Shown one piece after another: positions 1-64,000 of a DNA stretch of 64,000 bases; within the stretch, counting starts at the first letter, position 1; every line of letters starts with the position of its first letter. The position numbers and the translations under genes were made by a program. Source of the DNA: an uncultured Arcobacter sp. (lineage in GTDB: Bacteria; Campylobacterota; Campylobacteria; Campylobacterales; Arcobacteraceae). Under the pieces are notes generated by a model, which saw only the letters and a program-made list of their open reading frames with translations, did not search any database and was not told the DNA's origin. The stretch covers positions 28,485-92,484 of the forward strand of contig CAYZST010000002.1 of assembly GCA_964480765.1 (NCBI GenBank), in the 5' to 3' direction.

Positions 1-99
1 AAAGAGAGGTCATTGTATTGTTGTGCTGATTGTAAACCAAAAATTATGATGCAAAACTATTATGAACAAAAAATGAAAGGAGTGTCAAATGCAAGATAA
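1..99 (+). CDS. 3' end of an upstream CDS entering from the left edge (…SLYCCADCKPKIMMQNYYEQKMKGVSNAR*); function unknown
   Basis: Frame 1 is open from base 1 to TAA at 97-99 and overlaps the next ATG (89) by 11 nt. Only about 32 codons are visible. Contains a Cys-rich CCxxC motif. Confidence 0.3.
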   Translation, partial: KERSLYCCADCKPKIMMQNYYEQKMKGVSNAR

Positions 100-868
100 T
101 CAAGCTATGAACAAAGCAAGAGCTCTTTATTACAATCTTTTTGCTAACTTTTTTGTAACTTCAAAAGATACTGCAAACTATTTTGAGTTACTTAGATTGA
201 TAAATATTTTAAAAGAAAATCCTCTCAATCCAAGCTCAGGTCAAGCTTTAGAAAATATTTTAAATATGCTAGATCCAACTTCAAATGTAGTTTTATTACA
301 AGAGTTTGATGATTTGTTTCACAACCCAATTACAAAAAAAGTAAGATTAACGGCTTCTTTTTATGATGAAGGTTTGGAGTCTGGTAAAAAAAGACTTGAA
401 ATGATTAATTTTCTTGCAAAAACAAAACTAAGAAGAGATGAAAAAAACTATTATGAATATGAAGATTCAGTAGGATTTATTTTTTCATTAATGGCAGAAC
501 TAACAGATTTAATATCTCAAGGTGAAGTTGAATATGAAAATACTGTTCACTGTATTTTTGAACAAATTTTAAATAGTTTTATTGATGAAGTTGCAAGGGA
601 ACTTTATGAGCATGATAATGCGGTGATTTTTAAAGAGTTAATGATTGTTCTTCACTCATTTATAGAGTTTGAAAGACTATTTTTAGAGGTTTCTAAACCT
701 GAATTAAAACCAAAAAATGAAATTACAACGGCTTCATGTGGTATTGAAGAAGAGATTTCTGAAGAAGAGAGAGAAAGAAGAGCTAGAAATAAAGCTTTAA
801 AAGCTTTAGGACCTAAAAAAGATGAAACTCCAAAAGATACTCATTTTGATGTTGAGGAGGATTTTTAA
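89..868 (+). CDS. TorD-family redox-enzyme maturation chaperone, probably formate-dehydrogenase specific (FdhM-like)
   Basis: 259 aa. N-terminal 'ARALYYNLFANFF' resembles the TorD/DmsD-family pattern. Lies directly upstream of a Tat-exported molybdo/tungsto-enzyme operon. Has an acidic/basic C-terminal tail. Confidence 0.6.
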   Translation: MQDNQAMNKARALYYNLFANFFVTSKDTANYFELLRLINILKENPLNPSSGQALENILNMLDPTSNVVLLQEFDDLFHNPITKKVRLTASFYDEGLESGKKRLEMINFLAKTKLRRDEKNYYEYEDSVGFIFSLMAELTDLISQGEVEYENTVHCIFEQILNSFIDEVARELYEHDNAVIFKELMIVLHSFIEFERLFLEVSKPELKPKNEITTASCGIEEEISEEERERRARNKALKALGPKKDETPKDTHFDVEEDF

Positions 869-971
869 AAGAGGATTTCCTTTTTTTAGGGATTTTATAA
901 AAGAAGTTTTAGCTTCTTTTATAAAGTCTCTTAGATTAAGGGGCTTATTTTTCTATAAGAGGAGGTCAGTC

Positions 972-1184
972 ATGGAGCAAAGCAGAAGAGATTTCGCTAA
1001 GAAAACTGCAATTGTTACAGCTGGTGCTGCAGTTGTTGCAGGAACTAGTGTGTTGGCTGCTACTGGTAGTTCGTCATCAAGAAAGAGTGACTCAAATGGT
1101 GTTGTAAAAGGATCATCTAGAAAAAAAGAGATTCTATACAAAAAAAGTGCAGCTTGGGAAGAATTCTACAAGAGTGCAAAATAA
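972..1184 (+). CDS. Small twin-arginine-signal protein of formate dehydrogenase loci ('FDH region Tat target' type)
   Basis: Start refined to ATG 972, with GGAGG at 961-965 six nt upstream. The 70-aa product begins MEQSRRDFAKKTAIVTAGAAVVAG (SRRxF Tat motif plus hydrophobic region). The longer 822 start overlaps the previous gene and encodes non-protein-like sequence. Confidence 0.6.
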   Translation: MEQSRRDFAKKTAIVTAGAAVVAGTSVLAATGSSSSRKSDSNGVVKGSSRKKEILYKKSAAWEEFYKSAK

Positions 1185-1206
1185 TTAAAATAACTAGGAG
1201 AAGCGT

Positions 1207-4047
1207 ATGTCAGCAAATACATATGAAACTCTGAATGCAAAAGTAGGTAGAAGGTCATTTATGAAGATGGCTGCGGTTGCTACTGCATTTGGTGTGACAT
1301 CATCTTTTGCAAGTACTATGGCTACAAGAAAAGCTACTGAGGAAGAGATTAAAAATCCATTCCCTGGTTCAAAAATGATTAAATCTATTTGTACAGCTTG
1401 TTCAGTTGGTTGTGGTGTTGTGGCAGAAGTACAAAATGGTGTTTGGGTAAGACAAGAAGTAGCTCAAGATCATCCTGTATCACTTGGAGGGCATTGTTGT
1501 AAAGGTGCTGATATGATTGATATGGTTAGATCAGAAGTTAGAGTTAAACACCCAATGGTAAAAAGAGATGGTAAATGGCAAAGAATTTCTTGGGATGAAG
1601 CTTTAGATAATATTGCTAATAAGCTTGAGTCTTTAAGACAGAATGAAGGGCCAGATGCTGCAATGTTTTTAGGATCAGCAAAATTTAATACAGAGCAGGC
1701 ATATTATTTCAGAAAATTTGCTGCAATGTTTGGGACAAATAATATAGATCACCAAGCTAGAATTTGACATAGCTCAACAGTTGCCGGTGTGGCAAATACA
1801 TGGGGTTATGGTGCTATGACAAATTCTTTAGGAGATATTCAAAACTCTAAAGCAATTATTATTTTTGGAGCAAATCCAGCGGTTAATCACCCTGTTGGTT
1901 TCCAACATTTCTTAAAAGCAAAAGAGAGAAATAATGCAAAAATAATTGTTATTGACCCAAGATTTACAAAAACTGCTGCTAAAGCAGATTTATACGCACA
2001 AATTAGACCAGGTACAGATATTCCCTTTATGTATGGAATGTTAAATATTATCTTTGAAAATGGATGGGAAGATAAACATTTTATCAAAGATAGAGTATAT
2101 GGTATGGATGATATCAGAAAAGAGGCTAAAAACTGGCCAATTGAGAAAGTTGCTGATGTAACAGGAGTAAGTGCTCATTTAATTATGCAAATTACAAGGT
2201 TATATGCTTCTTCAAAACCTGGAACACTGGTTTGGGCAATGGGATTAACTCAACATAATAATGGTTCTTCTAATACAAGAATTGCTCCAATCGTTCAATT
2301 AGCTCTTGGAAATATGGGTACAGAAGGTGGTGGAACAAATATCTTAAGAGGACATGATAATGTTCAAGGTGCTACTGATATGTGTTGTTTATCTCATACT
2401 TTACCAGGATATTATGGTTTAAGTGATGGTTCATGGAAATATTTTGCAAAAATGTGGAATGTTGATTATGAATGGCTAAAAGGAAGATTTAAAGCTAAAG
2501 AGTGGATGAATAAAAAAGGTTTTACACTTGCTAGATGGTGGGCTGGAGTTTTAGGTAATGAAGCCGGGGGTAACAATGAAGATAAGATCTATAATGCAGG
2601 TACTAACTTAAAAGCTTTATTTGTAATGGCTAATGGTATTACTTCTATTGCACAACAAAAGAAAGTAAAAGAGGCATTAGATAAATTAGAGTTATCTGTA
2701 TTTGTTGATCCATTCGTAAATGAAGCTGCGATACTAACAGATAAGCAAGATGATGTTTATATTTTACCAGCTGCAACACAATTTGAAACTTCAGGTTCTG
2801 TTACTGCTACAAATAGATCTGCACAATGGAGAGATCAAATTATTGAGCCAATGTATGAGTCTAAAACAGATCATTGGATTATATTTGAGTTAGCAAAAAG
2901 ATTAGGATTCCATGAACAATTAACTGCTGGTATGTTAGTTAAAGAGAATAAAAAAGAGTTTAAATGGCCAGAAGATGCAACAGATGAAATTGCTAGAACA
3001 ATTAAAACTATTGGTTTAACTGGTTGGACAGCTGAAAGATTAAAAAAACACCAAAAGAACTGGCATATGTTCGATGAAGTAACTATGAGAGGTTATGGAG
3101 AGATGGTGGGTGAATATTATGGTTTACCATGGCCTTGTTGGACAGAGAGTCATTGTGGTTCGCCAATTTTATATAATATCAACAAAAAAGTATCTGATGG
3201 TGGTATGGGATTTAGAAATAGATTTGGTCTTGAGCATGAGGGTGTTTCTCAATTGGCAGGAAAAGGAAGTGCTCCTAAAGGTTCAGCAAATCCTGATGGT
3301 TATCCTGAAATTACAAAAGATAACATTGAAGAGGTTCTAGGTATTAAGTTAACTGAAGAAGAAAAAGAGAAGATTGGTAAAAACTGGAAAGTTGATACTT
3401 CAAATATTATTGCTGAAAAATGTATGGAAAGAGGAATTGCTCCTTATGGAAATGCAAGAGCAAGAGCAAAAGTATGGACATTTGCAGATCAAATTCCTTT
3501 ACATAGAGAGCCATTACACTCTCCAAGAACTGATTTAGTTAATCTTTATCCATCATTTGCAGATAAAAAAGATCATTATAGAGTTGATACTAGATATGTA
3601 TCTGAGCAAACTGCAAAAGATTGGGCAAAAGAGTTCCCAATTAACTTGGTGACAGGAAGGCTTGTAAATATGAATGGTGCAGGTATAGAAAATAGAGCAT
3701 CTAAGTATTTAGCTAAATTAACTCCTGAAATGTTCTGTGATATTAATCCAGATTTAGCAGGAAGACATGGAATTAGAGACGGTGCTATGATGTGGATCCA
3801 TTCACCACAGGGTACTAAAATTAAGGTCAAGGCAAATTATTGCCATGGTGTATCTGATGATAGAATCTTCTTACCTTTCCACTTTGCAGGAGTATTAGAA
3901 GGTGTTGATATATCTCATAAATACCCAGAAGGAACTAAACCATTTGCAATAGGTGAGAGTGCAAATACTATAACTAACTATGGTTATGATATTGTTACTC
4001 AAATCCCTGAAACAAAAGGTGGTTTATGTAGAATCGAGAGAGCATAA
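1207..4047 (+). CDS. fdhA: Formate dehydrogenase catalytic subunit, periplasmic (Tat signal), selenocysteine-containing, Mo/W-bis-PGD family. A single gene read through UGA at 1765-1767
   Basis: Track ORFs 1207-1767 and 1789-4047 are in the same frame (582 nt apart). The junction reads HQARI-U-HSSTVAGVANTWGYGAMTNS, the classic FDH Sec active-site context. The N-terminus has RRSFMK Tat motif and CTACSVGCG…C [4Fe-4S] motif. Combined length is about 946 aa. Confidence 0.93.
1765..1818 (+). other. In-frame UGA (Sec codon) followed by a SECIS-like hairpin
   Basis: TGA at 1765-1767. Apical hairpin TTGCC(1781-1785)/GGCAA(1791-1795) with loop GGTGT. A possible lower stem is CATAGC(1768-1773)/GCTATG(1813-1818). 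The hairpin starts 13 nt after the UGA. Confidence 0.75.
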
Positions 4048-4058
4048 GGAGAAGCAAT

Positions 4059-4679
4059 ATGAGTAGTAATAATGTAGATTTTGCAAGAATGAGATTTTAC
4101 TGCGATGAGAACAGATGTATTCATTGTGATGGTTGTTCTGTTGCTTGTGCTGAAGCTCATGAGTTACCAGTAGAAATTTCTAGAAGAAAAGTAATTACAG
4201 TAAATGAAGGTAAGCAAGGAGAAGAGTTCTCTCTTTCTGTAGCTTGTATGCATTGTACTGATGCCCCTTGTGAGCAAGTTTGTCCTGTTGATTGTTTCTA
4301 TATTAGAGAGGATGGAATTGTATTACATGATAAAGATAAGTGTATAGGATGCTCTTATTGCTTATATGCTTGTCCATTTGGAGCTCCGCAGTTCCCTAGA
4401 GATGGTGCATTTGGTACAAAAGGAGTAATGGATAAATGTACAATGTGTGCTGGTGGTCCTGATGAGACTAACTCTGAACACGAAAGACATTTATATGGAC
4501 AAAATAGAATTTCTGAAGGTAAAGTACCAGTTTGTGCTGCAATGTGCTCAACAAAAGCTTTACTTGTTGGTGATTCTGAATCTGTCTCTAATATTTTTAG
4601 AGAAAGAGTAATGTCTTATGGACATGGTGTTCAATCAGCTCCTAAACCTTATGGATGGGATAAAGCGTATGGAAACTAA
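4059..4679 (+). CDS. fdhB: Formate dehydrogenase iron-sulfur subunit (4x [4Fe-4S] ferredoxin-type)
   Basis: Motifs CIHCDGCSVAC, CMHCTDAPCEQVCP, CIGCSYCLYACPFGAP and CTMC…C. RBS AGGAGA lies upstream. Follows fdhA by 11 nt. Confidence 0.9.
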   Translation: MSSNNVDFARMRFYCDENRCIHCDGCSVACAEAHELPVEISRRKVITVNEGKQGEEFSLSVACMHCTDAPCEQVCPVDCFYIREDGIVLHDKDKCIGCSYCLYACPFGAPQFPRDGAFGTKGVMDKCTMCAGGPDETNSEHERHLYGQNRISEGKVPVCAAMCSTKALLVGDSESVSNIFRERVMSYGHGVQSAPKPYGWDKAYGN

Positions 4680-5625
4680 AAGTTTTCTTAATGAGTATAA
4701 AGCTTACTTTATAGTAGGCTTTTTATTCATACTTCTTACATATTGGTATTTTTGGTTAGCGACTATTGCAGATGTAAACTATATTTTTAAGTTTCTTATG
4801 CAAATTGCACAATTTAACTTTACTGGACAAGTTGTTCCTTTTGAGTCATTAACGAAATATGAGCAAATGGAGGTAACTCTATTTGGTCCTAATTATAATG
4901 CAATTGCACCTGAGGTGGTCAGAGCATTTGAAGAGAGACAACTTTTATTACCTATTGTATTTATAGTAGAGTTTTTTATCTTCTTAACAATGTTTATTAT
5001 TGCTAAAGGAAGGAAGCAGGCTAAAATTACTAGAGAGGATGATAAAATTCAAGTTTATTCACTTTTTCAAAGGGTGGTATTATTATTAAATGCTGTAATT
5101 ATGGTTTATCTATTTATTACAGGATTTTCTATTACATTCGGAAATTGGACAGGTGGAGGTGAGCTTGCAAGACTTATGAGAGCAACTCATGAAATTGTTG
5201 GACTTGGATGGATTCCAATTTGGTTCTTAGTTACTATTATTGCATTTAAGGACCATAAATATTTTATTAGACCTAGTGTGAAAATTTGGAATAAGATTTT
5301 CCTAAGAGGAAAGTATAAGCACATGGATAGAATTAACTATTACATGTATGTTATTTTTGGATCAAAACTAGTAATTAGTGGATTCATTATCTGGTATTTA
5401 TATCCAGATTATTTAACACATGCTGAAACAATTCAGTTTAAAAGATTAGTTCTATTCCTACATTTCATGGGAAGTGCAATTATTTCATTTTTTACATTCG
5501 AAACAATTTATTCTTATGTTGTTTCTGTAAAGGGATATATTCCTGGACTTATTACAGGAAAATTACCAGTAGAGTATTTAGAACAGTTAAGACCAGACGT
5601 TCTAGAAGAAGAGTTAAGAAAATAA
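4669..5625 (+). CDS. fdhC: Formate dehydrogenase membrane (cytochrome b-type) subunit
   Basis: Multi-pass hydrophobic protein directly after fdhB. I prefer ATG 4669 (METKSF…), which overlaps the fdhB stop by 11 nt, over the track start 4618. Conserved His residues sit in TM segments (RATHEIVG, LFLHFMG). Confidence 0.7.
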   Translation: METKSFLNEYKAYFIVGFLFILLTYWYFWLATIADVNYIFKFLMQIAQFNFTGQVVPFESLTKYEQMEVTLFGPNYNAIAPEVVRAFEERQLLLPIVFIVEFFIFLTMFIIAKGRKQAKITREDDKIQVYSLFQRVVLLLNAVIMVYLFITGFSITFGNWTGGGELARLMRATHEIVGLGWIPIWFLVTIIAFKDHKYFIRPSVKIWNKIFLRGKYKHMDRINYYMYVIFGSKLVISGFIIWYLYPDYLTHAETIQFKRLVLFLHFMGSAIISFFTFETIYSYVVSVKGYIPGLITGKLPVEYLEQLRPDVLEEELRK

Positions 5626-5679
5626 GATTAGCAATTAAGTTTCCTTTGAGGAGACTTGATGCTTTTCTTATTGTTTTAA

Positions 5680-5700
5680 AATATGCAAAATTAGCATATT
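5680..5700. promoter_or_regulatory. 7-7-7 inverted repeat AATATGC-N7-GCATATT upstream of fdhD (candidate operator)
   Basis: Perfect 7-bp arms at 5680-5686 and 5694-5700, 12 nt before the fdhD RBS, in the only sizeable gap inside the FDH block. Confidence 0.35.
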
Positions 5701-5711
5701 AAAGGAAAGGT

Positions 5712-6503
5712 ATGGACAACGCCAAATATTTAAAAACAGTAGTAATTGATAAACTTATAGAAAATGAAGCAACTGAAATCGAAGATGTGACTATTGATGA
5801 GTCACGATTAAATTTATATTTAAATGGGCAAAAAACTATATCAATGATGTGTATACCAAAAGATCAAGATGCACACGCAATCGGTTTTTTAATGAGTGAA
5901 AATGTAATTTCATCTATGGATGATGTTGAAGAGTTAAAAATAGATGAAGATGGATTAAGAGTTGATATTAAAGCAAGAATTAATGAAGATTCTCTTCAAA
6001 ATCTTTATAAAGAGAAAACATTAACAAGTGGATGTGGAGGAGGAGTTACAGGTACAGCTAATTCTGAACTTTTAATTCCTTTTAATCAGACTGCATTCCA
6101 AATAAAACCTCAAACTATTTCAGAAGAGGTTAAGATTTTTTATAAAGAGAGTGAACTTTATAATTTAACTGGATGTGTTCATAAAGCAATGATATATCTA
6201 CTTGATGGAACAACAGTAACAGCTGAGGATATAGGAAGACATAATGCAATTGATAAAGTAATAGGTAAATGTAAGTTACAAGGTTATGATACTACAAAAT
6301 CAGTTTTATTTGTATCAGGGAGATTAAGTTCTGAAATGGTTACAAAAGCAGTTATGCATAGAATCCCAATAATTGTTTCTAGAACTGCTCCCACTTATCT
6401 TGGAGTACAAACGGCACATAAACATGGAATCACATTAATAGGTTTTGCAAGAGGCAAGAAAATGAATGTTTATACGCATTCAGGAAGAATTTTTGGGATA
6501 TAA
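5712..6503 (+). CDS. fdhD: Formate dehydrogenase accessory sulfurtransferase FdhD
   Basis: 263 aa with SGCGGGVTG and GRHNAIDKVIG motifs typical of FdhD. RBS AAAGGAAAGG. Confidence 0.9.
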   Translation: MDNAKYLKTVVIDKLIENEATEIEDVTIDESRLNLYLNGQKTISMMCIPKDQDAHAIGFLMSENVISSMDDVEELKIDEDGLRVDIKARINEDSLQNLYKEKTLTSGCGGGVTGTANSELLIPFNQTAFQIKPQTISEEVKIFYKESELYNLTGCVHKAMIYLLDGTTVTAEDIGRHNAIDKVIGKCKLQGYDTTKSVLFVSGRLSSEMVTKAVMHRIPIIVSRTAPTYLGVQTAHKHGITLIGFARGKKMNVYTHSGRIFGI

Positions 6504-6504
6504 A

Positions 6505-6924
6505 ATGGGTAAGATTCAAAAGCTTATAAATTTAGATGAAACTCAAAAAGAGTTGATTTTATCAAATTTAGATAATGATGGAAGACTCTCTTGTTTAAAA
6601 GCTTTTAAAGTAGCAAGATTAATTGGTTTAAAACCAATTGATATGTCTGATGCTTGTAAAAGTATAGGAATAAAGATAAGTAATTGTGAGTTAGGTGTTT
6701 TTGGAAATATCAAATTTCAAAATGCTGAAACGGCAATTTATAGTAAAATCAAACAAAATTTTACACAGGATAAAGATGTTTCTTGTAAAACACTTTGGTA
6801 TATAGCTCAAGAAAGTAGCTTAAGAAGAGTTGGTAGTACAGTAAAATATAGTGATGCCGAAGTCACTCATTGCCAACTTGGATGTTTTAGAGAAAGGAGA
6901 GGACATCGTGAAATCAAAAATTAA
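6505..6924 (+). CDS. Hypothetical protein with two internal Cys-flanked repeats; function unknown
   Basis: Start refined to ATG 6505, 2 nt after the fdhD stop. The two halves are 'LSCLKAFKVARLIGLKPIDMSDACKSIGIKISNCELGVF' and 'VSCKTLWYIAQESSLRRVGSTVKYSDAEVTHCQLGCF'. Each has the pattern SC…helix-like segment…C-x-LG-x-F. Confidence 0.5.
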   Translation: MGKIQKLINLDETQKELILSNLDNDGRLSCLKAFKVARLIGLKPIDMSDACKSIGIKISNCELGVFGNIKFQNAETAIYSKIKQNFTQDKDVSCKTLWYIAQESSLRRVGSTVKYSDAEVTHCQLGCFRERRGHREIKN

Positions 6925-7282
6925 AATTTGGATAGAAGATAATGAACACAATCTTATATTTGGTGGAGGAAAAACGCAAATTCTTGAACTAATTGATGAG
7001 ACAGGTTCAATTTCAGAAGCATCTAAAAAAGCGGGGATGAATTATAAAAAAGCATGGTCTCATATTAAAATTTTACAAGAGTTTATTGATGATGAACTTG
7101 TAATTGTAAATAAGGGTAGAAATTCAGGTGGTACTACTCTTACTCCTAAGGCAAAAGAGTTGGTAAAAAAATTCAAAATGTTAAAAAAAGAGGTTAAAGA
7201 GTTTTCTGAAAATCGATTTAATGAACTTTTTTTAACTGATAGTAAGACTATTCAGTGTTCAAAAGAGAGTAGTAATGTATAA
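6908..7282 (+). CDS. ModE-like transcriptional regulator, N-terminal winged-HTH domain only (no Mop domain)
   Basis: GTG 6908 is preceded by AGGAGAGG. 'KIWIEDNEHNLIFGGGKTQILELIDETGSISEASKKAGMNYKKAWSHI' matches the ModE N-domain pattern. About 124 aa, too short for di-Mop domains. Overlaps the previous gene by 17 nt. Confidence 0.7.
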   Translation: MKSKIKIWIEDNEHNLIFGGGKTQILELIDETGSISEASKKAGMNYKKAWSHIKILQEFIDDELVIVNKGRNSGGTTLTPKAKELVKKFKMLKKEVKEFSENRFNELFLTDSKTIQCSKESSNV

Positions 7283-8246
7283 ACTTAATTTTATTCAATA
7301 TCCAAGCATAAATAGTATGCAATTAGATGAAACAATTTCATTTAATGCTTTAAAAGATAATACAAAGTTAGAAAGCTTTATAGATAGTTTTAAAACAAAA
7401 TATGCTTATAAATCATTAAATACTTTCTCTTTTACTCAAGATGGTTTTTTAAGTTTAATGATAAAACTTGGAGGGAAAATTCTTGTTTCTAAAGGTGAAA
7501 GTCAAGCTATTATTGATGCAGCTTTAAAATACAAAGATTTAGGTTTTGATATTGAATTTATTCCTTTAAAAAGAGATGGTCATTTGAACTATGAAGAGAT
7601 AAAGAAGTGTGATTATGCCTTTGTCTCTTCATATATTATAGATACATATGTGAAAGTTGATTTACAAAAGGTTAAGAGTTTGAGTAGTGCAAAAATTATT
7701 TCAAATGTAAGTGCAACTTTAGATGTAAATAGTTGTGATGTGGCAATATTTGATTCTTACAAACTCACTGGTTTTTCTTTCTCTTCAATAATTTTACATA
7801 ATAAGCTTTTTGAAGAGCAATATTTAGGAGCAATAGATACTGTATCACTTTATCAAATTGATAAAGCAATTAAAAACTTTAAAACAAATAACACTTATAA
7901 AGATAAGTTCAAGGAAGCCTTGCAAAGTGAATTGAAGAGTGATTTATACTATTTTGTTGATTCAAAAAATAGTCTTGATTATACCTTGCATTTTGGACTT
8001 AAAGGTATAAAAGCAAGGGAAATAATTAGATCACTTGCTTTAAGTAATATTTTCGTTACTAATGGTGAGGGGTGTTCTTTGGGCTTATCTAAGCCATCAA
8101 GAGTAATTCAAGAAATGGGATATGAAGAGAATGAGTCTAGATGGGCATTAAGTCTTAGTTTTTCTGAGGATTTAACTAATAAAGATATTTTTTATCTTGC
8201 AAAGACAATAGCAAAAAAATATAGACAAATTAAAAGGTTAAGTTAA
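7275..8246 (+). CDS. NifS/IscS-like (aminotransferase class V-like) protein, short and apparently divergent
   Basis: 323 aa. 'FDSYKLTGF' resembles the PLP-Lys motif (SxHK). 'GEGCSLGLSKPSRVIQEMGY' resembles the active-site Cys loop plus the following helix of cysteine desulfurases. Confidence 0.5.
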   Translation: MYKLNFIQYPSINSMQLDETISFNALKDNTKLESFIDSFKTKYAYKSLNTFSFTQDGFLSLMIKLGGKILVSKGESQAIIDAALKYKDLGFDIEFIPLKRDGHLNYEEIKKCDYAFVSSYIIDTYVKVDLQKVKSLSSAKIISNVSATLDVNSCDVAIFDSYKLTGFSFSSIILHNKLFEEQYLGAIDTVSLYQIDKAIKNFKTNNTYKDKFKEALQSELKSDLYYFVDSKNSLDYTLHFGLKGIKAREIIRSLALSNIFVTNGEGCSLGLSKPSRVIQEMGYEENESRWALSLSFSEDLTNKDIFYLAKTIAKKYRQIKRLS

Positions 8247-8247
8247 T

Positions 8248-9480
8248 ATGACAAAAACATTTTTGGATTTTAATGTGGCAATTGAAAGGGCATTAGATAA
8301 TGCACAAGCTACAAAATACGTTGAGTTAATTAATATTGAAGACTCATTAGGAAGAGTTATTTCTAAAGATATAATTTGTGTTAAAAATCTTCCTTCATTT
8401 AATAATTCAGCAATGGATGGGTTTGCAATTAAAGCAGAAGATGCAGGGAAAACATTAAAAGTAAAAAAAGTGATTTTTGCTGGTGATAATGTGGAAGCTT
8501 GTTTAGAAGAGGGTGAGTGTTATAAGATTATGACAGGAGCAAAAGTTCCTAATGATGTTGACACTATTATTCCTATTGAAGATGTATTATCTTTAGAAGA
8601 TGACATTGTAACAATTAAAAATGATGTTAAAAAAGGTTCTTGTCTTAGATTAAAAGGTGAAGAAAAAAGAGTAGAAGATATTTTATTTAATAAAGGTGAG
8701 GTTATTACTTCAAGTAAAATTGCTGTTCTTGCTTCACAAGGGCTTACAAAGGTTCAAGTATTTAAAAGATTAGATATTGCTATTGTTTCAACAGGAGATG
8801 AAATAAAAGAGCCTTGGGAAGAAGCAAATGAAGATGAGATTTATAATTGTAACTCTTATGCTTTAATTTCATTTTTAAAAGAGAAGGGTTTTCAAGCAAC
8901 ATATACAGGAGTAGTGCCTGATAATTTAAAAGAATCAATAGAGTTTGTAAAAAGCTTATCAAGTTATGATGTAATTATTACAACAGGTGGTATTTCAATG
9001 GGGGATGCCGATTTTATTGGAAAAGCATTTTTAGAAAATGATTTAAATATTATCTTTCATGGTGTAAATATTAAACCTGGAAGACCTATTATGATGGGGA
9101 AAATGAAAAATACTTTTGTAATTTGTTTACCAGGTAATCCACTTACAGCAATGGTAAATATGCATCTTTTTGCAATACCTGTATTAAATAAAATTCAAGG
9201 TAGTAAATCTATTTATCACGATATTACATTAGCAAAAAATATTGAAGAGTTTAAAACTAAAACAGGACGTGTAAATGTTGTACTTGGAACTTGTCAAGAA
9301 GGAGAATATAAAGTAACAAGAAAGAATAAATATGGTTCAGGAATGATAACTGTTCTTGATGAAAGCAATAGTATTGTTGTCACAGAAGAATCGAAAGCTG
9401 GTATAAAAGAGGGTGAGACTGTTAAAGTGATTAAATTTAACAGTTTTTATTTAAAAAGATATACAAATATTTTTAATTAA
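8248..9480 (+). CDS. moeA: Molybdopterin molybdo/tungsto-transferase MoeA
   Basis: 410 aa with NNSAMDGFA, KIMTGA and TTGGISMGDADF motifs. Confidence 0.9.
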   Translation: MTKTFLDFNVAIERALDNAQATKYVELINIEDSLGRVISKDIICVKNLPSFNNSAMDGFAIKAEDAGKTLKVKKVIFAGDNVEACLEEGECYKIMTGAKVPNDVDTIIPIEDVLSLEDDIVTIKNDVKKGSCLRLKGEEKRVEDILFNKGEVITSSKIAVLASQGLTKVQVFKRLDIAIVSTGDEIKEPWEEANEDEIYNCNSYALISFLKEKGFQATYTGVVPDNLKESIEFVKSLSSYDVIITTGGISMGDADFIGKAFLENDLNIIFHGVNIKPGRPIMMGKMKNTFVICLPGNPLTAMVNMHLFAIPVLNKIQGSKSIYHDITLAKNIEEFKTKTGRVNVVLGTCQEGEYKVTRKNKYGSGMITVLDESNSIVVTEESKAGIKEGETVKVIKFNSFYLKRYTNIFN

Positions 9481-9505
9481 ATTTTTATGAAAAGAGAGGA
9501 TTAAG

Positions 9506-10321
9506 ATGAAAAAAACATTAGTAACATTAGGATTATCGGCTATTTTAGCATCATTTCTTATGGCAAAAGATGCTTTAATGATGGCTACAACAACTAGTAC
9601 AGATAACACTGGATTATTAGATTATTTGGCACCTAAATTTGAAAAAGATACAGGAATTAGTTTAAAATGGGTTGCAACAGGTACTGGAAAGGCATTAAAA
9701 ATGGGTGAAAATTGTGATGTAGATATTCTTTTTGTTCATGCACCTGCTTCTGAGAAAAAATTTATTGAAACAGGTTATGGAGTGGATAGACGACAAGTTA
9801 TGTATAACGATTTTATTATAATTGGACCTAAAGAAGATTCAACTGCGGTTTCAGGAAAAGAGCCAAGTGAAGCTTTACAAATAATTAAGAAAAATAGAGT
9901 TCAATTTTTTTCAAGAGGTGATAATTCTGGAACAAATAAAAAAGAGCTCTCTTTGTGGAGAGATGCAAATATTGATACTAAAGAGGCTTCTTCTTGGTAT
10001 ATTCAAACTGGACAAGGAATGTTAAGAACAATTAATATGGCTGCTGAAAAAGGTGGTTACACAATGACAGACAGGGGTACTTGGATTAAGTATATGTCTC
10101 AAAAAGGTGATTTAAATACTATGAAAGTTGTTGTTGAAGGTGATAAATCATTATTTAACCAATACTCGGTTATATCTATTAATCAAAAGAAATGTTCAAA
10201 TGTAAAACCTAAGTTAGCTAAGGAATTTACTAATTGGCTTGTTTCACCAAAAATACAAAAAGTTATTGCTGACTTTAGATTATTGGGTCAAGCACTATTT
10301 ATTCCTAACGCGACTAAATAA
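9506..10321 (+). CDS. tupA: Tungstate ABC transporter periplasmic binding protein TupA
   Basis: Signal peptide, 'ATTTSTDNTGLLDYL' (TupA TTTS motif) and 'SRGDNSGTNKKE'. Confidence 0.85.
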   Translation: MKKTLVTLGLSAILASFLMAKDALMMATTTSTDNTGLLDYLAPKFEKDTGISLKWVATGTGKALKMGENCDVDILFVHAPASEKKFIETGYGVDRRQVMYNDFIIIGPKEDSTAVSGKEPSEALQIIKKNRVQFFSRGDNSGTNKKELSLWRDANIDTKEASSWYIQTGQGMLRTINMAAEKGGYTMTDRGTWIKYMSQKGDLNTMKVVVEGDKSLFNQYSVISINQKKCSNVKPKLAKEFTNWLVSPKIQKVIADFRLLGQALFIPNATK

Positions 10322-10335
10322 GGATTAAATAAAGA

Positions 10336-11031
10336 ATGAATCTATTTACCGATGGTTTTAATGAGGCTATTGAGTTACTTGTATCTGGAAATGAATCTGT
10401 TTATTCGGCTATTAGTACTACAATAACAGTCTCTTCTTGGTCTTTATTCATAAGTTTAATAATAGGCCTTCCTCTTGGTTTTTTCTTGGGATATTATAAT
10501 TTTCCAGGAAAACCAATAGTAAGAACAGTTGTAGATACTCTATTAGCTTTACCAACCGTAGTAATTGGGCTTATAGCTTATACTATGTTATCTCAGGTTG
10601 GTCCATTTGGTAGTTTAGGTTTACTCTTTTCACAAAAAGCAATAATAATAGGACAAATAGTATTGGGATTACCTATTATTATTGCTTTAACAGCAACTCA
10701 AGTAGAGTTAGTTGATAAAAGACTTTACACTTCTTTAAAGGGTTTAGGTGCAAGTTCCAAGCAAATACTTGTTGCAACACTTATTGAGGCAAGATTTGGG
10801 CTTATGACAGCTGCAATGACAGCATATGGAAGAATTATCACAGAGATTGGTATTTCTATGATGGTAGGTGGTAATATTAAATATCACACAAGAACAGTTA
10901 CAACAGCAATTGCTTTAGAGACAGGAAAAGGAGAGTTTGTTACAGGAATAGCTTTAGGTCTTGTACTATTTGCAGTAGCTTTAGCAGTAAATATTGCTTT
11001 ATCTATATTAAAAAGGAAATGGACACAATAA
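10336..11031 (+). CDS. tupB: Tungstate ABC transporter permease TupB
   Basis: 231-aa polytopic membrane protein of the ABC permease type between tupA and the ATPase. Confidence 0.85.
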   Translation: MNLFTDGFNEAIELLVSGNESVYSAISTTITVSSWSLFISLIIGLPLGFFLGYYNFPGKPIVRTVVDTLLALPTVVIGLIAYTMLSQVGPFGSLGLLFSQKAIIIGQIVLGLPIIIALTATQVELVDKRLYTSLKGLGASSKQILVATLIEARFGLMTAAMTAYGRIITEIGISMMVGGNIKYHTRTVTTAIALETGKGEFVTGIALGLVLFAVALAVNIALSILKRKWTQ

Positions 11032-12053
11032 TGAGTAGTATTTATGAGTTGAAAAATGTTGAACAGTATTATGATGGAAGAAAAGTTCTAAGTATTGAAA
11101 AACTTGAGCTTGAAGAGAAGCAAATAATTGGTTTCTTTGGTCCAAATGGTAGTGGAAAATCAACGCTTTTTTCTCTTTTATCTTTTGTAAACAAACAAAC
11201 ATATGGAAAGATTCTTTTTTGTGGAATAGATAATAGGCATATTGAACAAGAGCTTAAAAAGAGTGTAGTAATAGTTCCTCAAAATCCATATCTATTAAAA
11301 AGAACTGTTTTTGAAAATATTGCTTATGGTTTAAAGTTAAGAAATAAAACTAAAGATTTAAAAATGAAGGTGTGTGAAGCTCTAAATTTAGTAGGTCTTG
11401 ATGAGTCATTTTCAAAAAGAAAATGGAGTCAATTATCAGGTGGTGAGGCACAAAGAGTTGCCCTTGCAGCTAGATTAATATTAAGACCAAAGGTTTTAAT
11501 ACTTGATGAACCAACGACAGGAGTTGATACAAACTCAGCACAACTAATAAAAGAGGCTATTTTAACAGCTAAACAAAGATGGAATACAACAATATTAATT
11601 TCAAGTCATGATCATAATTGGTTAAATCATATTTGTGATAGAAAGGTAGCTTTATTTCAAGGTCATTTAGTTGATAGTGGAAGTGTAAATTTACTTTTTG
11701 CACCTTGGCATAAAGATGAAAATGAGAACTTAGTAAAATTTTTCCTTGATGGACAGTATTTAGTTATTCCAAATAGTAAAGACAAAAAAAGAGATTCTGT
11801 TATTATGATTGATTCTGATAATATTGAAATATGTAGACTTGATTGTAAGAATAAAATTGTAGAAACAACATTAATTGGAATTATTAGCTCTATTTCACAG
11901 CAACACTCTATTTCACAACTTTTAGTAGAGTTTACAATTGGAGGCATTAGTTTTAATTGTAGAATTAGTAGAGAACTAATGCATGAGCAAAGGTTTCTTC
12001 CTTCTGATAGGGTTTATGTAAATATAGATGTAAGTAAGGTTTGTTGGATTTAA
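11031..12053 (+). CDS. tupC: Tungstate ABC transporter ATPase TupC with a C-terminal extension of about 110 aa (TOBE/Mop-like?)
   Basis: Walker A GPNGSGKST, signature LSGGEAQR, Walker B LILDEPT. The preferred start 11031 forms a TAATG overlap with the tupB stop; the alternative is 11019. About 110 residues follow the ABC core. Confidence 0.85.
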   Translation: MSSIYELKNVEQYYDGRKVLSIEKLELEEKQIIGFFGPNGSGKSTLFSLLSFVNKQTYGKILFCGIDNRHIEQELKKSVVIVPQNPYLLKRTVFENIAYGLKLRNKTKDLKMKVCEALNLVGLDESFSKRKWSQLSGGEAQRVALAARLILRPKVLILDEPTTGVDTNSAQLIKEAILTAKQRWNTTILISSHDHNWLNHICDRKVALFQGHLVDSGSVNLLFAPWHKDENENLVKFFLDGQYLVIPNSKDKKRDSVIMIDSDNIEICRLDCKNKIVETTLIGIISSISQQHSISQLLVEFTIGGISFNCRISRELMHEQRFLPSDRVYVNIDVSKVCWI

Positions 12054-12072
12054 TATGATAAATGGTGAAAAA

Positions 12073-12426
12073 ATGAATTTAAAAGTTAAACTCTGGATTG
12101 AGAATGAACAAAAAAAGTTAATTTTTGGTGATGGTAAAAACTTAGTTTTAGAGCATCTTGATTCTACTGGTTCTATTAATAAAACTGCAAAAGAGTTAAA
12201 TATGTCAGAAGATAATGTATTAAAGCATTTGCAAATTTTAGAGGAAAATAATAAAGAGGAGATGGTTCTTAAAGTTCAAGGATTAAAAAAAGATTCAAAA
12301 GCCTCTTATGTTCTAACAGCCCATGCTCGTGAAACTCTACAAACATACCAAATCTATCAATATGATGTAAAAAAATTTGCTCAAAAAAAGTATAAAGAAC
12401 TTTTTTCTGCTTTATTTTCTAAGTAA
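12073..12426 (+). CDS. Second ModE-like HTH-only regulator
   Basis: 'MNLKVKLWIENEQKKLIFGDGKNLVLEHLDSTGSINKTAKELNMSEDNVLKHL' aligns with the 6908 gene product from its first residues, hence start 12073 rather than 12055. There is no Mop domain. Confidence 0.6.
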   Translation: MNLKVKLWIENEQKKLIFGDGKNLVLEHLDSTGSINKTAKELNMSEDNVLKHLQILEENNKEEMVLKVQGLKKDSKASYVLTAHARETLQTYQIYQYDVKKFAQKKYKELFSALFSK

Positions 12427-12616
12427 TATAAACTTTCTAATTAAAAAATTTTATTAAAAGAAAAATAAAAGAATATAATAATACTTTTCTGATACTTTTT
12501 CCATGTATAATACTAATTATGAAAAATGATTTATATGTATTTTTAACTTGCATGACAATGCACCTATTTTTTTATGTTCTATTTTCCTTAGTTTTTATAC
12601 TTTAAAAAAAGTATAT

Positions 12617-12643
12617 AAAAAAAGCCAGTTTTAACTGGCTTTT
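12617..12643. terminator. Bidirectional rho-independent terminator between convergent genes
   Basis: A7 run, GCCAG(12624-12628)/CTGGC(12635-12639) hairpin, then T4 run. It sits between the + strand gene ending at 12426 and the - strand gene ending at 12678. Confidence 0.6.
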
Positions 12644-12677
12644 AAAGATTTGAGGGCAACTCTTTTTTAAGAAAATT

Positions 12678-13652
12678 TCAGCTGTACTCTTCTGTTAATT
12701 TATCATAGAATTTAACATATTGAGTATCATTTTCATCCCTTGCTTTCATTGCAGGTCTTGGATGTTCATTTAAGTGACCGGTGATAATATAAGGTACACT
12801 TGGTCCCCAATCTAACTCTTTTTCAAGTGGAACAATGTACTCTTCTATAAATTTAAGTATAGGAGTTAATTTATATTTTGGGTTTTTTAAGAATCCAAGT
12901 AAAAGTTCCATTGCACAGTTTCCAGCACCTCTTCCAAGTCCTGAAACAGTAACATCAAGAAAACTTGTACCATAAATCATAGCTTCTAATGTATTTGCAT
13001 AAGCAAGAGTTAGATTGTTATGTGCATGAATACCTATTTTTTTCCCCACAGGTTTTGCAATATTTAGATATTTATCAGTTAGTTTATTAATTTGTTCTGG
13101 ATAAAATGAACCAAAACTATCTGCAATATAGATTACGTCAACATTTGTCTTTGCAAGTTGTTTTAGTACTTCATCTAATTCATCATCAAATGATTTTGAA
13201 ATTGCCATAATATTACATGTAGTTTCATAACCTTTTGCATGGAAATCTTCAATTAATTCAATTGCTTCTGGAAGTTGGTGGATATATGTTGCAACTCTAA
13301 TCATATCAACAACAGACTCAGATTTAGGTGGAATCTCTTCTTTTATTGTTCTTCCAACATCAGCCATTGTTGCAATTTTTAACTTAGTGTTATTTTCACC
13401 AACAATTCTTCTAATATCTGCTTCTTTACAGAAATTCCAGCAACCATACTCTTCTACACTCATAACTGTTGTAGAAACGTTTTTACCAATTTCCATATAA
13501 TCTATACCTGCTGCCACACACATTTCATAATGCGCTTTAACAAATTCATCAGTAAAATGGTAATTATTTACTAATCCTCCATCTCGAATTGTACAATCAA
13601 AAACTTTTAAATCTTCCCTAACAGAAAGTATTGATCCTTCTTTTTCTAACAT
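12678..13652 (-). CDS. HMGL-like / DRE-TIM metallolyase family aldolase (pyruvate carboxyltransferase-type domain); substrate unknown
   Basis: 'VFDCTIRDGG' N-terminal motif and 'IHAHNNL' are typical of the HMG-CoA lyase / 4-hydroxy-2-oxovalerate aldolase / IPMS superfamily. Confidence 0.7.
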   Translation of the reverse strand: MLEKEGSILSVREDLKVFDCTIRDGGLVNNYHFTDEFVKAHYEMCVAAGIDYMEIGKNVSTTVMSVEEYGCWNFCKEADIRRIVGENNTKLKIATMADVGRTIKEEIPPKSESVVDMIRVATYIHQLPEAIELIEDFHAKGYETTCNIMAISKSFDDELDEVLKQLAKTNVDVIYIADSFGSFYPEQINKLTDKYLNIAKPVGKKIGIHAHNNLTLAYANTLEAMIYGTSFLDVTVSGLGRGAGNCAMELLLGFLKNPKYKLTPILKFIEEYIVPLEKELDWGPSVPYIITGHLNEHPRPAMKARDENDTQYVKFYDKLTEEYS

Positions 13653-13799
13653 TTCTATCCTACTTTTTTAATAATTATATATTTTATTGAAAGTTAATAT
13701 AATAGCTAAAATGGTCTCAACGAAGTATTAAATAAGCTTAGAATTAATAGTTAATTTAAAAATTCATATAAATTATATTAGATTTTTCTTTTTAAATTT

Positions 13800-15044
13800 C
13801 TAGCTTTTAATTTTCTTTCCTTCAAATTTGGATGCACCAATTAATTCTACATTTGTGTTTGCAATTTCATTTAGATTTTGAGAGATTATTTTTACACTAT
13901 CAGCAATATTTGCATTTCGTTGGGTAAAGGAATCAATTTGTGAAATTGTTGAGTTTATTTGTGTTATAGAACTTTCTTGATTTTTTGAACCTATTACAAC
14001 TTCATTAATCAAGTTAGTTGTTTTATTTATATTTTCATTTAAAATATCATATCCTGATATCATTTTATCAGCTATGTCTTTACCTTCATTTGCTTTTAAA
14101 GTTGCATGTTCTACTAACTCCTTTATCTTTTTTGCAGCTATTGCACTTCTACTTGCAAGATTTCTTACTTCTTGAGCAACTACTGCAAAACCTTTCCCTG
14201 CCTCTCCTGCTGTTGCTGCTTCAACTGCTGCATTAAGTGAAAGAATATTTGTTTGAAAAGCTATTTGGTCAATTATTTCAATTGCTTCTTTTACTGCTTT
14301 TGTTGATTCATTTATTTCATTCATTGCTGTAACTGTTTGAGTAGATAAAGATAAACCTAGTTCAATCTCTTTTTTAACTTCATTTCCATATTCAGCCATT
14401 CTTGTAGCTGTTTTTGTATTGTTAGAAATAGTTGATGTTATCTCTTCAATAGCATTAGCTGTCTCTTCAAGTGATACAACTTGTTTTGAAGTTGCATCGG
14501 ATAATTCTGTAGAATCGTCTAATAAAATAGTTGATTCTTTTTGCATTGTTAGGCTTGTTTTATATGTGGAATGAAGATTTTTTACTATTTCATTTTTTAG
14601 ATAATTTATTCCTTTGGTTAGTTCTTTAAGATCGCCTCCATGAAATGTATTTTCATCTATTGTATTTAAAAAATTATGTTTTGAATATTCATTTAATATT
14701 TCATCAATTTGAGATAAAGCTTTTTCAAGTTTTGTTGACATTTTATTTATGGATTTTGAAATATAGTTAAGTTTTAAATTGGAACTTGTTTGTTTTGTAA
14801 CTTTATCTTTAGTATACCCATCTGATAGTTTTTCACTAATTAACATAATTTCACCATAAACACATATATCTTCATCATTTTTTTTCATCATTAATTGTGA
14901 AATTTCATTAATCTTTTCTATTATTTTTACGTTTGAAGAGCTTTCTTTATGGGGAATTTCATTTAAATCTCCATTTAAAAATTTTATTATATCTTCTAAT
15001 GCTATAAGAATCTCATCATTTTTTTTTAAATTATTAAAGAACAT
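13800..15044 (-). CDS. Soluble methyl-accepting chemotaxis protein
   Basis: Highly conserved MCP signalling hairpin '[40 protein letters not shown]'. No hydrophobic TM segment in the N-terminal half. Confidence 0.9.
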
Positions 15045-15207
15045 AATTTATCCTTCTAAAGTAATCCCATGTTGTTATATTTTTAATTTTAACATATAAG
15101 TTATAGTAATTAGTAAATATTATTTAATTTTTTTGTAAAAAAAATTATACTATTTCAACAAGTAACTATTTATGTGAGGTTTATATCACTTAAGATATAA
15201 TTCGCAA

Positions 15208-17406
15208 ATGCAAGAGATATTTAAAAAATTAGATTTATTAGATTATATTGATTCTTTTTCAAAACTGTTTTCAAGGGAAAAATCAATTGTTTTAGAAGGT
15301 GATATAAACATTCATTTTAAACTTATTAATGAGTTATCAAAGTATGATTTTAAAGAGCCACCAAAAGTTGTAAACCTTGATACCCAATTAGTACATATAC
15401 AAAAACAAGGTATTTTGAAAGTTTATGAAATATATGAATTTATTAAAATCATTAATTACTTTTTGTATCTAAAAAAATTCACTTTTGAAGGTAAACTTGG
15501 AGAATGGATTGATAAAATAATTGTTCCATCAGATATTGAAAGAGTAACTGAATTCTTTGATGCAAAATCAAATCTAAAATCAGGAATTAATGAAGATTAT
15601 GATGCAATTAAAGATGCAATTAGTAGAAATAAGCAAGAGATAAAACATAATCTTTATAAAATTATAAATAGTAGTAAAATTAGAACTTATATGGTTGATT
15701 CTCAGGTTCACTACATAAATGATGAAGAGTGTATTTTAGTTAGAGGTGGATTTAATCATGTGCTAAAAGCACAAGTTCTTCATAGATCAAATTCAGGATT
15801 TTTTTATGTTCTTCCACATAGTGTAAGTGAATTAAAACAGAAACAAAACGATTTAGTTAATAAACAAGAGGAGATATTACTTAGAATTTGTAAAGAGATT
15901 AGTTCATTATTTGAAAAAAATCTACTATTTTTAAAGTTTATCAATAAAGAATTTGATAGGTTTGATCATTATCAAGCGAGACTATTTTTTGCTAAAATTG
16001 GTGATAAAAACTTTATTTTACCATCAAAAAAAGATGTAAATAAATTGGTAGATTTTAAACATCCAGCTTTGCATGACCCAAAACCTATTTCAATTGATTT
16101 CTCAAAATCAGTTGTTATGATTACAGGAGTTAATGCAGGGGGTAAAACAATGATGTTAAAATCTATTTTAAGTGCAGTTTTACTTTCAAAATATTTACTT
16201 CCATATTTTGCTCATAAATCAACACAAATTAGTACTTTTAAAGAGATAAATGCTGTTCTAGATGACCCTCAAAGTGTAAAAAATGATATCTCTACATTTG
16301 CAGGACGTATGCTAGAATTTTCTAAGCTTTTTACATCAAAAAATGCAATTGTAGGTGTTGATGAGATTGAACTTGGAACTGATTCTGATGAGGCGGCGAG
16401 TTTATTTAAAGTAATGATTGAAGAGTTAATTCAAAAAGATATTAAGATAATTATTACAACTCACCATAAAAGATTAGCTGCACTTATGGCTTCAAATGAA
16501 AAAGTTGAATTAATAGCTGCACTTTATGATGAAGAGAATCAGCAACCAACATATGAGTTTTTACAAGGAACTATTGGGAAATCCTACGCCTTTGAGACTG
16601 CCTCAAGGTATGGAATACCTAATAAGATAATTAAAAAAGCTAAAATTGTTTATGGTGAAGACAAAGATAAATTAAATGAGCTTATTGAAAGAAGTGCCTC
16701 TTTAGAGATGGAGTATAAACAGAAAATTGAGCAGTTAAACCAAGAGATTGAAGAAAATAAAAGATTAAATAGAAATCTTAAAGAGACAAAAGAGAGTCTT
16801 GATAAGCATATTTATGAAGAGAGATTTAAGCTTCATAGAGAGTATAAAGATGCAAGGGATGAAGCAAAAAAAGCTATTAAAGCAAAAGTCGCAAAAGGAC
16901 ATCAACATTTAAATATTGCCCATGCAAAAGTAAAATCAATAAAAACTGAAAAGATACAAGAAGTAATAGAGTTTAAAGTAGGAGATAGAGTTAAATATAG
17001 AAGTTCTAAAGGGGAAATTGTTTCTATTAAAGGGAAAAAAGCTTTTATTGAAAATGAGATGGGAATGAAGCTTCAAGTTTTATTATCTGATTTACAAAGA
17101 AGTGGCAATCCTCCAAAAGTAAAGACAAAATTGAACTCTACTTTAAATGTTCAAAAACCTGATACAGGTCATGTGGTGCTTGATTTACATGGACAAAGGT
17201 CAGATGAGGCAATTGAAAATTTGGATAAATTTTTATCAGATGCTTTAATTGCAGGTTTTGATGAAGTTCTTGTTTACCATGGAATAGGAACAGGTAAATT
17301 AGCTTATGCGGTAAAGAGTTTTTTAAATAAGCATCCTAAAGTAAAATCTTATAATGATGCATATCCAGGTCAAGGTGGATTTGGAGCTAAGGTCATAAAA
17401 TTATAA
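15208..17406 (+). CDS. mutS2: Endonuclease MutS2 (MutS domain V ATPase plus C-terminal Smr domain)
   Basis: Walker A 'GVNAGGKTMMLKS', 'DEIELGTD', a coiled-coil linker, and a C-terminal Smr 'LDLHGQRSDEA…VYHGIGTGKL'. Confidence 0.9.
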   Translation: MQEIFKKLDLLDYIDSFSKLFSREKSIVLEGDINIHFKLINELSKYDFKEPPKVVNLDTQLVHIQKQGILKVYEIYEFIKIINYFLYLKKFTFEGKLGEWIDKIIVPSDIERVTEFFDAKSNLKSGINEDYDAIKDAISRNKQEIKHNLYKIINSSKIRTYMVDSQVHYINDEECILVRGGFNHVLKAQVLHRSNSGFFYVLPHSVSELKQKQNDLVNKQEEILLRICKEISSLFEKNLLFLKFINKEFDRFDHYQARLFFAKIGDKNFILPSKKDVNKLVDFKHPALHDPKPISIDFSKSVVMITGVNAGGKTMMLKSILSAVLLSKYLLPYFAHKSTQISTFKEINAVLDDPQSVKNDISTFAGRMLEFSKLFTSKNAIVGVDEIELGTDSDEAASLFKVMIEELIQKDIKIIITTHHKRLAALMASNEKVELIAALYDEENQQPTYEFLQGTIGKSYAFETASRYGIPNKIIKKAKIVYGEDKDKLNELIERSASLEMEYKQKIEQLNQEIEENKRLNRNLKETKESLDKHIYEERFKLHREYKDARDEAKKAIKAKVAKGHQHLNIAHAKVKSIKTEKIQEVIEFKVGDRVKYRSSKGEIVSIKGKKAFIENEMGMKLQVLLSDLQRSGNPPKVKTKLNSTLNVQKPDTGHVVLDLHGQRSDEAIENLDKFLSDALIAGFDEVLVYHGIGTGKLAYAVKSFLNKHPKVKSYNDAYPGQGGFGAKVIKL

Positions 17407-17408
17407 TT

Positions 17409-20264
17409 TTATCTGATGGTAATATCTAAATTAAATTTTGCCCATTTAAGAGTAGTATCTGTTTGTTCTTCTATATCTTCAATTTTGATAGCCTCTTTTT
17501 CGAGCTTTTTTTCAACTGTTAAATACTCTATTATATTTTTTACTCTATTAGTTGCTAATGTTTTTAATTCTTCAATTGTAACTAATTGTTTACTAGCAAG
17601 TGTTTTTCTTAAAAACTCGACATATGAATTATTGTCAAACTTTTTATTTTTTTTATTGATAAATAACTTTTTAATCTCTTTTAATGGTTTCTCATTTTTC
17701 TCTTTTTTATAAATCTCTTCTAATGCAATTTTGTATTCATCCCCTTTTAGAATCTTTTTCATTATATTCTCTAAGTATTTATCAAATTTTATATTTTGAA
17801 TTGCTAATTTATCTTTTATTGGATTATACGCAGGTTTTACTACAATTGCTAGTTTTGGTTTTTTTGATAAAATTTTTGCAATATTATCTAAAGACTCTTT
17901 TTCTGAAACAATAATATCACTTTTTCCATACTCAAAATCTAAACTCTTTATTTTCTCTTCATCTATTCCAAAAACTGAAGCAAGAAATGTAAATGGTGCA
18001 GATATAGCTTTTATAATTAAATTTGTGAATAGTTTCCAAACTATTGGTATAATCGAAAACTGTGGATCATCAACATTTCCTGTTATTGGAAGTTTAATAT
18101 CAATTACTTTTTCAGAGTCTTCAAGTAAAGCAATAGCAAATTCAAGAGGTAGATTTACTGCATTTTTACTTTTTATCTCTTTACCTAATTTAATATCACT
18201 AATAATAACTAGGTTTTCAGCTTTTAAGTTTGATTTTTTAATATTGTATCTTAAATCAAGGTTTAATTTTCCACTTTGTATCTCTCTACCTACAAATTTA
18301 TTAGAATAGGGTGTGAGATTTTTAATTGCAATATTTTTAAATAATAAATTTGTATTAGTAAGAAGTTTAATATCGTTTATATCAACTGTACCAGTAATTT
18401 TTGTATATCCATACTTATCAACTTTTCCTTCAAGTTGTAGTTTTGTTGGTTTTGAGCTATTTGAATTAAGTCTTGAAAATTCTCCACTTAATTGTGTTAC
18501 ATCAGTTTTAAAAGGTATAGGTAGATTCTTATCCTCAAATTTCATTGTCATTTTATCTATTTTAACTGGACCTATATCAAATTCAAAATCAGATTTTTTA
18601 CTACTTTTTTCTTTTTTTACTATCTCTTCTTTTGATTCATTAGTTTTTCTATTTTGCTTCCCTAAAGTAATAAGGAAATAGGGTCTACTTATAGTTGAAT
18701 TTGCTATTGTTAATCTATTTTCTTTATGGGATATATTTTCTATATCAATAATAATATTTTTTGCCAAAATATCTTTTCCCCCTTTTATATCGTTTAGGGA
18801 AAAAGACTCCTTATTTATATTAAAGTTTTTTATTTCAATTTGATTATCAATTAGTGATGTATTATTTGCTATAAGATTTAGGTTTTTGGTGCTTAAATTT
18901 AAACTATTTTTAGAATCATTTATTTTTATGTTTGGGATTTTTAACATAGTTTTTTCTAAACTTAATTTTGACTTATTTAAAATGAGATTATTATTTGTAA
19001 AAGCAAGATTCTCTACTAAAATATCAATATTATTTTTGTGTTTAAAATCAAGTGAATGGTTATTTAATTTTATATTTTTTACTGTTAATTTATCACTTTG
19101 TAATAAATCTAATACTTCAATATTTAAGTTATTTAGTTTTGTACTAAATTGGTTTTGTAAATCAATAAAATTAATATTTGAATTAGCAAGTGTAAATTCA
19201 TTGAGTAATAAGTTCCATGAATCCACTATATTTTCACTTGTTTCTGTTTTCTTTTGTAGATTAAAAAGTTTTGAGTAGTTTATTATTCCCTCTTTATTTC
19301 TTTGGATTTTTGAGTTTAGAGTATCTATATGAAATTTAGTGATTTCCATACTATTTTTTGGGTAGTAAATATTAATATCCTCTATAATAAAATGCTTAAA
19401 AGCAAAGATGGAGGTTTTATTTTGTTTAATATCAATATTATGAAGGTTAAAATTTGCTTTATTAATTTCAAATTTTAATTTATTTGTTGTATCAATTTTG
19501 TATCCAAAATCTAAGTCAAGATAGGCATTTTTCTCTAGCTCAAAATTAAATAGATCTTGTTTATAAGCTAAATAGTCATTTGGTTTAAGATTTTGAAGTT
19601 TCATATTACCATACATTTTAAATGGATTTAATCTTAGTCCACCTTTTATTTCTACTTTTGTTTCTTTATTTATTAATGCATTAAATGAGTGAGATGCAAG
19701 TATATTTTGAAAAGTTCCTATATTATAAAAAGTATAATTAAGATTATGCAGATTTAATTTATATGGTTCTTTATTTAAGTTTAATTTTGTAAAAGTTATC
19801 TTTGCATTTTTTATTGCAGTTTTAAGTACTTGAAACTCTAAGTTAGAGTTTGACTCACTTTTATCTTTTTTAGTAGGTTTTATTAATTTTTCTAAATTAA
19901 AACTTTCATTTTCATATTGGATAATATTTATATAGGGATTATCAATTTCTAAATTTTTAAAATTTATATGTTTCTTATTTAAGGATGTGACTAAAGAGAA
20001 ATCTAACAATATTTTATCAATAGTAAAAGTAGTAGTTTTTTTATCAAATATTTTAATATTATATGCAGAGAATTTTAATAAAAAAGGATTAAATTCTATT
20101 TTTTTGATTGTAATTTTTTGTGTTATATTTGCATTAATGATTTCTTCAATTTTAGGTTTTGCTATCTTAGGGATGGCAATAAAACCTAAAATAGTATATA
20201 TTAGAAAAATTGAGGAAAGAGTTATAAATAATTTGTTATTTTTCATAATTAGTCCTATTATCAT
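17409..20264 (-). CDS. Large N-terminally anchored Asn/Lys-rich protein, DUF748/AsmA-like
   Basis: 951 aa with a single N-terminal TM and a long repetitive beta-rich region. The C-terminal part is typical of what I recall as DUF748 proteins. Many antisense shadow ORFs lie opposite it. Confidence 0.55.
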   Translation of the reverse strand: MIIGLIMKNNKLFITLSSIFLIYTILGFIAIPKIAKPKIEEIINANITQKITIKKIEFNPFLLKFSAYNIKIFDKKTTTFTIDKILLDFSLVTSLNKKHINFKNLEIDNPYINIIQYENESFNLEKLIKPTKKDKSESNSNLEFQVLKTAIKNAKITFTKLNLNKEPYKLNLHNLNYTFYNIGTFQNILASHSFNALINKETKVEIKGGLRLNPFKMYGNMKLQNLKPNDYLAYKQDLFNFELEKNAYLDLDFGYKIDTTNKLKFEINKANFNLHNIDIKQNKTSIFAFKHFIIEDINIYYPKNSMEITKFHIDTLNSKIQRNKEGIINYSKLFNLQKKTETSENIVDSWNLLLNEFTLANSNINFIDLQNQFSTKLNNLNIEVLDLLQSDKLTVKNIKLNNHSLDFKHKNNIDILVENLAFTNNNLILNKSKLSLEKTMLKIPNIKINDSKNSLNLSTKNLNLIANNTSLIDNQIEIKNFNINKESFSLNDIKGGKDILAKNIIIDIENISHKENRLTIANSTISRPYFLITLGKQNRKTNESKEEIVKKEKSSKKSDFEFDIGPVKIDKMTMKFEDKNLPIPFKTDVTQLSGEFSRLNSNSSKPTKLQLEGKVDKYGYTKITGTVDINDIKLLTNTNLLFKNIAIKNLTPYSNKFVGREIQSGKLNLDLRYNIKKSNLKAENLVIISDIKLGKEIKSKNAVNLPLEFAIALLEDSEKVIDIKLPITGNVDDPQFSIIPIVWKLFTNLIIKAISAPFTFLASVFGIDEEKIKSLDFEYGKSDIIVSEKESLDNIAKILSKKPKLAIVVKPAYNPIKDKLAIQNIKFDKYLENIMKKILKGDEYKIALEEIYKKEKNEKPLKEIKKLFINKKNKKFDNNSYVEFLRKTLASKQLVTIEELKTLATNRVKNIIEYLTVEKKLEKEAIKIEDIEEQTDTTLKWAKFNLDITIR

Positions 20265-20517
20265 ACCCTTAAATTATAACACAGCTATGTTAATAAAAAA
20301 TTGTTATATTTAAATTATTAATAAGTTTGTTCTCTTGAAATATCTTTTTTTTTCAACAGAAAAATTATGTTCATAGTTTAATTTTTAAAAAATTTATATG
20401 TTTGATAAAGTAAATAGTGTAAATAGTTTAAGTAGAATAAATCTTATATTTTATTGTTAAGTTTTAGATTGTTATTTATAAAGATAAAAGTTAATATTTT
20501 TTCTTTTATTTACTATT

Positions 20518-20531
20518 TGGTACAATCGCGA
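20518..20531 (+). promoter_or_regulatory. Putative extended -10 promoter (TGgTACAAT) plus CGCGA discriminator for dapE
   Basis: TGGTACAATCGCGA lies 17-30 nt upstream of ATG 20548. The same TAYAATCGCGA string recurs at 29158-29168. Confidence 0.4.
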
Positions 20532-20547
20532 CTATGAAAGGATAGCA

Positions 20548-21648
20548 ATGACAGTTATAGAGTTATTTCAAAGATTATTAAGATTTAAATCTGTTACGCC
20601 AAATGATGATGGAGCATTTGATTTTATTAAAGAGTATTTAGGAGATACTTGGAAGTGTATTAATGTAGATTTAGAAGGTGTGAAAAATAGATTTTATTAT
20701 AAAAAATTTAATAATAATCCTCAACATTTATGTTTTGCTGGACATATTGATGTTGTACCACCTGGAGAAGGGTGGGAGGTAGATCCTTTTGCTGCTGATA
20801 TAGTTGATGGTGTAATAACTGCAAGGGGTACACAAGATATGAAAAGTGGTGATGCAGCATTTTTATATGCTTGTAAACATACACAAAATTTTGATGGAAC
20901 TTTAAGTATTTTAATGACTTCTGATGAAGAGGGAGAAGGAACTTATGGAACTATTAAAATGCTTGAATATTTAAAAGATATTGATTTTATTCCTCATTAT
21001 GCGGTTGTTGCAGAACCTACTTGTGAAGAGATATTTGGAGATGCCATTAAAGTAGGACGAAGAGGAAGTATCAATGGATATCTTACAATTAAGGGGAAAC
21101 AAGGTCATGCAGCATATCCAGACAAGTGCATAAATCCAGTACATAATTTTGCAGAAATTTTGCCTAGAATTGCAGGAAAAAATCTAGATGATGGTGATGA
21201 ATATTTTGCTCCATCTAAAATGGTGATTACTGACATTAGAGGTGGAATGAAAGTTACAAATGTAACACCTAATGAGTTAAAGTTGATGTTTAATGTAAGA
21301 AACTCAACAAATACTACAATAAAGAGTGTTGAAGAGTTTATCCATAAAAATCTTGAAGGTTTAGAATATGAGTTTAGAACAACTCAAGGCTCTTTTCCTT
21401 TTGTTACAAATAAAGAATCAAAAGTTGTAAAAGCTATGGAAAACTCTATTTCAAAGATTCTTGGAGTTACTACAAAACATAGTACAGCTGGTGGAACAAG
21501 TGATGCTAGATATTTTGGAAGCTTTGGAATTGAAGCAATTGAGTTTGGAGTAATCAATGATACTATTCATAGTGTTCAAGAGAGAACAACAGTTAAAGAA
21601 GTAGAAGATTTAACTAAAGTTTATATGGATTTAATTGGAAATTTTTAA
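20548..21648 (+). CDS. dapE: Succinyl-diaminopimelate desuccinylase
   Basis: 366-aa M20 peptidase. 'AGHIDVVPPG', 'TSDEEG' and overall DapE-like length and order. Confidence 0.85.
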   Translation: MTVIELFQRLLRFKSVTPNDDGAFDFIKEYLGDTWKCINVDLEGVKNRFYYKKFNNNPQHLCFAGHIDVVPPGEGWEVDPFAADIVDGVITARGTQDMKSGDAAFLYACKHTQNFDGTLSILMTSDEEGEGTYGTIKMLEYLKDIDFIPHYAVVAEPTCEEIFGDAIKVGRRGSINGYLTIKGKQGHAAYPDKCINPVHNFAEILPRIAGKNLDDGDEYFAPSKMVITDIRGGMKVTNVTPNELKLMFNVRNSTNTTIKSVEEFIHKNLEGLEYEFRTTQGSFPFVTNKESKVVKAMENSISKILGVTTKHSTAGGTSDARYFGSFGIEAIEFGVINDTIHSVQERTTVKEVEDLTKVYMDLIGNF

Positions 21649-21668
21649 TAAATTTGTTTAATTTACAT

Positions 21669-22271
21669 TCATTTCTCTTTTAATGTTTTTTTAATTCTAC
21701 TTAAATGAGTAGGTGAAATGCCAAGGTATGAGGCAACATGATGTTGTGAGAGTCTTGGTAAAATATGTTCAAACTCTTTTAAAAATCTTTTATATCTAAC
21801 TTGTGCATCTTCTAATACTAAAGCATAAGTATTATGATCTTTTTGAAGTATCCAATGCTTCTCTAAATATAAGATATGAAACATTTTTAAATCTTCAAAA
21901 TCTTTTAGAATTTTTCTATATTCTGTATGATTTATATCAATAACAATTGAGTTCTCTAAAGCTTGTACACAGGATGTAATAGGACTATTACTTAATAATG
22001 AAACCATTGGTCCATAAAATCTTGTTTCCCAAAAGAAGTTTTTAGTATACTCTTCACCATACTCATTTGTTGAATATGTTCTAAAAAGCCCCTTGTAAAC
22101 AAAAGAGATTTCATCTACTTCATCATATATATCAAAAGCAAAACTATTTTTTTTTATTTCTCTTATGGTAGATATTTTTTTAAACTCATTCCATGTTAGT
22201 TCTGAAATAGGGTAGTAACTGTCAAGAGTCTTTTTCAAAGATTCTAATATTTGTATTTTATTTAAATTCAT
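21669..22271 (-). CDS. Crp/Fnr-family transcriptional regulator
   Basis: cNMP-binding-like N-domain and a C-terminal HTH 'QHHVASYLGISPTHLSRIKK'. Start moved to ATG 22271 (MNLNKIQ…) because the longer start encodes low-complexity sequence overlapping the divergent gene. Confidence 0.75.
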   Translation of the reverse strand: MNLNKIQILESLKKTLDSYYPISELTWNEFKKISTIREIKKNSFAFDIYDEVDEISFVYKGLFRTYSTNEYGEEYTKNFFWETRFYGPMVSLLSNSPITSCVQALENSIVIDINHTEYRKILKDFEDLKMFHILYLEKHWILQKDHNTYALVLEDAQVRYKRFLKEFEHILPRLSQHHVASYLGISPTHLSRIKKTLKEK

Positions 22272-22384
22272 ATTCTCTCTACTATTTTTTTGCAAAGAAT
22301 AGTATATCTTTATTAAAAAATCAACATATGTAAATGACAAAAATAAAATATTATAATAATCTTCGGATAAAAAAAGGAAAAAAT

Positions 22385-23263
22385 ATGTCAAAAGAGTTAA
22401 ATGCCCATCTAATTATTTTATTTGCAACTTTTTTAGTGGGAGGTTCTTTTATTGTATCTCAAAAACTATCAGGAATAATAGATCCTATTTCAATCACACT
22501 TTTAAGATTTGTTATTGCTTCAGTTATCTTAGCACCCATTGTGTTATGGAAAAAAAGTTATAGAGAGAAGATTGGAGCTACTTTTAAAAGAGCGATGATT
22601 ATTAGTTTTTTTTATTCACTATTTTTTATTGGATTATTTACCTCTTTAGAGTATACAACAGCATTAAATACAGGTACTATTTTTACTCTTGTACCTTTAA
22701 TAACAGCAATAATATCAATTTTTGTTTTTTCACAAAAAATACCATTAAAACAATATCTTGTTTATTTTGTAGGGATTGTTGGAACTTGTATTGTAGTTTT
22801 TAAAGGTAGTTTTGACCTTTTTGTATCTCTTCATTTAAATAAAGGGGATATTCTATTTCTTTTTTCTATTTTTTCTATGGCTTTATATTCTGTATGTGCA
22901 AAATATTTTCATAAAAAAGATGATAAGTTAATTGTTTTAGTTTTTTTGACACTTGTTGGTGGTTCTATTTGGATGACAATTGCTTTATTAGTTTTTGATA
23001 TTCCTTTACAATGGGATAGAATTAATGGGCGAGAGATTTCATATATGGCTTATTTAAGTATTGCAGCAACACTAATTACTTCATATTTGTATCAGAAAGG
23101 AACTATAATATTAGGACCTAAAAAAGTTATGGCATATGTATATTTAAATCCAGCCTCAATTGCAATACTAATGTTTGTTTTTGAATCAGTAGGTGTAAAT
23201 CTTTTTATGGCGATAGGTATTTTAGTATCTTCTTTGGCTACTTTTATTCTACTAAGAGAATAA
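22385..23263 (+). CDS. DMT-superfamily (EamA-type) transporter
   Basis: About 10 hydrophobic helices in a two-EamA-repeat organisation. Start refined to ATG 22385 (MSKELNAHL…). Confidence 0.8.
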   Translation: MSKELNAHLIILFATFLVGGSFIVSQKLSGIIDPISITLLRFVIASVILAPIVLWKKSYREKIGATFKRAMIISFFYSLFFIGLFTSLEYTTALNTGTIFTLVPLITAIISIFVFSQKIPLKQYLVYFVGIVGTCIVVFKGSFDLFVSLHLNKGDILFLFSIFSMALYSVCAKYFHKKDDKLIVLVFLTLVGGSIWMTIALLVFDIPLQWDRINGREISYMAYLSIAATLITSYLYQKGTIILGPKKVMAYVYLNPASIAILMFVFESVGVNLFMAIGILVSSLATFILLRE

Positions 23264-23303
23264 AAGTTTGGTGATAAGTAGTAAAGTAAGTAAGTATTTT
23301 TAC

Positions 23304-24038
23304 TTACCTATCTTTAATTTCTACTCCATATTCTTGAAGCATTTTTATCCAATTGACTCTTTCACCTTTTGTATCAAATAATGCAGGTGTTCCTCCTATT
23401 CCTAATTCATTTGCAATAGCCATTTGCTCATCTAAACTTTTTTGTAATTTTTCTAATTCATTTTTTGAAATTTTTCTATTTATAAATGCAGGTGTATCTT
23501 TTGTAGTAGAAAGCATTGCTTTTATTTTAGCTTCATAAGATTTTTGACTCATTATATATAAAGAAATATCTTTTGCATCTTTATGAATGTTAAGAGGGAA
23601 AAAGAAAACTCTAATTTTTACTTTATCTTCAATTTGAGAAAAATATGATTCAAACTCTTTACAATATGGACATTCTGGGTCAGTAAATAGAATATACTCA
23701 TCTTTACCTTTACCAAATGTGAAAGCCTCTTTTCCAAGTGTTGGTTTTATATCAACTGGAATTTCAAGTAGTGTACCATCTTTTATACTAATAACATCAC
23801 CTGCAATTAAATATTTTTTATCCTTAGAAAGATAGATTTGTTCAGAATTACCTCTAACTGAAACATTTAGAAGATATAAACTTTTTGCATCATATGCTGA
23901 TTTAACTATTATTTGAGCCTTTTGAAAAAGTTCAAGATTCTGAATCTCTTTTATTTCTTTGTCAGATATTGGAGTAACTGCGTATGTCGTTGAAATCAAT
24001 GCAAATAAAATTGCAAAAACTTTAATAATTTTTTTCAT
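23304..24038 (-). CDS. Periplasmic thiol:disulfide interchange protein, DsbC/DsbG-like
   Basis: Signal peptide (MKKIIKVFAILFALIST), a thioredoxin-fold 'CPYC' motif and a C-terminal 'GTPA'. Start refined to ATG 24038 with an AGGAAA RBS. Confidence 0.75.
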   Translation of the reverse strand: MKKIIKVFAILFALISTTYAVTPISDKEIKEIQNLELFQKAQIIVKSAYDAKSLYLLNVSVRGNSEQIYLSKDKKYLIAGDVISIKDGTLLEIPVDIKPTLGKEAFTFGKGKDEYILFTDPECPYCKEFESYFSQIEDKVKIRVFFFPLNIHKDAKDISLYIMSQKSYEAKIKAMLSTTKDTPAFINRKISKNELEKLQKSLDEQMAIANELGIGGTPALFDTKGERVNWIKMLQEYGVEIKDR

Positions 24039-24173
24039 TGTTTTTCCTGTAAATAAATTTATGACATAATACAATTTTTATGTTTAGAAATCGTGAAGAA
24101 AATTTCTTTTTTTGATAGATGGGTATAAAAAACTTATAGGATGTTATCCTAGAAATATTTTTAAATAAAAGTG

Positions 24174-24533
24174 TTAATTTTCACAAATATTTTTAGAAGT
24201 AATTTCCCCAAACTCTTTAGTATACTCAATTCCCCATTTATACATCTCTTCTAATACAGGCTTTAATCTATTTCCAATATTAGTTAATGAATAAACAACT
24301 TTTGGTGGTACTTCTGGAAATGCTTCTCTATGTATAATATTTTTTTCTTCTAATTCTTTTAATTTTATTGTTAATGTTTTCTGTGTAATTTCAGAGATTA
24401 ATTCATGTAACTCTTTGAATCTTTTTTCAGAATCTAATAGATGCCAAATAATTGCTAACTTCCATCTATCATTAAATATATCTAGGGTTACAGCTACTGA
24501 ACATTTATATTTTTTATCATTTATTAAATACAT
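24174..24533 (-). CDS. HxlR-family transcriptional regulator
   Basis: 119 aa. 'CSVAVTLDIFNDRWKLAIIWHL' and 'RFKELHELISEITQKTLTIKLKELEEKNIIHRE' match the HxlR pattern. Confidence 0.85.
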   Translation of the reverse strand: MYLINDKKYKCSVAVTLDIFNDRWKLAIIWHLLDSEKRFKELHELISEITQKTLTIKLKELEEKNIIHREAFPEVPPKVVYSLTNIGNRLKPVLEEMYKWGIEYTKEFGEITSKNICEN

Positions 24534-24554
24534 TTTATTCCTTTATCTGAGAAA

Positions 24555-24573
24555 TTATATCATAAAGATATAA
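24555..24573. promoter_or_regulatory. Inverted repeat TTATATC-N5-GATATAA next to the hxlR-like start (candidate operator)
   Basis: Perfect 7-bp arms 22 nt upstream of the HxlR-family gene, in the divergent region shared with the nitroreductase gene. Confidence 0.3.
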
Positions 24574-24691
24574 AAGTTACATTACTTACCTAAAATAAAG
24601 CAAGGATAAATTAAGTTTATAAGATATATAATTTCCAAAATTAAAATGTAGAGATTAATAAAATGGTTAAAACTTATAAAAGGAGATATTA

Positions 24692-25321
24692 ATGGATAAA
24701 ACGTTTATGGAAGCTATGGATTTTAGACATGCATGTAAGATATTTGATGAGAGTAAAAAAATCTCTGAAGAGGAGTTCAATTTTATTTTAGAAGCAGGAA
24801 GAAAATCCCCTTCTTCTTTTGGTATGGAACCTTGGAAATTTCTAGTTATTACAAATGCTAAATTTAAAGAAAAACTAAAACCAGTTTGTTGGGAACAACC
24901 CCAAGTTACAACTTGTTCACATTTAGTTATATTTTTAGCAGCTATTGAAAATGTTAAACCTGAATCAGGAGTTCCAAGAAAAAAGTTTGGAAGAAGAGAA
25001 ATGCCCGAAGAAAAATATGATTTTTATTTAAATCTTTATGCTGATCATTTAGCTGACACCTTATCAACAGATGAAAAAATTTTGGCTTGGACAGCAAGAC
25101 AGAATTATATAGCTGCTGCAAATATGATGACAGCGGCTGCTATTAAAGGAGTTGATTCTTGTCCAATTGAAGGTTTTGAGAAAGAGAAAGTAGAAGAGCT
25201 TTTGGAACTTGATACTAAAAAATATCAAGTGGCATTAATAGTACCTTTTGGGTATAGAATAAATGAACAATCATCTCAATTAAGGGAAAAATTAGAAGAT
25301 GTTGTTGATTTTATTAAATAG
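24692..25321 (+). CDS. NAD(P)H nitroreductase-family flavoprotein
   Basis: 209 aa. 'RHACKIFD', 'GRKSPSSFGMEPWKF' and 'DSCPIEGF' are nitroreductase-fold motifs. Divergent from the HxlR regulator. Confidence 0.85.
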   Translation: MDKTFMEAMDFRHACKIFDESKKISEEEFNFILEAGRKSPSSFGMEPWKFLVITNAKFKEKLKPVCWEQPQVTTCSHLVIFLAAIENVKPESGVPRKKFGRREMPEEKYDFYLNLYADHLADTLSTDEKILAWTARQNYIAAANMMTAAAIKGVDSCPIEGFEKEKVEELLELDTKKYQVALIVPFGYRINEQSSQLREKLEDVVDFIK

Positions 25322-25345
25322 TATAGAGAAAAACTTTCTCTATAC
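25321..25345 (+). terminator. Hairpin immediately after the nitroreductase stop
   Basis: 10-bp perfect stem GTATAGAGAA(25321-25330)/TTCTCTATAC(25336-25345) with loop AAACT. Only a short T tract follows. Confidence 0.45.
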
Positions 25346-25390
25346 TTAAAAATATATCTATATCTAAAAATCTAATTCTTTTAAAAATTA

Positions 25391-25470
25391 TCAAAAAGTT
25401 GCTATAATATTTCAAAAAAAATTTCAAAAAGTTGTTGTAATATTTTAAAAAATTGCTATAATTGTTATTT
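25391..25470 (+). repeat. Three tandem promoter-like repeats of about 21 nt (A-tract plus TTG(C/T)T(A/G)TAAT)
   Basis: TCAAAAAGTTGCTATAATATTT (25391), TCAAAAAGTTGTTGTAATATTT (25424) and AAAAAATTGCTATAATTGTT (25447). The core TTG…TAAT starts at 25399, 25432 and 25453. Each carries an extended -10-like TGnT(A/G)TAAT. Confidence 0.6.
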
Positions 25471-25484
25471 TAAAAGGAGTACTT

Positions 25485-26498
25485 ATGTTGGTTTTAGAGA
25501 TAGATGATATTAAAAAAATTATTGATAAAATAGGATTTAAAAAATATTTTTTTAAATTAATTGATTCAATAGAAGAAGATTATAAAGCTTGGGATGAGTT
25601 TGAAAAAATGCCAAGAGTAGCAACCCATGTAGATGGTGGAGTTATTGAACTTATGCCAGTTTCTAATAAAAGTCAATACTCTTTTAAATATGTAAACGGT
25701 CATCCCAAAAATCCAAAAAAAAGTAATAAATTAACAGTTATGGCAACAGGACAACTCTCTTTAGTAGAGACAGGTGAACCTCTTATGTTTTGTGAGATGA
25801 CTTTGTTAACTGCGTTTAGAACGGCTGCAACATCTGCACTTGCTGCAAAATATTTAGCTAAAAAAGATTCAAAGGTTTTATGTTTAATAGGAACAGGTGC
25901 TCAAAGTGAGTTTCAATATCTTGCTTTTTCATATATTTTTGATATAAAAGAGCTTAGATATTATGATATTGATTCTAAAGCAATGGAAAAAATGCAAAAA
26001 AATTTAAGTTCATATGATGTAAAACTAATTGCTTGTAAAAATACACAAGAAGCTGTTGAAAGTGCTGATATTATTACTACTTGTACTGCTGATAAAAAAT
26101 ATCAAACAATTCTCACAAATGAGATGATAAAAAAAGATGTTTTTATTAATGCTATTGGTGGTGATTGTCCTGGTAAAACTGAACTTGAACAAAAGCTTGT
26201 AGAAGAGTCAAAGGTTGTTGTTGAGTTTTTAGAACAGTCTAAAATTGAAGGAGAGATACAGCATTTAGGTGAAGATTATAAGTGTCCAGAACTTCATGAA
26301 ATTGTAAAAAAAGATATATCTTTAAATGTAAGTAAAGATGGTACTATTATTTTTGATTCTGTTGGTTTTGCTTTGCAAGATTACTCTGTACTTAGATTAA
26401 CTTATAATTTAGCAAAAGAGTTAAATATTGGAAAAGATTTAAATTTAATACCTCAAATTGAAGATGTGAAGGATTTATTCTATTTATTAAAGGAGTAG
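25485..26498 (+). CDS. Ornithine cyclodeaminase / mu-crystallin family protein
   Basis: 337 aa. 'MTLLTAFRTAATSALAAKYLA' and the Rossmann 'LIGTGAQSEFQ' are typical of the OCD family. Confidence 0.8.
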   Translation: MLVLEIDDIKKIIDKIGFKKYFFKLIDSIEEDYKAWDEFEKMPRVATHVDGGVIELMPVSNKSQYSFKYVNGHPKNPKKSNKLTVMATGQLSLVETGEPLMFCEMTLLTAFRTAATSALAAKYLAKKDSKVLCLIGTGAQSEFQYLAFSYIFDIKELRYYDIDSKAMEKMQKNLSSYDVKLIACKNTQEAVESADIITTCTADKKYQTILTNEMIKKDVFINAIGGDCPGKTELEQKLVEESKVVVEFLEQSKIEGEIQHLGEDYKCPELHEIVKKDISLNVSKDGTIIFDSVGFALQDYSVLRLTYNLAKELNIGKDLNLIPQIEDVKDLFYLLKE

Positions 26499-26504
26499 TA
26501 GCAT

Positions 26505-27458
26505 ATGAAAGATTTTTCTAGGTTTATAAAGATAGTTAAAGTCTACTCAGATATAGCAGGAAGAAGAAAAGGTGCAGGACTTGGAATAGATGCACTTGTG
26601 AAATCATGTGAAGAGAAAGGTTCTAGATACTTTAAAAAATATCCAGCTGAAGTAATTCTTCATGAAAACAGAGCATATGAAGAGAAGAGTAAATACAAAT
26701 ATGCAAAATATATTGATAAAATAAGTTTAGTTATAAATAGAGTCTCAAGTCGGATTAAAGAGCTTCGTGATGAAAAGTTCTTTCCTATTGTTTTATCAGG
26801 AGATCATGCTTCTTGTGCAGGAACAATGAAAGGTTTAAAATTGGCACATCCTGATGATGAAATAGGAGTTGTTTATATAGATGCCCATGCTGATATTCAT
26901 AGTCCATATACAAGTCCAAGTGGAAATATGCATGGTATGCCTTTATCAATAGTTACAGCAATAGATAATATTGAATCAAAAATAAATAATCCAACTATTG
27001 AAGAGCAAAGATATTGGGAAGATTTAAAAGGTTCTTCTCCTATTATTAAGCCTGAAAATATTGTTTTTTGTGCTTTAAGGGATTATGAACGTGCTGAAGA
27101 TGAATTAATAAATAAATATAGAATTAAAAAATATTCTGCAAAAGATATTACCTATTTGGGAATTAAAAAAATTGTTGATGAAATATTTATAAAACTAGAA
27201 AATTGTAAACACATCTATGTCTCTTTTGATGTGGATAGTATAGATCCTATTTACTTACCTGGAACAGGGACTCCAAGTGAAGATGGTTTGAGTTTTGAGC
27301 AAGCCTTACAATTAAATATGCAGTTGATAAAAAATGAAAAGGTATGTTGTTGGGAAATTGCTGAGATTAATCCAAAGTATGATGAAAATGGAAGAGGAAC
27401 AAAGGCTATTTTTAATATTTTAGAATTAGTGACAAAAATGTTAATTAAAAACTACTAA
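26505..27458 (+). CDS. Arginase-family ureohydrolase (arginase-like)
   Basis: Mn-binding motifs 'GDHAS', 'DAHADIHSP' and 'SFDVDSIDP'. Lies 6 nt after the OCD gene. Confidence 0.8.
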   Translation: MKDFSRFIKIVKVYSDIAGRRKGAGLGIDALVKSCEEKGSRYFKKYPAEVILHENRAYEEKSKYKYAKYIDKISLVINRVSSRIKELRDEKFFPIVLSGDHASCAGTMKGLKLAHPDDEIGVVYIDAHADIHSPYTSPSGNMHGMPLSIVTAIDNIESKINNPTIEEQRYWEDLKGSSPIIKPENIVFCALRDYERAEDELINKYRIKKYSAKDITYLGIKKIVDEIFIKLENCKHIYVSFDVDSIDPIYLPGTGTPSEDGLSFEQALQLNMQLIKNEKVCCWEIAEINPKYDENGRGTKAIFNILELVTKMLIKNY

Positions 27459-27524
27459 TAATGCTTTTATTAATCATAGTATAAATGAAGATATAAACCT
27501 TAATCTATTATATTACTACCTATA

Positions 27525-27533
27525 TGCTATAAT
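27525..27533 (+). promoter_or_regulatory. Putative extended -10 promoter (TGCTATAAT) for thiI
   Basis: Perfect TGnTATAAT 34 nt upstream of ATG 27567. Confidence 0.45.
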
Positions 27534-27566
27534 TGCAGCTTACAAAAAATTAAGGTTTTATAATAT

Positions 27567-29027
27567 ATGAATGATGTTCAAATAAATACACAAAAGTTTA
27601 TTGTTAAATTCTTTCCTGAAATTATGATAAAGGGGAGTAAAGCCAAAAGACAAATGGTTGATCAACTTTTTGCAAATCTTCAAAAGATACTTGGGAAAAT
27701 CGATAAAGATATAAAATTAAAAAAGTTTTTTGACAAAATAGAGATTGTTTGTTCTTTAGAGTTTGTTACAGAGATTAGACTAAAACTTCAAGAGACATCT
27801 GGCATTGAACTTGTGCTAGAGGCAATACAGTATGATAATGTAAAAACTATCGATGAAATAAAAGTTATAGTAAATAGAGCAATGGGCGATGAAATCATTG
27901 GAAAAACTTTTGTAGTAAGAGCTAAAAGATCTGGAACACATGATTTTAAATCAACTGAAATAGAAAGAATAGTTGGTGGATATATGTTAGCTCATAATAA
28001 AACAAAAGGTGTTGATTTAAAGAATGCTGAAGTAACTATTAATGTTGAACTTATTAATAATCAACTAAATATTATTACTCACAAATTTAAAGGTCTTTCA
28101 GGTTTTCCTATTGGGACTCAAGGGGAAATTTTATCTTTAATGTCAGGTGGGTTTGATTCTACAATTGCAAGTTATCTTATGATGAAAAGAGGAGTAAAAA
28201 CACATTTTATCTTTTTTAATCTTGGTGGCATTGCACATGAAATTGGAGTAAAACAGGTTGCCTTTTATCTATGGAATAAGTTTGGTTCTTCCCATAGGGT
28301 ATCTTTTATTTCTGTTCCTTTTGAAGATGTTGTAACTGAAATATTTAGGTCAACGAGTGAATCTTATATGGGAGTTACTCTTAAAAGACTTATGCTAATG
28401 GCGGCTGAAAAAATTGCTAATAATAAAGGTATTGATGCTTTAATGACAGGGGAGAGTGTAGCACAAGTATCTTCTCAAACTTTAAGAAATCTTGCCTTAA
28501 TTGATAAAGCAACTACTAAATTAGTATTAAGACCTCTTTCAACAATGAATAAACCACAAATTATAGATATATCAAACTCTATTGGTACTAGAAAGTTTGC
28601 AGAGACTATGCCAGAGTATTGTGGTGTTATCTCTAAAAATCCTGTAACTCATGGCTCATTTGATAGAATGGAAAAAGAGGCTAAGAAGTTTGATTACTCT
28701 GTTTTAAATAAAGCAGTAGAAGATGCAAAAGAGACTTATGTGGATGAGATTGTTAATGATATTGAAGATATAGGTCAAATTGAGATAATAAATGATTTAT
28801 CATCAAAAGAGTATATAGTTATTGATATTAGACAATCAAAAGATTGTATTGAAACATCTTGTGAAACTTTGAAGATTCCATTTTATAATTTAAAAACTGA
28901 GTTTAAAAAGCTTCCACAAGATAGACAATACCTTTTTTATTGTGATAAAGGGATATTAAGCCAATTACATGCACAATATTTAAGAGATTCAGGGAACTAT
29001 ACAAATATTAAGGTTTATAGACCTTAG
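27567..29027 (+). CDS. thiI: tRNA 4-thiouridine synthase ThiI with C-terminal rhodanese domain
   Basis: THUMP-like N-terminus, PP-loop 'SGGFDS', and a C-terminal rhodanese with 'YCDKG' active-site Cys. Confidence 0.9.
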   Translation: MNDVQINTQKFIVKFFPEIMIKGSKAKRQMVDQLFANLQKILGKIDKDIKLKKFFDKIEIVCSLEFVTEIRLKLQETSGIELVLEAIQYDNVKTIDEIKVIVNRAMGDEIIGKTFVVRAKRSGTHDFKSTEIERIVGGYMLAHNKTKGVDLKNAEVTINVELINNQLNIITHKFKGLSGFPIGTQGEILSLMSGGFDSTIASYLMMKRGVKTHFIFFNLGGIAHEIGVKQVAFYLWNKFGSSHRVSFISVPFEDVVTEIFRSTSESYMGVTLKRLMLMAAEKIANNKGIDALMTGESVAQVSSQTLRNLALIDKATTKLVLRPLSTMNKPQIIDISNSIGTRKFAETMPEYCGVISKNPVTHGSFDRMEKEAKKFDYSVLNKAVEDAKETYVDEIVNDIEDIGQIEIINDLSSKEYIVIDIRQSKDCIETSCETLKIPFYNLKTEFKKLPQDRQYLFYCDKGILSQLHAQYLRDSGNYTNIKVYRP

Positions 29028-29157
29028 TATCTATATAATTAAATATATTTGAAAACTAATGATGTTAATGTTGTATATATGATAAAGGTTAATATTATTT
29101 TTATTTAGATGTAATTTTTATCTAGATTAAATAAAATTAAGTCTAAGTTTTTTTAGA

Positions 29158-29168
29158 TATAATCGCGA
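29158..29168 (+). promoter_or_regulatory. Putative -10 (TATAAT) plus CGCGA discriminator for the ABC-F gene
   Basis: TATAATCGCGA lies 29 nt upstream of ATG 29197. It shares the string TAYAATCGCGA with the dapE upstream region. Confidence 0.4.
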
Positions 29169-29196
29169 TATAAAATAGTAATGGAGAATTCAATAT

Positions 29197-30789
29197 ATGG
29201 TTCAAGTAGTAAACCTTAAAAAAGCATTTGGTCCAAGAGTGTTATTTCAAGATATTAATTTAAAACTAGATACAGGGAAAAGATATGGACTTATCGGTGC
29301 TAATGGTGCTGGAAAATCAACATTTCTTAAAATCCTTTCTGGGGAAGAAGATGCAACAGAGGGTGAAATTCAAGTTCAAAATGGAAAAAAAGTTGGTGTT
29401 TTAGGACAAAATCAATTCGCTTATGAGTCTTATTCACTTTTTGATACAGTTCTTTTAGGAAATAAAAGATTATATAATGCAATAAAAGAGAAAGAAGAGT
29501 TATATATGAGTCCAGAGTTTACTGATGAAGTAAACAATAGACTTGCGGAACTAGAGATTATATGTGTTGAAGAAGACCCAACATATGAGTATGATGTTAA
29601 AATTACTAAAATTCTAGAAGATTTAGGCTTTCCATCAGCAACTCATAATAATTTGATGTCAACATTAACAGGTGGAGATAAGTTTAAAATTTTATTAGCA
29701 CAGGTTTTATTCCCTAAACCAGATGTTTTATTTTTAGATGAGCCTACAAATAACCTTGATATTTCTACAATTGGTTGGTTAGAAAATCAATTACAGCACC
29801 ATGATGGAACAATGGTTGTTATCTCTCACGATAGACACTTTTTAAATGCAGTTTGTACACATATTTTAGATGTTGATTTTAAAAAAATTAGAGAGTTTAC
29901 TGGTAATTATGATGATTGGTATATTGCTTCAACTGTATTAGCAAAACAGCAACAAGCTGATATGAGTAAAAAGTTAAAAGAGAAAGAAGAGCTTGAAAAA
30001 TTTATTGCTAGGTTTTCTGCTAATGCTTCTAAAGCCAAACAAGCAACTTCTAGACAAAAACAATTAGACAAATTAGATATTGGTGCTATTGAAATTTCAA
30101 GTAGGAGAGATCCTTCTATTATTTTTAAACAAAAAAGAGAAGTTGGTAAAGAGCTTTTAACTGTTAAAGGAATCTCAAAATCATATGATACTCAAGTGGT
30201 TTTAAATGATATATCATTTAGTGTTGAGAAGGGTGATAAAATTGCACTTATTGGACCAAATGGTATTGGTAAAACAACATTATGTGAAATTATTGTTGAA
30301 AATATAAAACCAGATTCAGGTGAAATTCATTGGGGTGCAACAATTCAAAATGGTTATTTCCCTCAAAATGCTACTGATTTAATTTTTGGTGATATTACAC
30401 TTTATGATTGGTTAAGATCTTTTGATAGAGATGCAGATATTTCTGAGATTAGAAACTGTCTTGGAAGAATGCTATTTAATGGTCAAGAACAAGAGAAAAA
30501 AGTTGAATCTTGTTCAGGGGGAGAAAAGCATAGAATGTGGCTTTCAAAAATTATGCTAGAACAACCAAACTTTATGGTACTAGATGAACCAACAAATCAC
30601 TTAGATCTTGAAGCTATTATTGCACTAGGAGAGAGCTTATTGTCATATCAGGGTTCAGTTATTTGTGTATCTCATGATAGGGAACTACTTGATGCTTTTG
30701 CAAATAGAATTATTGAGATTCAAGAGGATGGTTCTATTATTGATTTCAAAGGAAGTTATGAAGAGTATATTGAGTCTAAAGAGTCTTGA
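29197..30789 (+). CDS. ABC-F family ATPase (two ABC domains, no TM domain)
   Basis: Two Walker A sites (GANGAGKST, GPNGIGKTT), two signatures (LTGGDKF, CSGGEKHR) and a charged linker between them. Confidence 0.9.
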   Translation: MVQVVNLKKAFGPRVLFQDINLKLDTGKRYGLIGANGAGKSTFLKILSGEEDATEGEIQVQNGKKVGVLGQNQFAYESYSLFDTVLLGNKRLYNAIKEKEELYMSPEFTDEVNNRLAELEIICVEEDPTYEYDVKITKILEDLGFPSATHNNLMSTLTGGDKFKILLAQVLFPKPDVLFLDEPTNNLDISTIGWLENQLQHHDGTMVVISHDRHFLNAVCTHILDVDFKKIREFTGNYDDWYIASTVLAKQQQADMSKKLKEKEELEKFIARFSANASKAKQATSRQKQLDKLDIGAIEISSRRDPSIIFKQKREVGKELLTVKGISKSYDTQVVLNDISFSVEKGDKIALIGPNGIGKTTLCEIIVENIKPDSGEIHWGATIQNGYFPQNATDLIFGDITLYDWLRSFDRDADISEIRNCLGRMLFNGQEQEKKVESCSGGEKHRMWLSKIMLEQPNFMVLDEPTNHLDLEAIIALGESLLSYQGSVICVSHDRELLDAFANRIIEIQEDGSIIDFKGSYEEYIESKES

Positions 30790-30804
30790 TTTTTGGGTTT
30801 TAAA

Positions 30805-30833
30805 GAAAAAAAGAAGGGAAATCCTTCTTTTTT
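30805..30833. terminator. Bidirectional rho-independent terminator
   Basis: A-run, AAGAAGG(30811-30817)/CCTTCTT(30823-30829) with loop GAAAT, then a T-run. It sits between convergent genes ending at 30789 (+) and 30848 (-). Confidence 0.75.
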
Positions 30834-30847
30834 GTGATATTTTTTAA

Positions 30848-31321
30848 TTATTTTGCATGTCTTGATGCCATTCTAACTTCTCTTCTTTTTATGGCATCAT
30901 TGTATCTTCTTTTTTCATCTTCAGTTTTAGGTTCAAGTTTAGGTACAGAGACAGGTTCTCCTTCTTCATCCACTGCAACCATTGTGAAGTAGCAAACGTT
31001 AGTATTCTTCATTGTATGATCTTTAATATCTTCTGAAATAACTTTAATTCCTACTTCCATTGATGTTCTTCCTGTATAGTTTACAGAGGCATGGAAAGTG
31101 ACTAAAGATCCAATTTTAATGGGGTTTTTAAAAAGAACCATATCCACTGAAAGTGTTACAACATAAGTACCTGTATATCTTGCTCCACATGCATATGCAA
31201 CATGATCTAGCATTTTAAGAATTTCGCCACCATGTACATTTTTCCCAGTAAAGTTTGCTTTCTCTGGTGTCATTAACATTGTCATAGTTATTGATTTATC
31301 ACCTGCATGAACACTACTCAT
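30848..31321 (-). CDS. Acyl-CoA thioesterase (hotdog fold, YciA-like)
   Basis: 157 aa. 'NVHGGEILKMLDHVAYACG' and 'VAVDEEGEPVSVP' are typical of the family. Confidence 0.8.
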   Translation of the reverse strand: MSSVHAGDKSITMTMLMTPEKANFTGKNVHGGEILKMLDHVAYACGARYTGTYVVTLSVDMVLFKNPIKIGSLVTFHASVNYTGRTSMEVGIKVISEDIKDHTMKNTNVCYFTMVAVDEEGEPVSVPKLEPKTEDEKRRYNDAIKRREVRMASRHAK

Positions 31322-31580
31322 AATTATAGCCTTTTTTATAAATATATAATAGTATTATAAAATATTAAATACTAATATTTAAATTAAACTAGATTAAAGT
31401 TAATTAATTTAAAAAAAAACATAAAAAAGGTAACACATTCTATACTTTGAAAATTTAAGTAAATTTATTAGTTAAATAAAGTATTAAGTTAATAGTATTA
31501 AAATTGTTAACTTAAGATAGGGTTTATAAATAAACAATAAATTTACTTTATAATTATTTTTTCCAGACAGAGGAGAAGTT

Positions 31581-32369
31581 ATGAGAGTTCTATTCATTAC
31601 AATTGTTCTTGCGATGACTTTGTTATCAACAGAGATAACCTTAGGTGTTGTTCCTCAACAAAGTCCTTTAAAATTATCAAAAAAATGGTTACAAGTGACT
31701 TCTTATTTAGAAAAACAGACAGGTATTAAAGTTATTTTTAAAACAGAAACTTCAATTCCTAAGTTTGAAAAAAAGCTTTATAATGGTGAATATGATATCT
31801 CATATATGAATCCTTATCATTTTATAGTAGCTCATAAAAAAAGAAATTATGAAGCTTTTACAAGAGCAGATAAAAAAATCGTAGGTATTTTACTTGCAAA
31901 AGAAAAAGGTTTTGATGTAACAAAAAGAGAAAATGTAGAAGGTAAAACTTTTCTTTTCCCTGCACCAAATGCCTTTGCTGCAACTTTATTGACAAAATTT
32001 GAGTTAAGACAGAAGTATAATTTTAATATAGATAAAGATGCAAAGGTACTATATGTTAATTCTCATGATTCTGTTTATAAAGGAGTTTCAAGAGATATTG
32101 GTTTAGTTGGAGGTGGTATTATAAGAACATTTAATAATTTTATTGATAAAAATGATAAAGATAACTTACATATTGTTTATAAAACTTCTGCATATCCAAG
32201 TCATCCCATTGCAGCACATCCAAGGCTTGATAAAAGTTTAGTAAAAAAATTACAACAAGCTTTTTTAAATATGCCAGAGAATATTAAAGAGTTATTAAGC
32301 ATTAAAAATTTTATAATAACTGATTCTACTGAGTATGAAGTCATTTCCAATGTTAAAGAGGTTGAATAA
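31581..32369 (+). CDS. PhnD-like periplasmic substrate-binding protein (no cognate ABC permease/ATPase nearby)
   Basis: Signal peptide, then 'LGVVPQQSP…' typical of phosphonate/phosphite-type binding proteins. Followed 10 nt later by a histidine kinase. Confidence 0.65.
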   Translation: MRVLFITIVLAMTLLSTEITLGVVPQQSPLKLSKKWLQVTSYLEKQTGIKVIFKTETSIPKFEKKLYNGEYDISYMNPYHFIVAHKKRNYEAFTRADKKIVGILLAKEKGFDVTKRENVEGKTFLFPAPNAFAATLLTKFELRQKYNFNIDKDAKVLYVNSHDSVYKGVSRDIGLVGGGIIRTFNNFIDKNDKDNLHIVYKTSAYPSHPIAAHPRLDKSLVKKLQQAFLNMPENIKELLSIKNFIITDSTEYEVISNVKEVE

Positions 32370-32379
32370 AGAGTTTTAA

Positions 32380-34212
32380 ATGACATTTAAATATAGATTT
32401 ATTCTATTTTTTGTATTAATTGAAATAGTTTTTATTACATTAATTGTTACAATGAATTTTGTAACAATTAATGATTCTTCAAAAAAATTAACAGAGGAAA
32501 AAATTCAATCAAATATAGAGTTTTTAGATCAATTGTTTAAAGTACCAATTAGTATTTATGACTTAGCTACTTTAGATAATCTTGTTTCAAAGACTAGTAC
32601 TTTAGACTACGTGAACTCTTTAGTCCTTTTAGACTCTCAGGATAAGATACTCTCTAAAAAGTATAGTTTTAAACATATAAAATTAAAGCAACTATTAAAA
32701 ACAAAGAGAGATCAAACTTTTAATTTTGAAGATGAAACCTATGAAGTAAGATACAAAGAGCTTATTGAAGATGAGATAAAGTTAGGCTCTTTTTATATTA
32801 TTTTTGATACTTCTGAGAATTTTAGATTTATTAAAACGGCAATGAAAAATACGGGATTAATAATCCTATTAGAGATTCTTTTATCAACAATTTTATCTTA
32901 TGTTATAGGTAGTAGGTTAACTATTATGCTTACAAAACTATCTAAAACAGCCAAAGAGATTGGTGAGTATAAATATCCTGAAGTACCTTATCAAAATAAG
33001 AGTGATGAAATTGGAATTCTTGCAAAATCGATGGCTCAAATGTTAATTGATTTAAAAGAGAGAAATGAAAAGTTGAAAAATTTAGCAAGAGAGTTAAATT
33101 TGCAAAAAAATGAATTAATTAAAGCAAATAAATCAAAAGATGATTTTTTAGCAAATATGAGTCATGAGTTAAAAACGCCATTAAATTCTATAAATGTAAT
33201 CTCTTCTGTGATGATGAAGAATCGAAGAGGAACACTTGAAGAAGAGCATATTAAAAACCTTAGTATAATAAATAAATGTGGGAAAGATCTACTATATTTA
33301 ATTAATGATATATTAGATCTATCTAAGCTTGAAGCAGGAGAGTTAGTATTAAACTATGATTCTATTGATTTTACTGAAATGATGAGTGAAATAAAAGATA
33401 TGTTTGAACTACAAATAAAACAAAAAAATTTAGAATTTATATATAAAGTTCCAAATGATATTACATATATTTATAGTGATAAAAATAGAGTTGGTCAAAT
33501 TATAAAAAATTTACTTAGTAATGCTCTAAAATTTACTGAAAAGGGTTCAATAAGTTTATGTGTTAATGATCTAGGTGAAAAAATTGAAATAATAGTTGAA
33601 GATCAAGGAATTGGTATAGAAAAAGAGAAAATAAAGACAATATTTGATAGATTTAAACAAGCTGATGAAAAAACAAATAGAAAATTTGGTGGTACTGGTT
33701 TGGGACTTGCAATTTGTAAAGAGTTATCTCTTCTTTTGGGTGGAGATATTTTTGTAAAGAGTAAAATAGCTAAAGGGACACTATTTAAAGTAGAAATACC
33801 AAAAAGAGAAAATGAGGTTGATAAATCTCTTTTTAGAAAACAAAACCTTGATAAAAAGAAAGATAGTTTAGAGTCAAACTCCTTAAGTGAAGAGGTTTTA
33901 CTTTTAAATAATGATCCGATATCTTTTATGAATATTGTTGTTTTATTAAAAAGAATATGTAGTCTAGAACAAGTAAATGATTTATCAAAATTAATTTCAT
34001 TAGTGGAAAATAGAATATATAAGTATGTTATAATTGATTTATCTACTATTGATGTTGAAAAAATTATTGAAATAGTTAAAAAATATGACTTACGTTTAAT
34101 TTTGATTATTGATGATGAAAATGTTTTAAATAGGGATATAAAGAATCATTCAGTTGCGGTATTAAAAAAACCAATAAAGAAAGAAGAACTAATAAAAATT
34201 ATAGAAGGATAA
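32380..34212 (+). CDS. Membrane sensor histidine kinase (2 TM, HAMP, HisKA, HATPase_c) with C-terminal receiver-like domain
   Basis: H-box 'FLANMSHELKTPLNSI', N-box 'NLLSNALKF', G-boxes 'DQGIGI' and 'GGTGLGLAICK'. The C-terminal region of about 110 aa carries 'LLLNNDP', 'IIDLS' and 'LKKPI'. Confidence 0.9.
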   Translation: MTFKYRFILFFVLIEIVFITLIVTMNFVTINDSSKKLTEEKIQSNIEFLDQLFKVPISIYDLATLDNLVSKTSTLDYVNSLVLLDSQDKILSKKYSFKHIKLKQLLKTKRDQTFNFEDETYEVRYKELIEDEIKLGSFYIIFDTSENFRFIKTAMKNTGLIILLEILLSTILSYVIGSRLTIMLTKLSKTAKEIGEYKYPEVPYQNKSDEIGILAKSMAQMLIDLKERNEKLKNLARELNLQKNELIKANKSKDDFLANMSHELKTPLNSINVISSVMMKNRRGTLEEEHIKNLSIINKCGKDLLYLINDILDLSKLEAGELVLNYDSIDFTEMMSEIKDMFELQIKQKNLEFIYKVPNDITYIYSDKNRVGQIIKNLLSNALKFTEKGSISLCVNDLGEKIEIIVEDQGIGIEKEKIKTIFDRFKQADEKTNRKFGGTGLGLAICKELSLLLGGDIFVKSKIAKGTLFKVEIPKRENEVDKSLFRKQNLDKKKDSLESNSLSEEVLLLNNDPISFMNIVVLLKRICSLEQVNDLSKLISLVENRIYKYVIIDLSTIDVEKIIEIVKKYDLRLILIIDDENVLNRDIKNHSVAVLKKPIKKEELIKIIEG

Positions 34213-34215
34213 AAG

Positions 34216-36755
<2,540 letters not shown>

Positions 36756-36905
36756 TTAATCTCTTTATCTTAAATTAAAAATTTATTGTATCAAAAGTTG
36801 GTTTATTATTATAAAAATAATATAAATAGTAACATTTTGATAATACTAAGATTTTAATATTATTATGATATTATTTTAATATATAATAGAACTAAAGGGA
36901 GTTTT

Positions 36906-37634
36906 ATGGGAAAAATTACTCTTCTATTTTTATTAGTGTTTTTTAGTTCATTTTTAGTGGCAAAACAAGAGATTATTGTATATACCTATCATAATCATGG
37001 ACCCTTTATAATAGAAAATAAAGGACTTAGTTTTGATTTAATTAATTATTTAAATCAAAATCAAAATGAATACAATTTTAAATTAAAAATTATTCCTAGA
37101 AAAAGATTAAACTATATCTTAGAACCTTGGATAAATAAAGAGTGTGTAAATGAAAAAAAATGTCATAAAGACTGGATGGTTCTTTGGGTAAATCATAATT
37201 GGAACTTTGGGGAAGATTCTTTAAAAAATTTTTTGTGGACACCACTATTGAAAGATACGAATATAATTATATCTTCATCTAAAAATAAATTTGAGTATAC
37301 AAATGTTTATAGTTTGGTAAATAGAAGCTTTGCAGGTATTGATGGACATAGATATATTGGTATTGATGATCTTGTAGAAAAAGGATTAATTAAAAGAATT
37401 GATGGGAAAAGTGAAGTTAAAAATTTAGAGCTTTTAATAAAACAAAGAATAGATGTTACAATTTTGCCAAATTCAGCATTTATTTATTATAAAAATGCAA
37501 ATTCTAAATTTAAAACTTTATATAGTTCAAAGACTCCCCAGCAAGTATATATGAGAAATATTATGACAAATAGTTATAATACAAAACTTATAAAAAAACT
37601 TGATAGTTTAAGATTAGAAGAACTTTATAAGTAA
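36906..37634 (+). CDS. Periplasmic family-3-like substrate-binding protein (orphan)
   Basis: Signal peptide plus a binding-protein-like sequence of about 220 aa (e.g. 'IDVTILPNSAF'). Directly precedes a histidine kinase. Confidence 0.45.
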   Translation: MGKITLLFLLVFFSSFLVAKQEIIVYTYHNHGPFIIENKGLSFDLINYLNQNQNEYNFKLKIIPRKRLNYILEPWINKECVNEKKCHKDWMVLWVNHNWNFGEDSLKNFLWTPLLKDTNIIISSSKNKFEYTNVYSLVNRSFAGIDGHRYIGIDDLVEKGLIKRIDGKSEVKNLELLIKQRIDVTILPNSAFIYYKNANSKFKTLYSSKTPQQVYMRNIMTNSYNTKLIKKLDSLRLEELYK

Positions 37635-37646
37635 AGGTAAATTTTT

Positions 37647-39518
37647 ATGTTTAGATTTAAAGACACGATAGGGAATTTATTATTTAAAAAAATTTTTTAT
37701 GGATATATTCTATTAATGATATTAATTAGTTCTTATCAGATTTATGCAGAATATACCTCTGCACAAAAGTATATTGAAAAAGAGTTACTTAGTGCTGAAA
37801 AATCTTTTAGTCCAATTTTGTCTAAAAGTGTTTGGCATTTTGATGAGGCAATTATTAAATCTGAGGCAAAAGCTATTTTAAGCTATGGAAATATTGAAGG
37901 TGTAGCTATAGTTTCTCCAAATGATGAAGTTTTTATACTTGATGGTTTGATTTCTTTAGATATGAAAGAGTATAAAAAGTATATTTTTAAAGATCAGTCT
38001 CTTTTTAAAGTTAAATATTCTGATAATCTTCTTCAAAGAAGTTTCAATCTAAAAGATGAACTAATTTCTAATGAAGTTTTAGCTAAAGTTACTTTTTTTA
38101 TTGATAAAAATAAGGTTTTTGAAATTGTTCAAGAGAGTGTCTCTTTAATTTTATTCAATGTTATTTTAAGTGCAATTATTTTATGGATGCTATTTATCTA
38201 TTTTGCAAATAAGATTTTAACTGAACCTTTAGAGGACTTAATTAAAGCTACAAAAGAGTTGGGTGAGAAAACTTATAATGAAACAGAGATTAAGTTTAAT
38301 ACCCATAGACATCACGAATTAAATACCTTAACTGAAAACTTTAATATCATGTCAAAACAGATTAATGAAGCTTTCATTAATATGAAACAGCTTACTATTA
38401 TCCAAAATAAACAGAAAAAAGATCTTGAAGAGGCAAATAAATATAAAAATGATTTCTTGGCTAATATGAGTCATGAATTAAAAACTCCTCTTAATTCGAT
38501 TAATGTAATTAGTTCAGTTATGATGAAAAATAGAAAAAATGAACTTAGTCCTGAACATGTAAAAAATTTAAAAGTAATCAATAATTGTGGAAATGATTTA
38601 TTATACTTAATAAATGATGTTTTAGATATATCTAAACTTGAAGCAGGTGAAGTCACTTTAAATATGCAACAAATTGATTTAGAAGCTTTAATGTATAGTA
38701 TAAAAGATATGTTTGAACCACAAGTTCAACAAAAAAAGCTTAATTTAATTTTTGAGTATGATAATTCTATTGGAGATATCTATAGTGATGAAGTTAGAAT
38801 TAAGCAGATAATAAAAAATCTTTTAAGTAATGCAATAAAATTTGTAAAAGATGGCACAATAAAATTTTTAATAACACAAGAAAATGATTTTGTAAAAGTT
38901 GATGTTGAAGATGATGGGATAGGAATTCCAAAAGATAAATTAGATCATATTTTTGATAGATTTAAACAAGCAGATGGAAGTACTACAAGAAAATATGGTG
39001 GTACAGGTTTAGGATTAGCAATTTGTAAAGAGTTATTAGATTTACTTCATGGAAGTATTAGTGTTGAAAGTGAAGTTGATGTGGGAACTAAATTTACAGT
39101 ATTAATTCCTAAAAATTCAGAAAATGTAAAAGTGGTACTAAAAGAGGATAAAGAAGAGACTCCTATTGAGGAAGAAAAACAGAAGAGTAATAGAGCCTTA
39201 ATTTTAAATAATGATCCTTTAACTTTTTTGCCACTTGTAGTTGAGCTAAAAAAAGAGTTTGAAGTTGACCAATCAAGTAAAATTGTAGATTTTTTTGCTT
39301 ATCATAAAAAAAATAACTATGCTTTAGTTATTTTAGATATAAGTGGACACAAAGAGGAAAATATAATTAAGGTGATAAACTCTATAAAAGAACCTATTGT
39401 TATTGTATCTAGTGAAGAGACAACAACAAAGATAAAAGAGTTAGTAAAATCATTCTTTATTAAACCAATTGACAAAGAGTTATTTATTGAAAAGATTAGA
39501 GGAATAATAAATGGATAA
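37647..39518 (+). CDS. Membrane sensor histidine kinase, paralogue of 32380-34212
   Basis: H-box region 'KNDFLANMSHELKTPLNSINVISSVMMKNR…LLYLINDVLDISKLEAGE' is nearly identical to the first kinase. It has the same C-terminal receiver-like domain ('LILNNDP', 'ILDIS', 'FIKPI'). Confidence 0.9.
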   Translation: MFRFKDTIGNLLFKKIFYGYILLMILISSYQIYAEYTSAQKYIEKELLSAEKSFSPILSKSVWHFDEAIIKSEAKAILSYGNIEGVAIVSPNDEVFILDGLISLDMKEYKKYIFKDQSLFKVKYSDNLLQRSFNLKDELISNEVLAKVTFFIDKNKVFEIVQESVSLILFNVILSAIILWMLFIYFANKILTEPLEDLIKATKELGEKTYNETEIKFNTHRHHELNTLTENFNIMSKQINEAFINMKQLTIIQNKQKKDLEEANKYKNDFLANMSHELKTPLNSINVISSVMMKNRKNELSPEHVKNLKVINNCGNDLLYLINDVLDISKLEAGEVTLNMQQIDLEALMYSIKDMFEPQVQQKKLNLIFEYDNSIGDIYSDEVRIKQIIKNLLSNAIKFVKDGTIKFLITQENDFVKVDVEDDGIGIPKDKLDHIFDRFKQADGSTTRKYGGTGLGLAICKELLDLLHGSISVESEVDVGTKFTVLIPKNSENVKVVLKEDKEETPIEEEKQKSNRALILNNDPLTFLPLVVELKKEFEVDQSSKIVDFFAYHKKNNYALVILDISGHKEENIIKVINSIKEPIVIVSSEETTTKIKELVKSFFIKPIDKELFIEKIRGIING

Positions 39519-40629
39519 ATTTTCTGTACTTTTAGTAGATGATGTTGAAGAAAATATCTATTCTTTAAAAATGATTATTGAAGATAGTTTTGATATTAAT
39601 ATTTATAGTGCGTTAAGTGCCAATGAGGGAATGGAAATTCTAATGAAAGAGCATGTAGATTTAATATTAAGTGATATTCAAATGCCAGATATTGATGGTT
39701 TCCAATTTGCAGAATACATTAAATCAATTGAGAAAACAAAAAATATACCTATTATATTTATTACAGGTATTTATGATAAAGATGATTATCAAAAAAGAGG
39801 GTATGATTTAGGAGCAATAGAGTATATCTCAAAACCTATTAATGACAATCTTTTAACTGCAAAATTGAAGGTTTATATTGATCTTTTTGAAGAACAAAAA
39901 AAGACTCATAATGAGATAATAAAAAAAGATGAAATTTTAATTCATCAATCAAAAATGGCAACTATGGGTGAAATGATTGGGGTTATTGCTCATCAATTAA
40001 AACAGCCTTTAAATAATCTATCTTTATATTGTGCAGATGTTAAAGACTCATATACTTACGATGAAATTAATGATGAGTTTGTTAATGAATTTGACAAAAA
40101 TACAAAAGAACAGATCTCTTTTATGACAGAAACAATTAATGATTTCCTTAATTTCTTTAATCCTAAAAAAGAGAGAAAAGAGTTTTTAATCAAAGAGTCA
40201 TTAAATAAAACATTAGAGATATTAAAAAAACAACTTGAAAATGAGAATATAAAAATTAATTTAAATTTAGGAAATGAAACTGCCTTTGGTGTGGAATCTG
40301 AGCTTGAACAAGTATTTTTAAATCTTATTACAAATTCAAAAGAGGAGTTTGTAAATAAAGGGATTGAAAATAGGGAGATAAATATTACAAGTCTTACTAA
40401 AGATAATTATTCAATTACGATTTTGGAAGATAATGCTGGTGGAATAAAAGAGGAGAATCTTGATAAAATTTTTGATCCTTATTATACTACAAAAGAGCAA
40501 GGTACAGGAACAGGACTTTATATGGTAAAACTTGTGATAAAATCAAGTTTTCATGGAGATTTAAAAATTCAAAATAGTATTTATGGAGCTAAATTTATAA
40601 TTGTAATACCAAATAAAGAAAAAAAGTAG
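39511..40629 (+). CDS. Response regulator fused to a histidine kinase core (REC-HisKA-HATPase_c)
   Basis: The REC domain is paralogous to 34216-34809 ('VLLVDDVEEN', 'LILSDIQMPDIDG', 'YISKPI'). It is followed by the H-box 'IAHQLKQPLNNL' and the ATPase 'GTGTGLYMVK'. Overlaps the upstream kinase by 8 nt. Confidence 0.85.
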   Translation: MDKFSVLLVDDVEENIYSLKMIIEDSFDINIYSALSANEGMEILMKEHVDLILSDIQMPDIDGFQFAEYIKSIEKTKNIPIIFITGIYDKDDYQKRGYDLGAIEYISKPINDNLLTAKLKVYIDLFEEQKKTHNEIIKKDEILIHQSKMATMGEMIGVIAHQLKQPLNNLSLYCADVKDSYTYDEINDEFVNEFDKNTKEQISFMTETINDFLNFFNPKKERKEFLIKESLNKTLEILKKQLENENIKINLNLGNETAFGVESELEQVFLNLITNSKEEFVNKGIENREINITSLTKDNYSITILEDNAGGIKEENLDKIFDPYYTTKEQGTGTGLYMVKLVIKSSFHGDLKIQNSIYGAKFIIVIPNKEKK

Positions 40630-40712
40630 AGAATTGATTAGATTTAAGTTTGACTTTTTATTAGTAAAAATTGATTATAATATCTATATATTTAGTATAG
40701 GGTTGTAGAATA

Positions 40713-41060
40713 ATGAGTTATGAAGAGATTTTCATTCTAGGTTGGAATTTAAACTTAATAATGTTTTTATTGAATTTTGGACTTGCTTTTAAAATAATGA
40801 TTTCAAAAACTAAAGAAGAATTAATTGAGGATAATAAGATATTAAGTGAACTTAAACTAGAGTTTGATAAATATTATCCATATAGGAAATATGAAACTAT
40901 TGTTACATACCTAATACCATTTTGTGCCTTCTTTAGAATGTCTTATAGATTTTTAGAGATGTTTGCATTTTTTAATAGAAATCAAGATTGTACAATGGTT
41001 GATTATATGATTTATAAATATCAATCAGATATTGAACTTGCAAAAAATAGATTAAAATAA
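40713..41060 (+). CDS. Hypothetical small membrane protein
   Basis: 115-aa ORF with one or two hydrophobic segments. No recognisable motif. Confidence 0.4.
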   Translation: MSYEEIFILGWNLNLIMFLLNFGLAFKIMISKTKEELIEDNKILSELKLEFDKYYPYRKYETIVTYLIPFCAFFRMSYRFLEMFAFFNRNQDCTMVDYMIYKYQSDIELAKNRLK

Positions 41061-41088
41061 TTAATACTAGAATTTTGAAATTTAATAT

Positions 41089-41110
41089 TACAAAGGCAAA
41101 GGCCTTTGTA
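41089..41110. terminator. Hairpin between convergent genes
   Basis: TACAAAGG(41089-41096)/CCTTTGTA(41103-41110) with a 6-nt loop. It sits between the gene ending at 41060 (+) and the fumarase gene ending at 41121 (-). Confidence 0.5.
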
Positions 41111-41120
41111 GTTTAAGAGT

Positions 41121-42614
41121 TTAGATAGTTCTCCATTTAGCTGGTCCAGTTGTATGAATTGAGTTTCCTTCAGTATCAACTGCAACTGTAACAGGCATAT
41201 CTTTTACTTCAAATTCATAGATTGCTTCCATTCCCATCTCTTCAAATGCAAGAATTTTTGCATTTTTAATTGATTGAGAAATTAGATATGCTGCTCCACC
41301 AGTAGCAATTAGATAAGTTGATTTATACTCTTTGATTAAATCAATAGTTGGCTGTTTTCTTTCTGCCTTACCAATCATACCCATAATACCAATTTCCATC
41401 ATATCTTTAGTAAATTTATCCATTCTTGTAGAGGTAGTTGGTCCAGCAGGTCCTACAACTTCATCTCTTACTGGGTCAACAGGTCCAACATAGTAGATAA
41501 ATCTATCTTTTAAATCAACTCCATTTGGAAGTGGTTTTCCAGCATTTTTATATTCAACAATTTTTTTATGGGCAGCATCTCTTGCTGTTAAAATTTTTCC
41601 AGATAATAGTAGAGTATCTCCAGATTTAAACTCTTGAAGTTTCTGTTTTGTTAAATCTTCAATATTTACTCTTTTAATTGTATCCATTGGAAGTTCAATA
41701 TCAGGCCAAATATCTAAATCTGGTTTTTCAAATTTGGCAGAACCATTTCCATCTAATTCAAAATGAATATGTCTAGTTGCTGCACAGTTGGGAATCATTG
41801 CAACTGGTAATGAAGCAGCATGACATGGGTAATCTAAGATTTTAACATCAAGAACAGTTGTTAAACCACCTAGACCTTGTGCTCCAATTCCAATTTTATT
41901 AATATCTTCATATAATCTAAGTCTCAACTCCTCTAGAGCATTTTTTGGACCTCTTTGTTTTAATTCATGTATATCAACATGCCCCATTAAAGCTTCTTTT
42001 GCAAGTAACATTGATTTTTCTGGATTTCCACCAATACCAATTCCTAGAATTCCAGGGGGACACCATCCAGCACCCATTTGCTCAACATTTGACATTACCC
42101 AATCATAAATTGAATCAGATGGATTTAATACTGCAAATTTAGATTTGTTTTCAGAACCTCCACCTTTAGCTGCAACAGTGATATCAAGCTTATCAGAGTT
42201 TGTATCTATTGAGTAATGAATTACAGCAGGTGTATTATTTTTAGTGTTTTTTCTCTCTCCTGCTGGGTCAGCAACAACTGAAAATCTTAATTTATTATCT
42301 GGATCAGTGTATCCTTTAGCAACACCTTCATTTAAAATATCTTCAATAGGTCTTGAAATATCAAGGTTAGCCTTTAAACCTACTTTTACAAATAGATTTA
42401 TACTTCCAGTATCTTGACAAAGTGGTCTATGACCCATTGCACACATTTTTGAGTTTATTAAAATTTGTCCAATTGCATTTTTTGCTGATTCAGACTCCTC
42501 TTTTTCATAAGCTTCAACCATTCCCTTTACGAAATCTTCAGGATGATAAAAAGAGATATATTGACATGCATCTGCTATGCTATTTATAATATCTTGTTCT
42601 GTGATTTTTCCCAT
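41121..42614 (-). CDS. Class I (Fe-S dependent) fumarate hydratase, fused alpha+beta domains
   Basis: 497 aa. 'CQDTGS' and the Cys ligands of Fe-S hydro-lyases. The C-terminal beta-domain carries 'GPTTSTRMD'. Confidence 0.85.
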   Translation of the reverse strand: MGKITEQDIINSIADACQYISFYHPEDFVKGMVEAYEKEESESAKNAIGQILINSKMCAMGHRPLCQDTGSINLFVKVGLKANLDISRPIEDILNEGVAKGYTDPDNKLRFSVVADPAGERKNTKNNTPAVIHYSIDTNSDKLDITVAAKGGGSENKSKFAVLNPSDSIYDWVMSNVEQMGAGWCPPGILGIGIGGNPEKSMLLAKEALMGHVDIHELKQRGPKNALEELRLRLYEDINKIGIGAQGLGGLTTVLDVKILDYPCHAASLPVAMIPNCAATRHIHFELDGNGSAKFEKPDLDIWPDIELPMDTIKRVNIEDLTKQKLQEFKSGDTLLLSGKILTARDAAHKKIVEYKNAGKPLPNGVDLKDRFIYYVGPVDPVRDEVVGPAGPTTSTRMDKFTKDMMEIGIMGMIGKAERKQPTIDLIKEYKSTYLIATGGAAYLISQSIKNAKILAFEEMGMEAIYEFEVKDMPVTVAVDTEGNSIHTTGPAKWRTI

Positions 42615-42808
42615 TATTACTTTCCTTTTATATAATAAGCTTGGAATAATTATATCTTATATCTAATAATTAAAAAGAATTAAAAAGCTTGTTTAAGTAA
42701 TTATAAAATGCCAAAGTTACGCAATTTCACATATTTTAAATGCTTACATAAAATATTTCTAGAAAAGTTAATTTCTTTTAAATTTATAAAATTGTTTTAC
42801 TAATAAAC

Positions 42809-44098
42809 TTAAAAATTTTCAACAATTTCTTTGATGATTTTACCAATTTTTTCAACTGATTTTATCTCAACTTTTTCTCTATTTGAGTGAGGATTAAAAA
42901 TATTTGGACCAATAGAAGCTATTTTCATGTCAGGAAATTTTTCTTTGAAAATTGCACATTCAAGTCCTGCATGAATTGCTTTTAACGAAGCTTTTTTATT
43001 GTACTTTTTATAGATCTTTAAAATATTATTTGTAAACTCATTTATATCTGGTTTCCAAGCGGGATATTTTCCATTTGTTGTGACTTCAAAACCATAATTT
43101 TCAAGTAAAGAAATAGTCTCTTTTTTTAGTCTAAATAACTCTTCATTTAACATTGATCTGGCACTAAGTTCAATATTAATTTCATCAATTGAAGTAGAGA
43201 TTTTAGCTAAATTAATTGAGTTTAATACAACATTTAAATCCTTATTATATGCTCTAACACCATGTGCAAATGAATAAATAAAATCCACTATATTACTATT
43301 CCAAATATTTAAATGTTCAGTTTTAGTATCAATTTTTGTTATACAGATATTTTTATGTGAAATATTTTCTGGATAATTTTTAAAGGCTACTATTGCTTTA
43401 ACATTAACAGGAATTGAATTTACTCTTTCTCCACCATTAATGTCAAGTAATAAACCACTATTTTCCTTTATTAGTTGAGCGATTAATTTTATTGCATTTG
43501 GTATATTAAGATGAATATTAACACCACTATGACCACCTGGAAGATTTCCAATTGATACCTCATATAATTTATAGTTTTCAGTGTTCTTTATAATCTGCTT
43601 TTTGTTATTTTTTCCAAAAATATCTATTCCACCTGCACAACCAATACAAACCTCTCCTTCCTCTTCACTATCTATATTTAGCATATATTTAGCATTTAGT
43701 TTATGTTCTAAATTATTAGCACCTATTAAGCCTATCTCTTCATCACTTGTAAATAGAAACTCAATATCATAGTTCTTTGTCATAAGTGATAGCATATATG
43801 AGCATCCTATACCATTGTCTGCACCAAGAGTTGAATTTTTTGCTTCTAAAAAGCCATCTACTTCAATTATCTCAGGAATAGTTCCATCAATTAAACAAAC
43901 AATATCATAATGGTTTTGGATACATAAATTGGCTTTTGAATCTCTTTTTTTACATAAAATATTATTGTAATTATCTATAAGACATTCATAATTATATTTA
44001 GAAGAAAAATCTTTCATGTAAGCAATAAAAGGTTCGTAAGTTCCACTACATCTTGGGATTGTAGTGATTTCTTTAAAAATCTCTATGACATTATTCAC
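42809..44098 (-). CDS. M20-family dipeptidase, PepD (aminoacyl-histidine dipeptidase)-like
   Basis: 429 aa. 'LGADNGIG', 'TSDEEIGLIGA' and 'PGGHSG' motifs. Confidence 0.75.
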   Translation of the reverse strand: MNNVIEIFKEITTIPRCSGTYEPFIAYMKDFSSKYNYECLIDNYNNILCKKRDSKANLCIQNHYDIVCLIDGTIPEIIEVDGFLEAKNSTLGADNGIGCSYMLSLMTKNYDIEFLFTSDEEIGLIGANNLEHKLNAKYMLNIDSEEEGEVCIGCAGGIDIFGKNNKKQIIKNTENYKLYEVSIGNLPGGHSGVNIHLNIPNAIKLIAQLIKENSGLLLDINGGERVNSIPVNVKAIVAFKNYPENISHKNICITKIDTKTEHLNIWNSNIVDFIYSFAHGVRAYNKDLNVVLNSINLAKISTSIDEINIELSARSMLNEELFRLKKETISLLENYGFEVTTNGKYPAWKPDINEFTNNILKIYKKYNKKASLKAIHAGLECAIFKEKFPDMKIASIGPNIFNPHSNREKVEIKSVEKIGKIIKEIVENF

Positions 44099-44221
44099 TT
44101 ATTTCCTTTTTGGCTTGATTATAACTAATTATATTTAAAAATAGTAATAAGAAATAATAAAATTTAAGCTTTATATAAACTCTTTTAATTATTATAAATA
44201 TATTAAATACAGGGGATTTAG

Positions 44222-44785
44222 ATGATTATAGATTATAAAGATATAAGCGACTTAAATAGGTATAAAATTATGTCTGATACTGTTGTTCCAAGACCAATTG
44301 CGTGGATTGTAACGGAGGATGAGGGTATTATTAATGCAGCACCATTTTCCTATTTTGTTCCTTTATCTTCAAATCCAGCAGTTGTAATTGTATCTATTGG
44401 AGAAAAAGAAGATGGGATACCTAAAGATTCATTATATAATATATTAAAACATAAAAAAGCAACTATTTGTTTTGTAAATAAAGATAATACTGAGCAAGTT
44501 AAACAGTGTGCAAATATGCTTCATAAATATGAGAGTGAGATTGAAAAATATGAAATTAGTGTACAAAAACCATTAGAGGAATTTCCTCCAATGATTAGCT
44601 CTACTCAAACTGCATTATTTTGTGAGTTTTATCAAAAGGTTGATATTCCAGGGAAAACTACACCTATAATATTAGAAGTAAAAAAGCAGTTTATTGAGGA
44701 TGGAAGATTAGATGAAAGATTTCATGTCCATGTAGAAAATATAGGTAGAAGTGGAGCTTTTTTCAAAGCAATGGTGGACTTATAA
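44222..44785 (+). CDS. Flavin reductase-like (FMN-binding split-barrel) protein
   Basis: 187 aa. 'VVPRPIAWIVT…NAAPFSYF' is typical of flavin reductase-domain proteins. Confidence 0.75.
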   Translation: MIIDYKDISDLNRYKIMSDTVVPRPIAWIVTEDEGIINAAPFSYFVPLSSNPAVVIVSIGEKEDGIPKDSLYNILKHKKATICFVNKDNTEQVKQCANMLHKYESEIEKYEISVQKPLEEFPPMISSTQTALFCEFYQKVDIPGKTTPIILEVKKQFIEDGRLDERFHVHVENIGRSGAFFKAMVDL

Positions 44786-44855
44786 GTTTTAAAAAAAGTA
44801 TAAGATGCTTGTTTTATTATTAAAATAGAAGAAGAGTAAAGAACTTTTCTTCTAT

Positions 44856-45698
44856 TTATTCTACAATTTGATGAACTTTACTACATTGAGATAGATGTAA
44901 ATCCATTCCAGACATATCTTGCATAATATCCTCAAAAGAGTGAACGTGAGCGTTATATACATATACAAAAATTTCATCCCCTTTTTCTAAGAAGTTATGT
45001 TTACCAAAATCTGTATATGCGGTTGCTCCAGCGGCTATTAATAATCCTTTATGTTTATTAATATCTTTTATAAAAGGAGGTAGCTCTTCTAAAGGTCCAC
45101 AATCCTCTTGTTCATTAAATTTTTCAATCATCCAATCTTTTAATTGTTCAAAAAAATATGAATATGATTTAACCGCACTAATAGTACCGTAATCTTTTAA
45201 AATACCATCTCTTCTAACAAAAGAAGCAATATGATATTTCCCAATGTTTCCATCTTCTGTAAATTTATCAATTTCAATAAACTCAGATGCAATTCCTTTT
45301 GAATATGCTCCCCAGTTTTTCTTTGTACTTAATTTATTTCCATCTTGAACTCTATTTGAACAATCATTAAATGCTCCAAAGTATCTAGGTTTTAAATCAA
45401 TTAATTTCTTGTTCTCATATACAAAATCACAAAGTAGAGCAACTTCTGCTTCAACTTGCAGTTGTTTCATATTATTAAGATTAATTTTATCCATACAAAC
45501 TGGAAAATCACCTAGAAATGAATTATGGTTTGGAATGTAAAAAGGGAATAACCCTTTAGGTGCATCTTTATCTTTTGTTTGAATTACTGAAAATTCATCT
45601 GCCTCACCAGCTTCACCTAAGTGGTTTGCAAAATTTCCTGCAACACCAAAACCTAAATAATCTTTTAACTCTTCTAAATCTATATGTATTTTATTCAT
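44856..45698 (-). CDS. Hypothetical protein, possibly remote fumarylacetoacetate-hydrolase (FAH)-fold
   Basis: 280-aa clean ORF. Weak FAH-like pattern by eye ('GVAGNFANHL', 'VEAEVALL', 'LIAAGATAYTDFG…GDEI'). Confidence 0.4.
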   Translation of the reverse strand: MNKIHIDLEELKDYLGFGVAGNFANHLGEAGEADEFSVIQTKDKDAPKGLFPFYIPNHNSFLGDFPVCMDKINLNNMKQLQVEAEVALLCDFVYENKKLIDLKPRYFGAFNDCSNRVQDGNKLSTKKNWGAYSKGIASEFIEIDKFTEDGNIGKYHIASFVRRDGILKDYGTISAVKSYSYFFEQLKDWMIEKFNEQEDCGPLEELPPFIKDINKHKGLLIAAGATAYTDFGKHNFLEKGDEIFVYVYNAHVHSFEDIMQDMSGMDLHLSQCSKVHQIVE

Positions 45699-45939
45699 TT
45701 TTTAATACCTTTTTATATTTTTTCTAACAATAAGTTTTCTATTTTTCGATTATTTAAATTGTGAGGAATATGGTTGAAATTTACATTTTGAAGATTTTTA
45801 TATTAAGTTTATCGTTCGCGTGTAAAAACTACTCTCACAATTTTTTTTTACTTTGACCACCTTGACTACTCCAAGGAGAATGGCAAGTTTAGTTGTGACA
45901 GTTATAATTAAGTCTTTCATTTTCTTCCCTTCTAATAAC

Positions 45940-45969
45940 TTAGAAAAAGAGAATAACCTCTTTTTCTAA
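45940..45969. repeat. Perfect 12-bp inverted repeat TTAGAAAAAGAG-N6-CTCTTTTTCTAA
   Basis: Arms at 45940-45951 and 45958-45969, 36 nt downstream of the stop of the 46005 gene on the minus strand. No adjacent U-tract in either orientation. Confidence 0.6.
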
Positions 45970-46004
45970 AAGTTTGCTTTAAAACTCTTACTTAATCTCT
46001 CTAA

Positions 46005-46988
46005 TTAAGCAAAAAATCTTTTTTCTGTCTCTTCCATTAATGTTGCACCAGAGTATTTAGCTCTTTGTACTAACTCCCAAAAGTATCTGTATGTTGCTCT
46101 ATCGTGTAGCTCACCATCATACTGAATTGGTCCCCAATCTGCATCTTGTGCTTTAATTAGGATATTTTGAGCTGCTTCTAACTCTGTAAAATCTGGTTTC
46201 ATAGCATCAACGATTGCTTGTACTTGTGTTGGGTAAATAGACCACATTCTCATAAATCCGAACTCATTTCTTGCTCTTTCAGCATCTTTGTAAGTTTGGT
46301 ATGGATTTTTAAGGTCTAATGTAACGTTATGTGCTGGAATAACATGGTTTTGTATAGCTGCTTGAGCAACTTTTGCTTTTGCAGCACCAATTAATCTGTG
46401 ATCAAATTGACCAGGAGATCTCATATTAATTGCAGGAATTGCACCTTGGTATCCAGATACAAAGTCCATTAAACCGAAATCTAATACTTGTAACCATGGT
46501 AATGTAGCAATTTTTTCTACATCTTGTAATGCTCCATGAGTTTCAATAAGTACGTGAATTGGAATCTCTCTACTAATTCCAGCCTCTTTAGCTACTTTTT
46601 GAATATACTCAATTTGAGTTTTGGCATCTTCATAACAAGTTGATTTTGGTAATGTAATATATGCTAGTTTTTCACCAGCACCTGGAACTAAGATATCAAC
46701 GTCTTGTCTCCAGTCTGGGTGAGAGTGGTCGTGGATTCTTGTTCCAGCCATTGCATATGGATTATCCTCAGAGTTAACAACTCTAACAATCATCTCAGCA
46801 TGTTCAACCTCTTTACCAGTCTCAGCTCCATCTTCACAATCACATGTTATATCAAAAACTGGTCCAAGTTTTCTTTGCATATCAAAACCTTTTTTAATTA
46901 GTTTTTCACTTCCTGCAAAGTGCTCACAAGTTGGAATAATTGGTAATGATTTTCCAGATTCAAATAGTGCTTCATTTGGGTGTGTCAT
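46005..46988 (-). CDS. HpcH/HpaI / CitE-like acyl-CoA lyase (malyl-CoA/citramalyl-CoA lyase family)
   Basis: 327 aa with family motifs 'DCEDG', 'ITLPK', 'LIETHGA', 'FGLMDFVSG' and 'YDGELHD'. Confidence 0.7.
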   Translation of the reverse strand: MTHPNEALFESGKSLPIIPTCEHFAGSEKLIKKGFDMQRKLGPVFDITCDCEDGAETGKEVEHAEMIVRVVNSEDNPYAMAGTRIHDHSHPDWRQDVDILVPGAGEKLAYITLPKSTCYEDAKTQIEYIQKVAKEAGISREIPIHVLIETHGALQDVEKIATLPWLQVLDFGLMDFVSGYQGAIPAINMRSPGQFDHRLIGAAKAKVAQAAIQNHVIPAHNVTLDLKNPYQTYKDAERARNEFGFMRMWSIYPTQVQAIVDAMKPDFTELEAAQNILIKAQDADWGPIQYDGELHDRATYRYFWELVQRAKYSGATLMEETEKRFFA

Positions 46989-47010
46989 ATTAATATCCTT
47001 TTTCTAAAAT

Positions 47011-48069
47011 TTATTTTTTTGTTTTTCTTTTTGGGATTACTACTGTGTAATCTAAATCAAGTACAACATTTTTCAAGTACTTACCATTTTCATCTTTTGG
47101 TGACTCAATCTCATCAGGTTTTTGATTTTTAATTGCGATTGTTCTAAGTCTTAATAGACCAATATCTTCTCTTTTATGATTAATTACTTCTAATACTTCA
47201 GTATATGCATAGATTGTATCTCCTGCATATGTTGGATTAGCATGTGCACCAGAGTTAATGGCATACATCCATTGTGCATTTTGTAAACCATTAAATGAGA
47301 TTGCTCTTGCAATAGAGATTACTACTCCACCGTACATTAATCTCTCTTTCATAGGAGTAGATTTCATCATATGGTCATTAAAGTGAACCTTAGCATTATT
47401 TTGATAAAGCTTAGTTGCTAAAGTGTGATCACTATTATCAATTGTAATACCTTCTGGATGATTTAATCTTTCACCTTCTTTATAATCTTCAAAGAAAAAT
47501 TTTCCACCAGAGGCATCTGTGTCAACACATTTAATCTCTGGAATATTAATTTCATCTAAGATAGGAGTTGATTCTGCAAAAGTAGGAATCTGTTTAATTC
47601 CTGTTAAACTCTCTTTATTCTTTTTATGAACCATAACCCATCTTTTGAAGTTAAGTACTTCATCTCCATTCTGATTTACACCAATAGAGTGAACATATAC
47701 AACTCCTGATTTTCCATTTGAGTTCTCTTTTAATCCAATTATTGTTGAAGTCATACAGACTGTATCTTCAACATATACTGGATTAGGAAAGGCAATTTCT
47801 GCATAACCTAAGTTAGCAATTGCATTTAATGAAATATCTTGTACCGATTTGCCAAAAGTTAAATGAAACATCAAAAGATCATCAATTGGTCTTTTATTAT
47901 ATCCCATCTCTTTTGCAATAACATCTGATGAGTGCAGTGCAAATCTAGAACCAGTGAAGGCGATGTATAAAGATACATCTCCATCAGTGATAGTTCTAGG
48001 AAGAGGGTGTACTATTTTTTGCCCAATTGTAAAATCTTCAAAAAAGTTTCCAATATTTATTTTAGACAC
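47011..48069 (-). CDS. MaoC-like double hotdog enoyl-CoA hydratase, mesaconyl-CoA hydratase (Mch)-like
   Basis: 352 aa. 'GNFFEDFTIGQ', 'PRTITDGDV' and 'LNAIANLGYA' match my recollection of 2-methylfumaryl-CoA hydratases. The size fits a fused double hotdog. Confidence 0.7.
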   Translation of the reverse strand: MSKINIGNFFEDFTIGQKIVHPLPRTITDGDVSLYIAFTGSRFALHSSDVIAKEMGYNKRPIDDLLMFHLTFGKSVQDISLNAIANLGYAEIAFPNPVYVEDTVCMTSTIIGLKENSNGKSGVVYVHSIGVNQNGDEVLNFKRWVMVHKKNKESLTGIKQIPTFAESTPILDEINIPEIKCVDTDASGGKFFFEDYKEGERLNHPEGITIDNSDHTLATKLYQNNAKVHFNDHMMKSTPMKERLMYGGVVISIARAISFNGLQNAQWMYAINSGAHANPTYAGDTIYAYTEVLEVINHKREDIGLLRLRTIAIKNQKPDEIESPKDENGKYLKNVVLDLDYTVVIPKRKTKK

Positions 48070-48078
48070 AAGTTCTCC

Positions 48079-50598
48079 TTATTTATTAAATAGGTTTTGA
48101 CCTAAAGATTTATAAGTATCATATAGAGTAATCATTTTCTTAGCCCAAACGATTCTACATCTATCAACTAGTTTACCTTTAAATGAGATAACCTCTTTAC
48201 CTTCTTTTTCAGCCTCTTCATACTTGTTAATCATCTCTTCATACTCTTGAACTTCTTTTTGCTTTGGAGTAAAGATATCATTAATATACTCAACTTGAAT
48301 TGGATGAATAAGTGCTTTACCATCAAATCCAATGTTATATGCATCTTTTGTTGAGTCTTCACAAGCGAATTCATCTTCAACATCATAATGAGGTCCATCA
48401 ATTACTGTTTTACCATATGCTTTTGCAGATAAAGCAATTCTTGCAAGATAGTTAAACATGGCTTTAGAACCTTTTTTAATATCAATTTGAAGTCTATTTG
48501 CTAAGTTATTTGAACCAACAACAACAACTTCAAGTTTTGAGCTTGATGCACAAATATCTGGCGAGTTTAAAATTGCTAATGGAGTTTCAATCATTACCAT
48601 CATAGTAAGTTCAGGGTCTAATTCCATTAAGATTTTTTCAGCTTCAAGAATCTGCTCTTTTGTTTCAATAAGAGAGAATAAAATTCCATCAATATCTAAT
48701 TCACGAGCTAGTTCCATATCTTTTTTGAAGTCTTCACTTCCTAAGTTATTTACTCTTAAGATTCTCTCTGACTCACCAAATTTTGCACCATCCTCTTTGT
48801 ATACTTCTCTAATAACATTTCTTGCAGCTTGTTTTTGCTCTTGTAAAATTGCTTCAAGATCAAATACAACTGTATCAGCAAGAATTGTTTTAGATTTTTG
48901 AACATATTTTTTATTATAAGCAGGAACAAATAACATTGATCTTCTTGCTTTATACTTAATAATCTCTTCACCACTTACATTTGAATTATAAATATCGTGT
49001 AAATTTTTAACTAACTGTTTTCTTAATACTTTTCCATTCTTTGTTCTTGGGTAATCTTTCATACCAAAGATTGTTTTTGGTGCTTTATATTTTGCTAAGT
49101 TAGCTTGAGAATATTCAAGAATCTCTTGTTCTTGTTTTTCACTTAACTCTTCATGTCCAACAACAGCAATTGCAACGATTACTTTATCTTTTTCTATTTC
49201 TAAACCAAATGCAACACAATCAGCTACATCTTTGTGAGTTTTTACAACTCTTTCAATTTCATGTGGAGATACTCTAAATCCAAAGGTATTAATGATGTCA
49301 TCTTTTCTACCAATAAACCAAATATATCCATCTTTATCTCTTTTTGCATAATCTCCTGTAAAGAACCAACCATCATGTCTAGCCTTTGCAGTCTCTTCTT
49401 CAAGTTGCCAGTACTCTAAAAATAGTCCTGGATCATCCTCTCCAATACAAATCATACCTTCTTCTTCTAAACCAACTTCTTCTAAAGTTTCAGGATTTAA
49501 AAGTTTTACAATATGTCCTGGTTGAACAAATCCAGCAGAACCAGGTCTAATTGGGTTATTTTTAGAGTGAGAAATATAATATGAACATTCAGACATACCA
49601 ATTGCTTCAAAGATATCTTGTTTGAATCTATCTCTCCATAATCCAATCATCTCATCAGATAAATGTTCTCCTGCTGACATACAATATCTTAATGATGGAC
49701 AATCATTAATTGTAAATTCAGTCTTTTGAATAATTTGTCTATAAATTGTTGGTACTCCAATAAATATTGTACAATTATGTTTTTTAATTAAATTAACCCA
49801 CGTTGAAGCATCATTTGCACCTTCATATGCAATTACTGTGTGACCATTAAATAATGGATCCATTAAAGCTGAACCTAATACATACGTCCAGTTAAATTTA
49901 CCAGAGTGCATAATTCTATCATTTTGTTTAAAATCAAACCAATATTCTGTTGCTGGTGTTCTACCAATTAAAGATCTATGTGAGTGTAATACACCTTTAG
50001 GGTATCCTGTTGTTCCAGAAGTATATACTAAATATGCAGGCTCACCAGATTTTGATGGATAATGATTGGGTGTTTTATCACTCTGTTCTAAAATTTCATT
50101 TAATGCAAATACTTGCATTCCTTTTGGAACATTATATTCTTCTACACTATCAGTTCCAGCAACAATAATAGTTTTTAAATTATCTAAATTCTCTAAGTAT
50201 GGAGTTAAGTTCTCATACATAGTTGCAGATAACACAATTGCTCTTGCTTGAGAATCTTCTGCAAGATATTTCACTTCAGAACCTGATAATAAAGTTGATG
50301 TAGGTACAGCAATAATACCAGCTTTAATTGCTCCAAAGAACGAAATAGGATATGCAAGAGAGTTTTTTAAACAAACTAATACTCTATCTCTAGCTTCAAA
50401 ACCTAAGCTTTGTAAAAAATTACAAACTTGGTCTGATTTTTCAGCTAAATCTTTATAAGAAATTTCGTCAGTACCAAGCTTATCATCTTCGATAATCATT
50501 GCAGTGTTATTCTCTTTATCTGTTCCAACATGAATAGATGTACAAGCAACACCAATATTTAAAAATTCAGGTACTTCAATTTTTACATTTGGACTCAT
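48079..50598 (-). CDS. Fusion protein: AMP-forming acyl-CoA ligase (about 540 aa) plus C-terminal CitE/HpcH-like domain (about 290 aa)
   Basis: 'YLVYTSGTTGYPKGVLHSH', 'TGDYAKRDKDGYIWFIGRKDD' and 'PRTKNGKV' are adenylate-forming motifs. They are followed by 'RRSMLFVPA', 'FDLEAIL', 'MIETPLA' and 'FDGKALIHPIQV'. The reading frame is continuous over 839 codons. Confidence 0.85.
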   Translation of the reverse strand: MSPNVKIEVPEFLNIGVACTSIHVGTDKENNTAMIIEDDKLGTDEISYKDLAEKSDQVCNFLQSLGFEARDRVLVCLKNSLAYPISFFGAIKAGIIAVPTSTLLSGSEVKYLAEDSQARAIVLSATMYENLTPYLENLDNLKTIIVAGTDSVEEYNVPKGMQVFALNEILEQSDKTPNHYPSKSGEPAYLVYTSGTTGYPKGVLHSHRSLIGRTPATEYWFDFKQNDRIMHSGKFNWTYVLGSALMDPLFNGHTVIAYEGANDASTWVNLIKKHNCTIFIGVPTIYRQIIQKTEFTINDCPSLRYCMSAGEHLSDEMIGLWRDRFKQDIFEAIGMSECSYYISHSKNNPIRPGSAGFVQPGHIVKLLNPETLEEVGLEEEGMICIGEDDPGLFLEYWQLEEETAKARHDGWFFTGDYAKRDKDGYIWFIGRKDDIINTFGFRVSPHEIERVVKTHKDVADCVAFGLEIEKDKVIVAIAVVGHEELSEKQEQEILEYSQANLAKYKAPKTIFGMKDYPRTKNGKVLRKQLVKNLHDIYNSNVSGEEIIKYKARRSMLFVPAYNKKYVQKSKTILADTVVFDLEAILQEQKQAARNVIREVYKEDGAKFGESERILRVNNLGSEDFKKDMELARELDIDGILFSLIETKEQILEAEKILMELDPELTMMVMIETPLAILNSPDICASSSKLEVVVVGSNNLANRLQIDIKKGSKAMFNYLARIALSAKAYGKTVIDGPHYDVEDEFACEDSTKDAYNIGFDGKALIHPIQVEYINDIFTPKQKEVQEYEEMINKYEEAEKEGKEVISFKGKLVDRCRIVWAKKMITLYDTYKSLGQNLFNK

Positions 50599-50613
50599 AA
50601 TTCAACTCTCCTC

Positions 50614-51744
50614 TTAGATTAGACCAAATGGCCAGTTTTCTTTAAATGTATGTAATGGCATTTTATTTAATACAGAAATTGCAAACTCATAATCTTCTGG
50701 CTCTAAACTATTAAGTGCATGTGCTCTTAAGATGTTTTGTAATGATTTACCAAACATTGGTGGATCTAACATCTCTCCATCATATCTAATAGCACCAGAT
50801 AATAATGCATCAGCATCAATAGCTGCTTTTAAAATTTCAACATCTCTTGCAATCTCTTTAGGAGATGGTGTAAATGCAACTTTACAAACATTAATATGGT
50901 TAGGTGTAATAACTTGTTTTCCAGTAAGACCCATTGCATACTCTCTTTGTGCGTGTGCATAAACATGTCTTGAAGCATCATCACCGTGTAAATCTAACCA
51001 TCTTCTAATATCTTTTTTCTCAACACAAGAATCAGGTAATGAATTTGGAGTAAGTAAGACTTCAACTCCACCAATAACACCTTTACCTTTAACTCTTGCT
51101 TCCATTGTAAGAATATTAAAAAATGTTTCTAATTCATCAATCCAACCCTCAGGAGTAATTTTATACGCCATTGCTTTAGAAAAATCATGAATACCAAATA
51201 CAACATGTTGTACTGTTGAATGGCTCATTAATTTATCAGCAATTTGTAAAGATTTAGGATGTTCAATAATTGGTTGAATTTGTAGGTTTGCACCAATTGA
51301 AACTAACCAAGAAGACAAATCTCTAATTTCAGCAGAACCATAAACTTCCCCAGCTTTAGCTAAAACAATTGCATCAATATATTTGTGAATCTGTTTTAAC
51401 ATTTTTAAATCTTCTTCATACTCTGCTGTTCTAAATGGATTAATTCTTACAGCAATCTGAAAGTTTCTTTCTGGAAACTTTGGTAACTCTTGAATTAAAA
51501 GCTCTCTTGACATAGCTTTTTGCCTACATCCATCTTCAAGGTCAAATAAAACAGTATGAGCTTTTGTTTTGTAAGCATGCTTTTGTAATCTATACTTAGC
51601 TTGCTCCATTGTCTCATAAGTTCCATCTAATGGATTGAACTTTATTGGTGGATAATAAATCTGAATTCCAGGCCATTTCCCACCAAGTACTGGATTTAAA
51701 TCGTCGTTAGCAGTTAATTTTGATAAATCTACAAAAGATGTCAT
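50614..51744 (-). CDS. HpcH/HpaI / CitE-like acyl-CoA lyase with N-terminal extension
   Basis: 376 aa with 'LFDLEDG', 'VLAKAG', 'IIEHPKS', 'FGIHDFSKA' and 'YDGEMLDPP'. First gene of the minus-strand operon. Confidence 0.7.
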   Translation of the reverse strand: MTSFVDLSKLTANDDLNPVLGGKWPGIQIYYPPIKFNPLDGTYETMEQAKYRLQKHAYKTKAHTVLFDLEDGCRQKAMSRELLIQELPKFPERNFQIAVRINPFRTAEYEEDLKMLKQIHKYIDAIVLAKAGEVYGSAEIRDLSSWLVSIGANLQIQPIIEHPKSLQIADKLMSHSTVQHVVFGIHDFSKAMAYKITPEGWIDELETFFNILTMEARVKGKGVIGGVEVLLTPNSLPDSCVEKKDIRRWLDLHGDDASRHVYAHAQREYAMGLTGKQVITPNHINVCKVAFTPSPKEIARDVEILKAAIDADALLSGAIRYDGEMLDPPMFGKSLQNILRAHALNSLEPEDYEFAISVLNKMPLHTFKENWPFGLI

Positions 51745-51996
51745 AGTTTTTACCTTGTTTTTTATATATTTTTTGTTTCAGACATTTTTCTGATGATAGA
51801 ATTAATCCATAGTTAAAATAAACTAAAACATAAATCAGTATATTAATTAAAAAAATAAGAAAATTTTAATAAAATTCAAAAATACCATAAAATAGGGCTT
51901 TTCGTAAATGAGTAAATGTCAGTTTCATAATATGAGAAAAATTACTCTAATATTCTTAATATCTAAAATAAAAATTTGAAAATTTTTTAAAAAGAA

Positions 51997-52020
51997 TCAC
52001 CTTTTTTTAGATAAAGGTGA
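51997..52020. promoter_or_regulatory. Inverted repeat TCACCTTT-N8-AAAGGTGA in the divergent IclR/lyase-operon control region
   Basis: Perfect 8-bp arms at 51997-52004 and 52013-52020, 87 nt upstream of the IclR gene start. Confidence 0.35.
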
Positions 52021-52106
52021 AACAGGAAGCTTTAAATTTGCAAAAAATCTTATTTAGTAAAAAAATGGTAATATATGAAAAATAAAATATTAAAGAGTTT
52101 ATTTAA

Positions 52107-52847
52107 GTGCAAATACAAAGTCCAAATAAATCATTTTCAAAAGGTTTACAAGTATTAAAAGAGATAATGAAATCTGCTAAACCATTAACAGCAAATGTTT
52201 TATGTCAAAAATTAAGTATAGATAAAAGCACTATGTCAAGATTAATTACAACTTTGATGAGTGAGGAGTTTATAGAATATAAAGGGGATTCAAAAGAGAT
52301 TATACTTAGTGATATTTTAAGAAAAATTGTACATAAAGATGATAGAGAGAAAATTGTAGAAAAAACAAGATCTCTTTTAGATGAGATTTTTCTTATTACT
52401 AATGAAGCTTCATATTTAGGTATTTTAGATAATAACTTAACCTTGTATTTAAATCAGGTTGATAAATCAAATAGGGTGATTAAAACAAGAGATTCAATTG
52501 GACTTCATTCTCCATTACATACTAATGCTTTTGGTAAAATTTTAATTACTTTTAGTAATAAAGTTGATATTGAAAAATTAGATTTAAAAAAGTATACCTC
52601 AAATACTATTACAAGTGTTACAAAATTACAAAAAGAGATTGAGTTAATTAAACAAAGAGGTTATGCAATTGATAGTGAAGAGTATGAATTTGGACTAAAA
52701 TCAGTTGCTGTGCCATATTTTAACAAGCAAAATAAATTTGTTGGAACAGTTGGAATTTCTGGTTTGTCAGTTAGATTAGAGAATGAATCTTTACATAAAT
52801 TTGGACAAGATATTTTTAAATTAGTAAACACATTTATGACAAAGTAG
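52107..52847 (+). CDS. IclR-family transcriptional regulator
   Basis: 246 aa starting at GTG. N-terminal wHTH 'KGLQVLKEI…LTANVLCQKLSIDKSTMSRLITTL'. The C-terminal effector domain carries 'GYAIDSEEYEFGLKSVAVP'. Confidence 0.85.
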   Translation: MQIQSPNKSFSKGLQVLKEIMKSAKPLTANVLCQKLSIDKSTMSRLITTLMSEEFIEYKGDSKEIILSDILRKIVHKDDREKIVEKTRSLLDEIFLITNEASYLGILDNNLTLYLNQVDKSNRVIKTRDSIGLHSPLHTNAFGKILITFSNKVDIEKLDLKKYTSNTITSVTKLQKEIELIKQRGYAIDSEEYEFGLKSVAVPYFNKQNKFVGTVGISGLSVRLENESLHKFGQDIFKLVNTFMTK

Positions 52848-52850
52848 ACT

Positions 52851-53756
52851 CTATTTTAGAGTCTCTTTCTTATTTGATAAATATTCATGGGCTAAATATG
52901 AACTTCTTGCATATGGAGTAGAGTGTACAAAACTAAATCCTAAATCAAGGGCAAGCTCTTTATATTTTGCAAACTGCTTAGGTGTAACAAACTCTTTAAC
53001 TTTTTCATAATCTCCAGATGGGGCTAAATATTGACCAATACTTAAAAACTCACAACCAACTTCCCTTAAATCTTTAAATACTTGAATCATCTCCTCTTCA
53101 GTTTCACCAAGACCAACCATTAATGCAGATTTTGTTTTAACTTTATCTCCTCCAAGCTCTTTTAATCTTCTTAATACTTCAAGTGATCTTTTGTATGAAG
53201 CATTTCTTCTAATATGGTATAAAGATGGAACTGTTTCTACATTGTGTCCAATAATTACAGCACCACTATCAACAACTTTTTGTAATGATTCATCATTCCC
53301 TTGAAAATCTGGAATAAGAATTTCAACTTGTGTTTCAGGAGATTTTTCTAAAATATTTTTAGTAACTCTAAAAAACTGAGATGCACCACCATCTTTTAAA
53401 TCATCTCTAGCAGGACTAGTAATAACAACAAATTTAAGACCAAGTTTAATTACTGACTGAGTAACTCCATCAATCTCTGCTAAATCAACCTCTGTTGGTT
53501 TTCCTGTGTGAACATTACAATATGTACATCTTCTTGTACAGATATTACCAAGAATTAAAAAGGTTGCATTTTTCTTTGCATAACATTCAGAAATATTTGG
53601 ACATTTAGCTTCTTGACAAATTGTATGTAATCCATGTTCTCCTAATAAATCTTCCATCTCTTTTTGTGCATGGGGAACTAATTTTTTTCTTAACCATTCA
53701 GGTTTTTTAAAATCTACTTTTTTCTTTGTAGTAAATTTAGTTTCTACTATAGTCAT
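52851..53756 (-). CDS. lipA: Lipoyl synthase
   Basis: 'CQEAKCPNISEC' and the radical-SAM 'CTRRCTYCNV' motifs. 301 aa. Confidence 0.95.
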   Translation of the reverse strand: MTIVETKFTTKKKVDFKKPEWLRKKLVPHAQKEMEDLLGEHGLHTICQEAKCPNISECYAKKNATFLILGNICTRRCTYCNVHTGKPTEVDLAEIDGVTQSVIKLGLKFVVITSPARDDLKDGGASQFFRVTKNILEKSPETQVEILIPDFQGNDESLQKVVDSGAVIIGHNVETVPSLYHIRRNASYKRSLEVLRRLKELGGDKVKTKSALMVGLGETEEEMIQVFKDLREVGCEFLSIGQYLAPSGDYEKVKEFVTPKQFAKYKELALDLGFSFVHSTPYARSSYLAHEYLSNKKETLK

Positions 53757-54474
53757 ATTTATCCTTTAGTAAAGAGCTTTTGGTCTCTTCTTCATCTTTT
53801 GTTAACTGTGAAAGTTCAATTTCTACATTAAAACACTGTTTAAAAGAGTCAATAAGTCCTTTTATTGTCTCTTCAAAGTTTATATCTATTTTCATATCTT
53901 CTAAAGAGTTTCCAAACATTTCTTTATCATTTGTTTTAAAAACAGGTATTGAACCATGTTGAAAAATTGCTTTTTTTGTTCTTCTTTGTGCATTTCCACC
54001 AATTTTTTTACTATTTATTAATATATCATAAGCTTCAAAACCTATTTGACAAAACTCACTTTTAGACAATTGGATATTCTCATCATCTTTTGCATAACAA
54101 ACATATAAGCCAAGATTTTTATAAAAATTAAGTATAAATTGACATATCTTTTCATAAGATTTTTTTATACTTAAACCTTTTAAAATTTCACTTGGAATAA
54201 TAATAGAATAGGATACATCGTGTCCATGAAATAGTATCCCTCCACCTGTAATTCTTTTTGCAGCATTTTTATTTGGATTCTTTATAAAAGGATAAGTTAT
54301 AAAATCTTGTGAAATACCTATAGTAATAGAGTCATCCTCCCAAGTATACAATCTTAAAATTGCATAATCCCCTTGATTATAATTTTTTAATAGGGCTTCA
54401 TCTATTGCCATATTTTCTTTTGCTGATTTTTTATCAGTTATAATAACTCTAAACTTACTTTTAGTATCAATCAA
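53737..54474 (-). CDS. Lipoate-protein ligase / octanoyltransferase family protein (LplA/LipM-like)
   Basis: BPL_LplA_LipB-type motifs 'RITGGGILFHG' and 'KIGGNAQRR'. Overlaps lipA by 20 nt. Confidence 0.75.
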   Translation of the reverse strand: MIDTKSKFRVIITDKKSAKENMAIDEALLKNYNQGDYAILRLYTWEDDSITIGISQDFITYPFIKNPNKNAAKRITGGGILFHGHDVSYSIIIPSEILKGLSIKKSYEKICQFILNFYKNLGLYVCYAKDDENIQLSKSEFCQIGFEAYDILINSKKIGGNAQRRTKKAIFQHGSIPVFKTNDKEMFGNSLEDMKIDINFEETIKGLIDSFKQCFNVEIELSQLTKDEEETKSSLLKDKYDYSRN

Positions 54475-54653
54475 TTATAATAAATCCTATTATTGAGTTT
54501 GTTTAAAAAAACTTATGTTATTAAAATATCGCGGATATGATTAATAACCTTAAATTGTCGCGTTTTTTCATTATAATTTCATTTTTATATAACAAAACTT
54601 AGAAAAAAATATTAATTTTTAAAAAACAAAATAATTTAAGATAATTAAAGTAT

Positions 54654-54733
54654 CATATGTTCACAATTCGTTTTTATGGTATCACAGGATACACATTCTT
54701 TACATAGTGAACATATGTTCAGTTGTTTTTATG
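54654..54733. promoter_or_regulatory. Array of dyad and direct repeats upstream of aceE (ATATGTTCA core x3)
   Basis: CATATGTTCAC (54654-54664) is the reverse complement of GTGAACATATG (54707-54717). There is a perfect 12-bp palindrome GAACATATGTTC (54709-54720). Direct repeats are ATATGTTCACAATTCGTTTTTATGG (54655-54679) and ATATGTTCAGTTGTTTTTATGG (54712-54733). A nested hairpin is GTATC-ACAG-GATAC (54679-54692). Confidence 0.6.
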
Positions 54734-54779
54734 GGAATAATAAGAAGAAATTAAACAAATTTTAAGCAAGGAAGTATGA

Positions 54780-57452
54780 ATGTCAGATTTAAACTTAAAC
54801 GATATTGATCCAGCAGAAACATTGGAATGGATAGAGGCTTTAGATGCAGTTTTAGAAGAAGAGGGACCAAAAAGGGCTCATTTTCTTTTAGAAAAGCTAA
54901 TTGATAAAGCTAGAAGAAAAGGTACATATTTACCTTTTAATTCTACTACAGCTTATGTTAATACTATTCCAGTTGAACATGAGCCAAAGATGCCTGCTGA
55001 TCATGATTTAGAGAGAAAAATTAGATCTATTATTAGATGGAATGCGACTATTATGGTACAAAGAGCTTCTAAGAAAAATTTAGAACTTGGAGGGCATATT
55101 TCATCTTTTCAATCATCAGCTACATTATATGATGTTGGGTTTAATCACTTTTTTAGAGCTCCAAGTGAAAAAGATGGTGGAGACTTAATCTTTTTTCAAG
55201 GACATATTGCTCCTGGTATTTATGCAAGAAGTTTTGTTGAAGGAAGAATTACTCAAGAACAAATGGATAACTTTAGACAAGAGGCATTTGTAAATGGGTT
55301 ATCTTCATATCCACACCCTAAATTAATGCCAGATTATTGGCAATTTCCAACAGTATCAATGGGACTTGGTCCAATTCAAGCAATTTATCAAGCAAGATTT
55401 TTAAAATATCTAACTCATAGAGGTATAAAAGATTGTTCTGAGCAAAAAGTATATTGTTTTATGGGCGATGGTGAGTGTGATGAGCCAGAATCTTTAGGAG
55501 CAATTGGATTAGCAGGTAGAGAAGGTTTAGATAACCTTGTATTTGTTATTAATTGTAACTTACAAAGATTAGATGGCCCTGTTAGAGGTAATGGAAAAAT
55601 CATTCAAGAACTTGAAGGAAATTTTAGAGGAAACGGATGGGAAGTTACTAAAGTTATCTGGGGTAGACTTTGGGATGCTTTATTAAGAAAAGATAAGTCT
55701 GGAAAATTGTTAAAACTAATGGAAGAGACTGTTGATGGGGAGTACCAAAACTTTAAACAAAAAGGTGGTGCTTATACAAGAGAGCATTTCTTTAATAAAT
55801 ATCCTGAAACAGCAAAATTAGTAGAGAATATGTCTGATGATGAAATCTGGAGATTAAACAGAGGTGGACACGATCCTGTGAAAGTTTATGCTGCATTTAA
55901 AAAAGCAAAAGAGACTAAGGGTAGACCAACTGTAATTTTAGCTAAAACTGTAAAAGGTTATGGTATGGGTCAAGCAGCAGAGGGTAAAAATATTGCCCAT
56001 GGTGTAAAAAAAGTAGATACAGCTTCTTTAAGACAGTTTAGAGATAGATTTGATATTCCTGTTTCAGATGAAGAGATTGAAAATTTACCATACTATCAAC
56101 CAGATGAAGACTCTCCTGAAATGAAATATATGAAAGAAAGAAGAGCACAGTTAGGTGGATTTGTTCCCCAAAGAAGAGAAAAATTTACTGAAATATTAGA
56201 AATTCCTTCATTAGATGCTTTTAGTGCAGTTGTACAAGGTTCAGCAGATAGAGAGATTTCTACAACTATGGCTTTTGTTAGAATTTTAAATGTTTTAGTA
56301 AAAGATAAAAAAATTGGAAAAAGAATTGTTCCAATTGTTCCTGATGAAGCTAGAACATTTGGTATGGAAGGTATGTTTAGGCAAATTGGTATTTATTCAT
56401 CAGAAGGACAAAAATATATTCCTCAAGATAGAGACCAAGTAGCATATTATAAAGAGGATAAAAAAGGACAAGTACTTCAAGAGGGGATTAATGAATTAGG
56501 TGCAATGGGCTCTTGGATAGCAGCAGCAACTTCTTACTCAGTAAATAACTGTCCAATGATTCCTTTTTATATTTTCTATTCAATGTTTGGATTTCAAAGA
56601 ACTGGTGATATTTGCTGGGCGGCAGGTGACCAAAAAGCAAGAGGTTTCTTAGTGGGAGGAACATCTGGTAGGACAACATTAAATGGTGAAGGTTTACAGC
56701 ATGAAGATGGACATTCACATATTATTGCAAACACAATTCCAAATTGTGTAACTTATGATCCAACATATGGATATGAGTTAGCAGTTCTTATTCAAAATGG
56801 TATAGAAAGAATGTATGGTGAAAAACAAGAGGATATATTCTTTTACTTAACTACATTAAATGAAAATTATAAACAACCTGCAATGCCTGAAGGTGTGGAA
56901 GAAGGTATTATTAAAGGTATCTATAAATTTAAAGATGTAGAGGCTAAAAATAATCATAAAGTTAAGTTACTTAGTTCAGGTTCTATTTTTCAACAAGTAC
57001 TTGCTGCCTCACAGATTTTAGCAGATGAGTATGATATTGCATCTGAAGTTTATTCAGTGACTTCATACAATGAGTTAACAAGAGAAGCTCAAGAAGTTGA
57101 AAGAAGAAACTTATTAAATATTGATATGGAAGATGACGTTCCATATGTAGATCAAGTTCTTGGAAATGATGATGAAAATATCATTGTTTCTGCAACTGAT
57201 TATATAAAAGCTTATTCTGAACAATTAGTACCATTTGTAAAAGGTAGTTTTAAAGCACTTGGAACTGATGGTTTTGGTAGATCTGATTCTAGAGCTAATC
57301 TAAGAAGGTTCTTTGAAGTTGATACAAACTTTATTGTCTTCACAACATTAGCACAATTAGCTAAGTTGGGTAAAATTGAAAAATCTGTTGTTTCTGAAGC
57401 AATGAAGAAATATAATATTGATCCTAATAAAGATAATCCATTACATGCATAA
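54780..57452 (+). CDS. aceE: Pyruvate dehydrogenase E1 component (homodimeric AceE type)
   Basis: 890 aa with the ThDP motif 'GDGECDEPES…NCNLQRLDG'. Overall AceE-like length and order. Confidence 0.95.
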   Translation: MSDLNLNDIDPAETLEWIEALDAVLEEEGPKRAHFLLEKLIDKARRKGTYLPFNSTTAYVNTIPVEHEPKMPADHDLERKIRSIIRWNATIMVQRASKKNLELGGHISSFQSSATLYDVGFNHFFRAPSEKDGGDLIFFQGHIAPGIYARSFVEGRITQEQMDNFRQEAFVNGLSSYPHPKLMPDYWQFPTVSMGLGPIQAIYQARFLKYLTHRGIKDCSEQKVYCFMGDGECDEPESLGAIGLAGREGLDNLVFVINCNLQRLDGPVRGNGKIIQELEGNFRGNGWEVTKVIWGRLWDALLRKDKSGKLLKLMEETVDGEYQNFKQKGGAYTREHFFNKYPETAKLVENMSDDEIWRLNRGGHDPVKVYAAFKKAKETKGRPTVILAKTVKGYGMGQAAEGKNIAHGVKKVDTASLRQFRDRFDIPVSDEEIENLPYYQPDEDSPEMKYMKERRAQLGGFVPQRREKFTEILEIPSLDAFSAVVQGSADREISTTMAFVRILNVLVKDKKIGKRIVPIVPDEARTFGMEGMFRQIGIYSSEGQKYIPQDRDQVAYYKEDKKGQVLQEGINELGAMGSWIAAATSYSVNNCPMIPFYIFYSMFGFQRTGDICWAAGDQKARGFLVGGTSGRTTLNGEGLQHEDGHSHIIANTIPNCVTYDPTYGYELAVLIQNGIERMYGEKQEDIFFYLTTLNENYKQPAMPEGVEEGIIKGIYKFKDVEAKNNHKVKLLSSGSIFQQVLAASQILADEYDIASEVYSVTSYNELTREAQEVERRNLLNIDMEDDVPYVDQVLGNDDENIIVSATDYIKAYSEQLVPFVKGSFKALGTDGFGRSDSRANLRRFFEVDTNFIVFTTLAQLAKLGKIEKSVVSEAMKKYNIDPNKDNPLHA

Positions 57453-57459
57453 GGAGTAA

Positions 57460-59190
57460 ATGATGAGCAAAATTGTAGATATTTTTATTCCTGATTTAGG
57501 TGCAGATACTGATGTGGATTTAATTGAGATTATGGTTTCTGTTGGAGATGAAATAGAGGTTGAGGATGGACTTATTACACTTGAAACTGAAAAAGCTTCT
57601 ATGGATGTTCCAACTACACATGCAGGTATTGTAAAAGAGATACTTGTAAATGTTGGTGATAAAATGAATAGTGGTGATTTAATTGCAAGGGTCGAAGTTC
57701 AAGAAGAAGCTTCGGAGGAAACACCAGCAATTGAGGATGCTCCTCCTACTATAACAGAAACTTCTACATCTGAACAAGAGTTGCCATTAGTAACTGAAAC
57801 ATCATCTGAACCAATAAAATTAGAAGCTGTCGAAGCTGAATTGAAAGCTATCTCAGCAGCAGGTGCAGAAGTCTCTTGTCAATTTGTAAATGAACAAACT
57901 ATTTGTTCAGTGGTTGAAGAGGTACATATTCCAGATTTAGGTGCTGATAAAGATGTAGATTTAATTGATGTTATGGTTTCTGTTGGTGATACAGTAGAGT
58001 TTGAAGATGGTCTTATTACTTTAGAGACTGAAAAAGCTTCTATGGATGTTCCAGCTCCATTTGCAGGTGAAATTATTGAACTATTTGTAAATGCAGGAGA
58101 TAAAGTTAACTCTGGAGATTTAATTGCAAAAATGGTTAAAACTGTTGTAATGGAAAATAAAGTTCCAACTCCTGCAAAGATTGAAGTTTCTAAAGTAGAA
58201 GAAAAAACAGTTCCTGTATCTGTTCAAGAAGTTGCTGCTACCTCGTCAGTAGAAGGAACTGCTGTATTAACTCAAAAAGCTAAAAAAGTTTATGCCTCAC
58301 CATCTGTTAGAAGAGTTGCAAGAGAGTTTGGGGTTGATTTAAGTTTTGTAAAAGGAACTGGTAGAAAAGGAAGAATCTTAAAAGATGATATTAAAGCTTA
58401 TGTTAAAGAGCAGTTATCAAAACCTGTTGTTGCAGCTTCAAGTGGTACGGGTCTAGGATTTAACTTTCCAGAACTTAAAGAGATTGATTTCTCTATTTTT
58501 GGTGAAATAGAAACAGTTGAATTAAGTAGAATTCAAAAAATTTCTGGTCCTTCCTTACATAGAAACTGGGTATCTATGCCTCATGTCACTCAATTTGATG
58601 AAGCAGATATTACAGAGATGGAAAGCTTTAGAAAAGAGCAAAATGCAGTTGCAGATGGATTTAAACTATCTCCATTAGTATTTGTCTTAAAAGCTGTTGC
58701 AAAAGCATTAGAGATTCATCCAAAATTTAATGCTTCATTAAGTCCAGATGGTCAAAGTTTGATTATGAAAAAATATTTCCATATAGCAGTTGCTGTTGAT
58801 ACTCCAAATGGTCTAGTAGTTCCTGTAATTAGAGATGTTAATAAAAAAGGTTTCAAACAAATAGCCCTTGAGTTAAAAGAGATTTCGAAAAAAGCAAGAG
58901 AAGGAAAATTAAAGACACAAGATATGCAAGGTGCTTCATTTACAATCTCTTCTTTAGGTGGAATTGGAGGAACTAAGTTTACTCCAATTATTAATGCTCC
59001 TGAAGTGGCAATTTTAGGTTTATCTAAATCTGAAATGAAACCAGTTTGGAATGGAGAAAACTTTGCACCAAGATTAATGTTACCACTATGTTTATCTTAT
59101 GATCATAAAGTAATTGATGGTGCAGATGGTGCAAGATTTACAACTACAATATCTAAGCTATTAAGCGATATTAGATTATTAAGTCTATAA
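57460..59190 (+). CDS. aceF: Dihydrolipoyllysine-residue acetyltransferase E2 with two lipoyl domains
   Basis: Two 'LETEKASMDVP' lipoyl-Lys motifs, Ala/Pro/Glu linkers, a peripheral subunit-binding domain 'ASPSVRRVAREFGVDL' and the catalytic 'DHKVIDGA'. Confidence 0.95.
   Translation: MMSKIVDIFIPDLGADTDVDLIEIMVSVGDEIEVEDGLITLETEKASMDVPTTHAGIVKEILVNVGDKMNSGDLIARVEVQEEASEETPAIEDAPPTITETSTSEQELPLVTETSSEPIKLEAVEAELKAISAAGAEVSCQFVNEQTICSVVEEVHIPDLGADKDVDLIDVMVSVGDTVEFEDGLITLETEKASMDVPAPFAGEIIELFVNAGDKVNSGDLIAKMVKTVVMENKVPTPAKIEVSKVEEKTVPVSVQEVAATSSVEGTAVLTQKAKKVYASPSVRRVAREFGVDLSFVKGTGRKGRILKDDIKAYVKEQLSKPVVAASSGTGLGFNFPELKEIDFSIFGEIETVELSRIQKISGPSLHRNWVSMPHVTQFDEADITEMESFRKEQNAVADGFKLSPLVFVLKAVAKALEIHPKFNASLSPDGQSLIMKKYFHIAVAVDTPNGLVVPVIRDVNKKGFKQIALELKEISKKAREGKLKTQDMQGASFTISSLGGIGGTKFTPIINAPEVAILGLSKSEMKPVWNGENFAPRLMLPLCLSYDHKVIDGADGARFTTTISKLLSDIRLLSL
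57484..58137 (+). repeat. Intragenic tandem duplication encoding the two lipoyl domains
   Basis: About 213 nt at 57484-57696 is repeated at 57925-58137 (offset 441 nt). It encodes IPDLGAD…GLITLETEKASMDVP…SGDLIA in both copies. Confidence 0.85.
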
Positions 59191-59191
59191 G

Positions 59192-60634
59192 GTGTCTATT
59201 ATGAATGAAATAAAAGGGCAAGTATTAGTAATTGGAGCAGGACCTGGTGGATATTCTGCTGCTTTTAGATGTGCAGACTTAGGTTTAGATACAGTATTAG
59301 TTGAGAGACACCCAACTTTAGGTGGTGTATGTTTAAATGTTGGTTGTATCCCTTCAAAAGCATTACTACATGTTGCAAAAGTGATTGAAGAGGCTGAACA
59401 TATTGAACATGCAGGTATTAAATTTTCTAAACCAGAAATTGATTTACCAAGTGTTGCAGCATATAAATCAGGAGTTGTAAAAAGACTTACTGACGGTTTA
59501 GCAGCAATGGCTAAAATGAGAAAAGTAACTATTATTCAAGGTATTGCAAAATTTGTTGATGAATACTCAGTTATTGTTGAGCATACTGATAAAAAGAGTG
59601 AATCAACTAAGGTTATTTTTGATAGTTGTATTATTGCAGCAGGAAGTCAGAGTTCAAAAATGTCTTTTATTCCTCATGAAGACCCAAGAATTTGGGATTC
59701 AACAAATGCCTTAGAAGTTAAAGAAGTTCCAAAAAGATTACTTGTAATGGGTGGTGGTATTATTGGACTTGAAATGGGTACAGTATATCAAAAACTAGGT
59801 TCTAAGGTGGATGTTGTTGTTAGAGGACCACAAGTTATGACTGGTACAGATAAAGATATTGTAAAGGTTTATACAAAAGCAAATGAGAAGAGATTTAACT
59901 TTATGTTTAAAACTCAAACTCAGGCTATTATTCCTAAACAAGATGGTATCTATGTAGAGTTTAAAGGAGATAATGCACCTGAGCCTCAAACCTATGATGC
60001 GGTATTAGTTGCAATGGGTAGAACCCCAAATGGTTTAAAATTAGGTTTAGAAAGTACTGGTGTAGAAGTAGATGAGTATGGATTTATCTTAGTTGATAAT
60101 CAAATGAGAACAAAAGTTCCTCATATTTTTGCTATAGGTGATATTATTGGTGGACCAATGTTAGCACATAAAGCAGTTCATGAAGGTCATGTTGCAGCAG
60201 AGGTTATCGCAGGACATAAAGTTTTCTTTGAGCCAAAGCAAATTCCAGGAATTGCATATACTTTCCCAGAAATTGCAACAGCGGGTCTTAGTGAAATTGA
60301 AGCAAAGGAAGCGGGAATTGATTACGAAGTAGCAACTTTTCCTTGGTCAGCTTCTGGTAGAGCTTTAGCAGCAGATGTTGCTGGTGCTGGTATGACAAAA
60401 TTAATTTTTGATAAAGAGAGTCATCAATTAATAGGTGGAGCAATTGTTGGAGATAATGCAGGTGAATTATTAGGTGAAATTTCCCTTGCATTAGAGATGG
60501 ATTGTGATGCAGAGGATATTGGATTAACAATTCATGCTCACCCAACACTACATGAATCCGTAGGTATGTGTGCGGAAATTTTCCATGGAAGTATTACAGA
60601 TTTACCAAATCCAAAAGCTATAAAGAAGAAGTAA
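59192..60634 (+). CDS. lpdA: Dihydrolipoyl dehydrogenase E3
   Basis: 'GAGPGGY', redox-active 'GGVCLNVGCIPSK' and C-terminal 'HAHPTLHE'. The start is GTG 59192 or ATG 59201. Confidence 0.95.
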   Translation: MSIMNEIKGQVLVIGAGPGGYSAAFRCADLGLDTVLVERHPTLGGVCLNVGCIPSKALLHVAKVIEEAEHIEHAGIKFSKPEIDLPSVAAYKSGVVKRLTDGLAAMAKMRKVTIIQGIAKFVDEYSVIVEHTDKKSESTKVIFDSCIIAAGSQSSKMSFIPHEDPRIWDSTNALEVKEVPKRLLVMGGGIIGLEMGTVYQKLGSKVDVVVRGPQVMTGTDKDIVKVYTKANEKRFNFMFKTQTQAIIPKQDGIYVEFKGDNAPEPQTYDAVLVAMGRTPNGLKLGLESTGVEVDEYGFILVDNQMRTKVPHIFAIGDIIGGPMLAHKAVHEGHVAAEVIAGHKVFFEPKQIPGIAYTFPEIATAGLSEIEAKEAGIDYEVATFPWSASGRALAADVAGAGMTKLIFDKESHQLIGGAIVGDNAGELLGEISLALEMDCDAEDIGLTIHAHPTLHESVGMCAEIFHGSITDLPNPKAIKKK

Positions 60635-60637
60635 TCC

Positions 60638-60667
60638 TATAAAGAGAAGAGTTTTCTTCTCTTTATA
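60638..60667. terminator. 12-bp-stem hairpin between convergent lpdA and the response-regulator gene
   Basis: TATAAAGAGAAG(60638-60649)/CTTCTCTTTATA(60656-60667) with loop AGTTTT. Overlaps the last codons of the minus-strand gene. Confidence 0.6.
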
Positions 60668-61628
60668 AATCTGATGTATCCTCTTTTACTTTATATAAAG
60701 AGTAATCAGCTCTTTGAATAAAAGATGAAATAGAGTCTCCCTCTTTATATGTAGCTAATCCTAAACTAGCCGTAACTTTTCCAATTTTATCAAAATTTTT
60801 TTCTTTAATAATTTTTTTTAACTTTTCTACAATGATAAAAGCATCATTCATATGAGTTCTTTCTAAAATAATAACAAACTTTTCATCTTTCCATCTTCCA
60901 ATAATATCCGTGATTCTTATACTATTTTTTAAAAGATTAGCAAACTCAATTAAAACTTCATCTCCTATTAAATAACCATAATTATCGTTGATTAATGTAA
61001 AATCATCTATATAAATAAGTATCATGATGAAATTTTTTTCATTTGAATTATTTTTTAATCTTTCAAACTTTTCATAAAGTAAATTATCTAAAAATTTTCT
61101 ATTATATGTGGAAGTTAATTTATCTTTAACTGCTTGTTCATTTAATAGTCTATTCTCTTTTTCTAGTCTAAAAAGTTTTTTTTCAAAATCTATATAGTTT
61201 TTTTCTCTTTTTATTTTATTAACAATTGAAGAGAAATTGGTAAGAAAATCTCGATAATCAACAGGTTTTCTTAAAAATTTATATACACCAATCTCAATAA
61301 GCTTTAAAAGTTTGACTGATTCTGTATGTGCAGAGATTACAACAATTACCTGATGGGGATTTTGATTCATTATTTTTTGTACAAACTCAATACCATCCAT
61401 TTTTGGCATACTTAAATCAGTTATAATAATGTCATAGAATAATTCATTTTTATAATTAAATTCTTCATATTTTTTAAGTGCAATTAAACCATCATCTGCA
61501 ATATCTATATTTGAGAAAAAGTTTTTAAGTAGCTTTAAAAGTTGTTCTCTTACTTCTTTATTATCTTCAACAAATAAAACATTTAAACTTTTACCATAGT
61601 TAATTAATTTTTTTAGTTCGCTTGACAT
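60663..61628 (-). CDS. Response regulator with degenerate GGDEF domain (REC-GGDEF, signature reads KDEKF)
   Basis: REC motifs 'VLFVEDNKE', 'IIITDLSMPKMDG' and 'FLRKPV'. GGDEF-domain motifs 'LTSTYNRKF' and 'DDFTLINDNYGYLIGDEVL'. 'RWKDEKFVIIL' sits where RxGGDEF is expected. Confidence 0.85.
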   Translation of the reverse strand: MSSELKKLINYGKSLNVLFVEDNKEVREQLLKLLKNFFSNIDIADDGLIALKKYEEFNYKNELFYDIIITDLSMPKMDGIEFVQKIMNQNPHQVIVVISAHTESVKLLKLIEIGVYKFLRKPVDYRDFLTNFSSIVNKIKREKNYIDFEKKLFRLEKENRLLNEQAVKDKLTSTYNRKFLDNLLYEKFERLKNNSNEKNFIMILIYIDDFTLINDNYGYLIGDEVLIEFANLLKNSIRITDIIGRWKDEKFVIILERTHMNDAFIIVEKLKKIIKEKNFDKIGKVTASLGLATYKEGDSISSFIQRADYSLYKVKEDTSDL

Positions 61629-61715
61629 ACAAAAACTTTTCTGAGCTAATATATAAAAATATATTATTTTATTAATTATATGATTATAGCCAAAAAATTA
61701 AATTAAAAGAAATAA

Positions 61716-62465
61716 TTAAATAAATTTTTTATACTTAAGTTTATATCCATGAGAGTAAATTGATTCAAATAATTCACAATCAAGTTTAGTTTTCAGTCTT
61801 GATACAAGGTTTCTTACTCTTTTATTATTTGAACTAAAATCTGTAAAAATAAATGTCTCTATTTCATCATAAGTTTTTAATGAACCTTTAGAGTTTATGA
61901 ATAATGTAAAAAGTTTTATTTCATTTTTGGTTAACTTCATGGCTTCATTATTTTTATAAAGAAGTGATTCTTCTGTATTCCAGATAAAATCATTTTCAAG
62001 ATGTACAATATGTTTTGTAGATGGTGTTAATCTATTTTTTTCTATAACATTCATTAGTGAATTAGATATCTGTTCTATACTATATGGTTTAAGAATATAG
62101 CCATCAATTCCTGCACTAATTGTTTTTAAGAAGTAATCTGTATTATTATGTGCTGAAAATATAATTATAGGGATAGTTTTATTATGCTCTCTTATTGAGT
62201 AAATCATTGATATACCATCAATAACAGGCATTTCAATATCTGTAATAATTAAGTCAAATGATGTAGAGTCATGTTTATTGTTTGAATTAAAATATTTTAG
62301 TCCTTCCTCACCATTGTTAGCAATAGTAATATCATCGAAAAAAATTTTCAACATTTTAAGTGTTTGAATTCTTACATCTTGATTATCTTCTATGTATAAG
62401 ACTTTGATATTCTTAGTTATTGAAATTATTTTTTTTAAATTATCTTGATTCATAATATATTTCAC
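61716..62465 (-). CDS. OmpR/PhoB-type response regulator (REC plus winged-helix)
   Basis: REC motifs 'VLYIEDNQD', 'LIITDIEMPVIDG' and 'YILKPY'. C-terminal 'LTKNEIKLFTLF…VRNLVSRLKTKL…GYKL'. Confidence 0.8.
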   Translation of the reverse strand: MKYIMNQDNLKKIISITKNIKVLYIEDNQDVRIQTLKMLKIFFDDITIANNGEEGLKYFNSNNKHDSTSFDLIITDIEMPVIDGISMIYSIREHNKTIPIIIFSAHNNTDYFLKTISAGIDGYILKPYSIEQISNSLMNVIEKNRLTPSTKHIVHLENDFIWNTEESLLYKNNEAMKLTKNEIKLFTLFINSKGSLKTYDEIETFIFTDFSSNNKRVRNLVSRLKTKLDCELFESIYSHGYKLKYKKFI

Positions 62466-62502
62466 CTTCTATATTGTATTAATTATATATTAAATTTCTT
62501 TG

Positions 62503-62559
62503 AAATATAATAAAATTTTTTTATAAATATAATAAAAAAATGCAATAAATATAATAAAA
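62503..62559. repeat. Three direct repeats AAATATAATAAAA with 22-bp period upstream of the OmpR-type regulator gene
   Basis: Identical 13-mers at 62503-62515, 62525-62537 and 62547-62559, 38-94 bp upstream of the start at 62465 (minus strand). Confidence 0.7.
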
Positions 62560-62591
62560 AAACTAATTAATTTTTATTTATAAGATTAAGC

Positions 62592-62623
62592 TTAGTTAGA
62601 CCTATTTAATTGGGTCTAACTAA
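62592..62623 (-). terminator. Hairpin downstream of ccsBA
   Basis: TTAGTTAGACC(62592-62602)/GGTCTAACTAA(62613-62623), an 11-bp stem with a 10-nt loop, 7 nt past the ccsBA stop on the minus strand. Confidence 0.55.
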
Positions 62624-62629
62624 TTAGGA

Positions 62630-64000
62630 TTAATTTTTTATATGATTGATTTCATCTTTAAGATTTCTATTTTTATATGCTAATGCAATAGTTAAAAATA
62701 CTCCAGCTGTTACATAATATACCCACATTGGAATTGGTACTGGGTCACCTGTTGCATAAGAGTGCATTCCTGATAAATAGAAGTTTACGCCAAAATAAGT
62801 CATTAAAATAGTTGCAAAAGCTAATAATGCACTTACTGAGAATACAAATGGTGTATTTAAAGCTTTTACAAATCTTAAGTGTATAACAATAGTATATGTA
62901 ACAATTGCTACATAAGACCATGTCTCTTTAGGATCCCATCCCCAATATCTACCCCAAGACTCATTTGCCCATACACCTCCAAGGAAGTTTCCAATTACAA
63001 TAGCACTTAATCCAATAATTAATGAAATTTCATTAATTGCTGTAATATGTTTAATAGTTTCATCTAAATGAGGTCTATTTTTTCTAAAAATAAACATAAT
63101 TAATGCCATAAATCCTAATATAGCACTAAGTCCAAAGAAACCATAAGAAGCTGTTAATATAGATACGTGAATTGTCAACCAATATGATTTAAGTACAGGT
63201 ACTAAGTTTGTAATTTGTGGGTCAATTGATGTTAAGTGAGCAGTAAACATAAAAATAGCTGCCACTATTACCCCAGCACTAAGTGCAAGGAATGATTTTC
63301 TAAAGAAAATTACTGCTGCAAATACTGCTGACCAAGAGATATAAAGTAGTGATTCATATGTATTTGACCAAGGTGCATGTCCAGAAATAACCCATCTAAA
63401 TCCCATTCCAAATGTATGTATAGCAAAAAGAAGTGCTAGAATTGTAAAGAATACAAATGCTGTTTTTCTTGGTTTAATTTTTGGATTAAATACAATAATA
63501 AATGCAACAATTAACATTACTAAACCTAAAAATAGATAAGCCAATGTTAAATTTTTAAAAATTGAAAGTTTATTAAACATGATTTCATTATTGATTTGAG
63601 AATCACTTGGCATAACCTCTGCACCAACACTTCTTTGATATTGGTAAATCATTTCAATAAACTTATTTGATAGTTCCCAGTTTTCACTTACAACAGAGTT
63701 AATAAAACCTCTAATTAGTGACTCAATTGCTTGTTGATTTTCTCCTTTAAATGTTTTAATTGCATTTAATGGAGCATACCACGTATTATTATCATTTGTA
63801 TTTGGTTGAGGAAATATTCTAAATAGATTTCCATTATAAACCATATATGAGATGTTTAGTTTTTCATCTAATTTGATGATATCTTTCTCATAAGTACCTC
63901 TTTCATTTGGCTTAGTCATAAAGGCTTTTTGTGCTTCATCTTGTAAAATATATTTACCATCTTTAAATACTTCTGCGAAAGAGATATATTTTCTACTTTC
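62630..64000 (-). CDS. ccsBA: Cytochrome c biogenesis protein CcsBA/CcsA (System II), 5' end outside the window
   Basis: WWD motif 'WGRYWGWDPKETW' and multiple TM helices. The reading frame stays open from the track's first Met (63919) to base 64000 (…ESRKYISFAEVFKDGKYILQDEAQKAF-MTKP…). The gene is therefore truncated by the window edge, consistent with the long fused CcsBA of Campylobacterota. Confidence 0.85.
   Translation of the reverse strand, partial: ESRKYISFAEVFKDGKYILQDEAQKAFMTKPNERGTYEKDIIKLDEKLNISYMVYNGNLFRIFPQPNTNDNNTWYAPLNAIKTFKGENQQAIESLIRGFINSVVSENWELSNKFIEMIYQYQRSVGAEVMPSDSQINNEIMFNKLSIFKNLTLAYLFLGLVMLIVAFIIVFNPKIKPRKTAFVFFTILALLFAIHTFGMGFRWVISGHAPWSNTYESLLYISWSAVFAAVIFFRKSFLALSAGVIVAAIFMFTAHLTSIDPQITNLVPVLKSYWLTIHVSILTASYGFFGLSAILGFMALIMFIFRKNRPHLDETIKHITAINEISLIIGLSAIVIGNFLGGVWANESWGRYWGWDPKETWSYVAIVTYTIVIHLRFVKALNTPFVFSVSALLAFATILMTYFGVNFYLSGMHSYATGDPVPIPMWVYYVTAGVFLTIALAYKNRNLKDEINHIKN

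Follow-up and report, generated by a model that had tools for sequence, protein, structure and literature searches.

A conserved operon for CoA-ester chemistry in an uncultured Arcobacter sp. and a candidate citramalate-cycle-like route

Four tightly packed minus-strand genes for CitE-like lyases, a hydratase and an acyl-CoA ligase raise the question of which pathway they encode. We examined them in a window of 64 kb, by which we mean the whole stretch of DNA analysed, and we find that they form a real and conserved operon whose CoA-ester chemistry centres on mesaconyl-CoA and glyoxylate. In order of transcription, they are lyase A (50614-51744; 376 aa, CitE-like), a ligase-CitE fusion (48079-50598; 839 aa), an Mch hydratase (47011-48069; 352 aa, GTG start) and lyase D (46005-46988; 327 aa, 3QQW/3R4I family). 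The original prediction had given exactly these coordinates and gaps of 15, 9 and 22 nt; every motif that it quoted is found in the sequences, and the Pfam families that it called pass the gathering cut-offs, against which our Pfam assignments were judged. A hairpin 36 nt 3' of the lyase D stop codon (45940-45969, minus strand; 12-bp stem, TTAGAAAAAGAG-loop-CTCTTTTTCTAA) is the probable operon terminator.

Upon examining the hydratase, we observe Pfam matches to MC_hydratase (PF19315, 77.1 bits) and MaoC_dehydratas (55.7 bits), together with full-length matches to PDB 4e3e (359 bits) and to 8hgn, annotated 'Beta-methylmalyl-CoA dehydratase' (333 bits). These matches agree with the Mch-like identity first recognised by eye and strongly support assignment as mesaconyl-C1-CoA hydratase / beta-methylmalyl-CoA dehydratase (Mch), an identity strong enough to fix mesaconyl-C1-CoA and beta-methylmalyl-CoA as intermediates. 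A RipB/Ich identity was rejected, the double hotdog being of the Mch type and scoring 114 bits against a cut-off of 340. In 70 of the 80 species loci, the Mch and lyase D genes are direct neighbours. Lyase D carries HpcH_HpaI (35.1 bits) and matches 3qqw (472 bits, 63% identity) and 3r4i (335 bits, 46% identity), and its nearest characterised relative is the malyl-CoA lyase of R. sphaeroides (4l9y, 54.7 bits). Its catalytic residues are nearly invariant in 81 sequences, and by gene order it corresponds to cyl1 of Methylophilaceae and to AB1920 of A. butzleri. In Cupriavidus, lyase D and Mch occur alone beside an acyl-CoA dehydrogenase, an arrangement that resembles the Mcd-Mch-Mcl1 order of the ethylmalonyl-CoA pathway. 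We propose that lyase D is a beta-methylmalyl-CoA lyase, possibly also acting as a malyl-CoA lyase.

Lyase A passes the HpcH_HpaI cut-off of 25 with 32.1 bits, and its best NCBIfam matches are CitE (57 bits) and RipC_Ccl (53 bits), both far under cut-off. Across 49 family members, FDLEDG, IIEHP, FGIHDF, GEMLDPP and the catalytic Arg are essentially invariant, one member having IVEHP, and the gene, which corresponds to cyl3 of Methylophilaceae and AB1917 of A. butzleri, adjoins the ligase at every locus where a ligase was found. All catalytic residues are kept in lyases A and D, and against characterised CitE-like enzymes and curated models neither scores above 57 bits. Lyase A is a divergent CitE-like protein, proposed to act as (S)-citramalyl-CoA lyase or citramalate synthase. 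RipC_Ccl itself was rejected for all three CitE-like domains, which score 53, 103 and 37 bits against a cut-off of 375.

The fusion protein combines AMP-binding (240.9 bits), AMP-binding_C (42.3 bits) and HpcH_HpaI (114.2 bits). Its ligase domain (48964-50598, minus strand; residues 1 to about 545) reaches no NCBIfam equivalog cut-off, and PrpE is not among its best 25 NCBIfam matches; as a separate gene of about 545 aa it is found, 54-64% identical, in Kangiella, Methylophaga, Thiobacillus and Gallionellales. We propose that it is a mesaconate-CoA ligase. The operon contains no CoA transferase, which bears out the prediction that an AMP-forming ligase takes that role. The expectation of three CitE/HpcH-like lyase domains holds in part: all three match HpcH_HpaI, but the fused domain, citE_f (48079-48963, minus strand; residues about 546 to 839), is non-canonical in that the family motif DLED reads DLEA and the G-x-x-D with the Mg-binding Asp reads GSNNL, a degenerate state that had been missed. 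In the common variants seen across 61 citE_f members the fourth DLED residue is never Asp; fused forms carry N, K or T at the Mg-binding position, and split forms mostly carry Glu at the catalytic Asp position. Glu at this position marks the malyl-CoA thioesterase clade (PMC3832036), and both residues missing from the fused domain are described in the literature as absolutely conserved in C-C-cleaving members. The best matches of citE_f are malyl-CoA lyase of M. extorquens (89.9 bits) and CLYBL (84.7 bits). We propose that citE_f is an Mcl2-like acyl-CoA thioesterase and not a C-C lyase; since the window's fused domain keeps the catalytic Asp, not the thioesterase-type Glu, and has lost the Mg-binding Asp, its chemistry is uncertain.

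Next, we surveyed gene neighbourhoods, as had been suggested, and found the module conserved across several phyla. The five components (lyase A, ligase, degenerate CitE domain, Mch and lyase D) occur together in Methylophaga, Kangiella, Thiobacillus and Gallionellales, and four of the five in Methylophilaceae, where the ligase is reported nearby. In these groups the ligase and CitE domain are encoded separately, and judged by sequence the window operon is the fused Arcobacteraceae version of this module. The closest described relative is ab1917-ab1921 of A. butzleri RM4018, with orthologous genes in the same order and the same 839-aa fusion; identities to the window in A. butzleri (locus L004) are 89% for lyase A, 84% for the ligase, 70% for citE_f, 81% for Mch and 94% for lyase D. 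The original prediction that such a route was undescribed in Campylobacterota was wrong as regards prediction, because Miller et al. 2007 (PLoS One, PMC2147049) described this cluster from sequence, including the fusion, and proposed a citramalate-cycle/3-HP-like route from glyoxylate and propionyl-CoA to acetyl-CoA and pyruvate, in which mesaconyl-CoA/beta-methylmalyl-CoA would be the substrates of the hydratase and the adjacent class I fumarase might serve as mesaconase. Their scheme is an in-silico proposal, and we found no experimental test of it in the literature. With the cluster itself predicted already in 2007, what is new here is the multi-phylum module, its linkage to the methylcitrate cycle and the degenerate fused domain.

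That linkage, likewise missed by the original prediction, is seen in 36 of the 80 loci, which hold prpB and prpC inside the same locus; sdhA and a malic-enzyme-like gene are also often present. In Methylophilaceae and Methylophaga, citE_f-Mch-lyase D is followed directly by prpB, prpC and prpD, all three over their NCBIfam cut-offs. By gene content, the module in Methylophilaceae corresponds to the 'methylcitric acid cycle' (MCC) cluster, for which cyl1, maoC, cyl2, cyl3, prpE and fum are listed (PMC4109929) and to which the literature assigns neither role nor substrates. It shares with the window three CitE-like proteins, a MaoC-type Mch, an AMP-forming ligase and a fumarase (identities of 58-66% for lyase A, 46-53% for Mch, 62-70% for lyase D and 31-40% for citE_f), and differs in having the ligase and citE_f unfused, GntR instead of IclR, and prpBCD, sdhCDAB and a malic-enzyme-like gene, none of which lies in the 64-kb window.

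Further conserved partners lie beyond the coordinates originally considered, namely a class I fumarase, a DUF5718 protein and a flavin reductase. The class I (Fe-S) fumarate hydratase (41121-42614, minus strand) matches Pfam Fumerase and Fumerase_C, with the NCBIfam domains ttdA_fumA_fumB and ttdB_fumA_fumB over cut-off. A second set of genes conserved as neighbours comprises lyase A, the ligase and a class I fumarase; the fumarase adjoins lyase A in Thiobacillus and Tepidiphilus, and follows lyase D directly in A. butzleri (ab1921), whereas in the window it is set apart by DUF5718, the flavin reductase and an M20 peptidase. In A. nitrofigilis the enzyme beside the operon is instead of class II (Lyase_1), so that a fumarase, class I or class II, lies near the operon in the window, A. 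butzleri and A. nitrofigilis. Class I fumarases hydrate mesaconate (PMC4682846), and we regard this one as a candidate fumarase/mesaconase of the route. The DUF5718 protein (44856-45698, minus strand; PF18985, 319.5 bits) starts after a 306-bp gap, beyond the hairpin. The window, A. butzleri and A. nitrofigilis all have it after the operon, 6 of 11 fused-type loci contain it, and it is a conserved operon neighbour in Arcobacteraceae. Its AF2 model (pLDDT 78.9, pTM 0.81) has FAH-superfamily proteins as its best 31 Foldseek PDB matches, Cg1458 first, and E83, E85 and D112 are invariant; we assign the protein to the FAH fold as a divergent member, which may be an oxaloacetate or acylpyruvate decarboxylase/hydrolase. 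The flavin reductase-like protein (44222-44785, plus strand; PF01613, 61.4 bits) recurs close to the operon, both in A. nitrofigilis and in 6 of 11 fused-type loci.

Starting from the observed gene content, domain families, residue conservation, linkage across phyla and Mch identity, we infer the remaining substrates and the direction of flux. The C5-dicarboxylate and glyoxylate route of the original prediction is the most plausible chemistry. The best explanation, to which we give somewhat less than an even chance, is a forward route resembling the citramalate cycle and coupled to the methylcitrate cycle. Lyase A would convert pyruvate and acetyl-CoA to (S)-citramalyl-CoA or citramalate, the class I fumarase (S)-citramalate to mesaconate, the AMP-forming ligase mesaconate to mesaconyl-C1-CoA, Mch this ester to beta-methylmalyl-CoA, and lyase D the latter to propionyl-CoA and glyoxylate. 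The degenerate CitE domain would act as a thioesterase on malyl-CoA (like Mcl2) and/or citramalyl-CoA, so that glyoxylate and acetyl-CoA would end as malate, and the methylcitrate cycle would turn propionyl-CoA into pyruvate and succinate. ATP-dependent ligation and thioester hydrolysis would provide the driving force, in place of the CoA transferase of known pathways. If true, acetyl-CoA would yield glyoxylate and malate with no need for isocitrate lyase, 2-oxoglutarate dehydrogenase, carboxylation or B12.

Several observations favour this forward route. A closed cycle, with PrpB pyruvate feeding the module and the module's propionyl-CoA feeding PrpC, would explain the co-clustering with prp genes. 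In the 3-HP bi-cycle, glyoxylate and propionyl-CoA are converted to pyruvate and acetyl-CoA without ATP, and the cost of a thioester and ATP would therefore seem sensible only for forward drive. Lyase D adjoins Mch and has a malyl-CoA/beta-methylmalyl-CoA lyase as its closest characterised relative, the Mcl2-like, Mch and Mcl1-like trio matches the terminal enzymes of the ethylmalonyl-CoA pathway, split citE_f carries the thioesterase-clade Glu, and the fumarase grouped with lyase A and the ligase belongs to a class of mesaconases (PMC4682846). The scheme of Miller et al. 2007 is similar and was reached independently. Against it, the substrate assignments except Mch's draw on weak homology, the window's fused domain has the catalytic Asp rather than Glu and lacks the Mg-binding Asp, A. 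nitrofigilis lacks the class I fumarase in this position, and prp genes are absent from the window. A ligase-CitE fusion would also better fit consecutive steps (acid to acyl-CoA to cleavage), as in the reverse direction. Additionally, acetate, propionate and citrate reportedly do not support growth of A. butzleri (PMC2147049), which counts against acetate assimilation in that species.

The alternative that survives best, although we consider it rather unlikely, is the reverse route, like the second cycle of the 3-HP bi-cycle, from glyoxylate and propionyl-CoA to pyruvate and acetyl-CoA. Lyase D would condense the two substrates, Mch would dehydrate beta-methylmalyl-CoA to mesaconyl-C1-CoA, the CitE domain would free mesaconate, the class I fumarase would hydrate it to (S)-citramalate, the ligase would activate citramalate, and lyase A would cleave (S)-citramalyl-CoA, a thioesterase and a ligase thus standing in for Mct and Meh. 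Each component has exactly one role, the fused thioesterase and ligase tidily flank the free-acid step, and the best curated matches of lyase A, CitE and RipC/Ccl, are citramalyl-CoA lyase-like. Chloroflexus runs the sequence in this same direction, and BhcR, the best, weak match of the IclR regulator, is a glyoxylate-responsive regulator. The proposal of Miller et al. 2007 (PMC2147049) is also close to it. However, an already exergonic conversion would waste a thioester and ATP, and co-clustered prpBCD would place two competing propionyl-CoA sinks in one operon. Only one thioesterase is required, yet Kangiellaceae have a second, hotdog-type one after lyase D. Furthermore, Methylophilaceae lack the glyoxylate shunt, the ethylmalonyl-CoA pathway and 2-oxoglutarate dehydrogenase (PMC6794327, PMC4109929), leaving no obvious source of glyoxylate or propionyl-CoA.

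Unlikely as well is catabolism of exogenous C5 dicarboxylates (mesaconate, citramalate, methylsuccinate, itaconate or beta-methylmalate), essentially the original prediction, in which the ligase would activate the imported acid, Mch and lyase D would give propionyl-CoA and glyoxylate, the other CitE proteins would handle glyoxylate or citramalyl-CoA, and the methylcitrate cycle would remove propionyl-CoA. The chemistry of ligase, Mch and lyase fits, operons under a divergent regulator (IclR here, GntR elsewhere) are typical of catabolic loci, the Cupriavidus Mch-lyase D pair, whose partners are an acyl-CoA dehydrogenase and an NDP-forming acyl-CoA synthetase, looks like methylsuccinate-type catabolism, and in Methylophilaceae the cluster shows induction both in situ and in response to DOM (PMC3728764, PMC5120137). 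Yet the loci examined show no transporter gene conserved alongside the module, the conservation of three CitE-type proteins and a fumarase is left unexplained, and obligate methylotrophs and chemolithoautotrophs are improbable specialists for rare C5 diacids. Finally, an ATP-dependent malate or citramalate lyase modelled on ATP-citrate lyase, in which the fusion would activate the acid and itself cleave the CoA ester with the other genes as a side branch, is very improbable: consecutive steps are often joined in fusions, citE_f best matches malyl-CoA lyase and CLYBL, and a fumarase is always nearby, but the fused domain lacks the Mg-binding and DLED Asp, the two parts are separate genes in most taxa, and Mch and two intact lyases would have no role.

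Compared with known systems, the forward route would have the same reaction sequence as the hypothetical citramalate cycle of R. rubrum (Ivanovsky/Berg), in which no genes are assigned from citramalyl-CoA/citramalate to mesaconate (PMC8307300); unlike that cycle, the module has candidate genes for every step, and pyruvate would be regenerated via the methylcitrate cycle rather than methylmalonyl-CoA. The terminal steps of two known routes, the ethylmalonyl-CoA pathway (Mch, Mcl1, Mcl2) and, in haloarchaea, the methylaspartate cycle (Mct, Mch, Mcl, malate synthase), share the Mch family, a CitE-like beta-methylmalyl-CoA lyase with a CitE-like thioesterase or synthase, and the proposed products, propionyl-CoA and glyoxylate, then malate. 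In these pathways mesaconyl-CoA comes from methylsuccinyl-CoA dehydrogenase or succinyl-CoA:mesaconate CoA-transferase (PMC5592240), whereas here it would come from free mesaconate via the ligase, and propionyl-CoA would enter the methylcitrate cycle instead of B12-dependent carboxylation. With less than 60 bits to their characterised enzymes, lyases A and D are not orthologues. Itaconate degradation by Ict/Ich/Ccl (RipABC) likewise employs CitE-like lyases and MaoC-type hydratases on C5-dicarboxyl-CoA esters and passes through citramalyl-CoA, as does the second cycle of the 3-HP bi-cycle (Mcl, Mch, Mct, Meh); unlike the window operon, both use a CoA transferase.

The impression that the locus is less AT-rich than its surroundings proved only marginally correct, with a GC content of 0.306-0.361 in the four genes against a gene mean of 0.292 (z +0.4 to +1.9). 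GC3 is unremarkable (z -0.4 to +1.65) and the nearby PDH genes are equally GC-rich, hence a foreign origin is unsupported and there is no sign of horizontal transfer.

Lastly, the IclR-family regulator (52107-52847, plus strand; IclR_C 118.6 bits, HTH_IclR 30.5 bits) is divergent from the operon across a 362-bp spacer, as predicted. Its best NCBIfam match, BhcR, was rejected as equivalog at 123.5 bits, far under the cut-off of 350. The IclR gene is found in 6 of 11 fused-type loci, is lacking in A. butzleri in contrast to the window, and is replaced by GntR at Beta- and Gammaproteobacterial loci (33 of 80). The spacers of eight IclR-bearing loci have the block TTTTCTCAyTATrTGAAACT in common. 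A single copy of this pattern is found in each of L006, L007, L008, L010, L012 and L014, in every case within the spacer between IclR and lyase A, and it is absent from the other 81 loci, those without IclR included. The window has one match with 1 mismatch, against 0.15 expected by chance, and this conserved imperfect inverted repeat, TTCTCATATTATGAAACT (51921-51938, minus strand), is a candidate operator through which IclR probably controls the operon.

We found that the operon consists of four minus-strand open reading frames, namely lyase A (50614-51744), an 839-aa fusion of a ligase to a CitE-like domain, hereafter citE_f (48079-50598), the hydratase (47011-48069) and lyase D (46005-46988), separated by 15, 9 and 22 nt, with a divergent IclR gene (52107-52847, plus strand) across a 362-bp spacer, exactly as in the original prediction. 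The families proposed there were likewise recovered by HMM domain assignment, with HpcH_HpaI, AMP-binding and MaoC all matched above Pfam cut-offs, whereas the NCBIfam equivalog cut-offs were reached by none of the four operon proteins or the IclR regulator. A hairpin with a 12-bp stem lies 36 nt past the lyase D stop codon and is followed by a 306-bp gap, which suggests that the four genes form a single transcription unit; when the operon was scanned for promoters and terminators, sites resembling promoters were fewer than in shuffled sequences, which makes that scan uninformative, and nothing else was notable.

The double-hotdog hydratase (352 aa) matches MC_hydratase (PF19315) at 77.1 bits (cut-off 26.5) and MaoC_dehydratas at 55.7 bits, and its residues 2-348 align to PDB 4e3e (359 bits) and to 8hgn, deposited as beta-methylmalyl-CoA dehydratase (333 bits). 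This full-length similarity upholds the Mch-like identity first proposed for it, although the haloarchaeal Mch equivalog model scores only 77.5 against a cut-off of 560. Judged by sequence, the protein belongs firmly to the Mch family, with mesaconyl-C1-CoA and beta-methylmalyl-CoA as its predicted intermediates, and it is the one firm functional anchor of the module. The ligase is an AMP-forming acyl-CoA ligase of the ANL superfamily (AMP-binding 240.9 bits, AMP-binding_C 42.3 bits), and its top NCBIfam matches are generic ones (PRK06187 at 307.7 bits, cut-off 476; MbcS; benzoate-CoA ligase). PrpE, the name used in the Methylophilaceae literature, is rejected, as it falls outside the best 25 NCBIfam matches and no cut-off is reached. 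No CoA transferase occurs within +/-10 kb of the operon, in agreement with the expectation that an AMP-forming ligase takes its place. Membership of the itaconate RipABC or Ict-Ich-Ccl systems was also considered and rejected, given scores of 114 for RipB_Ich (cut-off 340) and of 53, 37 and 103 for RipC_Ccl (cut-off 375), together with the missing CoA transferase.

All three domains predicted to be CitE/HpcH-like lyases pass the PF03328 gathering cut-off of 25 bits (lyase A 32.1, fusion 114.2, lyase D 35.1 bits). Lyase D shares 63% identity with 3QQW and 46% with 3R4I, structural-genomics proteins described simply as 'CitE-like' by Zarzycki & Kerfeld 2013 (PMC3832036), and its nearest characterised relative, the R. 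sphaeroides malyl-CoA/beta-methylmalyl-CoA lyase, scores only 54.7 bits. Lyase A is very divergent, with CLYBL (43.9 bits), CitE (57 bits) and RipC/Ccl (53 bits) as best matches. In both families the superfamily catalytic residues (Glu44/Asp45, Arg76, Glu141/Asp168 and Asp299 in the MCL_R numbering of PMC3832036) are all kept, invariant or nearly so (lyase A, n = 49; lyase D, n = 81).

The fused domain departs from this pattern, and here the lyase assignment holds for family but only in part for catalytic residues. It scores best against the malyl-CoA lyase of M. extorquens (89.9 bits), followed by CLYBL (84.7 bits); the Asp45 equivalent is Ala and the Asp168 equivalent Asn, with the Arg, the Glu and the lid Asp kept. 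Across CitE-like proteins and malate synthases, the Mg ligands Glu141/Asp168 and the DLED residues Glu44/Asp45 are described as absolutely conserved, and Arg76 and Asp299 as conserved throughout with the sole exception of the Mcl2 clade, that of the R. sphaeroides malyl-CoA thioesterase, in which Glu replaces Asp299 (PMC3832036). Among 61 citE_f sequences, no Asp occurs at the Asp45 position in the common variants seen (DLDP, DLES, DLEA, DLAP, DLNP). Where citE_f is a separate gene, the Mg-binding Asp is kept and the Asp299 position is mostly Glu (RLVEHH, RLIEPS), which is the thioesterase-clade signature; fused forms, including that of the window (KLVDRC), keep Asp299 and carry N, K or T at the position of the Mg-binding Asp. 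The domain also evolves faster than the other components (31-40% versus 58-70% identity). From these residues, citE_f does not appear to cleave C-C bonds as a canonical lyase would; a thioesterase is the most plausible assignment, the likeness to Mcl2 being that of the split forms to the published residue signature (PMC3832036).

Upon scanning one genome per species with a lyase D/3QQW/3R4I profile, we obtained at least 588 loci, and the best 80 were analysed by blastp of the window proteins against their ORFs. This neighbourhood survey revealed that the module is conserved beyond Campylobacterota. Among these best 80 of at least 588 loci, Mch adjoins lyase D in 70; 61 have a citE_f homologue, 48 have lyase A, and 33 have a ligase no more than 10 kb away. 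Kangiellaceae, Thalassotalea, Thiobacillus, Tepidiphilus, Methylophaga, Gallionellales and Sideroxydans encode the ligase (about 545 aa) and citE_f (about 295 aa) in two different genes, which adjoin each other in the first four of these. Only 11 of the best 80 loci have the fused form, namely those of Arcobacteraceae, two MAGs of Sulfurospirillum, and one MAG each of Gammaproteobacteria and Chromatiales, and the fusion protein keeps the same length and at least 79% identity across Arcobacter, Halarcobacter, Malaciobacter, Aliarcobacter and Poseidonibacter. When 1.84 billion representative proteins were searched exhaustively by HMMER with the whole fusion protein, the matches were dominated by NRPS adenylation domains and included a single further full-length fused representative (P0241), indicating that this architecture is rare.

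Two adjacency groups recur. One comprises lyase A, ligase and class I fumarase; the other comprises citE_f, Mch and lyase D, in many cases with prpBCD coming next. In Methylophilaceae and Methylophaga, prpB, prpC and prpD come immediately after citE_f-Mch-lyase D (NCBIfam scores of 547, 678 and 880 bits; cut-offs 353, 550 and 575). Of the best 80 loci, 36 have both prpB and prpC, 24 have sdhA, 26 have a malic-enzyme-like gene and 33 have a GntR regulator. The window holds all genes of the module in the Methylophilaceae "methylcitric acid cycle" (MCC) cluster, that is three CitE-like proteins, maoC, ligase and fumarase (41121-51744), and blastp of PrpB, PrpC, PrpD, SdhA and SdhB from one locus of the scan (L019) gave no match in the 64 kb, so that the prpBCD/sdhCDAB linkage is absent there; the methylcitrate genes of A. 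butzleri lie elsewhere in its genome (PMC2147049).

We also observe partial sets of these genes. In Leptospira/Leptospiraceae (loci L022, L025, L031, L058 and L082), lyase D homologues of 65-68% identity stand alone, with Mch, ligase and other CitE genes absent within 10 kb; at least one function of this family thus does not depend on the module, and the sequences of the neighbouring genes, judged by eye, were uninformative. In Cupriavidus (Cupriavidus lacunae L079, 3122-11824; also L083), only Mch and lyase D of the module are present. Their neighbours encode an acyl-CoA dehydrogenase, a 711-aa acyl-CoA synthetase of the NDP-forming type and a GntR regulator, and this set resembles a pathway leading from methylsuccinate or a comparable acid through mesaconyl-CoA to propionyl-CoA and glyoxylate.

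The cluster itself is not new. Miller et al. 2007 described A. butzleri ab1917-ab1921 as two CitE-like proteins and an acyl-CoA synthetase with a C-terminal CitE domain, and proposed the enoyl-CoA hydratase for mesaconyl-CoA <-> beta-methylmalyl-CoA and the adjacent anaerobic fumarase as mesaconase (PMC2147049). These genes are orthologous to those of the window (70-94% identical, in the same order, sharing the 839-aa fusion), and the claim that such a route was undescribed in Campylobacterota is thus wrong as regards prediction. A literature search for experiments with the Arcobacter cluster, a natural mesaconate-CoA ligase, or the combination of the citramalate cycle with the methylcitrate cycle yielded nothing beyond the 2007 prediction, although an earlier scheme for the cyl/maoC genes may exist. 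The gene list of the Methylophilaceae cluster given by Beck et al. is the same set (PMC4109929). Vorobev et al. 2013 found the MCC cluster highly expressed in situ and stated its role and the metabolites processed to be unknown (PMC3728764), and in OM43 adjacent HpcH/citrate-lyase and CoA-ligase genes are up-regulated together (PMC5120137). The citE_f, Mch and lyase D group parallels the last enzymes of the ethylmalonyl-CoA pathway (Mcl2-like, Mch, Mcl1-like), and the cluster represents a variant of the mesaconyl-CoA/beta-methylmalyl-CoA pathways that is driven by a ligase and free of a transferase. The present analysis adds the cross-phylum conservation of the five-component module and its physical link to the methylcitrate cycle. 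It further shows how rare the fused architecture is and points to a degenerate, thioesterase-like CitE domain, a FAH-like predicted fold of DUF5718 and a candidate operator.

Our preferred, though tentative, interpretation is that the module converts pyruvate and acetyl-CoA into propionyl-CoA and glyoxylate and is coupled to the methylcitrate cycle. Lyase A, the ligase and the fumarase would supply mesaconyl-CoA from pyruvate and acetyl-CoA, with (S)-citramalate and then mesaconate on the way; fumarases of class I are known mesaconases (PMC4682846). Propionyl-CoA released by lyase D would be turned into pyruvate and succinate by the methylcitrate cycle, with pyruvate re-entering the module in a closed loop whose net result would be the conversion of acetyl-CoA to glyoxylate and then malate. 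We favour this forward direction because a closed cycle fits the co-clustering of prpBCD, sdh and malic enzyme, and because thioester hydrolysis and an AMP-forming ligase would be needed only for pushing it forward. The reverse conversion proceeds without ATP in the 3-hydroxypropionate bi-cycle. Methylophilaceae are without the glyoxylate shunt, the ethylmalonyl-CoA pathway and 2-oxoglutarate dehydrogenase (PMC4109929, PMC6794327), and there is therefore no evident glyoxylate source for a reverse route. Three points weigh against the forward direction: the absence of prp genes from the window, the reported failure of A. butzleri to grow on acetate or propionate (PMC2147049), and the ligase-CitE fusion, which suggests consecutive steps and speaks for operation of the module in the opposite direction, a reading we nonetheless consider rather unlikely. 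Catabolism of exogenous C5 diacids is slightly less probable again, and if either of these two readings were true the cluster would still be a transferase-free variant of known chemistry, of more modest interest. An ATP-dependent malate/citramalate lyase is very improbable.

If the forward interpretation is true, it would explain the puzzle of the highly expressed MCC cluster, its role and its metabolites (PMC3728764), and would provide a natural mesaconate- or citramalate-CoA ligase; one design in a 2025 rMASP preprint would need a CoA ligase or transferase acting on mesaconyl-CoA (10.1101/2025.11.12.688011). The reaction sequence of the forward interpretation is also that of a hypothetical citramalate cycle, for which the genes of the citramalyl-CoA, citramalate and mesaconate steps were never identified (PMC8307300). 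With considerable reserve, we raise the broader reading that the module and the methylcitrate cycle together constitute an unrecognised central pathway, supplying the genes of this hypothesised cycle, in Arcobacteraceae, Methylophilaceae/OM43, Methylophaga, Thiobacillus, Gallionellaceae and Kangiella. Acetyl-CoA would then be oxidised or assimilated via citramalate, mesaconyl-CoA and glyoxylate, with no need for isocitrate lyase, 2-oxoglutarate dehydrogenase, CO2 fixation or B12. This would account for the presence and strong expression of a methylcitrate-cycle cluster in 'obligate' methylotrophs and chemolithoautotrophs. Two standing questions, the genes of the citramalate cycle and the function of the MCC cluster in methylotrophs, are thereby made testable, directly so with the fusion protein, the two CitE families (one with structures 3QQW and 3R4I) and the culturable A. 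butzleri, A. nitrofigilis, Methylotenera and Kangiella.

Comparison of Arcobacteraceae layouts indicated that the conserved neighbourhood is wider than originally delimited. A. butzleri has lyase A, fusion, Mch, lyase D, class I fumarase and DUF5718; A. nitrofigilis has IclR, the four genes, DUF5718, a class II Lyase_1/FumaraseC_C protein and a flavin reductase; and the window has IclR, the four genes, DUF5718 (44856-45698, minus strand), a flavin reductase (44222-44785, plus strand), an M20 peptidase and a class I fumarase (41121-42614). The class II protein, encoded after DUF5718 in A. nitrofigilis CP001999 (L006, 15759-17156), has 465 aa, is FumC- or AspA-like and stands in the place of a class I fumarase; it could be a non-orthologous replacement or an unrelated neighbour. 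DUF5718 travels with the operon, and its 120 best homologues are Arcobacteraceae or metagenome sequences only. Its AF2 model (pLDDT 78.9, pTM 0.81) retrieved FAH-fold proteins as all of its top 31 Foldseek matches in the PDB, led by Cg1458 (probability 0.97-1.0, TM 0.35-0.5), and an E83-x-E85...D112 triad is invariant. A divergent FAH-superfamily fold is therefore predicted, the membership being structural only because a Pfam FAA_hydrolase match is absent even at E <= 10; speculatively, DUF5718 might fill the role of the malic-enzyme-like gene of Methylophilaceae clusters (C4 acid to pyruvate). Of the 11 fused-type loci, 6 have a flavin reductase-like gene close to the operon, as does A. nitrofigilis, and this gene has no role in any proposed scheme. 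In each of the six Kangiellaceae loci with enough room (L040, 10981-11481, and five others), the gene immediately after lyase D encodes a hotdog-fold thioesterase of 166 aa (TIGR00369, 50.8 bits), which could add a CoA-ester hydrolysis step in that lineage. Directly beside IclR, the window carries lipA, a lipB/LplA-like gene and pyruvate dehydrogenase (PDH) genes (52851-60634; E1 890 aa, E2 576 aa, E3 480 aa). PDH interconverts pyruvate and acetyl-CoA, both proposed substrates of the route.

The regulator matches IclR_C (118.6 bits) and HTH_IclR (30.5 bits) in Pfam and reaches none of the BhcR, PcaR and IclR equivalog cut-offs. Upon aligning the IclR-lyase A spacers of eight loci from Arcobacteraceae and Sulfurospirillum, we detected one conserved block, TTTTCTCAyTATrTGAAACT, an imperfect inverted repeat, whose pattern occurs once each in six of the eight loci, always in the spacer, and is absent from all loci without IclR, A. 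butzleri included. The repeat (18-20 bp) lies at 51921-51938 of the window (minus strand; one mismatch, 0.15 matches expected by chance), and in the corresponding spacer at L006 8680-8697, L008 4945-4962, L010 4897-4914, L012 5034-5051 and L014 5066-5083. A repeat search within the window spacer returned AT-rich chance pairs only, the conserved motif having emerged from the cross-species alignment alone. This inverted repeat is a good candidate for an IclR operator.

Finally, the impression that the locus is less AT-rich than its surroundings is only marginally borne out (gene GC 0.306-0.361 versus a mean of 0.292, sd 0.037). GC3 is ordinary, no more than 1.7 sd from the mean, and the PDH genes next to the locus have just as high a GC content. 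We therefore find no evidence of foreign origin, and horizontal transfer as a reading of the GC content is rejected. The window sequence is matched by metagenome-assembled contigs such as GCA_019826085.1. The lowest-GC genes of the window are located at 17409-20264 and 60663-62465, both on the minus strand (GC 0.22-0.23, z about -1.8).

Follow-up and report, generated by a model that had tools for sequence, protein, structure and literature searches.

In the 64,000-nucleotide window of Arcobacter DNA analyzed here (the whole stretch, to which all coordinates refer), an acyl-CoA ligase and a CitE-like domain share a single open reading frame (Table 1), and the question raised by this locus is whether the second domain still cleaves carbon-carbon bonds or serves the ligase in some other way. 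The fusion itself is already known as AB1918 in the cluster ab1917-ab1921 of Arcobacter butzleri RM4018 (Miller et al., 2007; PMC2147049); the loss of its metal site, of which no prior report was found in the literature, is a new observation. A. butzleri proteins approximately 80% identical to the fusion of the window are its orthologues, and AB1918 has the same neighbors, i.e., two CitE-like genes, a hydratase and a class I fumarase (PMC2147049). In the passages of that paper dealing with the cluster, all three CitE-like proteins were proposed as possible malyl-CoA or citramalate lyases, an account that is speculative, with no experiment reported and no mention of a missing metal ligand (PMC2147049). 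Beyond this 2007 genome paper we found no literature on the fusion, the operon or DUF5718, and the papers retrieved on C5-dicarboxylate metabolism or Kentron did not cover the operon. The fusion is real and widely conserved, and it is probable that its CitE-like domain, though kept by selection, is no longer an ordinary lyase.

Architecture of the fused protein

The uninterrupted ligase/CitE-like frame described in the original prediction was borne out, with the addition that it lies on the minus strand, which had not been stated. Full-length, in-frame homologues were present in 80 genome loci, and an identical protein was found on 12 contigs. Pfam assigned residues 31-397 to AMP-binding, 447-523 to AMP-binding_C and 553-766 to HpcH_HpaI. 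The ligase part belongs to the ANL superfamily by its match to PF00501 (240.9 bits, cut-off 29.9), accompanied by one to PF13193 (42.3 bits, cut-off 24.5), and its core motifs TSGTTGxPKG (T193-G202), TGD (T414-G415-D416) and GRxDD (R431/D433/D434), together with the Lys of the C-terminal NGK (K523), all checked at the codon level, were invariant in an alignment of fused and unfused homologues. No substrate could be assigned from the NCBIfam and PDB searches: all the listed NCBIfam matches fell below their cut-offs (best PRK06187, 308 bits vs. 476), and the PDB offered no close characterized structure, the best match being an anthranilate-CoA ligase (190 bits).

After a short linker, the first barrel strand begins at residue 554 in the AF2 model. 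The modeled barrel (pLDDT 90.3) has the CitE-like fold, with TM values of 0.78-0.84 against the malyl-CoA lyase and CLYBL structures 4L9Z, 5UGR and 5VXC, and the motifs RRSMLFVP, MIETP and FDGKALIHP are present as originally read. Its HpcH_HpaI score of 114.2 bits (cut-off 25), as compared to 32-35 bits for the stand-alone paralogues, places it in the superfamily. It falls outside CitE proper (TIGR01588 equivalog, 155 bits vs. a cut-off of 443) and outside Ccl (RipC) of the itaconate pathway (NF038242, 103.5 bits vs. 375). The best sequence matches were malyl-CoA/β-methylmalyl-CoA lyases and CLYBL (4L9Y, 5UGR, 4L80, 5VXC; E = 2e-24 to 1e-22; 21-25% identity). The fused domain resembles them in its TIM barrel and lid, in both catalytic residues (the Arg and the Asp of the lid), in the HP motif and in the Glu ligand; it differs from them in the substituted Mg ligand Asp, in the single acidic residue of the DLED segment and in the fusion to a ligase. 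The fused barrels form a separate clade inside the CitE-like superfamily.

Table 1. Features of the fusion locus, numbered from the first letter of the window.
Feature	Coordinates	Strand	Evidence
839-aa ORF, ANL ligase in-frame with CitE-like domain	48079..50598	-	single ORF; Pfam domains
AMP-forming acyl-CoA ligase part, residues 31-523, apparently intact	49030..50508	-	Pfam, core motifs
Short linker from AMP-binding_C to first barrel strand, residues 524-549	48952..49029	-	Pfam limits, AF2 model
CitE-like (HpcH_HpaI) TIM barrel and lid, degenerate metal site, residues 550-839	48082..48951	-	Pfam, AF2
Codons E582-A583, single acidic residue in place of the canonical Glu-Asp pair	48850..48855	-	alignments
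Codon R615, catalytic Arg of the R-V-N motif, retained	48754..48756	-	alignments
Codon L643 at the 'PK' Lys position, variable among fusions	48670..48672	-	77-fusion alignment
Codon E671, second Mg2+ ligand, Glu of I-E-T, retained	48586..48588	-	alignments
Codons N697-N698, N698 replacing the direct Mg2+ ligand Asp	48505..48510	-	alignments, codon check
Codon D812, catalytic lid Asp, retained	48163..48165	-	alignments
376-aa CitE-like paralogue, canonical metal and catalytic residues	50614..51744	-	Pfam, motifs
Double hot-dog hydratase, mesaconyl-CoA hydratase type, 352 aa	47011..48069	-	MC_hydratase 77 bits
327-aa CitE-like paralogue (lyase327), PDB 3QQW/3R4I family, canonical residues	46005..46988	-	E = 7e-141 to 3qqw
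DUF5718 protein	44856..45698	-	PF18985 at 319 bits
IclR-type regulator, divergently transcribed	52107..52847	+	IclR_C, HTH_IclR
Class I fumarase, 3.4 kb downstream of the operon	41121..42614	-	Fumerase, Fumerase_C

Metal ligands and catalytic residues

The original prediction held that the segment VGSNNLANR lacks the metal-binding Asp of the paralogues, and three alignment methods agree with it. N698 faced the G-x-x-D Asp when aligned by phmmer to four CitE-like proteins of solved structure, fell on the same column in a 13-sequence MAFFT alignment, and was placed there again by profile-profile alignment (hhalign, probability 100%), with no gap nearby and no Asp or Glu of the fused domain brought to the position. 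By a count of residues along the phmmer alignment, this position appears to match Asp138 of M. tuberculosis CitE. In MCLR, the malyl-CoA lyase of R. sphaeroides, the residue is Asp168 (Asp184 of MCLC), a direct Mg2+ ligand described as absolutely conserved across the superfamily, lyases, thioesterases and malate synthases included (PMC3832036). Conservation of the loss was followed in 77 species-level fusions, complete and in-frame, from independent genomes of Campylobacterota and Gammaproteobacteria: position 698 was K in 45, N in 13, T in nine, S in four, H in three, R in two and Q in one, with Asp or Glu in none, and 120 close orthologues gave K86 N25 S8 T1. It ranked 35th in variability among the 285 positions of the domain, being cationic or ionizable (K, R, H) in 50 of the 77 and neutral (N, T, S, Q) in the other 27, while the adjoining N697 was kept in 76, a near-invariance which suggests that the site was remodeled rather than abandoned.

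The second direct ligand, Glu141 of MCLR, which is described as conserved in equal measure (PMC3832036), is retained as E671, with Glu in 68/77 fusions and another residue in nine; in some Gammaproteobacteria and Campylobacterota MAG lineages it is replaced by D, S, Q or A. Complete fusions from Chromatiales and Sedimenticolaceae show this loss, and several lineages are without both ligands. A full-length search of a 50%-identity representative library returned mostly NRPS megaproteins, the useful matches being P0121, P0122, P0140 and P0214. P0140 was considered as an intermediate fused lineage without the Glu ligand and rejected, since its contig (L006, 1.6 kb) begins with the C-terminal end of a homologue of lyase327 and continues with a CitE-like ORF with a ligase remnant of approximately 45 residues.

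The two other substitutions first noticed are real in this sequence but carry less weight. In the segment FDLEAIL, E582 stands alone where MCLR has the second-shell pair Glu44/Asp45, which binds the Mg waters. The alignment leaves an uncertainty of one residue here (Asp to Ala or a one-residue deletion), and the placing of the gap decides which member of the pair is missing; A583 is invariant in 120 orthologues. The acidic loss is as originally read, but it is common to the nearest unfused relatives, which keep both metal ligands and have DLQES or DLGDP, again with one acidic residue. The change of Lys to Leu in ILFSLIE is likewise true here but lineage-specific: Lys occupies position 643 in 43 of the 77 fusions (C in eight, Q in seven, Y in five, besides others). 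This position is the 16th most variable of the 285, co-varies with position 698 and has N, R or K in the unfused sister clade. Among the fusions, the loss of the Asp at 698 recurs in 77/77, that of the Lys at 643 does not. Judged by these alignments, the substitutions in the first two motifs matter less than the Asp loss at 698. Because the direct Mg2+ ligand is gone in every fused homologue examined, it is unlikely that the fused domain acts as a canonical Mg-dependent C-C lyase.

The catalytic pair of the superfamily is nonetheless there. R615, aligned with Arg76 of MCLR, is Arg in 74/77 fusions and Lys in three (the role of this Arg is described in PMC3832036), and D812, aligned with Asp299 of MCLR and with a Glu of the unfused sister clade, is invariant in all of them, as are R552, R553, N617, D734, D759-G-K761 and H765-P766. 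Invariant positions amount to 17% of the CitE-like domain as compared to 44% of the ligase, a sign of changed constraint. The dN/dS values of the two are close (0.11-0.20 vs. 0.07-0.13). Together with the retention of the HP motif and of the catalytic pair, these values indicate a domain under purifying selection and not decaying.

Operon context and unfused relatives

The fusion is the second gene of a four-gene operon (canonical lyase, fusion, mesaconyl-CoA-hydratase-like protein, canonical lyase) arranged in this way in 76-78 of the 80 loci. The 376-aa paralogue lies upstream of the fusion in 78 loci (here with a 15-nt gap), the hydratase follows in 76 (here after 9 nt), and lyase327 is present in 76. 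Both stand-alone paralogues are canonical in the MAFFT alignment, as had been claimed, one reading DLEDG, IEH, GIHDF and lid MLD, the other DCEDG, IET, GLMDF and lid LHD. Less regular companions are the DUF5718 gene (50/80 loci), whose AF2 model gave weak matches to FAH-superfamily structures (TM 0.44-0.50), the IclR-type regulator (31/80) and the class I fumarase, which comes directly behind lyase327 when the genes are sorted by position in 33/80 related loci; mesaconase activity is possible for class I fumarases (PMC4682846). No CoA-transferase was called in the operon-flanking regions inspected. In Usitatibacter, a related gene trio adjoins prpBCD/acnD.

An unfused version of the operon occurs in Kangiellaceae and other Gammaproteobacteria (L001, L087, L088, L089), where the order is that of the fused loci and the genes for ligase and CitE-like protein overlap by 4-8 nt where the fusion has its linker. 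The unfused ligase is 58% identical to the fused one, and the separate CitE-like protein has both Mg ligands and a lid Glu; between the two versions the CitE-like domain is 37% identical, the other four proteins 54-66%, a further sign of changed constraint on the fused domain. In a neighbor-joining tree, the fused clade was monophyletic and sister to a stand-alone clade of unfused proteins of approximately 292 aa (P0273, P0294, P0386 and others), with lid Glu in 117/119, whose genes adjoin that of an Mch-type hydratase. This pattern indicates that neighboring genes with overlapping ends, still separate in some other Gammaproteobacteria, gave rise to the fusion.

The lid residue links the sister clade to a known activity. 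Glu in place of Asp has been reported only for the cluster of Mcl2, the R. sphaeroides (3S)-malyl-CoA thioesterase (PMC3832036, citing Erb et al., 2010), and, on this one literature statement, we infer that the unfused sister clade includes Mcl2. The thioesterase activity suggested in the original prediction finds indirect support in the sister clade. The fused domain itself has a lid Asp rather than the Glu of malyl-CoA thioesterases and also lacks the Mg ligand.

Possible roles of the fused domain

The fused domain is most likely a metal-independent partner of the ligase that processes a thioester or binds a CoA ester, and not a cleavage module of the ATP-citrate lyase (ACL) kind. We consider the chances about even that an intact ligase and a barrel devoid of its Mg ligand couple a metal-independent CoA-thioester step to ligation and so replace a CoA-transferase. 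Under this reading, the C-C chemistry would be left to the two stand-alone paralogues, the fused domain would no longer be a Mg-dependent C-C lyase but would still bind a CoA thioester, and in the likeliest coupled step one acyl-CoA would be hydrolyzed or handed over, its acid or CoA then being re-activated by the ligase. The two parts would thereby stand in for the CoA-transferase absent from the operon, in a C5-dicarboxylate route proceeding via β-methylmalyl-, mesaconyl- and citramalyl-CoA and linking propionyl-CoA and glyoxylate with pyruvate and acetyl-CoA. All the biochemically characterized CitE-like enzymes, the thioesterase included, are reported to need Mg2+ or Mn2+ (PMC3832036), so that hydrolysis without a metal would have no precedent in this fold. 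E671 and N697 might still hold a metal together with substrate and water ligands.

A bolder form of the proposal, to which we give a small chance, is that the barrel represents a new, metal-independent catalytic type of the CitE-like fold which, with the ligase, moves CoA between carboxyls or acids at the cost of ATP in place of an Mct-type CoA-transferase. Mesaconyl-C1-CoA or β-methylmalyl-CoA, for example, could be hydrolyzed and the product re-ligated to give citramalyl- or mesaconyl-C4-CoA; the class I fumarase linked to the operon would be the mesaconase.

Two rivals have to be weighed against the coupled thioester step. There is a modest chance that the barrel is a dead enzyme, kept as a trimerization or docking module that holds three ligases together, binds CoA or acyl-CoA for allosteric control or channeling, or recruits the stand-alone lyases. 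The loss of the direct ligand everywhere, and of the Glu ligand in some lineages, would fit this, as would the faster evolution of the domain in comparison with the other parts of the operon and the obligate assembly of CitE-like proteins into trimers or hexamers, where each site is closed by the lid of a neighboring subunit (PMC3832036). A mere scaffold, as also suggested at the outset, is nevertheless argued against by a dN/dS near that of the ligase and by the retention, in a domain with so few invariant positions, of Asp812 and, but for three Lys, of Arg615, whose roles are catalytic and not structural; the near-invariant N697, too, suggests a remodeled site.

It is improbable that the domain is still a lyase cleaving what the ligase makes, for instance malyl- or citramalyl-CoA, either with Mg2+ held by E671, N697, substrate and water or with Lys/His698 as the electrophile in place of the metal. 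The retained fold, catalytic Arg, lid Asp and E671, the HpcH_HpaI score well above those of the paralogues, the K, R or H found at 698 in most fusions and the proposal of Miller et al. that any of the three CitE-like proteins may be the malyl-CoA lyase (PMC2147049) speak for it, but the Asp is described as absolutely conserved in the lyases, thioesterases and malate synthases of the superfamily (PMC3832036), position 698 is highly variable and often neutral, and several lineages have lost both ligands. The likeness to ACL goes no further than the general notion of a single polypeptide that combines activation with thioester chemistry. ACL itself joins a succinyl-CoA-synthetase-like, ADP-forming module to a citrate-synthase-like lyase, folds unrelated to those of the fusion, in which Pfam detected AMP-binding-type and HpcH_HpaI/C-C_Bond_Lyase domains only and none of the ATP-grasp/succinyl-CoA-synthetase-like or citrate-synthase-like type. 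No evidence was found for the ACL logic of the original prediction, and it is rejected as the leading explanation because the metal ligand is lost and the operon already has two canonical lyases. An artefact (misalignment, pseudogene or assembly chimera), for which only the one-residue ambiguity of the first motif could be cited, is hardly credible given the concordant alignments at 698, hhalign among them, the 12 contigs, the 77 orthologues and the purifying selection.

Arcobacteraceae, among them the emerging pathogen A. butzleri, share the conserved operon with Sulfurospirillum and with several MAG lineages of the Gammaproteobacteria, and since 2007 the assignment of the operon to a pathway has been only speculative. 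Establishing the role of the fusion would probably show how glyoxylate, propionyl-CoA, pyruvate and acetyl-CoA are interconverted without isocitrate lyase or a dedicated CoA-transferase. As fused and unfused versions of the operon both exist, a comparative biochemical test is straightforward. A clade spread over at least 80 species-level genomes, devoid of the Asp ligand and sometimes of both ligands, yet keeping the catalytic Arg/Asp pair, constitutes a natural experiment on what the metal does in the CitE-like fold. If the CoA-moving reading were true, Arcobacteraceae, Sulfurospirillum and the Gammaproteobacteria MAGs (Sedimenticolaceae, Chromatiales, Piscirickettsiaceae) would host an unrecognized variant either of the citramalate cycle or of that half of the 3-hydroxypropionate bi-cycle which assimilates glyoxylate.

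The ligase–CitE fusion and its operon

The fusion of an AMP-forming acyl-CoA ligase with a CitE-like domain is real, since the reading frame is unbroken, an identical copy of the protein is recorded on 12 contigs, and Pfam recovers the expected domains (see table); the ligase part is intact. The window is AT-rich (G+C about 28%), and its closest related genome loci belong to Halarcobacter and other Arcobacteraceae (85–89% protein identity). Among the three CitE-like domains in the window, the fused one resembles the family most in overall sequence, its HpcH_HpaI score of 114 bits comparing with 32 and 35 bits for the two stand-alone paralogues. The architecture is not new, since AB1918, the Arcobacter butzleri orthologue, was described as carrying a CaiC and a CitE domain by Miller et al. 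(2007; PMC2147049). In the literature we found no mention of the missing metal ligand described below, of a separate subfamily formed by the fused proteins or of an unfused ancestral operon, nor a report of any experiment on the fusion or operon.

Coordinates of the fusion, its domains and neighbouring features
Feature	Position	Strand	Remarks
Fusion ORF	48079-50598	minus	839 residues, uninterrupted
AMP-binding	fusion residues 31-397		Pfam, 241 bits
AMP-binding_C	fusion residues 447-523		Pfam
HpcH_HpaI	fusion residues 553-766		Pfam, 114 bits
Codon of residue 643	48670-48672		end of strand 4
Codon of residue 698	48505-48507		end of strand 6
376-aa lyase	50614-51744		stand-alone paralogue
327-aa lyase	46005-46988		stand-alone paralogue
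Inverted repeat	45940-45969		12-bp stem, terminator-like; within the 306 nt that separate DUF5718 from the 327-aa lyase gene
DUF5718 protein	44856-45698	minus
Lipoyl synthase and pyruvate dehydrogenase region	52851-60634	minus	strand given for lipoyl synthase and the TTG-start ORF, which adjoin pyruvate dehydrogenase E1 and E2

The operon runs from a 376-aa canonical lyase through the fusion and a 352-aa mesaconyl-CoA hydratase-type enzyme to a second canonical lyase (327 aa, 3QQW/3R4I family), with intergenic gaps of 15, 9 and 22 nt; an IclR regulator is divergent from it, and on its downstream side come DUF5718 and a class I fumarase. Among the best 80 of 590 ligase-relative loci, the four-gene order was kept in 76–78, DUF5718 was present in 50, and the fumarase was listed directly after the 327-aa lyase in 33 when genes were sorted by position. 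At the loci inspected, no CoA-transferase gene was called within the operon or on its flanks. The DUF5718 protein had no sequence match in the PDB; its AF2 model (pLDDT 76) gave weak matches to the fumarylacetoacetate-hydrolase (FAH) superfamily (oxaloacetate decarboxylase Cg1458, YisK and KdaD; TM 0.44–0.50), and the protein may be a 2-oxo-acid enzyme of the operon's pathway that has gone unrecognised. Given the terminator-like repeat preceding it, DUF5718 may be transcribed apart from the four genes. In the lipoyl synthase region the TTG-start ORF is a putative lipoate-protein-ligase-like gene, and the third ORF beside E1 and E2 is presumably E3; the arrangement looks ordinary, though it makes genes of pyruvate and acetyl-CoA metabolism neighbours of the operon.

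The metal site of the fused domain

In CitE-like enzymes Mg2+ has one Glu and one Asp as direct ligands (Glu141 and Asp168 in the Rhodobacter sphaeroides malyl-CoA lyase), the Glu-Asp pair of the DLED segment (Glu44/Asp45) holds two metal-bound waters, and acid/base chemistry is carried out by Arg76 and the lid Asp299; all are termed absolutely conserved, with the sole exception of the malyl-CoA thioesterase cluster, in which the lid residue is Glu (PMC3832036). Phmmer alignments of the fused domain to 5UGR, 5VXC, 4L9Y and 6AQ4 matched E671 of MIETP with the ligand Glu, R615 with the catalytic Arg, D812 with the lid Asp and N698 of VGSNNL with the ligand Asp. A MAFFT alignment including both window paralogues agreed, and a profile-profile comparison with the unfused relatives (hhalign, probability 100%) set GSN-N on GTT-D with no gap nearby. 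The original prediction had listed three lost residues, an Asp, a Lys and an Asp; replacement of the Mg-ligand Asp by N698 proved robust in all three alignments, while the other two are less important. FDLEAIL does carry one acidic residue instead of the canonical two, but aligners differ on whether an Asp has become Ala or one residue has been deleted, and L643 does occupy the position of the PK-motif Lys, but this site is too variable among fusions to define them. Both stand-alone paralogues retain every canonical residue in the MAFFT alignment.

We scanned one genome per species, and the best 80 of the 590 ligase-relative loci were all fusions, 76 of them complete in-frame ORFs; three (L051, L068, L086) were truncated by contig ends. 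The remaining one, from a MAG chromosome of Halarcobacter ebronensis, has a fusion ORF interrupted after 507 residues, and the locus yielded no hydratase ORF of 150 aa or more; a frameshift, an error of sequencing or disruption of the operon in this assembly may be the cause. Hosts within these 80 loci were Arcobacteraceae and Candidatus Marinarcus, Sulfurospirillum (68–70% identical), Gammaproteobacteria MAGs including Sedimenticolaceae, Chromatiales and Piscirickettsiaceae (63–66%) and one Thermodesulfovibrionales MAG. Contigs binned as Sulfurovum sp. and as Candidatus Paceibacteria held the operon at 80–82% identity to the window and are probably mis-binned Arcobacteraceae contigs.

Across the 77 fusions scored (the window and the 76 complete loci), position 698 was K in 45, N in 13, T in 9, S in 4, H in 3, R in 2 and Q in 1, and never acidic. 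It ranked 35th of 285 in variability, amid invariant G695 and L699 and an N697 kept in 76; nine had D, S, Q or A in place of E671, and position 643 was among the most variable sites. Among close orthologues (120 sequences, identity 79% or more), A583 and E671 were invariant, position 698 was K86/N25/S8/T1 and position 643 K77/Q24/L14. Loss of the metal ligand, unlike the Lys-to-Leu change, thus counts as a defining trait of the fused clade. The two positions co-vary across lineages (K/K in 43, C/T in 7, Q/N in 5 and Y/H in 3), which suggests that they face each other in a repeatedly remodelled pocket. The Thermodesulfovibrionales fusion reads G-N-D-N-L, with Asp at 697 in place of the otherwise invariant Asn; no other fusion among the 77 carries an acidic residue close to the missing ligand, and this Asp may be a register-shifted metal ligand.

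Unfused relatives and origin of the fusion

Closest to the fused domain are stand-alone proteins of about 292 aa, which keep the ligand Asp in 117 of 119 cases, carry Glu as the lid residue in 117 of 119, and read DL[DE][PS] or DLQES at the DLED segment. In a neighbour-joining tree the Asp-less fused clade was monophyletic and sister to this lid-Glu clade. In Aliikangiella and two other Gammaproteobacteria such genes lie unfused in the same operon, in the order 373-aa lyase, 546–562-aa ligase, CitE-like gene and hydratase, with a divergent lyase of about 330 aa; ligase and CitE-like gene overlap by 4–8 nt, and on a fourth, short contig they are adjacent with no overlap. In Usitatibacter and a JGI metagenome a lid-Glu CitE-like gene forms a trio with an Mch-type hydratase and a 335-aa lyase, between a GntR regulator and the methylcitrate-cycle genes prpB, prpC, prpD and acnD, with sdh and citrate synthase adjoining; in Usitatibacter the trio has no ligase. 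This context links the module to propionyl-CoA metabolism.

On a 2.8-kb metagenome contig, a further ligase–CitE protein (P0214) is nested inside the unfused lid-Glu clade and has lost neither the lid Glu nor the Asp ligand of Mg (GTTDL). It looks like a second, independent fusion; from its placement and its Asp, the gene pair appears to have fused at least twice, and fusing alone appears to need no loss of the metal site. A 1.6-kb metagenome contig carries a fused-type CitE-like ORF with about 45 residues of ligase C-terminus, directly after the end of a homologue of the 327-aa lyase; either the locus has been rearranged or truncated, or the contig is a chimera of the assembly.

Constraint on the fused domain and its possible role

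The CitE-like domain is not decaying, as indicated by its low dN/dS (0.11–0.20 vs. 0.07–0.13 for the ligase, window against the six closest loci), by residues invariant in the 77 fusions (R552, R553, N617, D734, D759-G-K761, H765-P766-Q768 and the lid D812), and by a confident AlphaFold model (pLDDT 90.3). The model predicts a folded domain of eight beta/alpha units, with E671 just past strand 5 and N697/N698 just past strand 6, matching malyl-CoA lyases and CLYBL at TM 0.78–0.84. The domain is under selection without the canonical metal site and with the Arg/Asp pair kept. The constraint on it has changed: 17% of its positions were invariant vs. 44% in the ligase (77 fusions), and it shares 37% identity with its unfused counterpart, whereas the other four operon proteins share 54–66%. 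In P0214 the ligase and CitE parts diverge equally from the unfused pair (59% each). By fold and profile the fused domain belongs to the CitE-like superfamily, although the defining Asp ligand is absent; it does not reach the equivalog thresholds of CitE proper or RipC/Ccl, and lacks the lid Glu typical of (3S)-malyl-CoA thioesterase (Mcl2).

We give even chances to a reading in which the fused domain is a working partner of the ligase, of non-canonical type and independent of metal. The C-C steps would be done by the two stand-alone lyases, and the fused domain would process a CoA thioester with no need of Mg2+; hydrolysis or hand-over, tied to re-activation by the ligase, is the most plausible form of this step. 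A non-lyase role, as originally suggested, is likely, but the accompanying analogy with ATP-citrate lyase is unsupported, the likeness being conceptual only. More specifically, ligase and fused domain might replace a CoA-transferase in a route through beta-methylmalyl-, mesaconyl- and citramalyl-CoA, and the mesaconase could be the linked class I fumarase; class I fumarases have been shown to have this activity (PMC4682846). This CoA-relocation pathway, which extends the speculative scheme of Miller et al. (PMC2147049), is doubtful in its particulars. A non-catalytic module for trimerisation or CoA binding is possible but not probable, and a lyase still working with a remodelled site is rather unlikely. 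An artefact is scarcely credible for an unbroken ORF found on so many contigs. A conserved CitE-like clade without its metal ligand would come as a surprise to the specialist, and the existence of fused and unfused versions of the operon makes the question directly testable.
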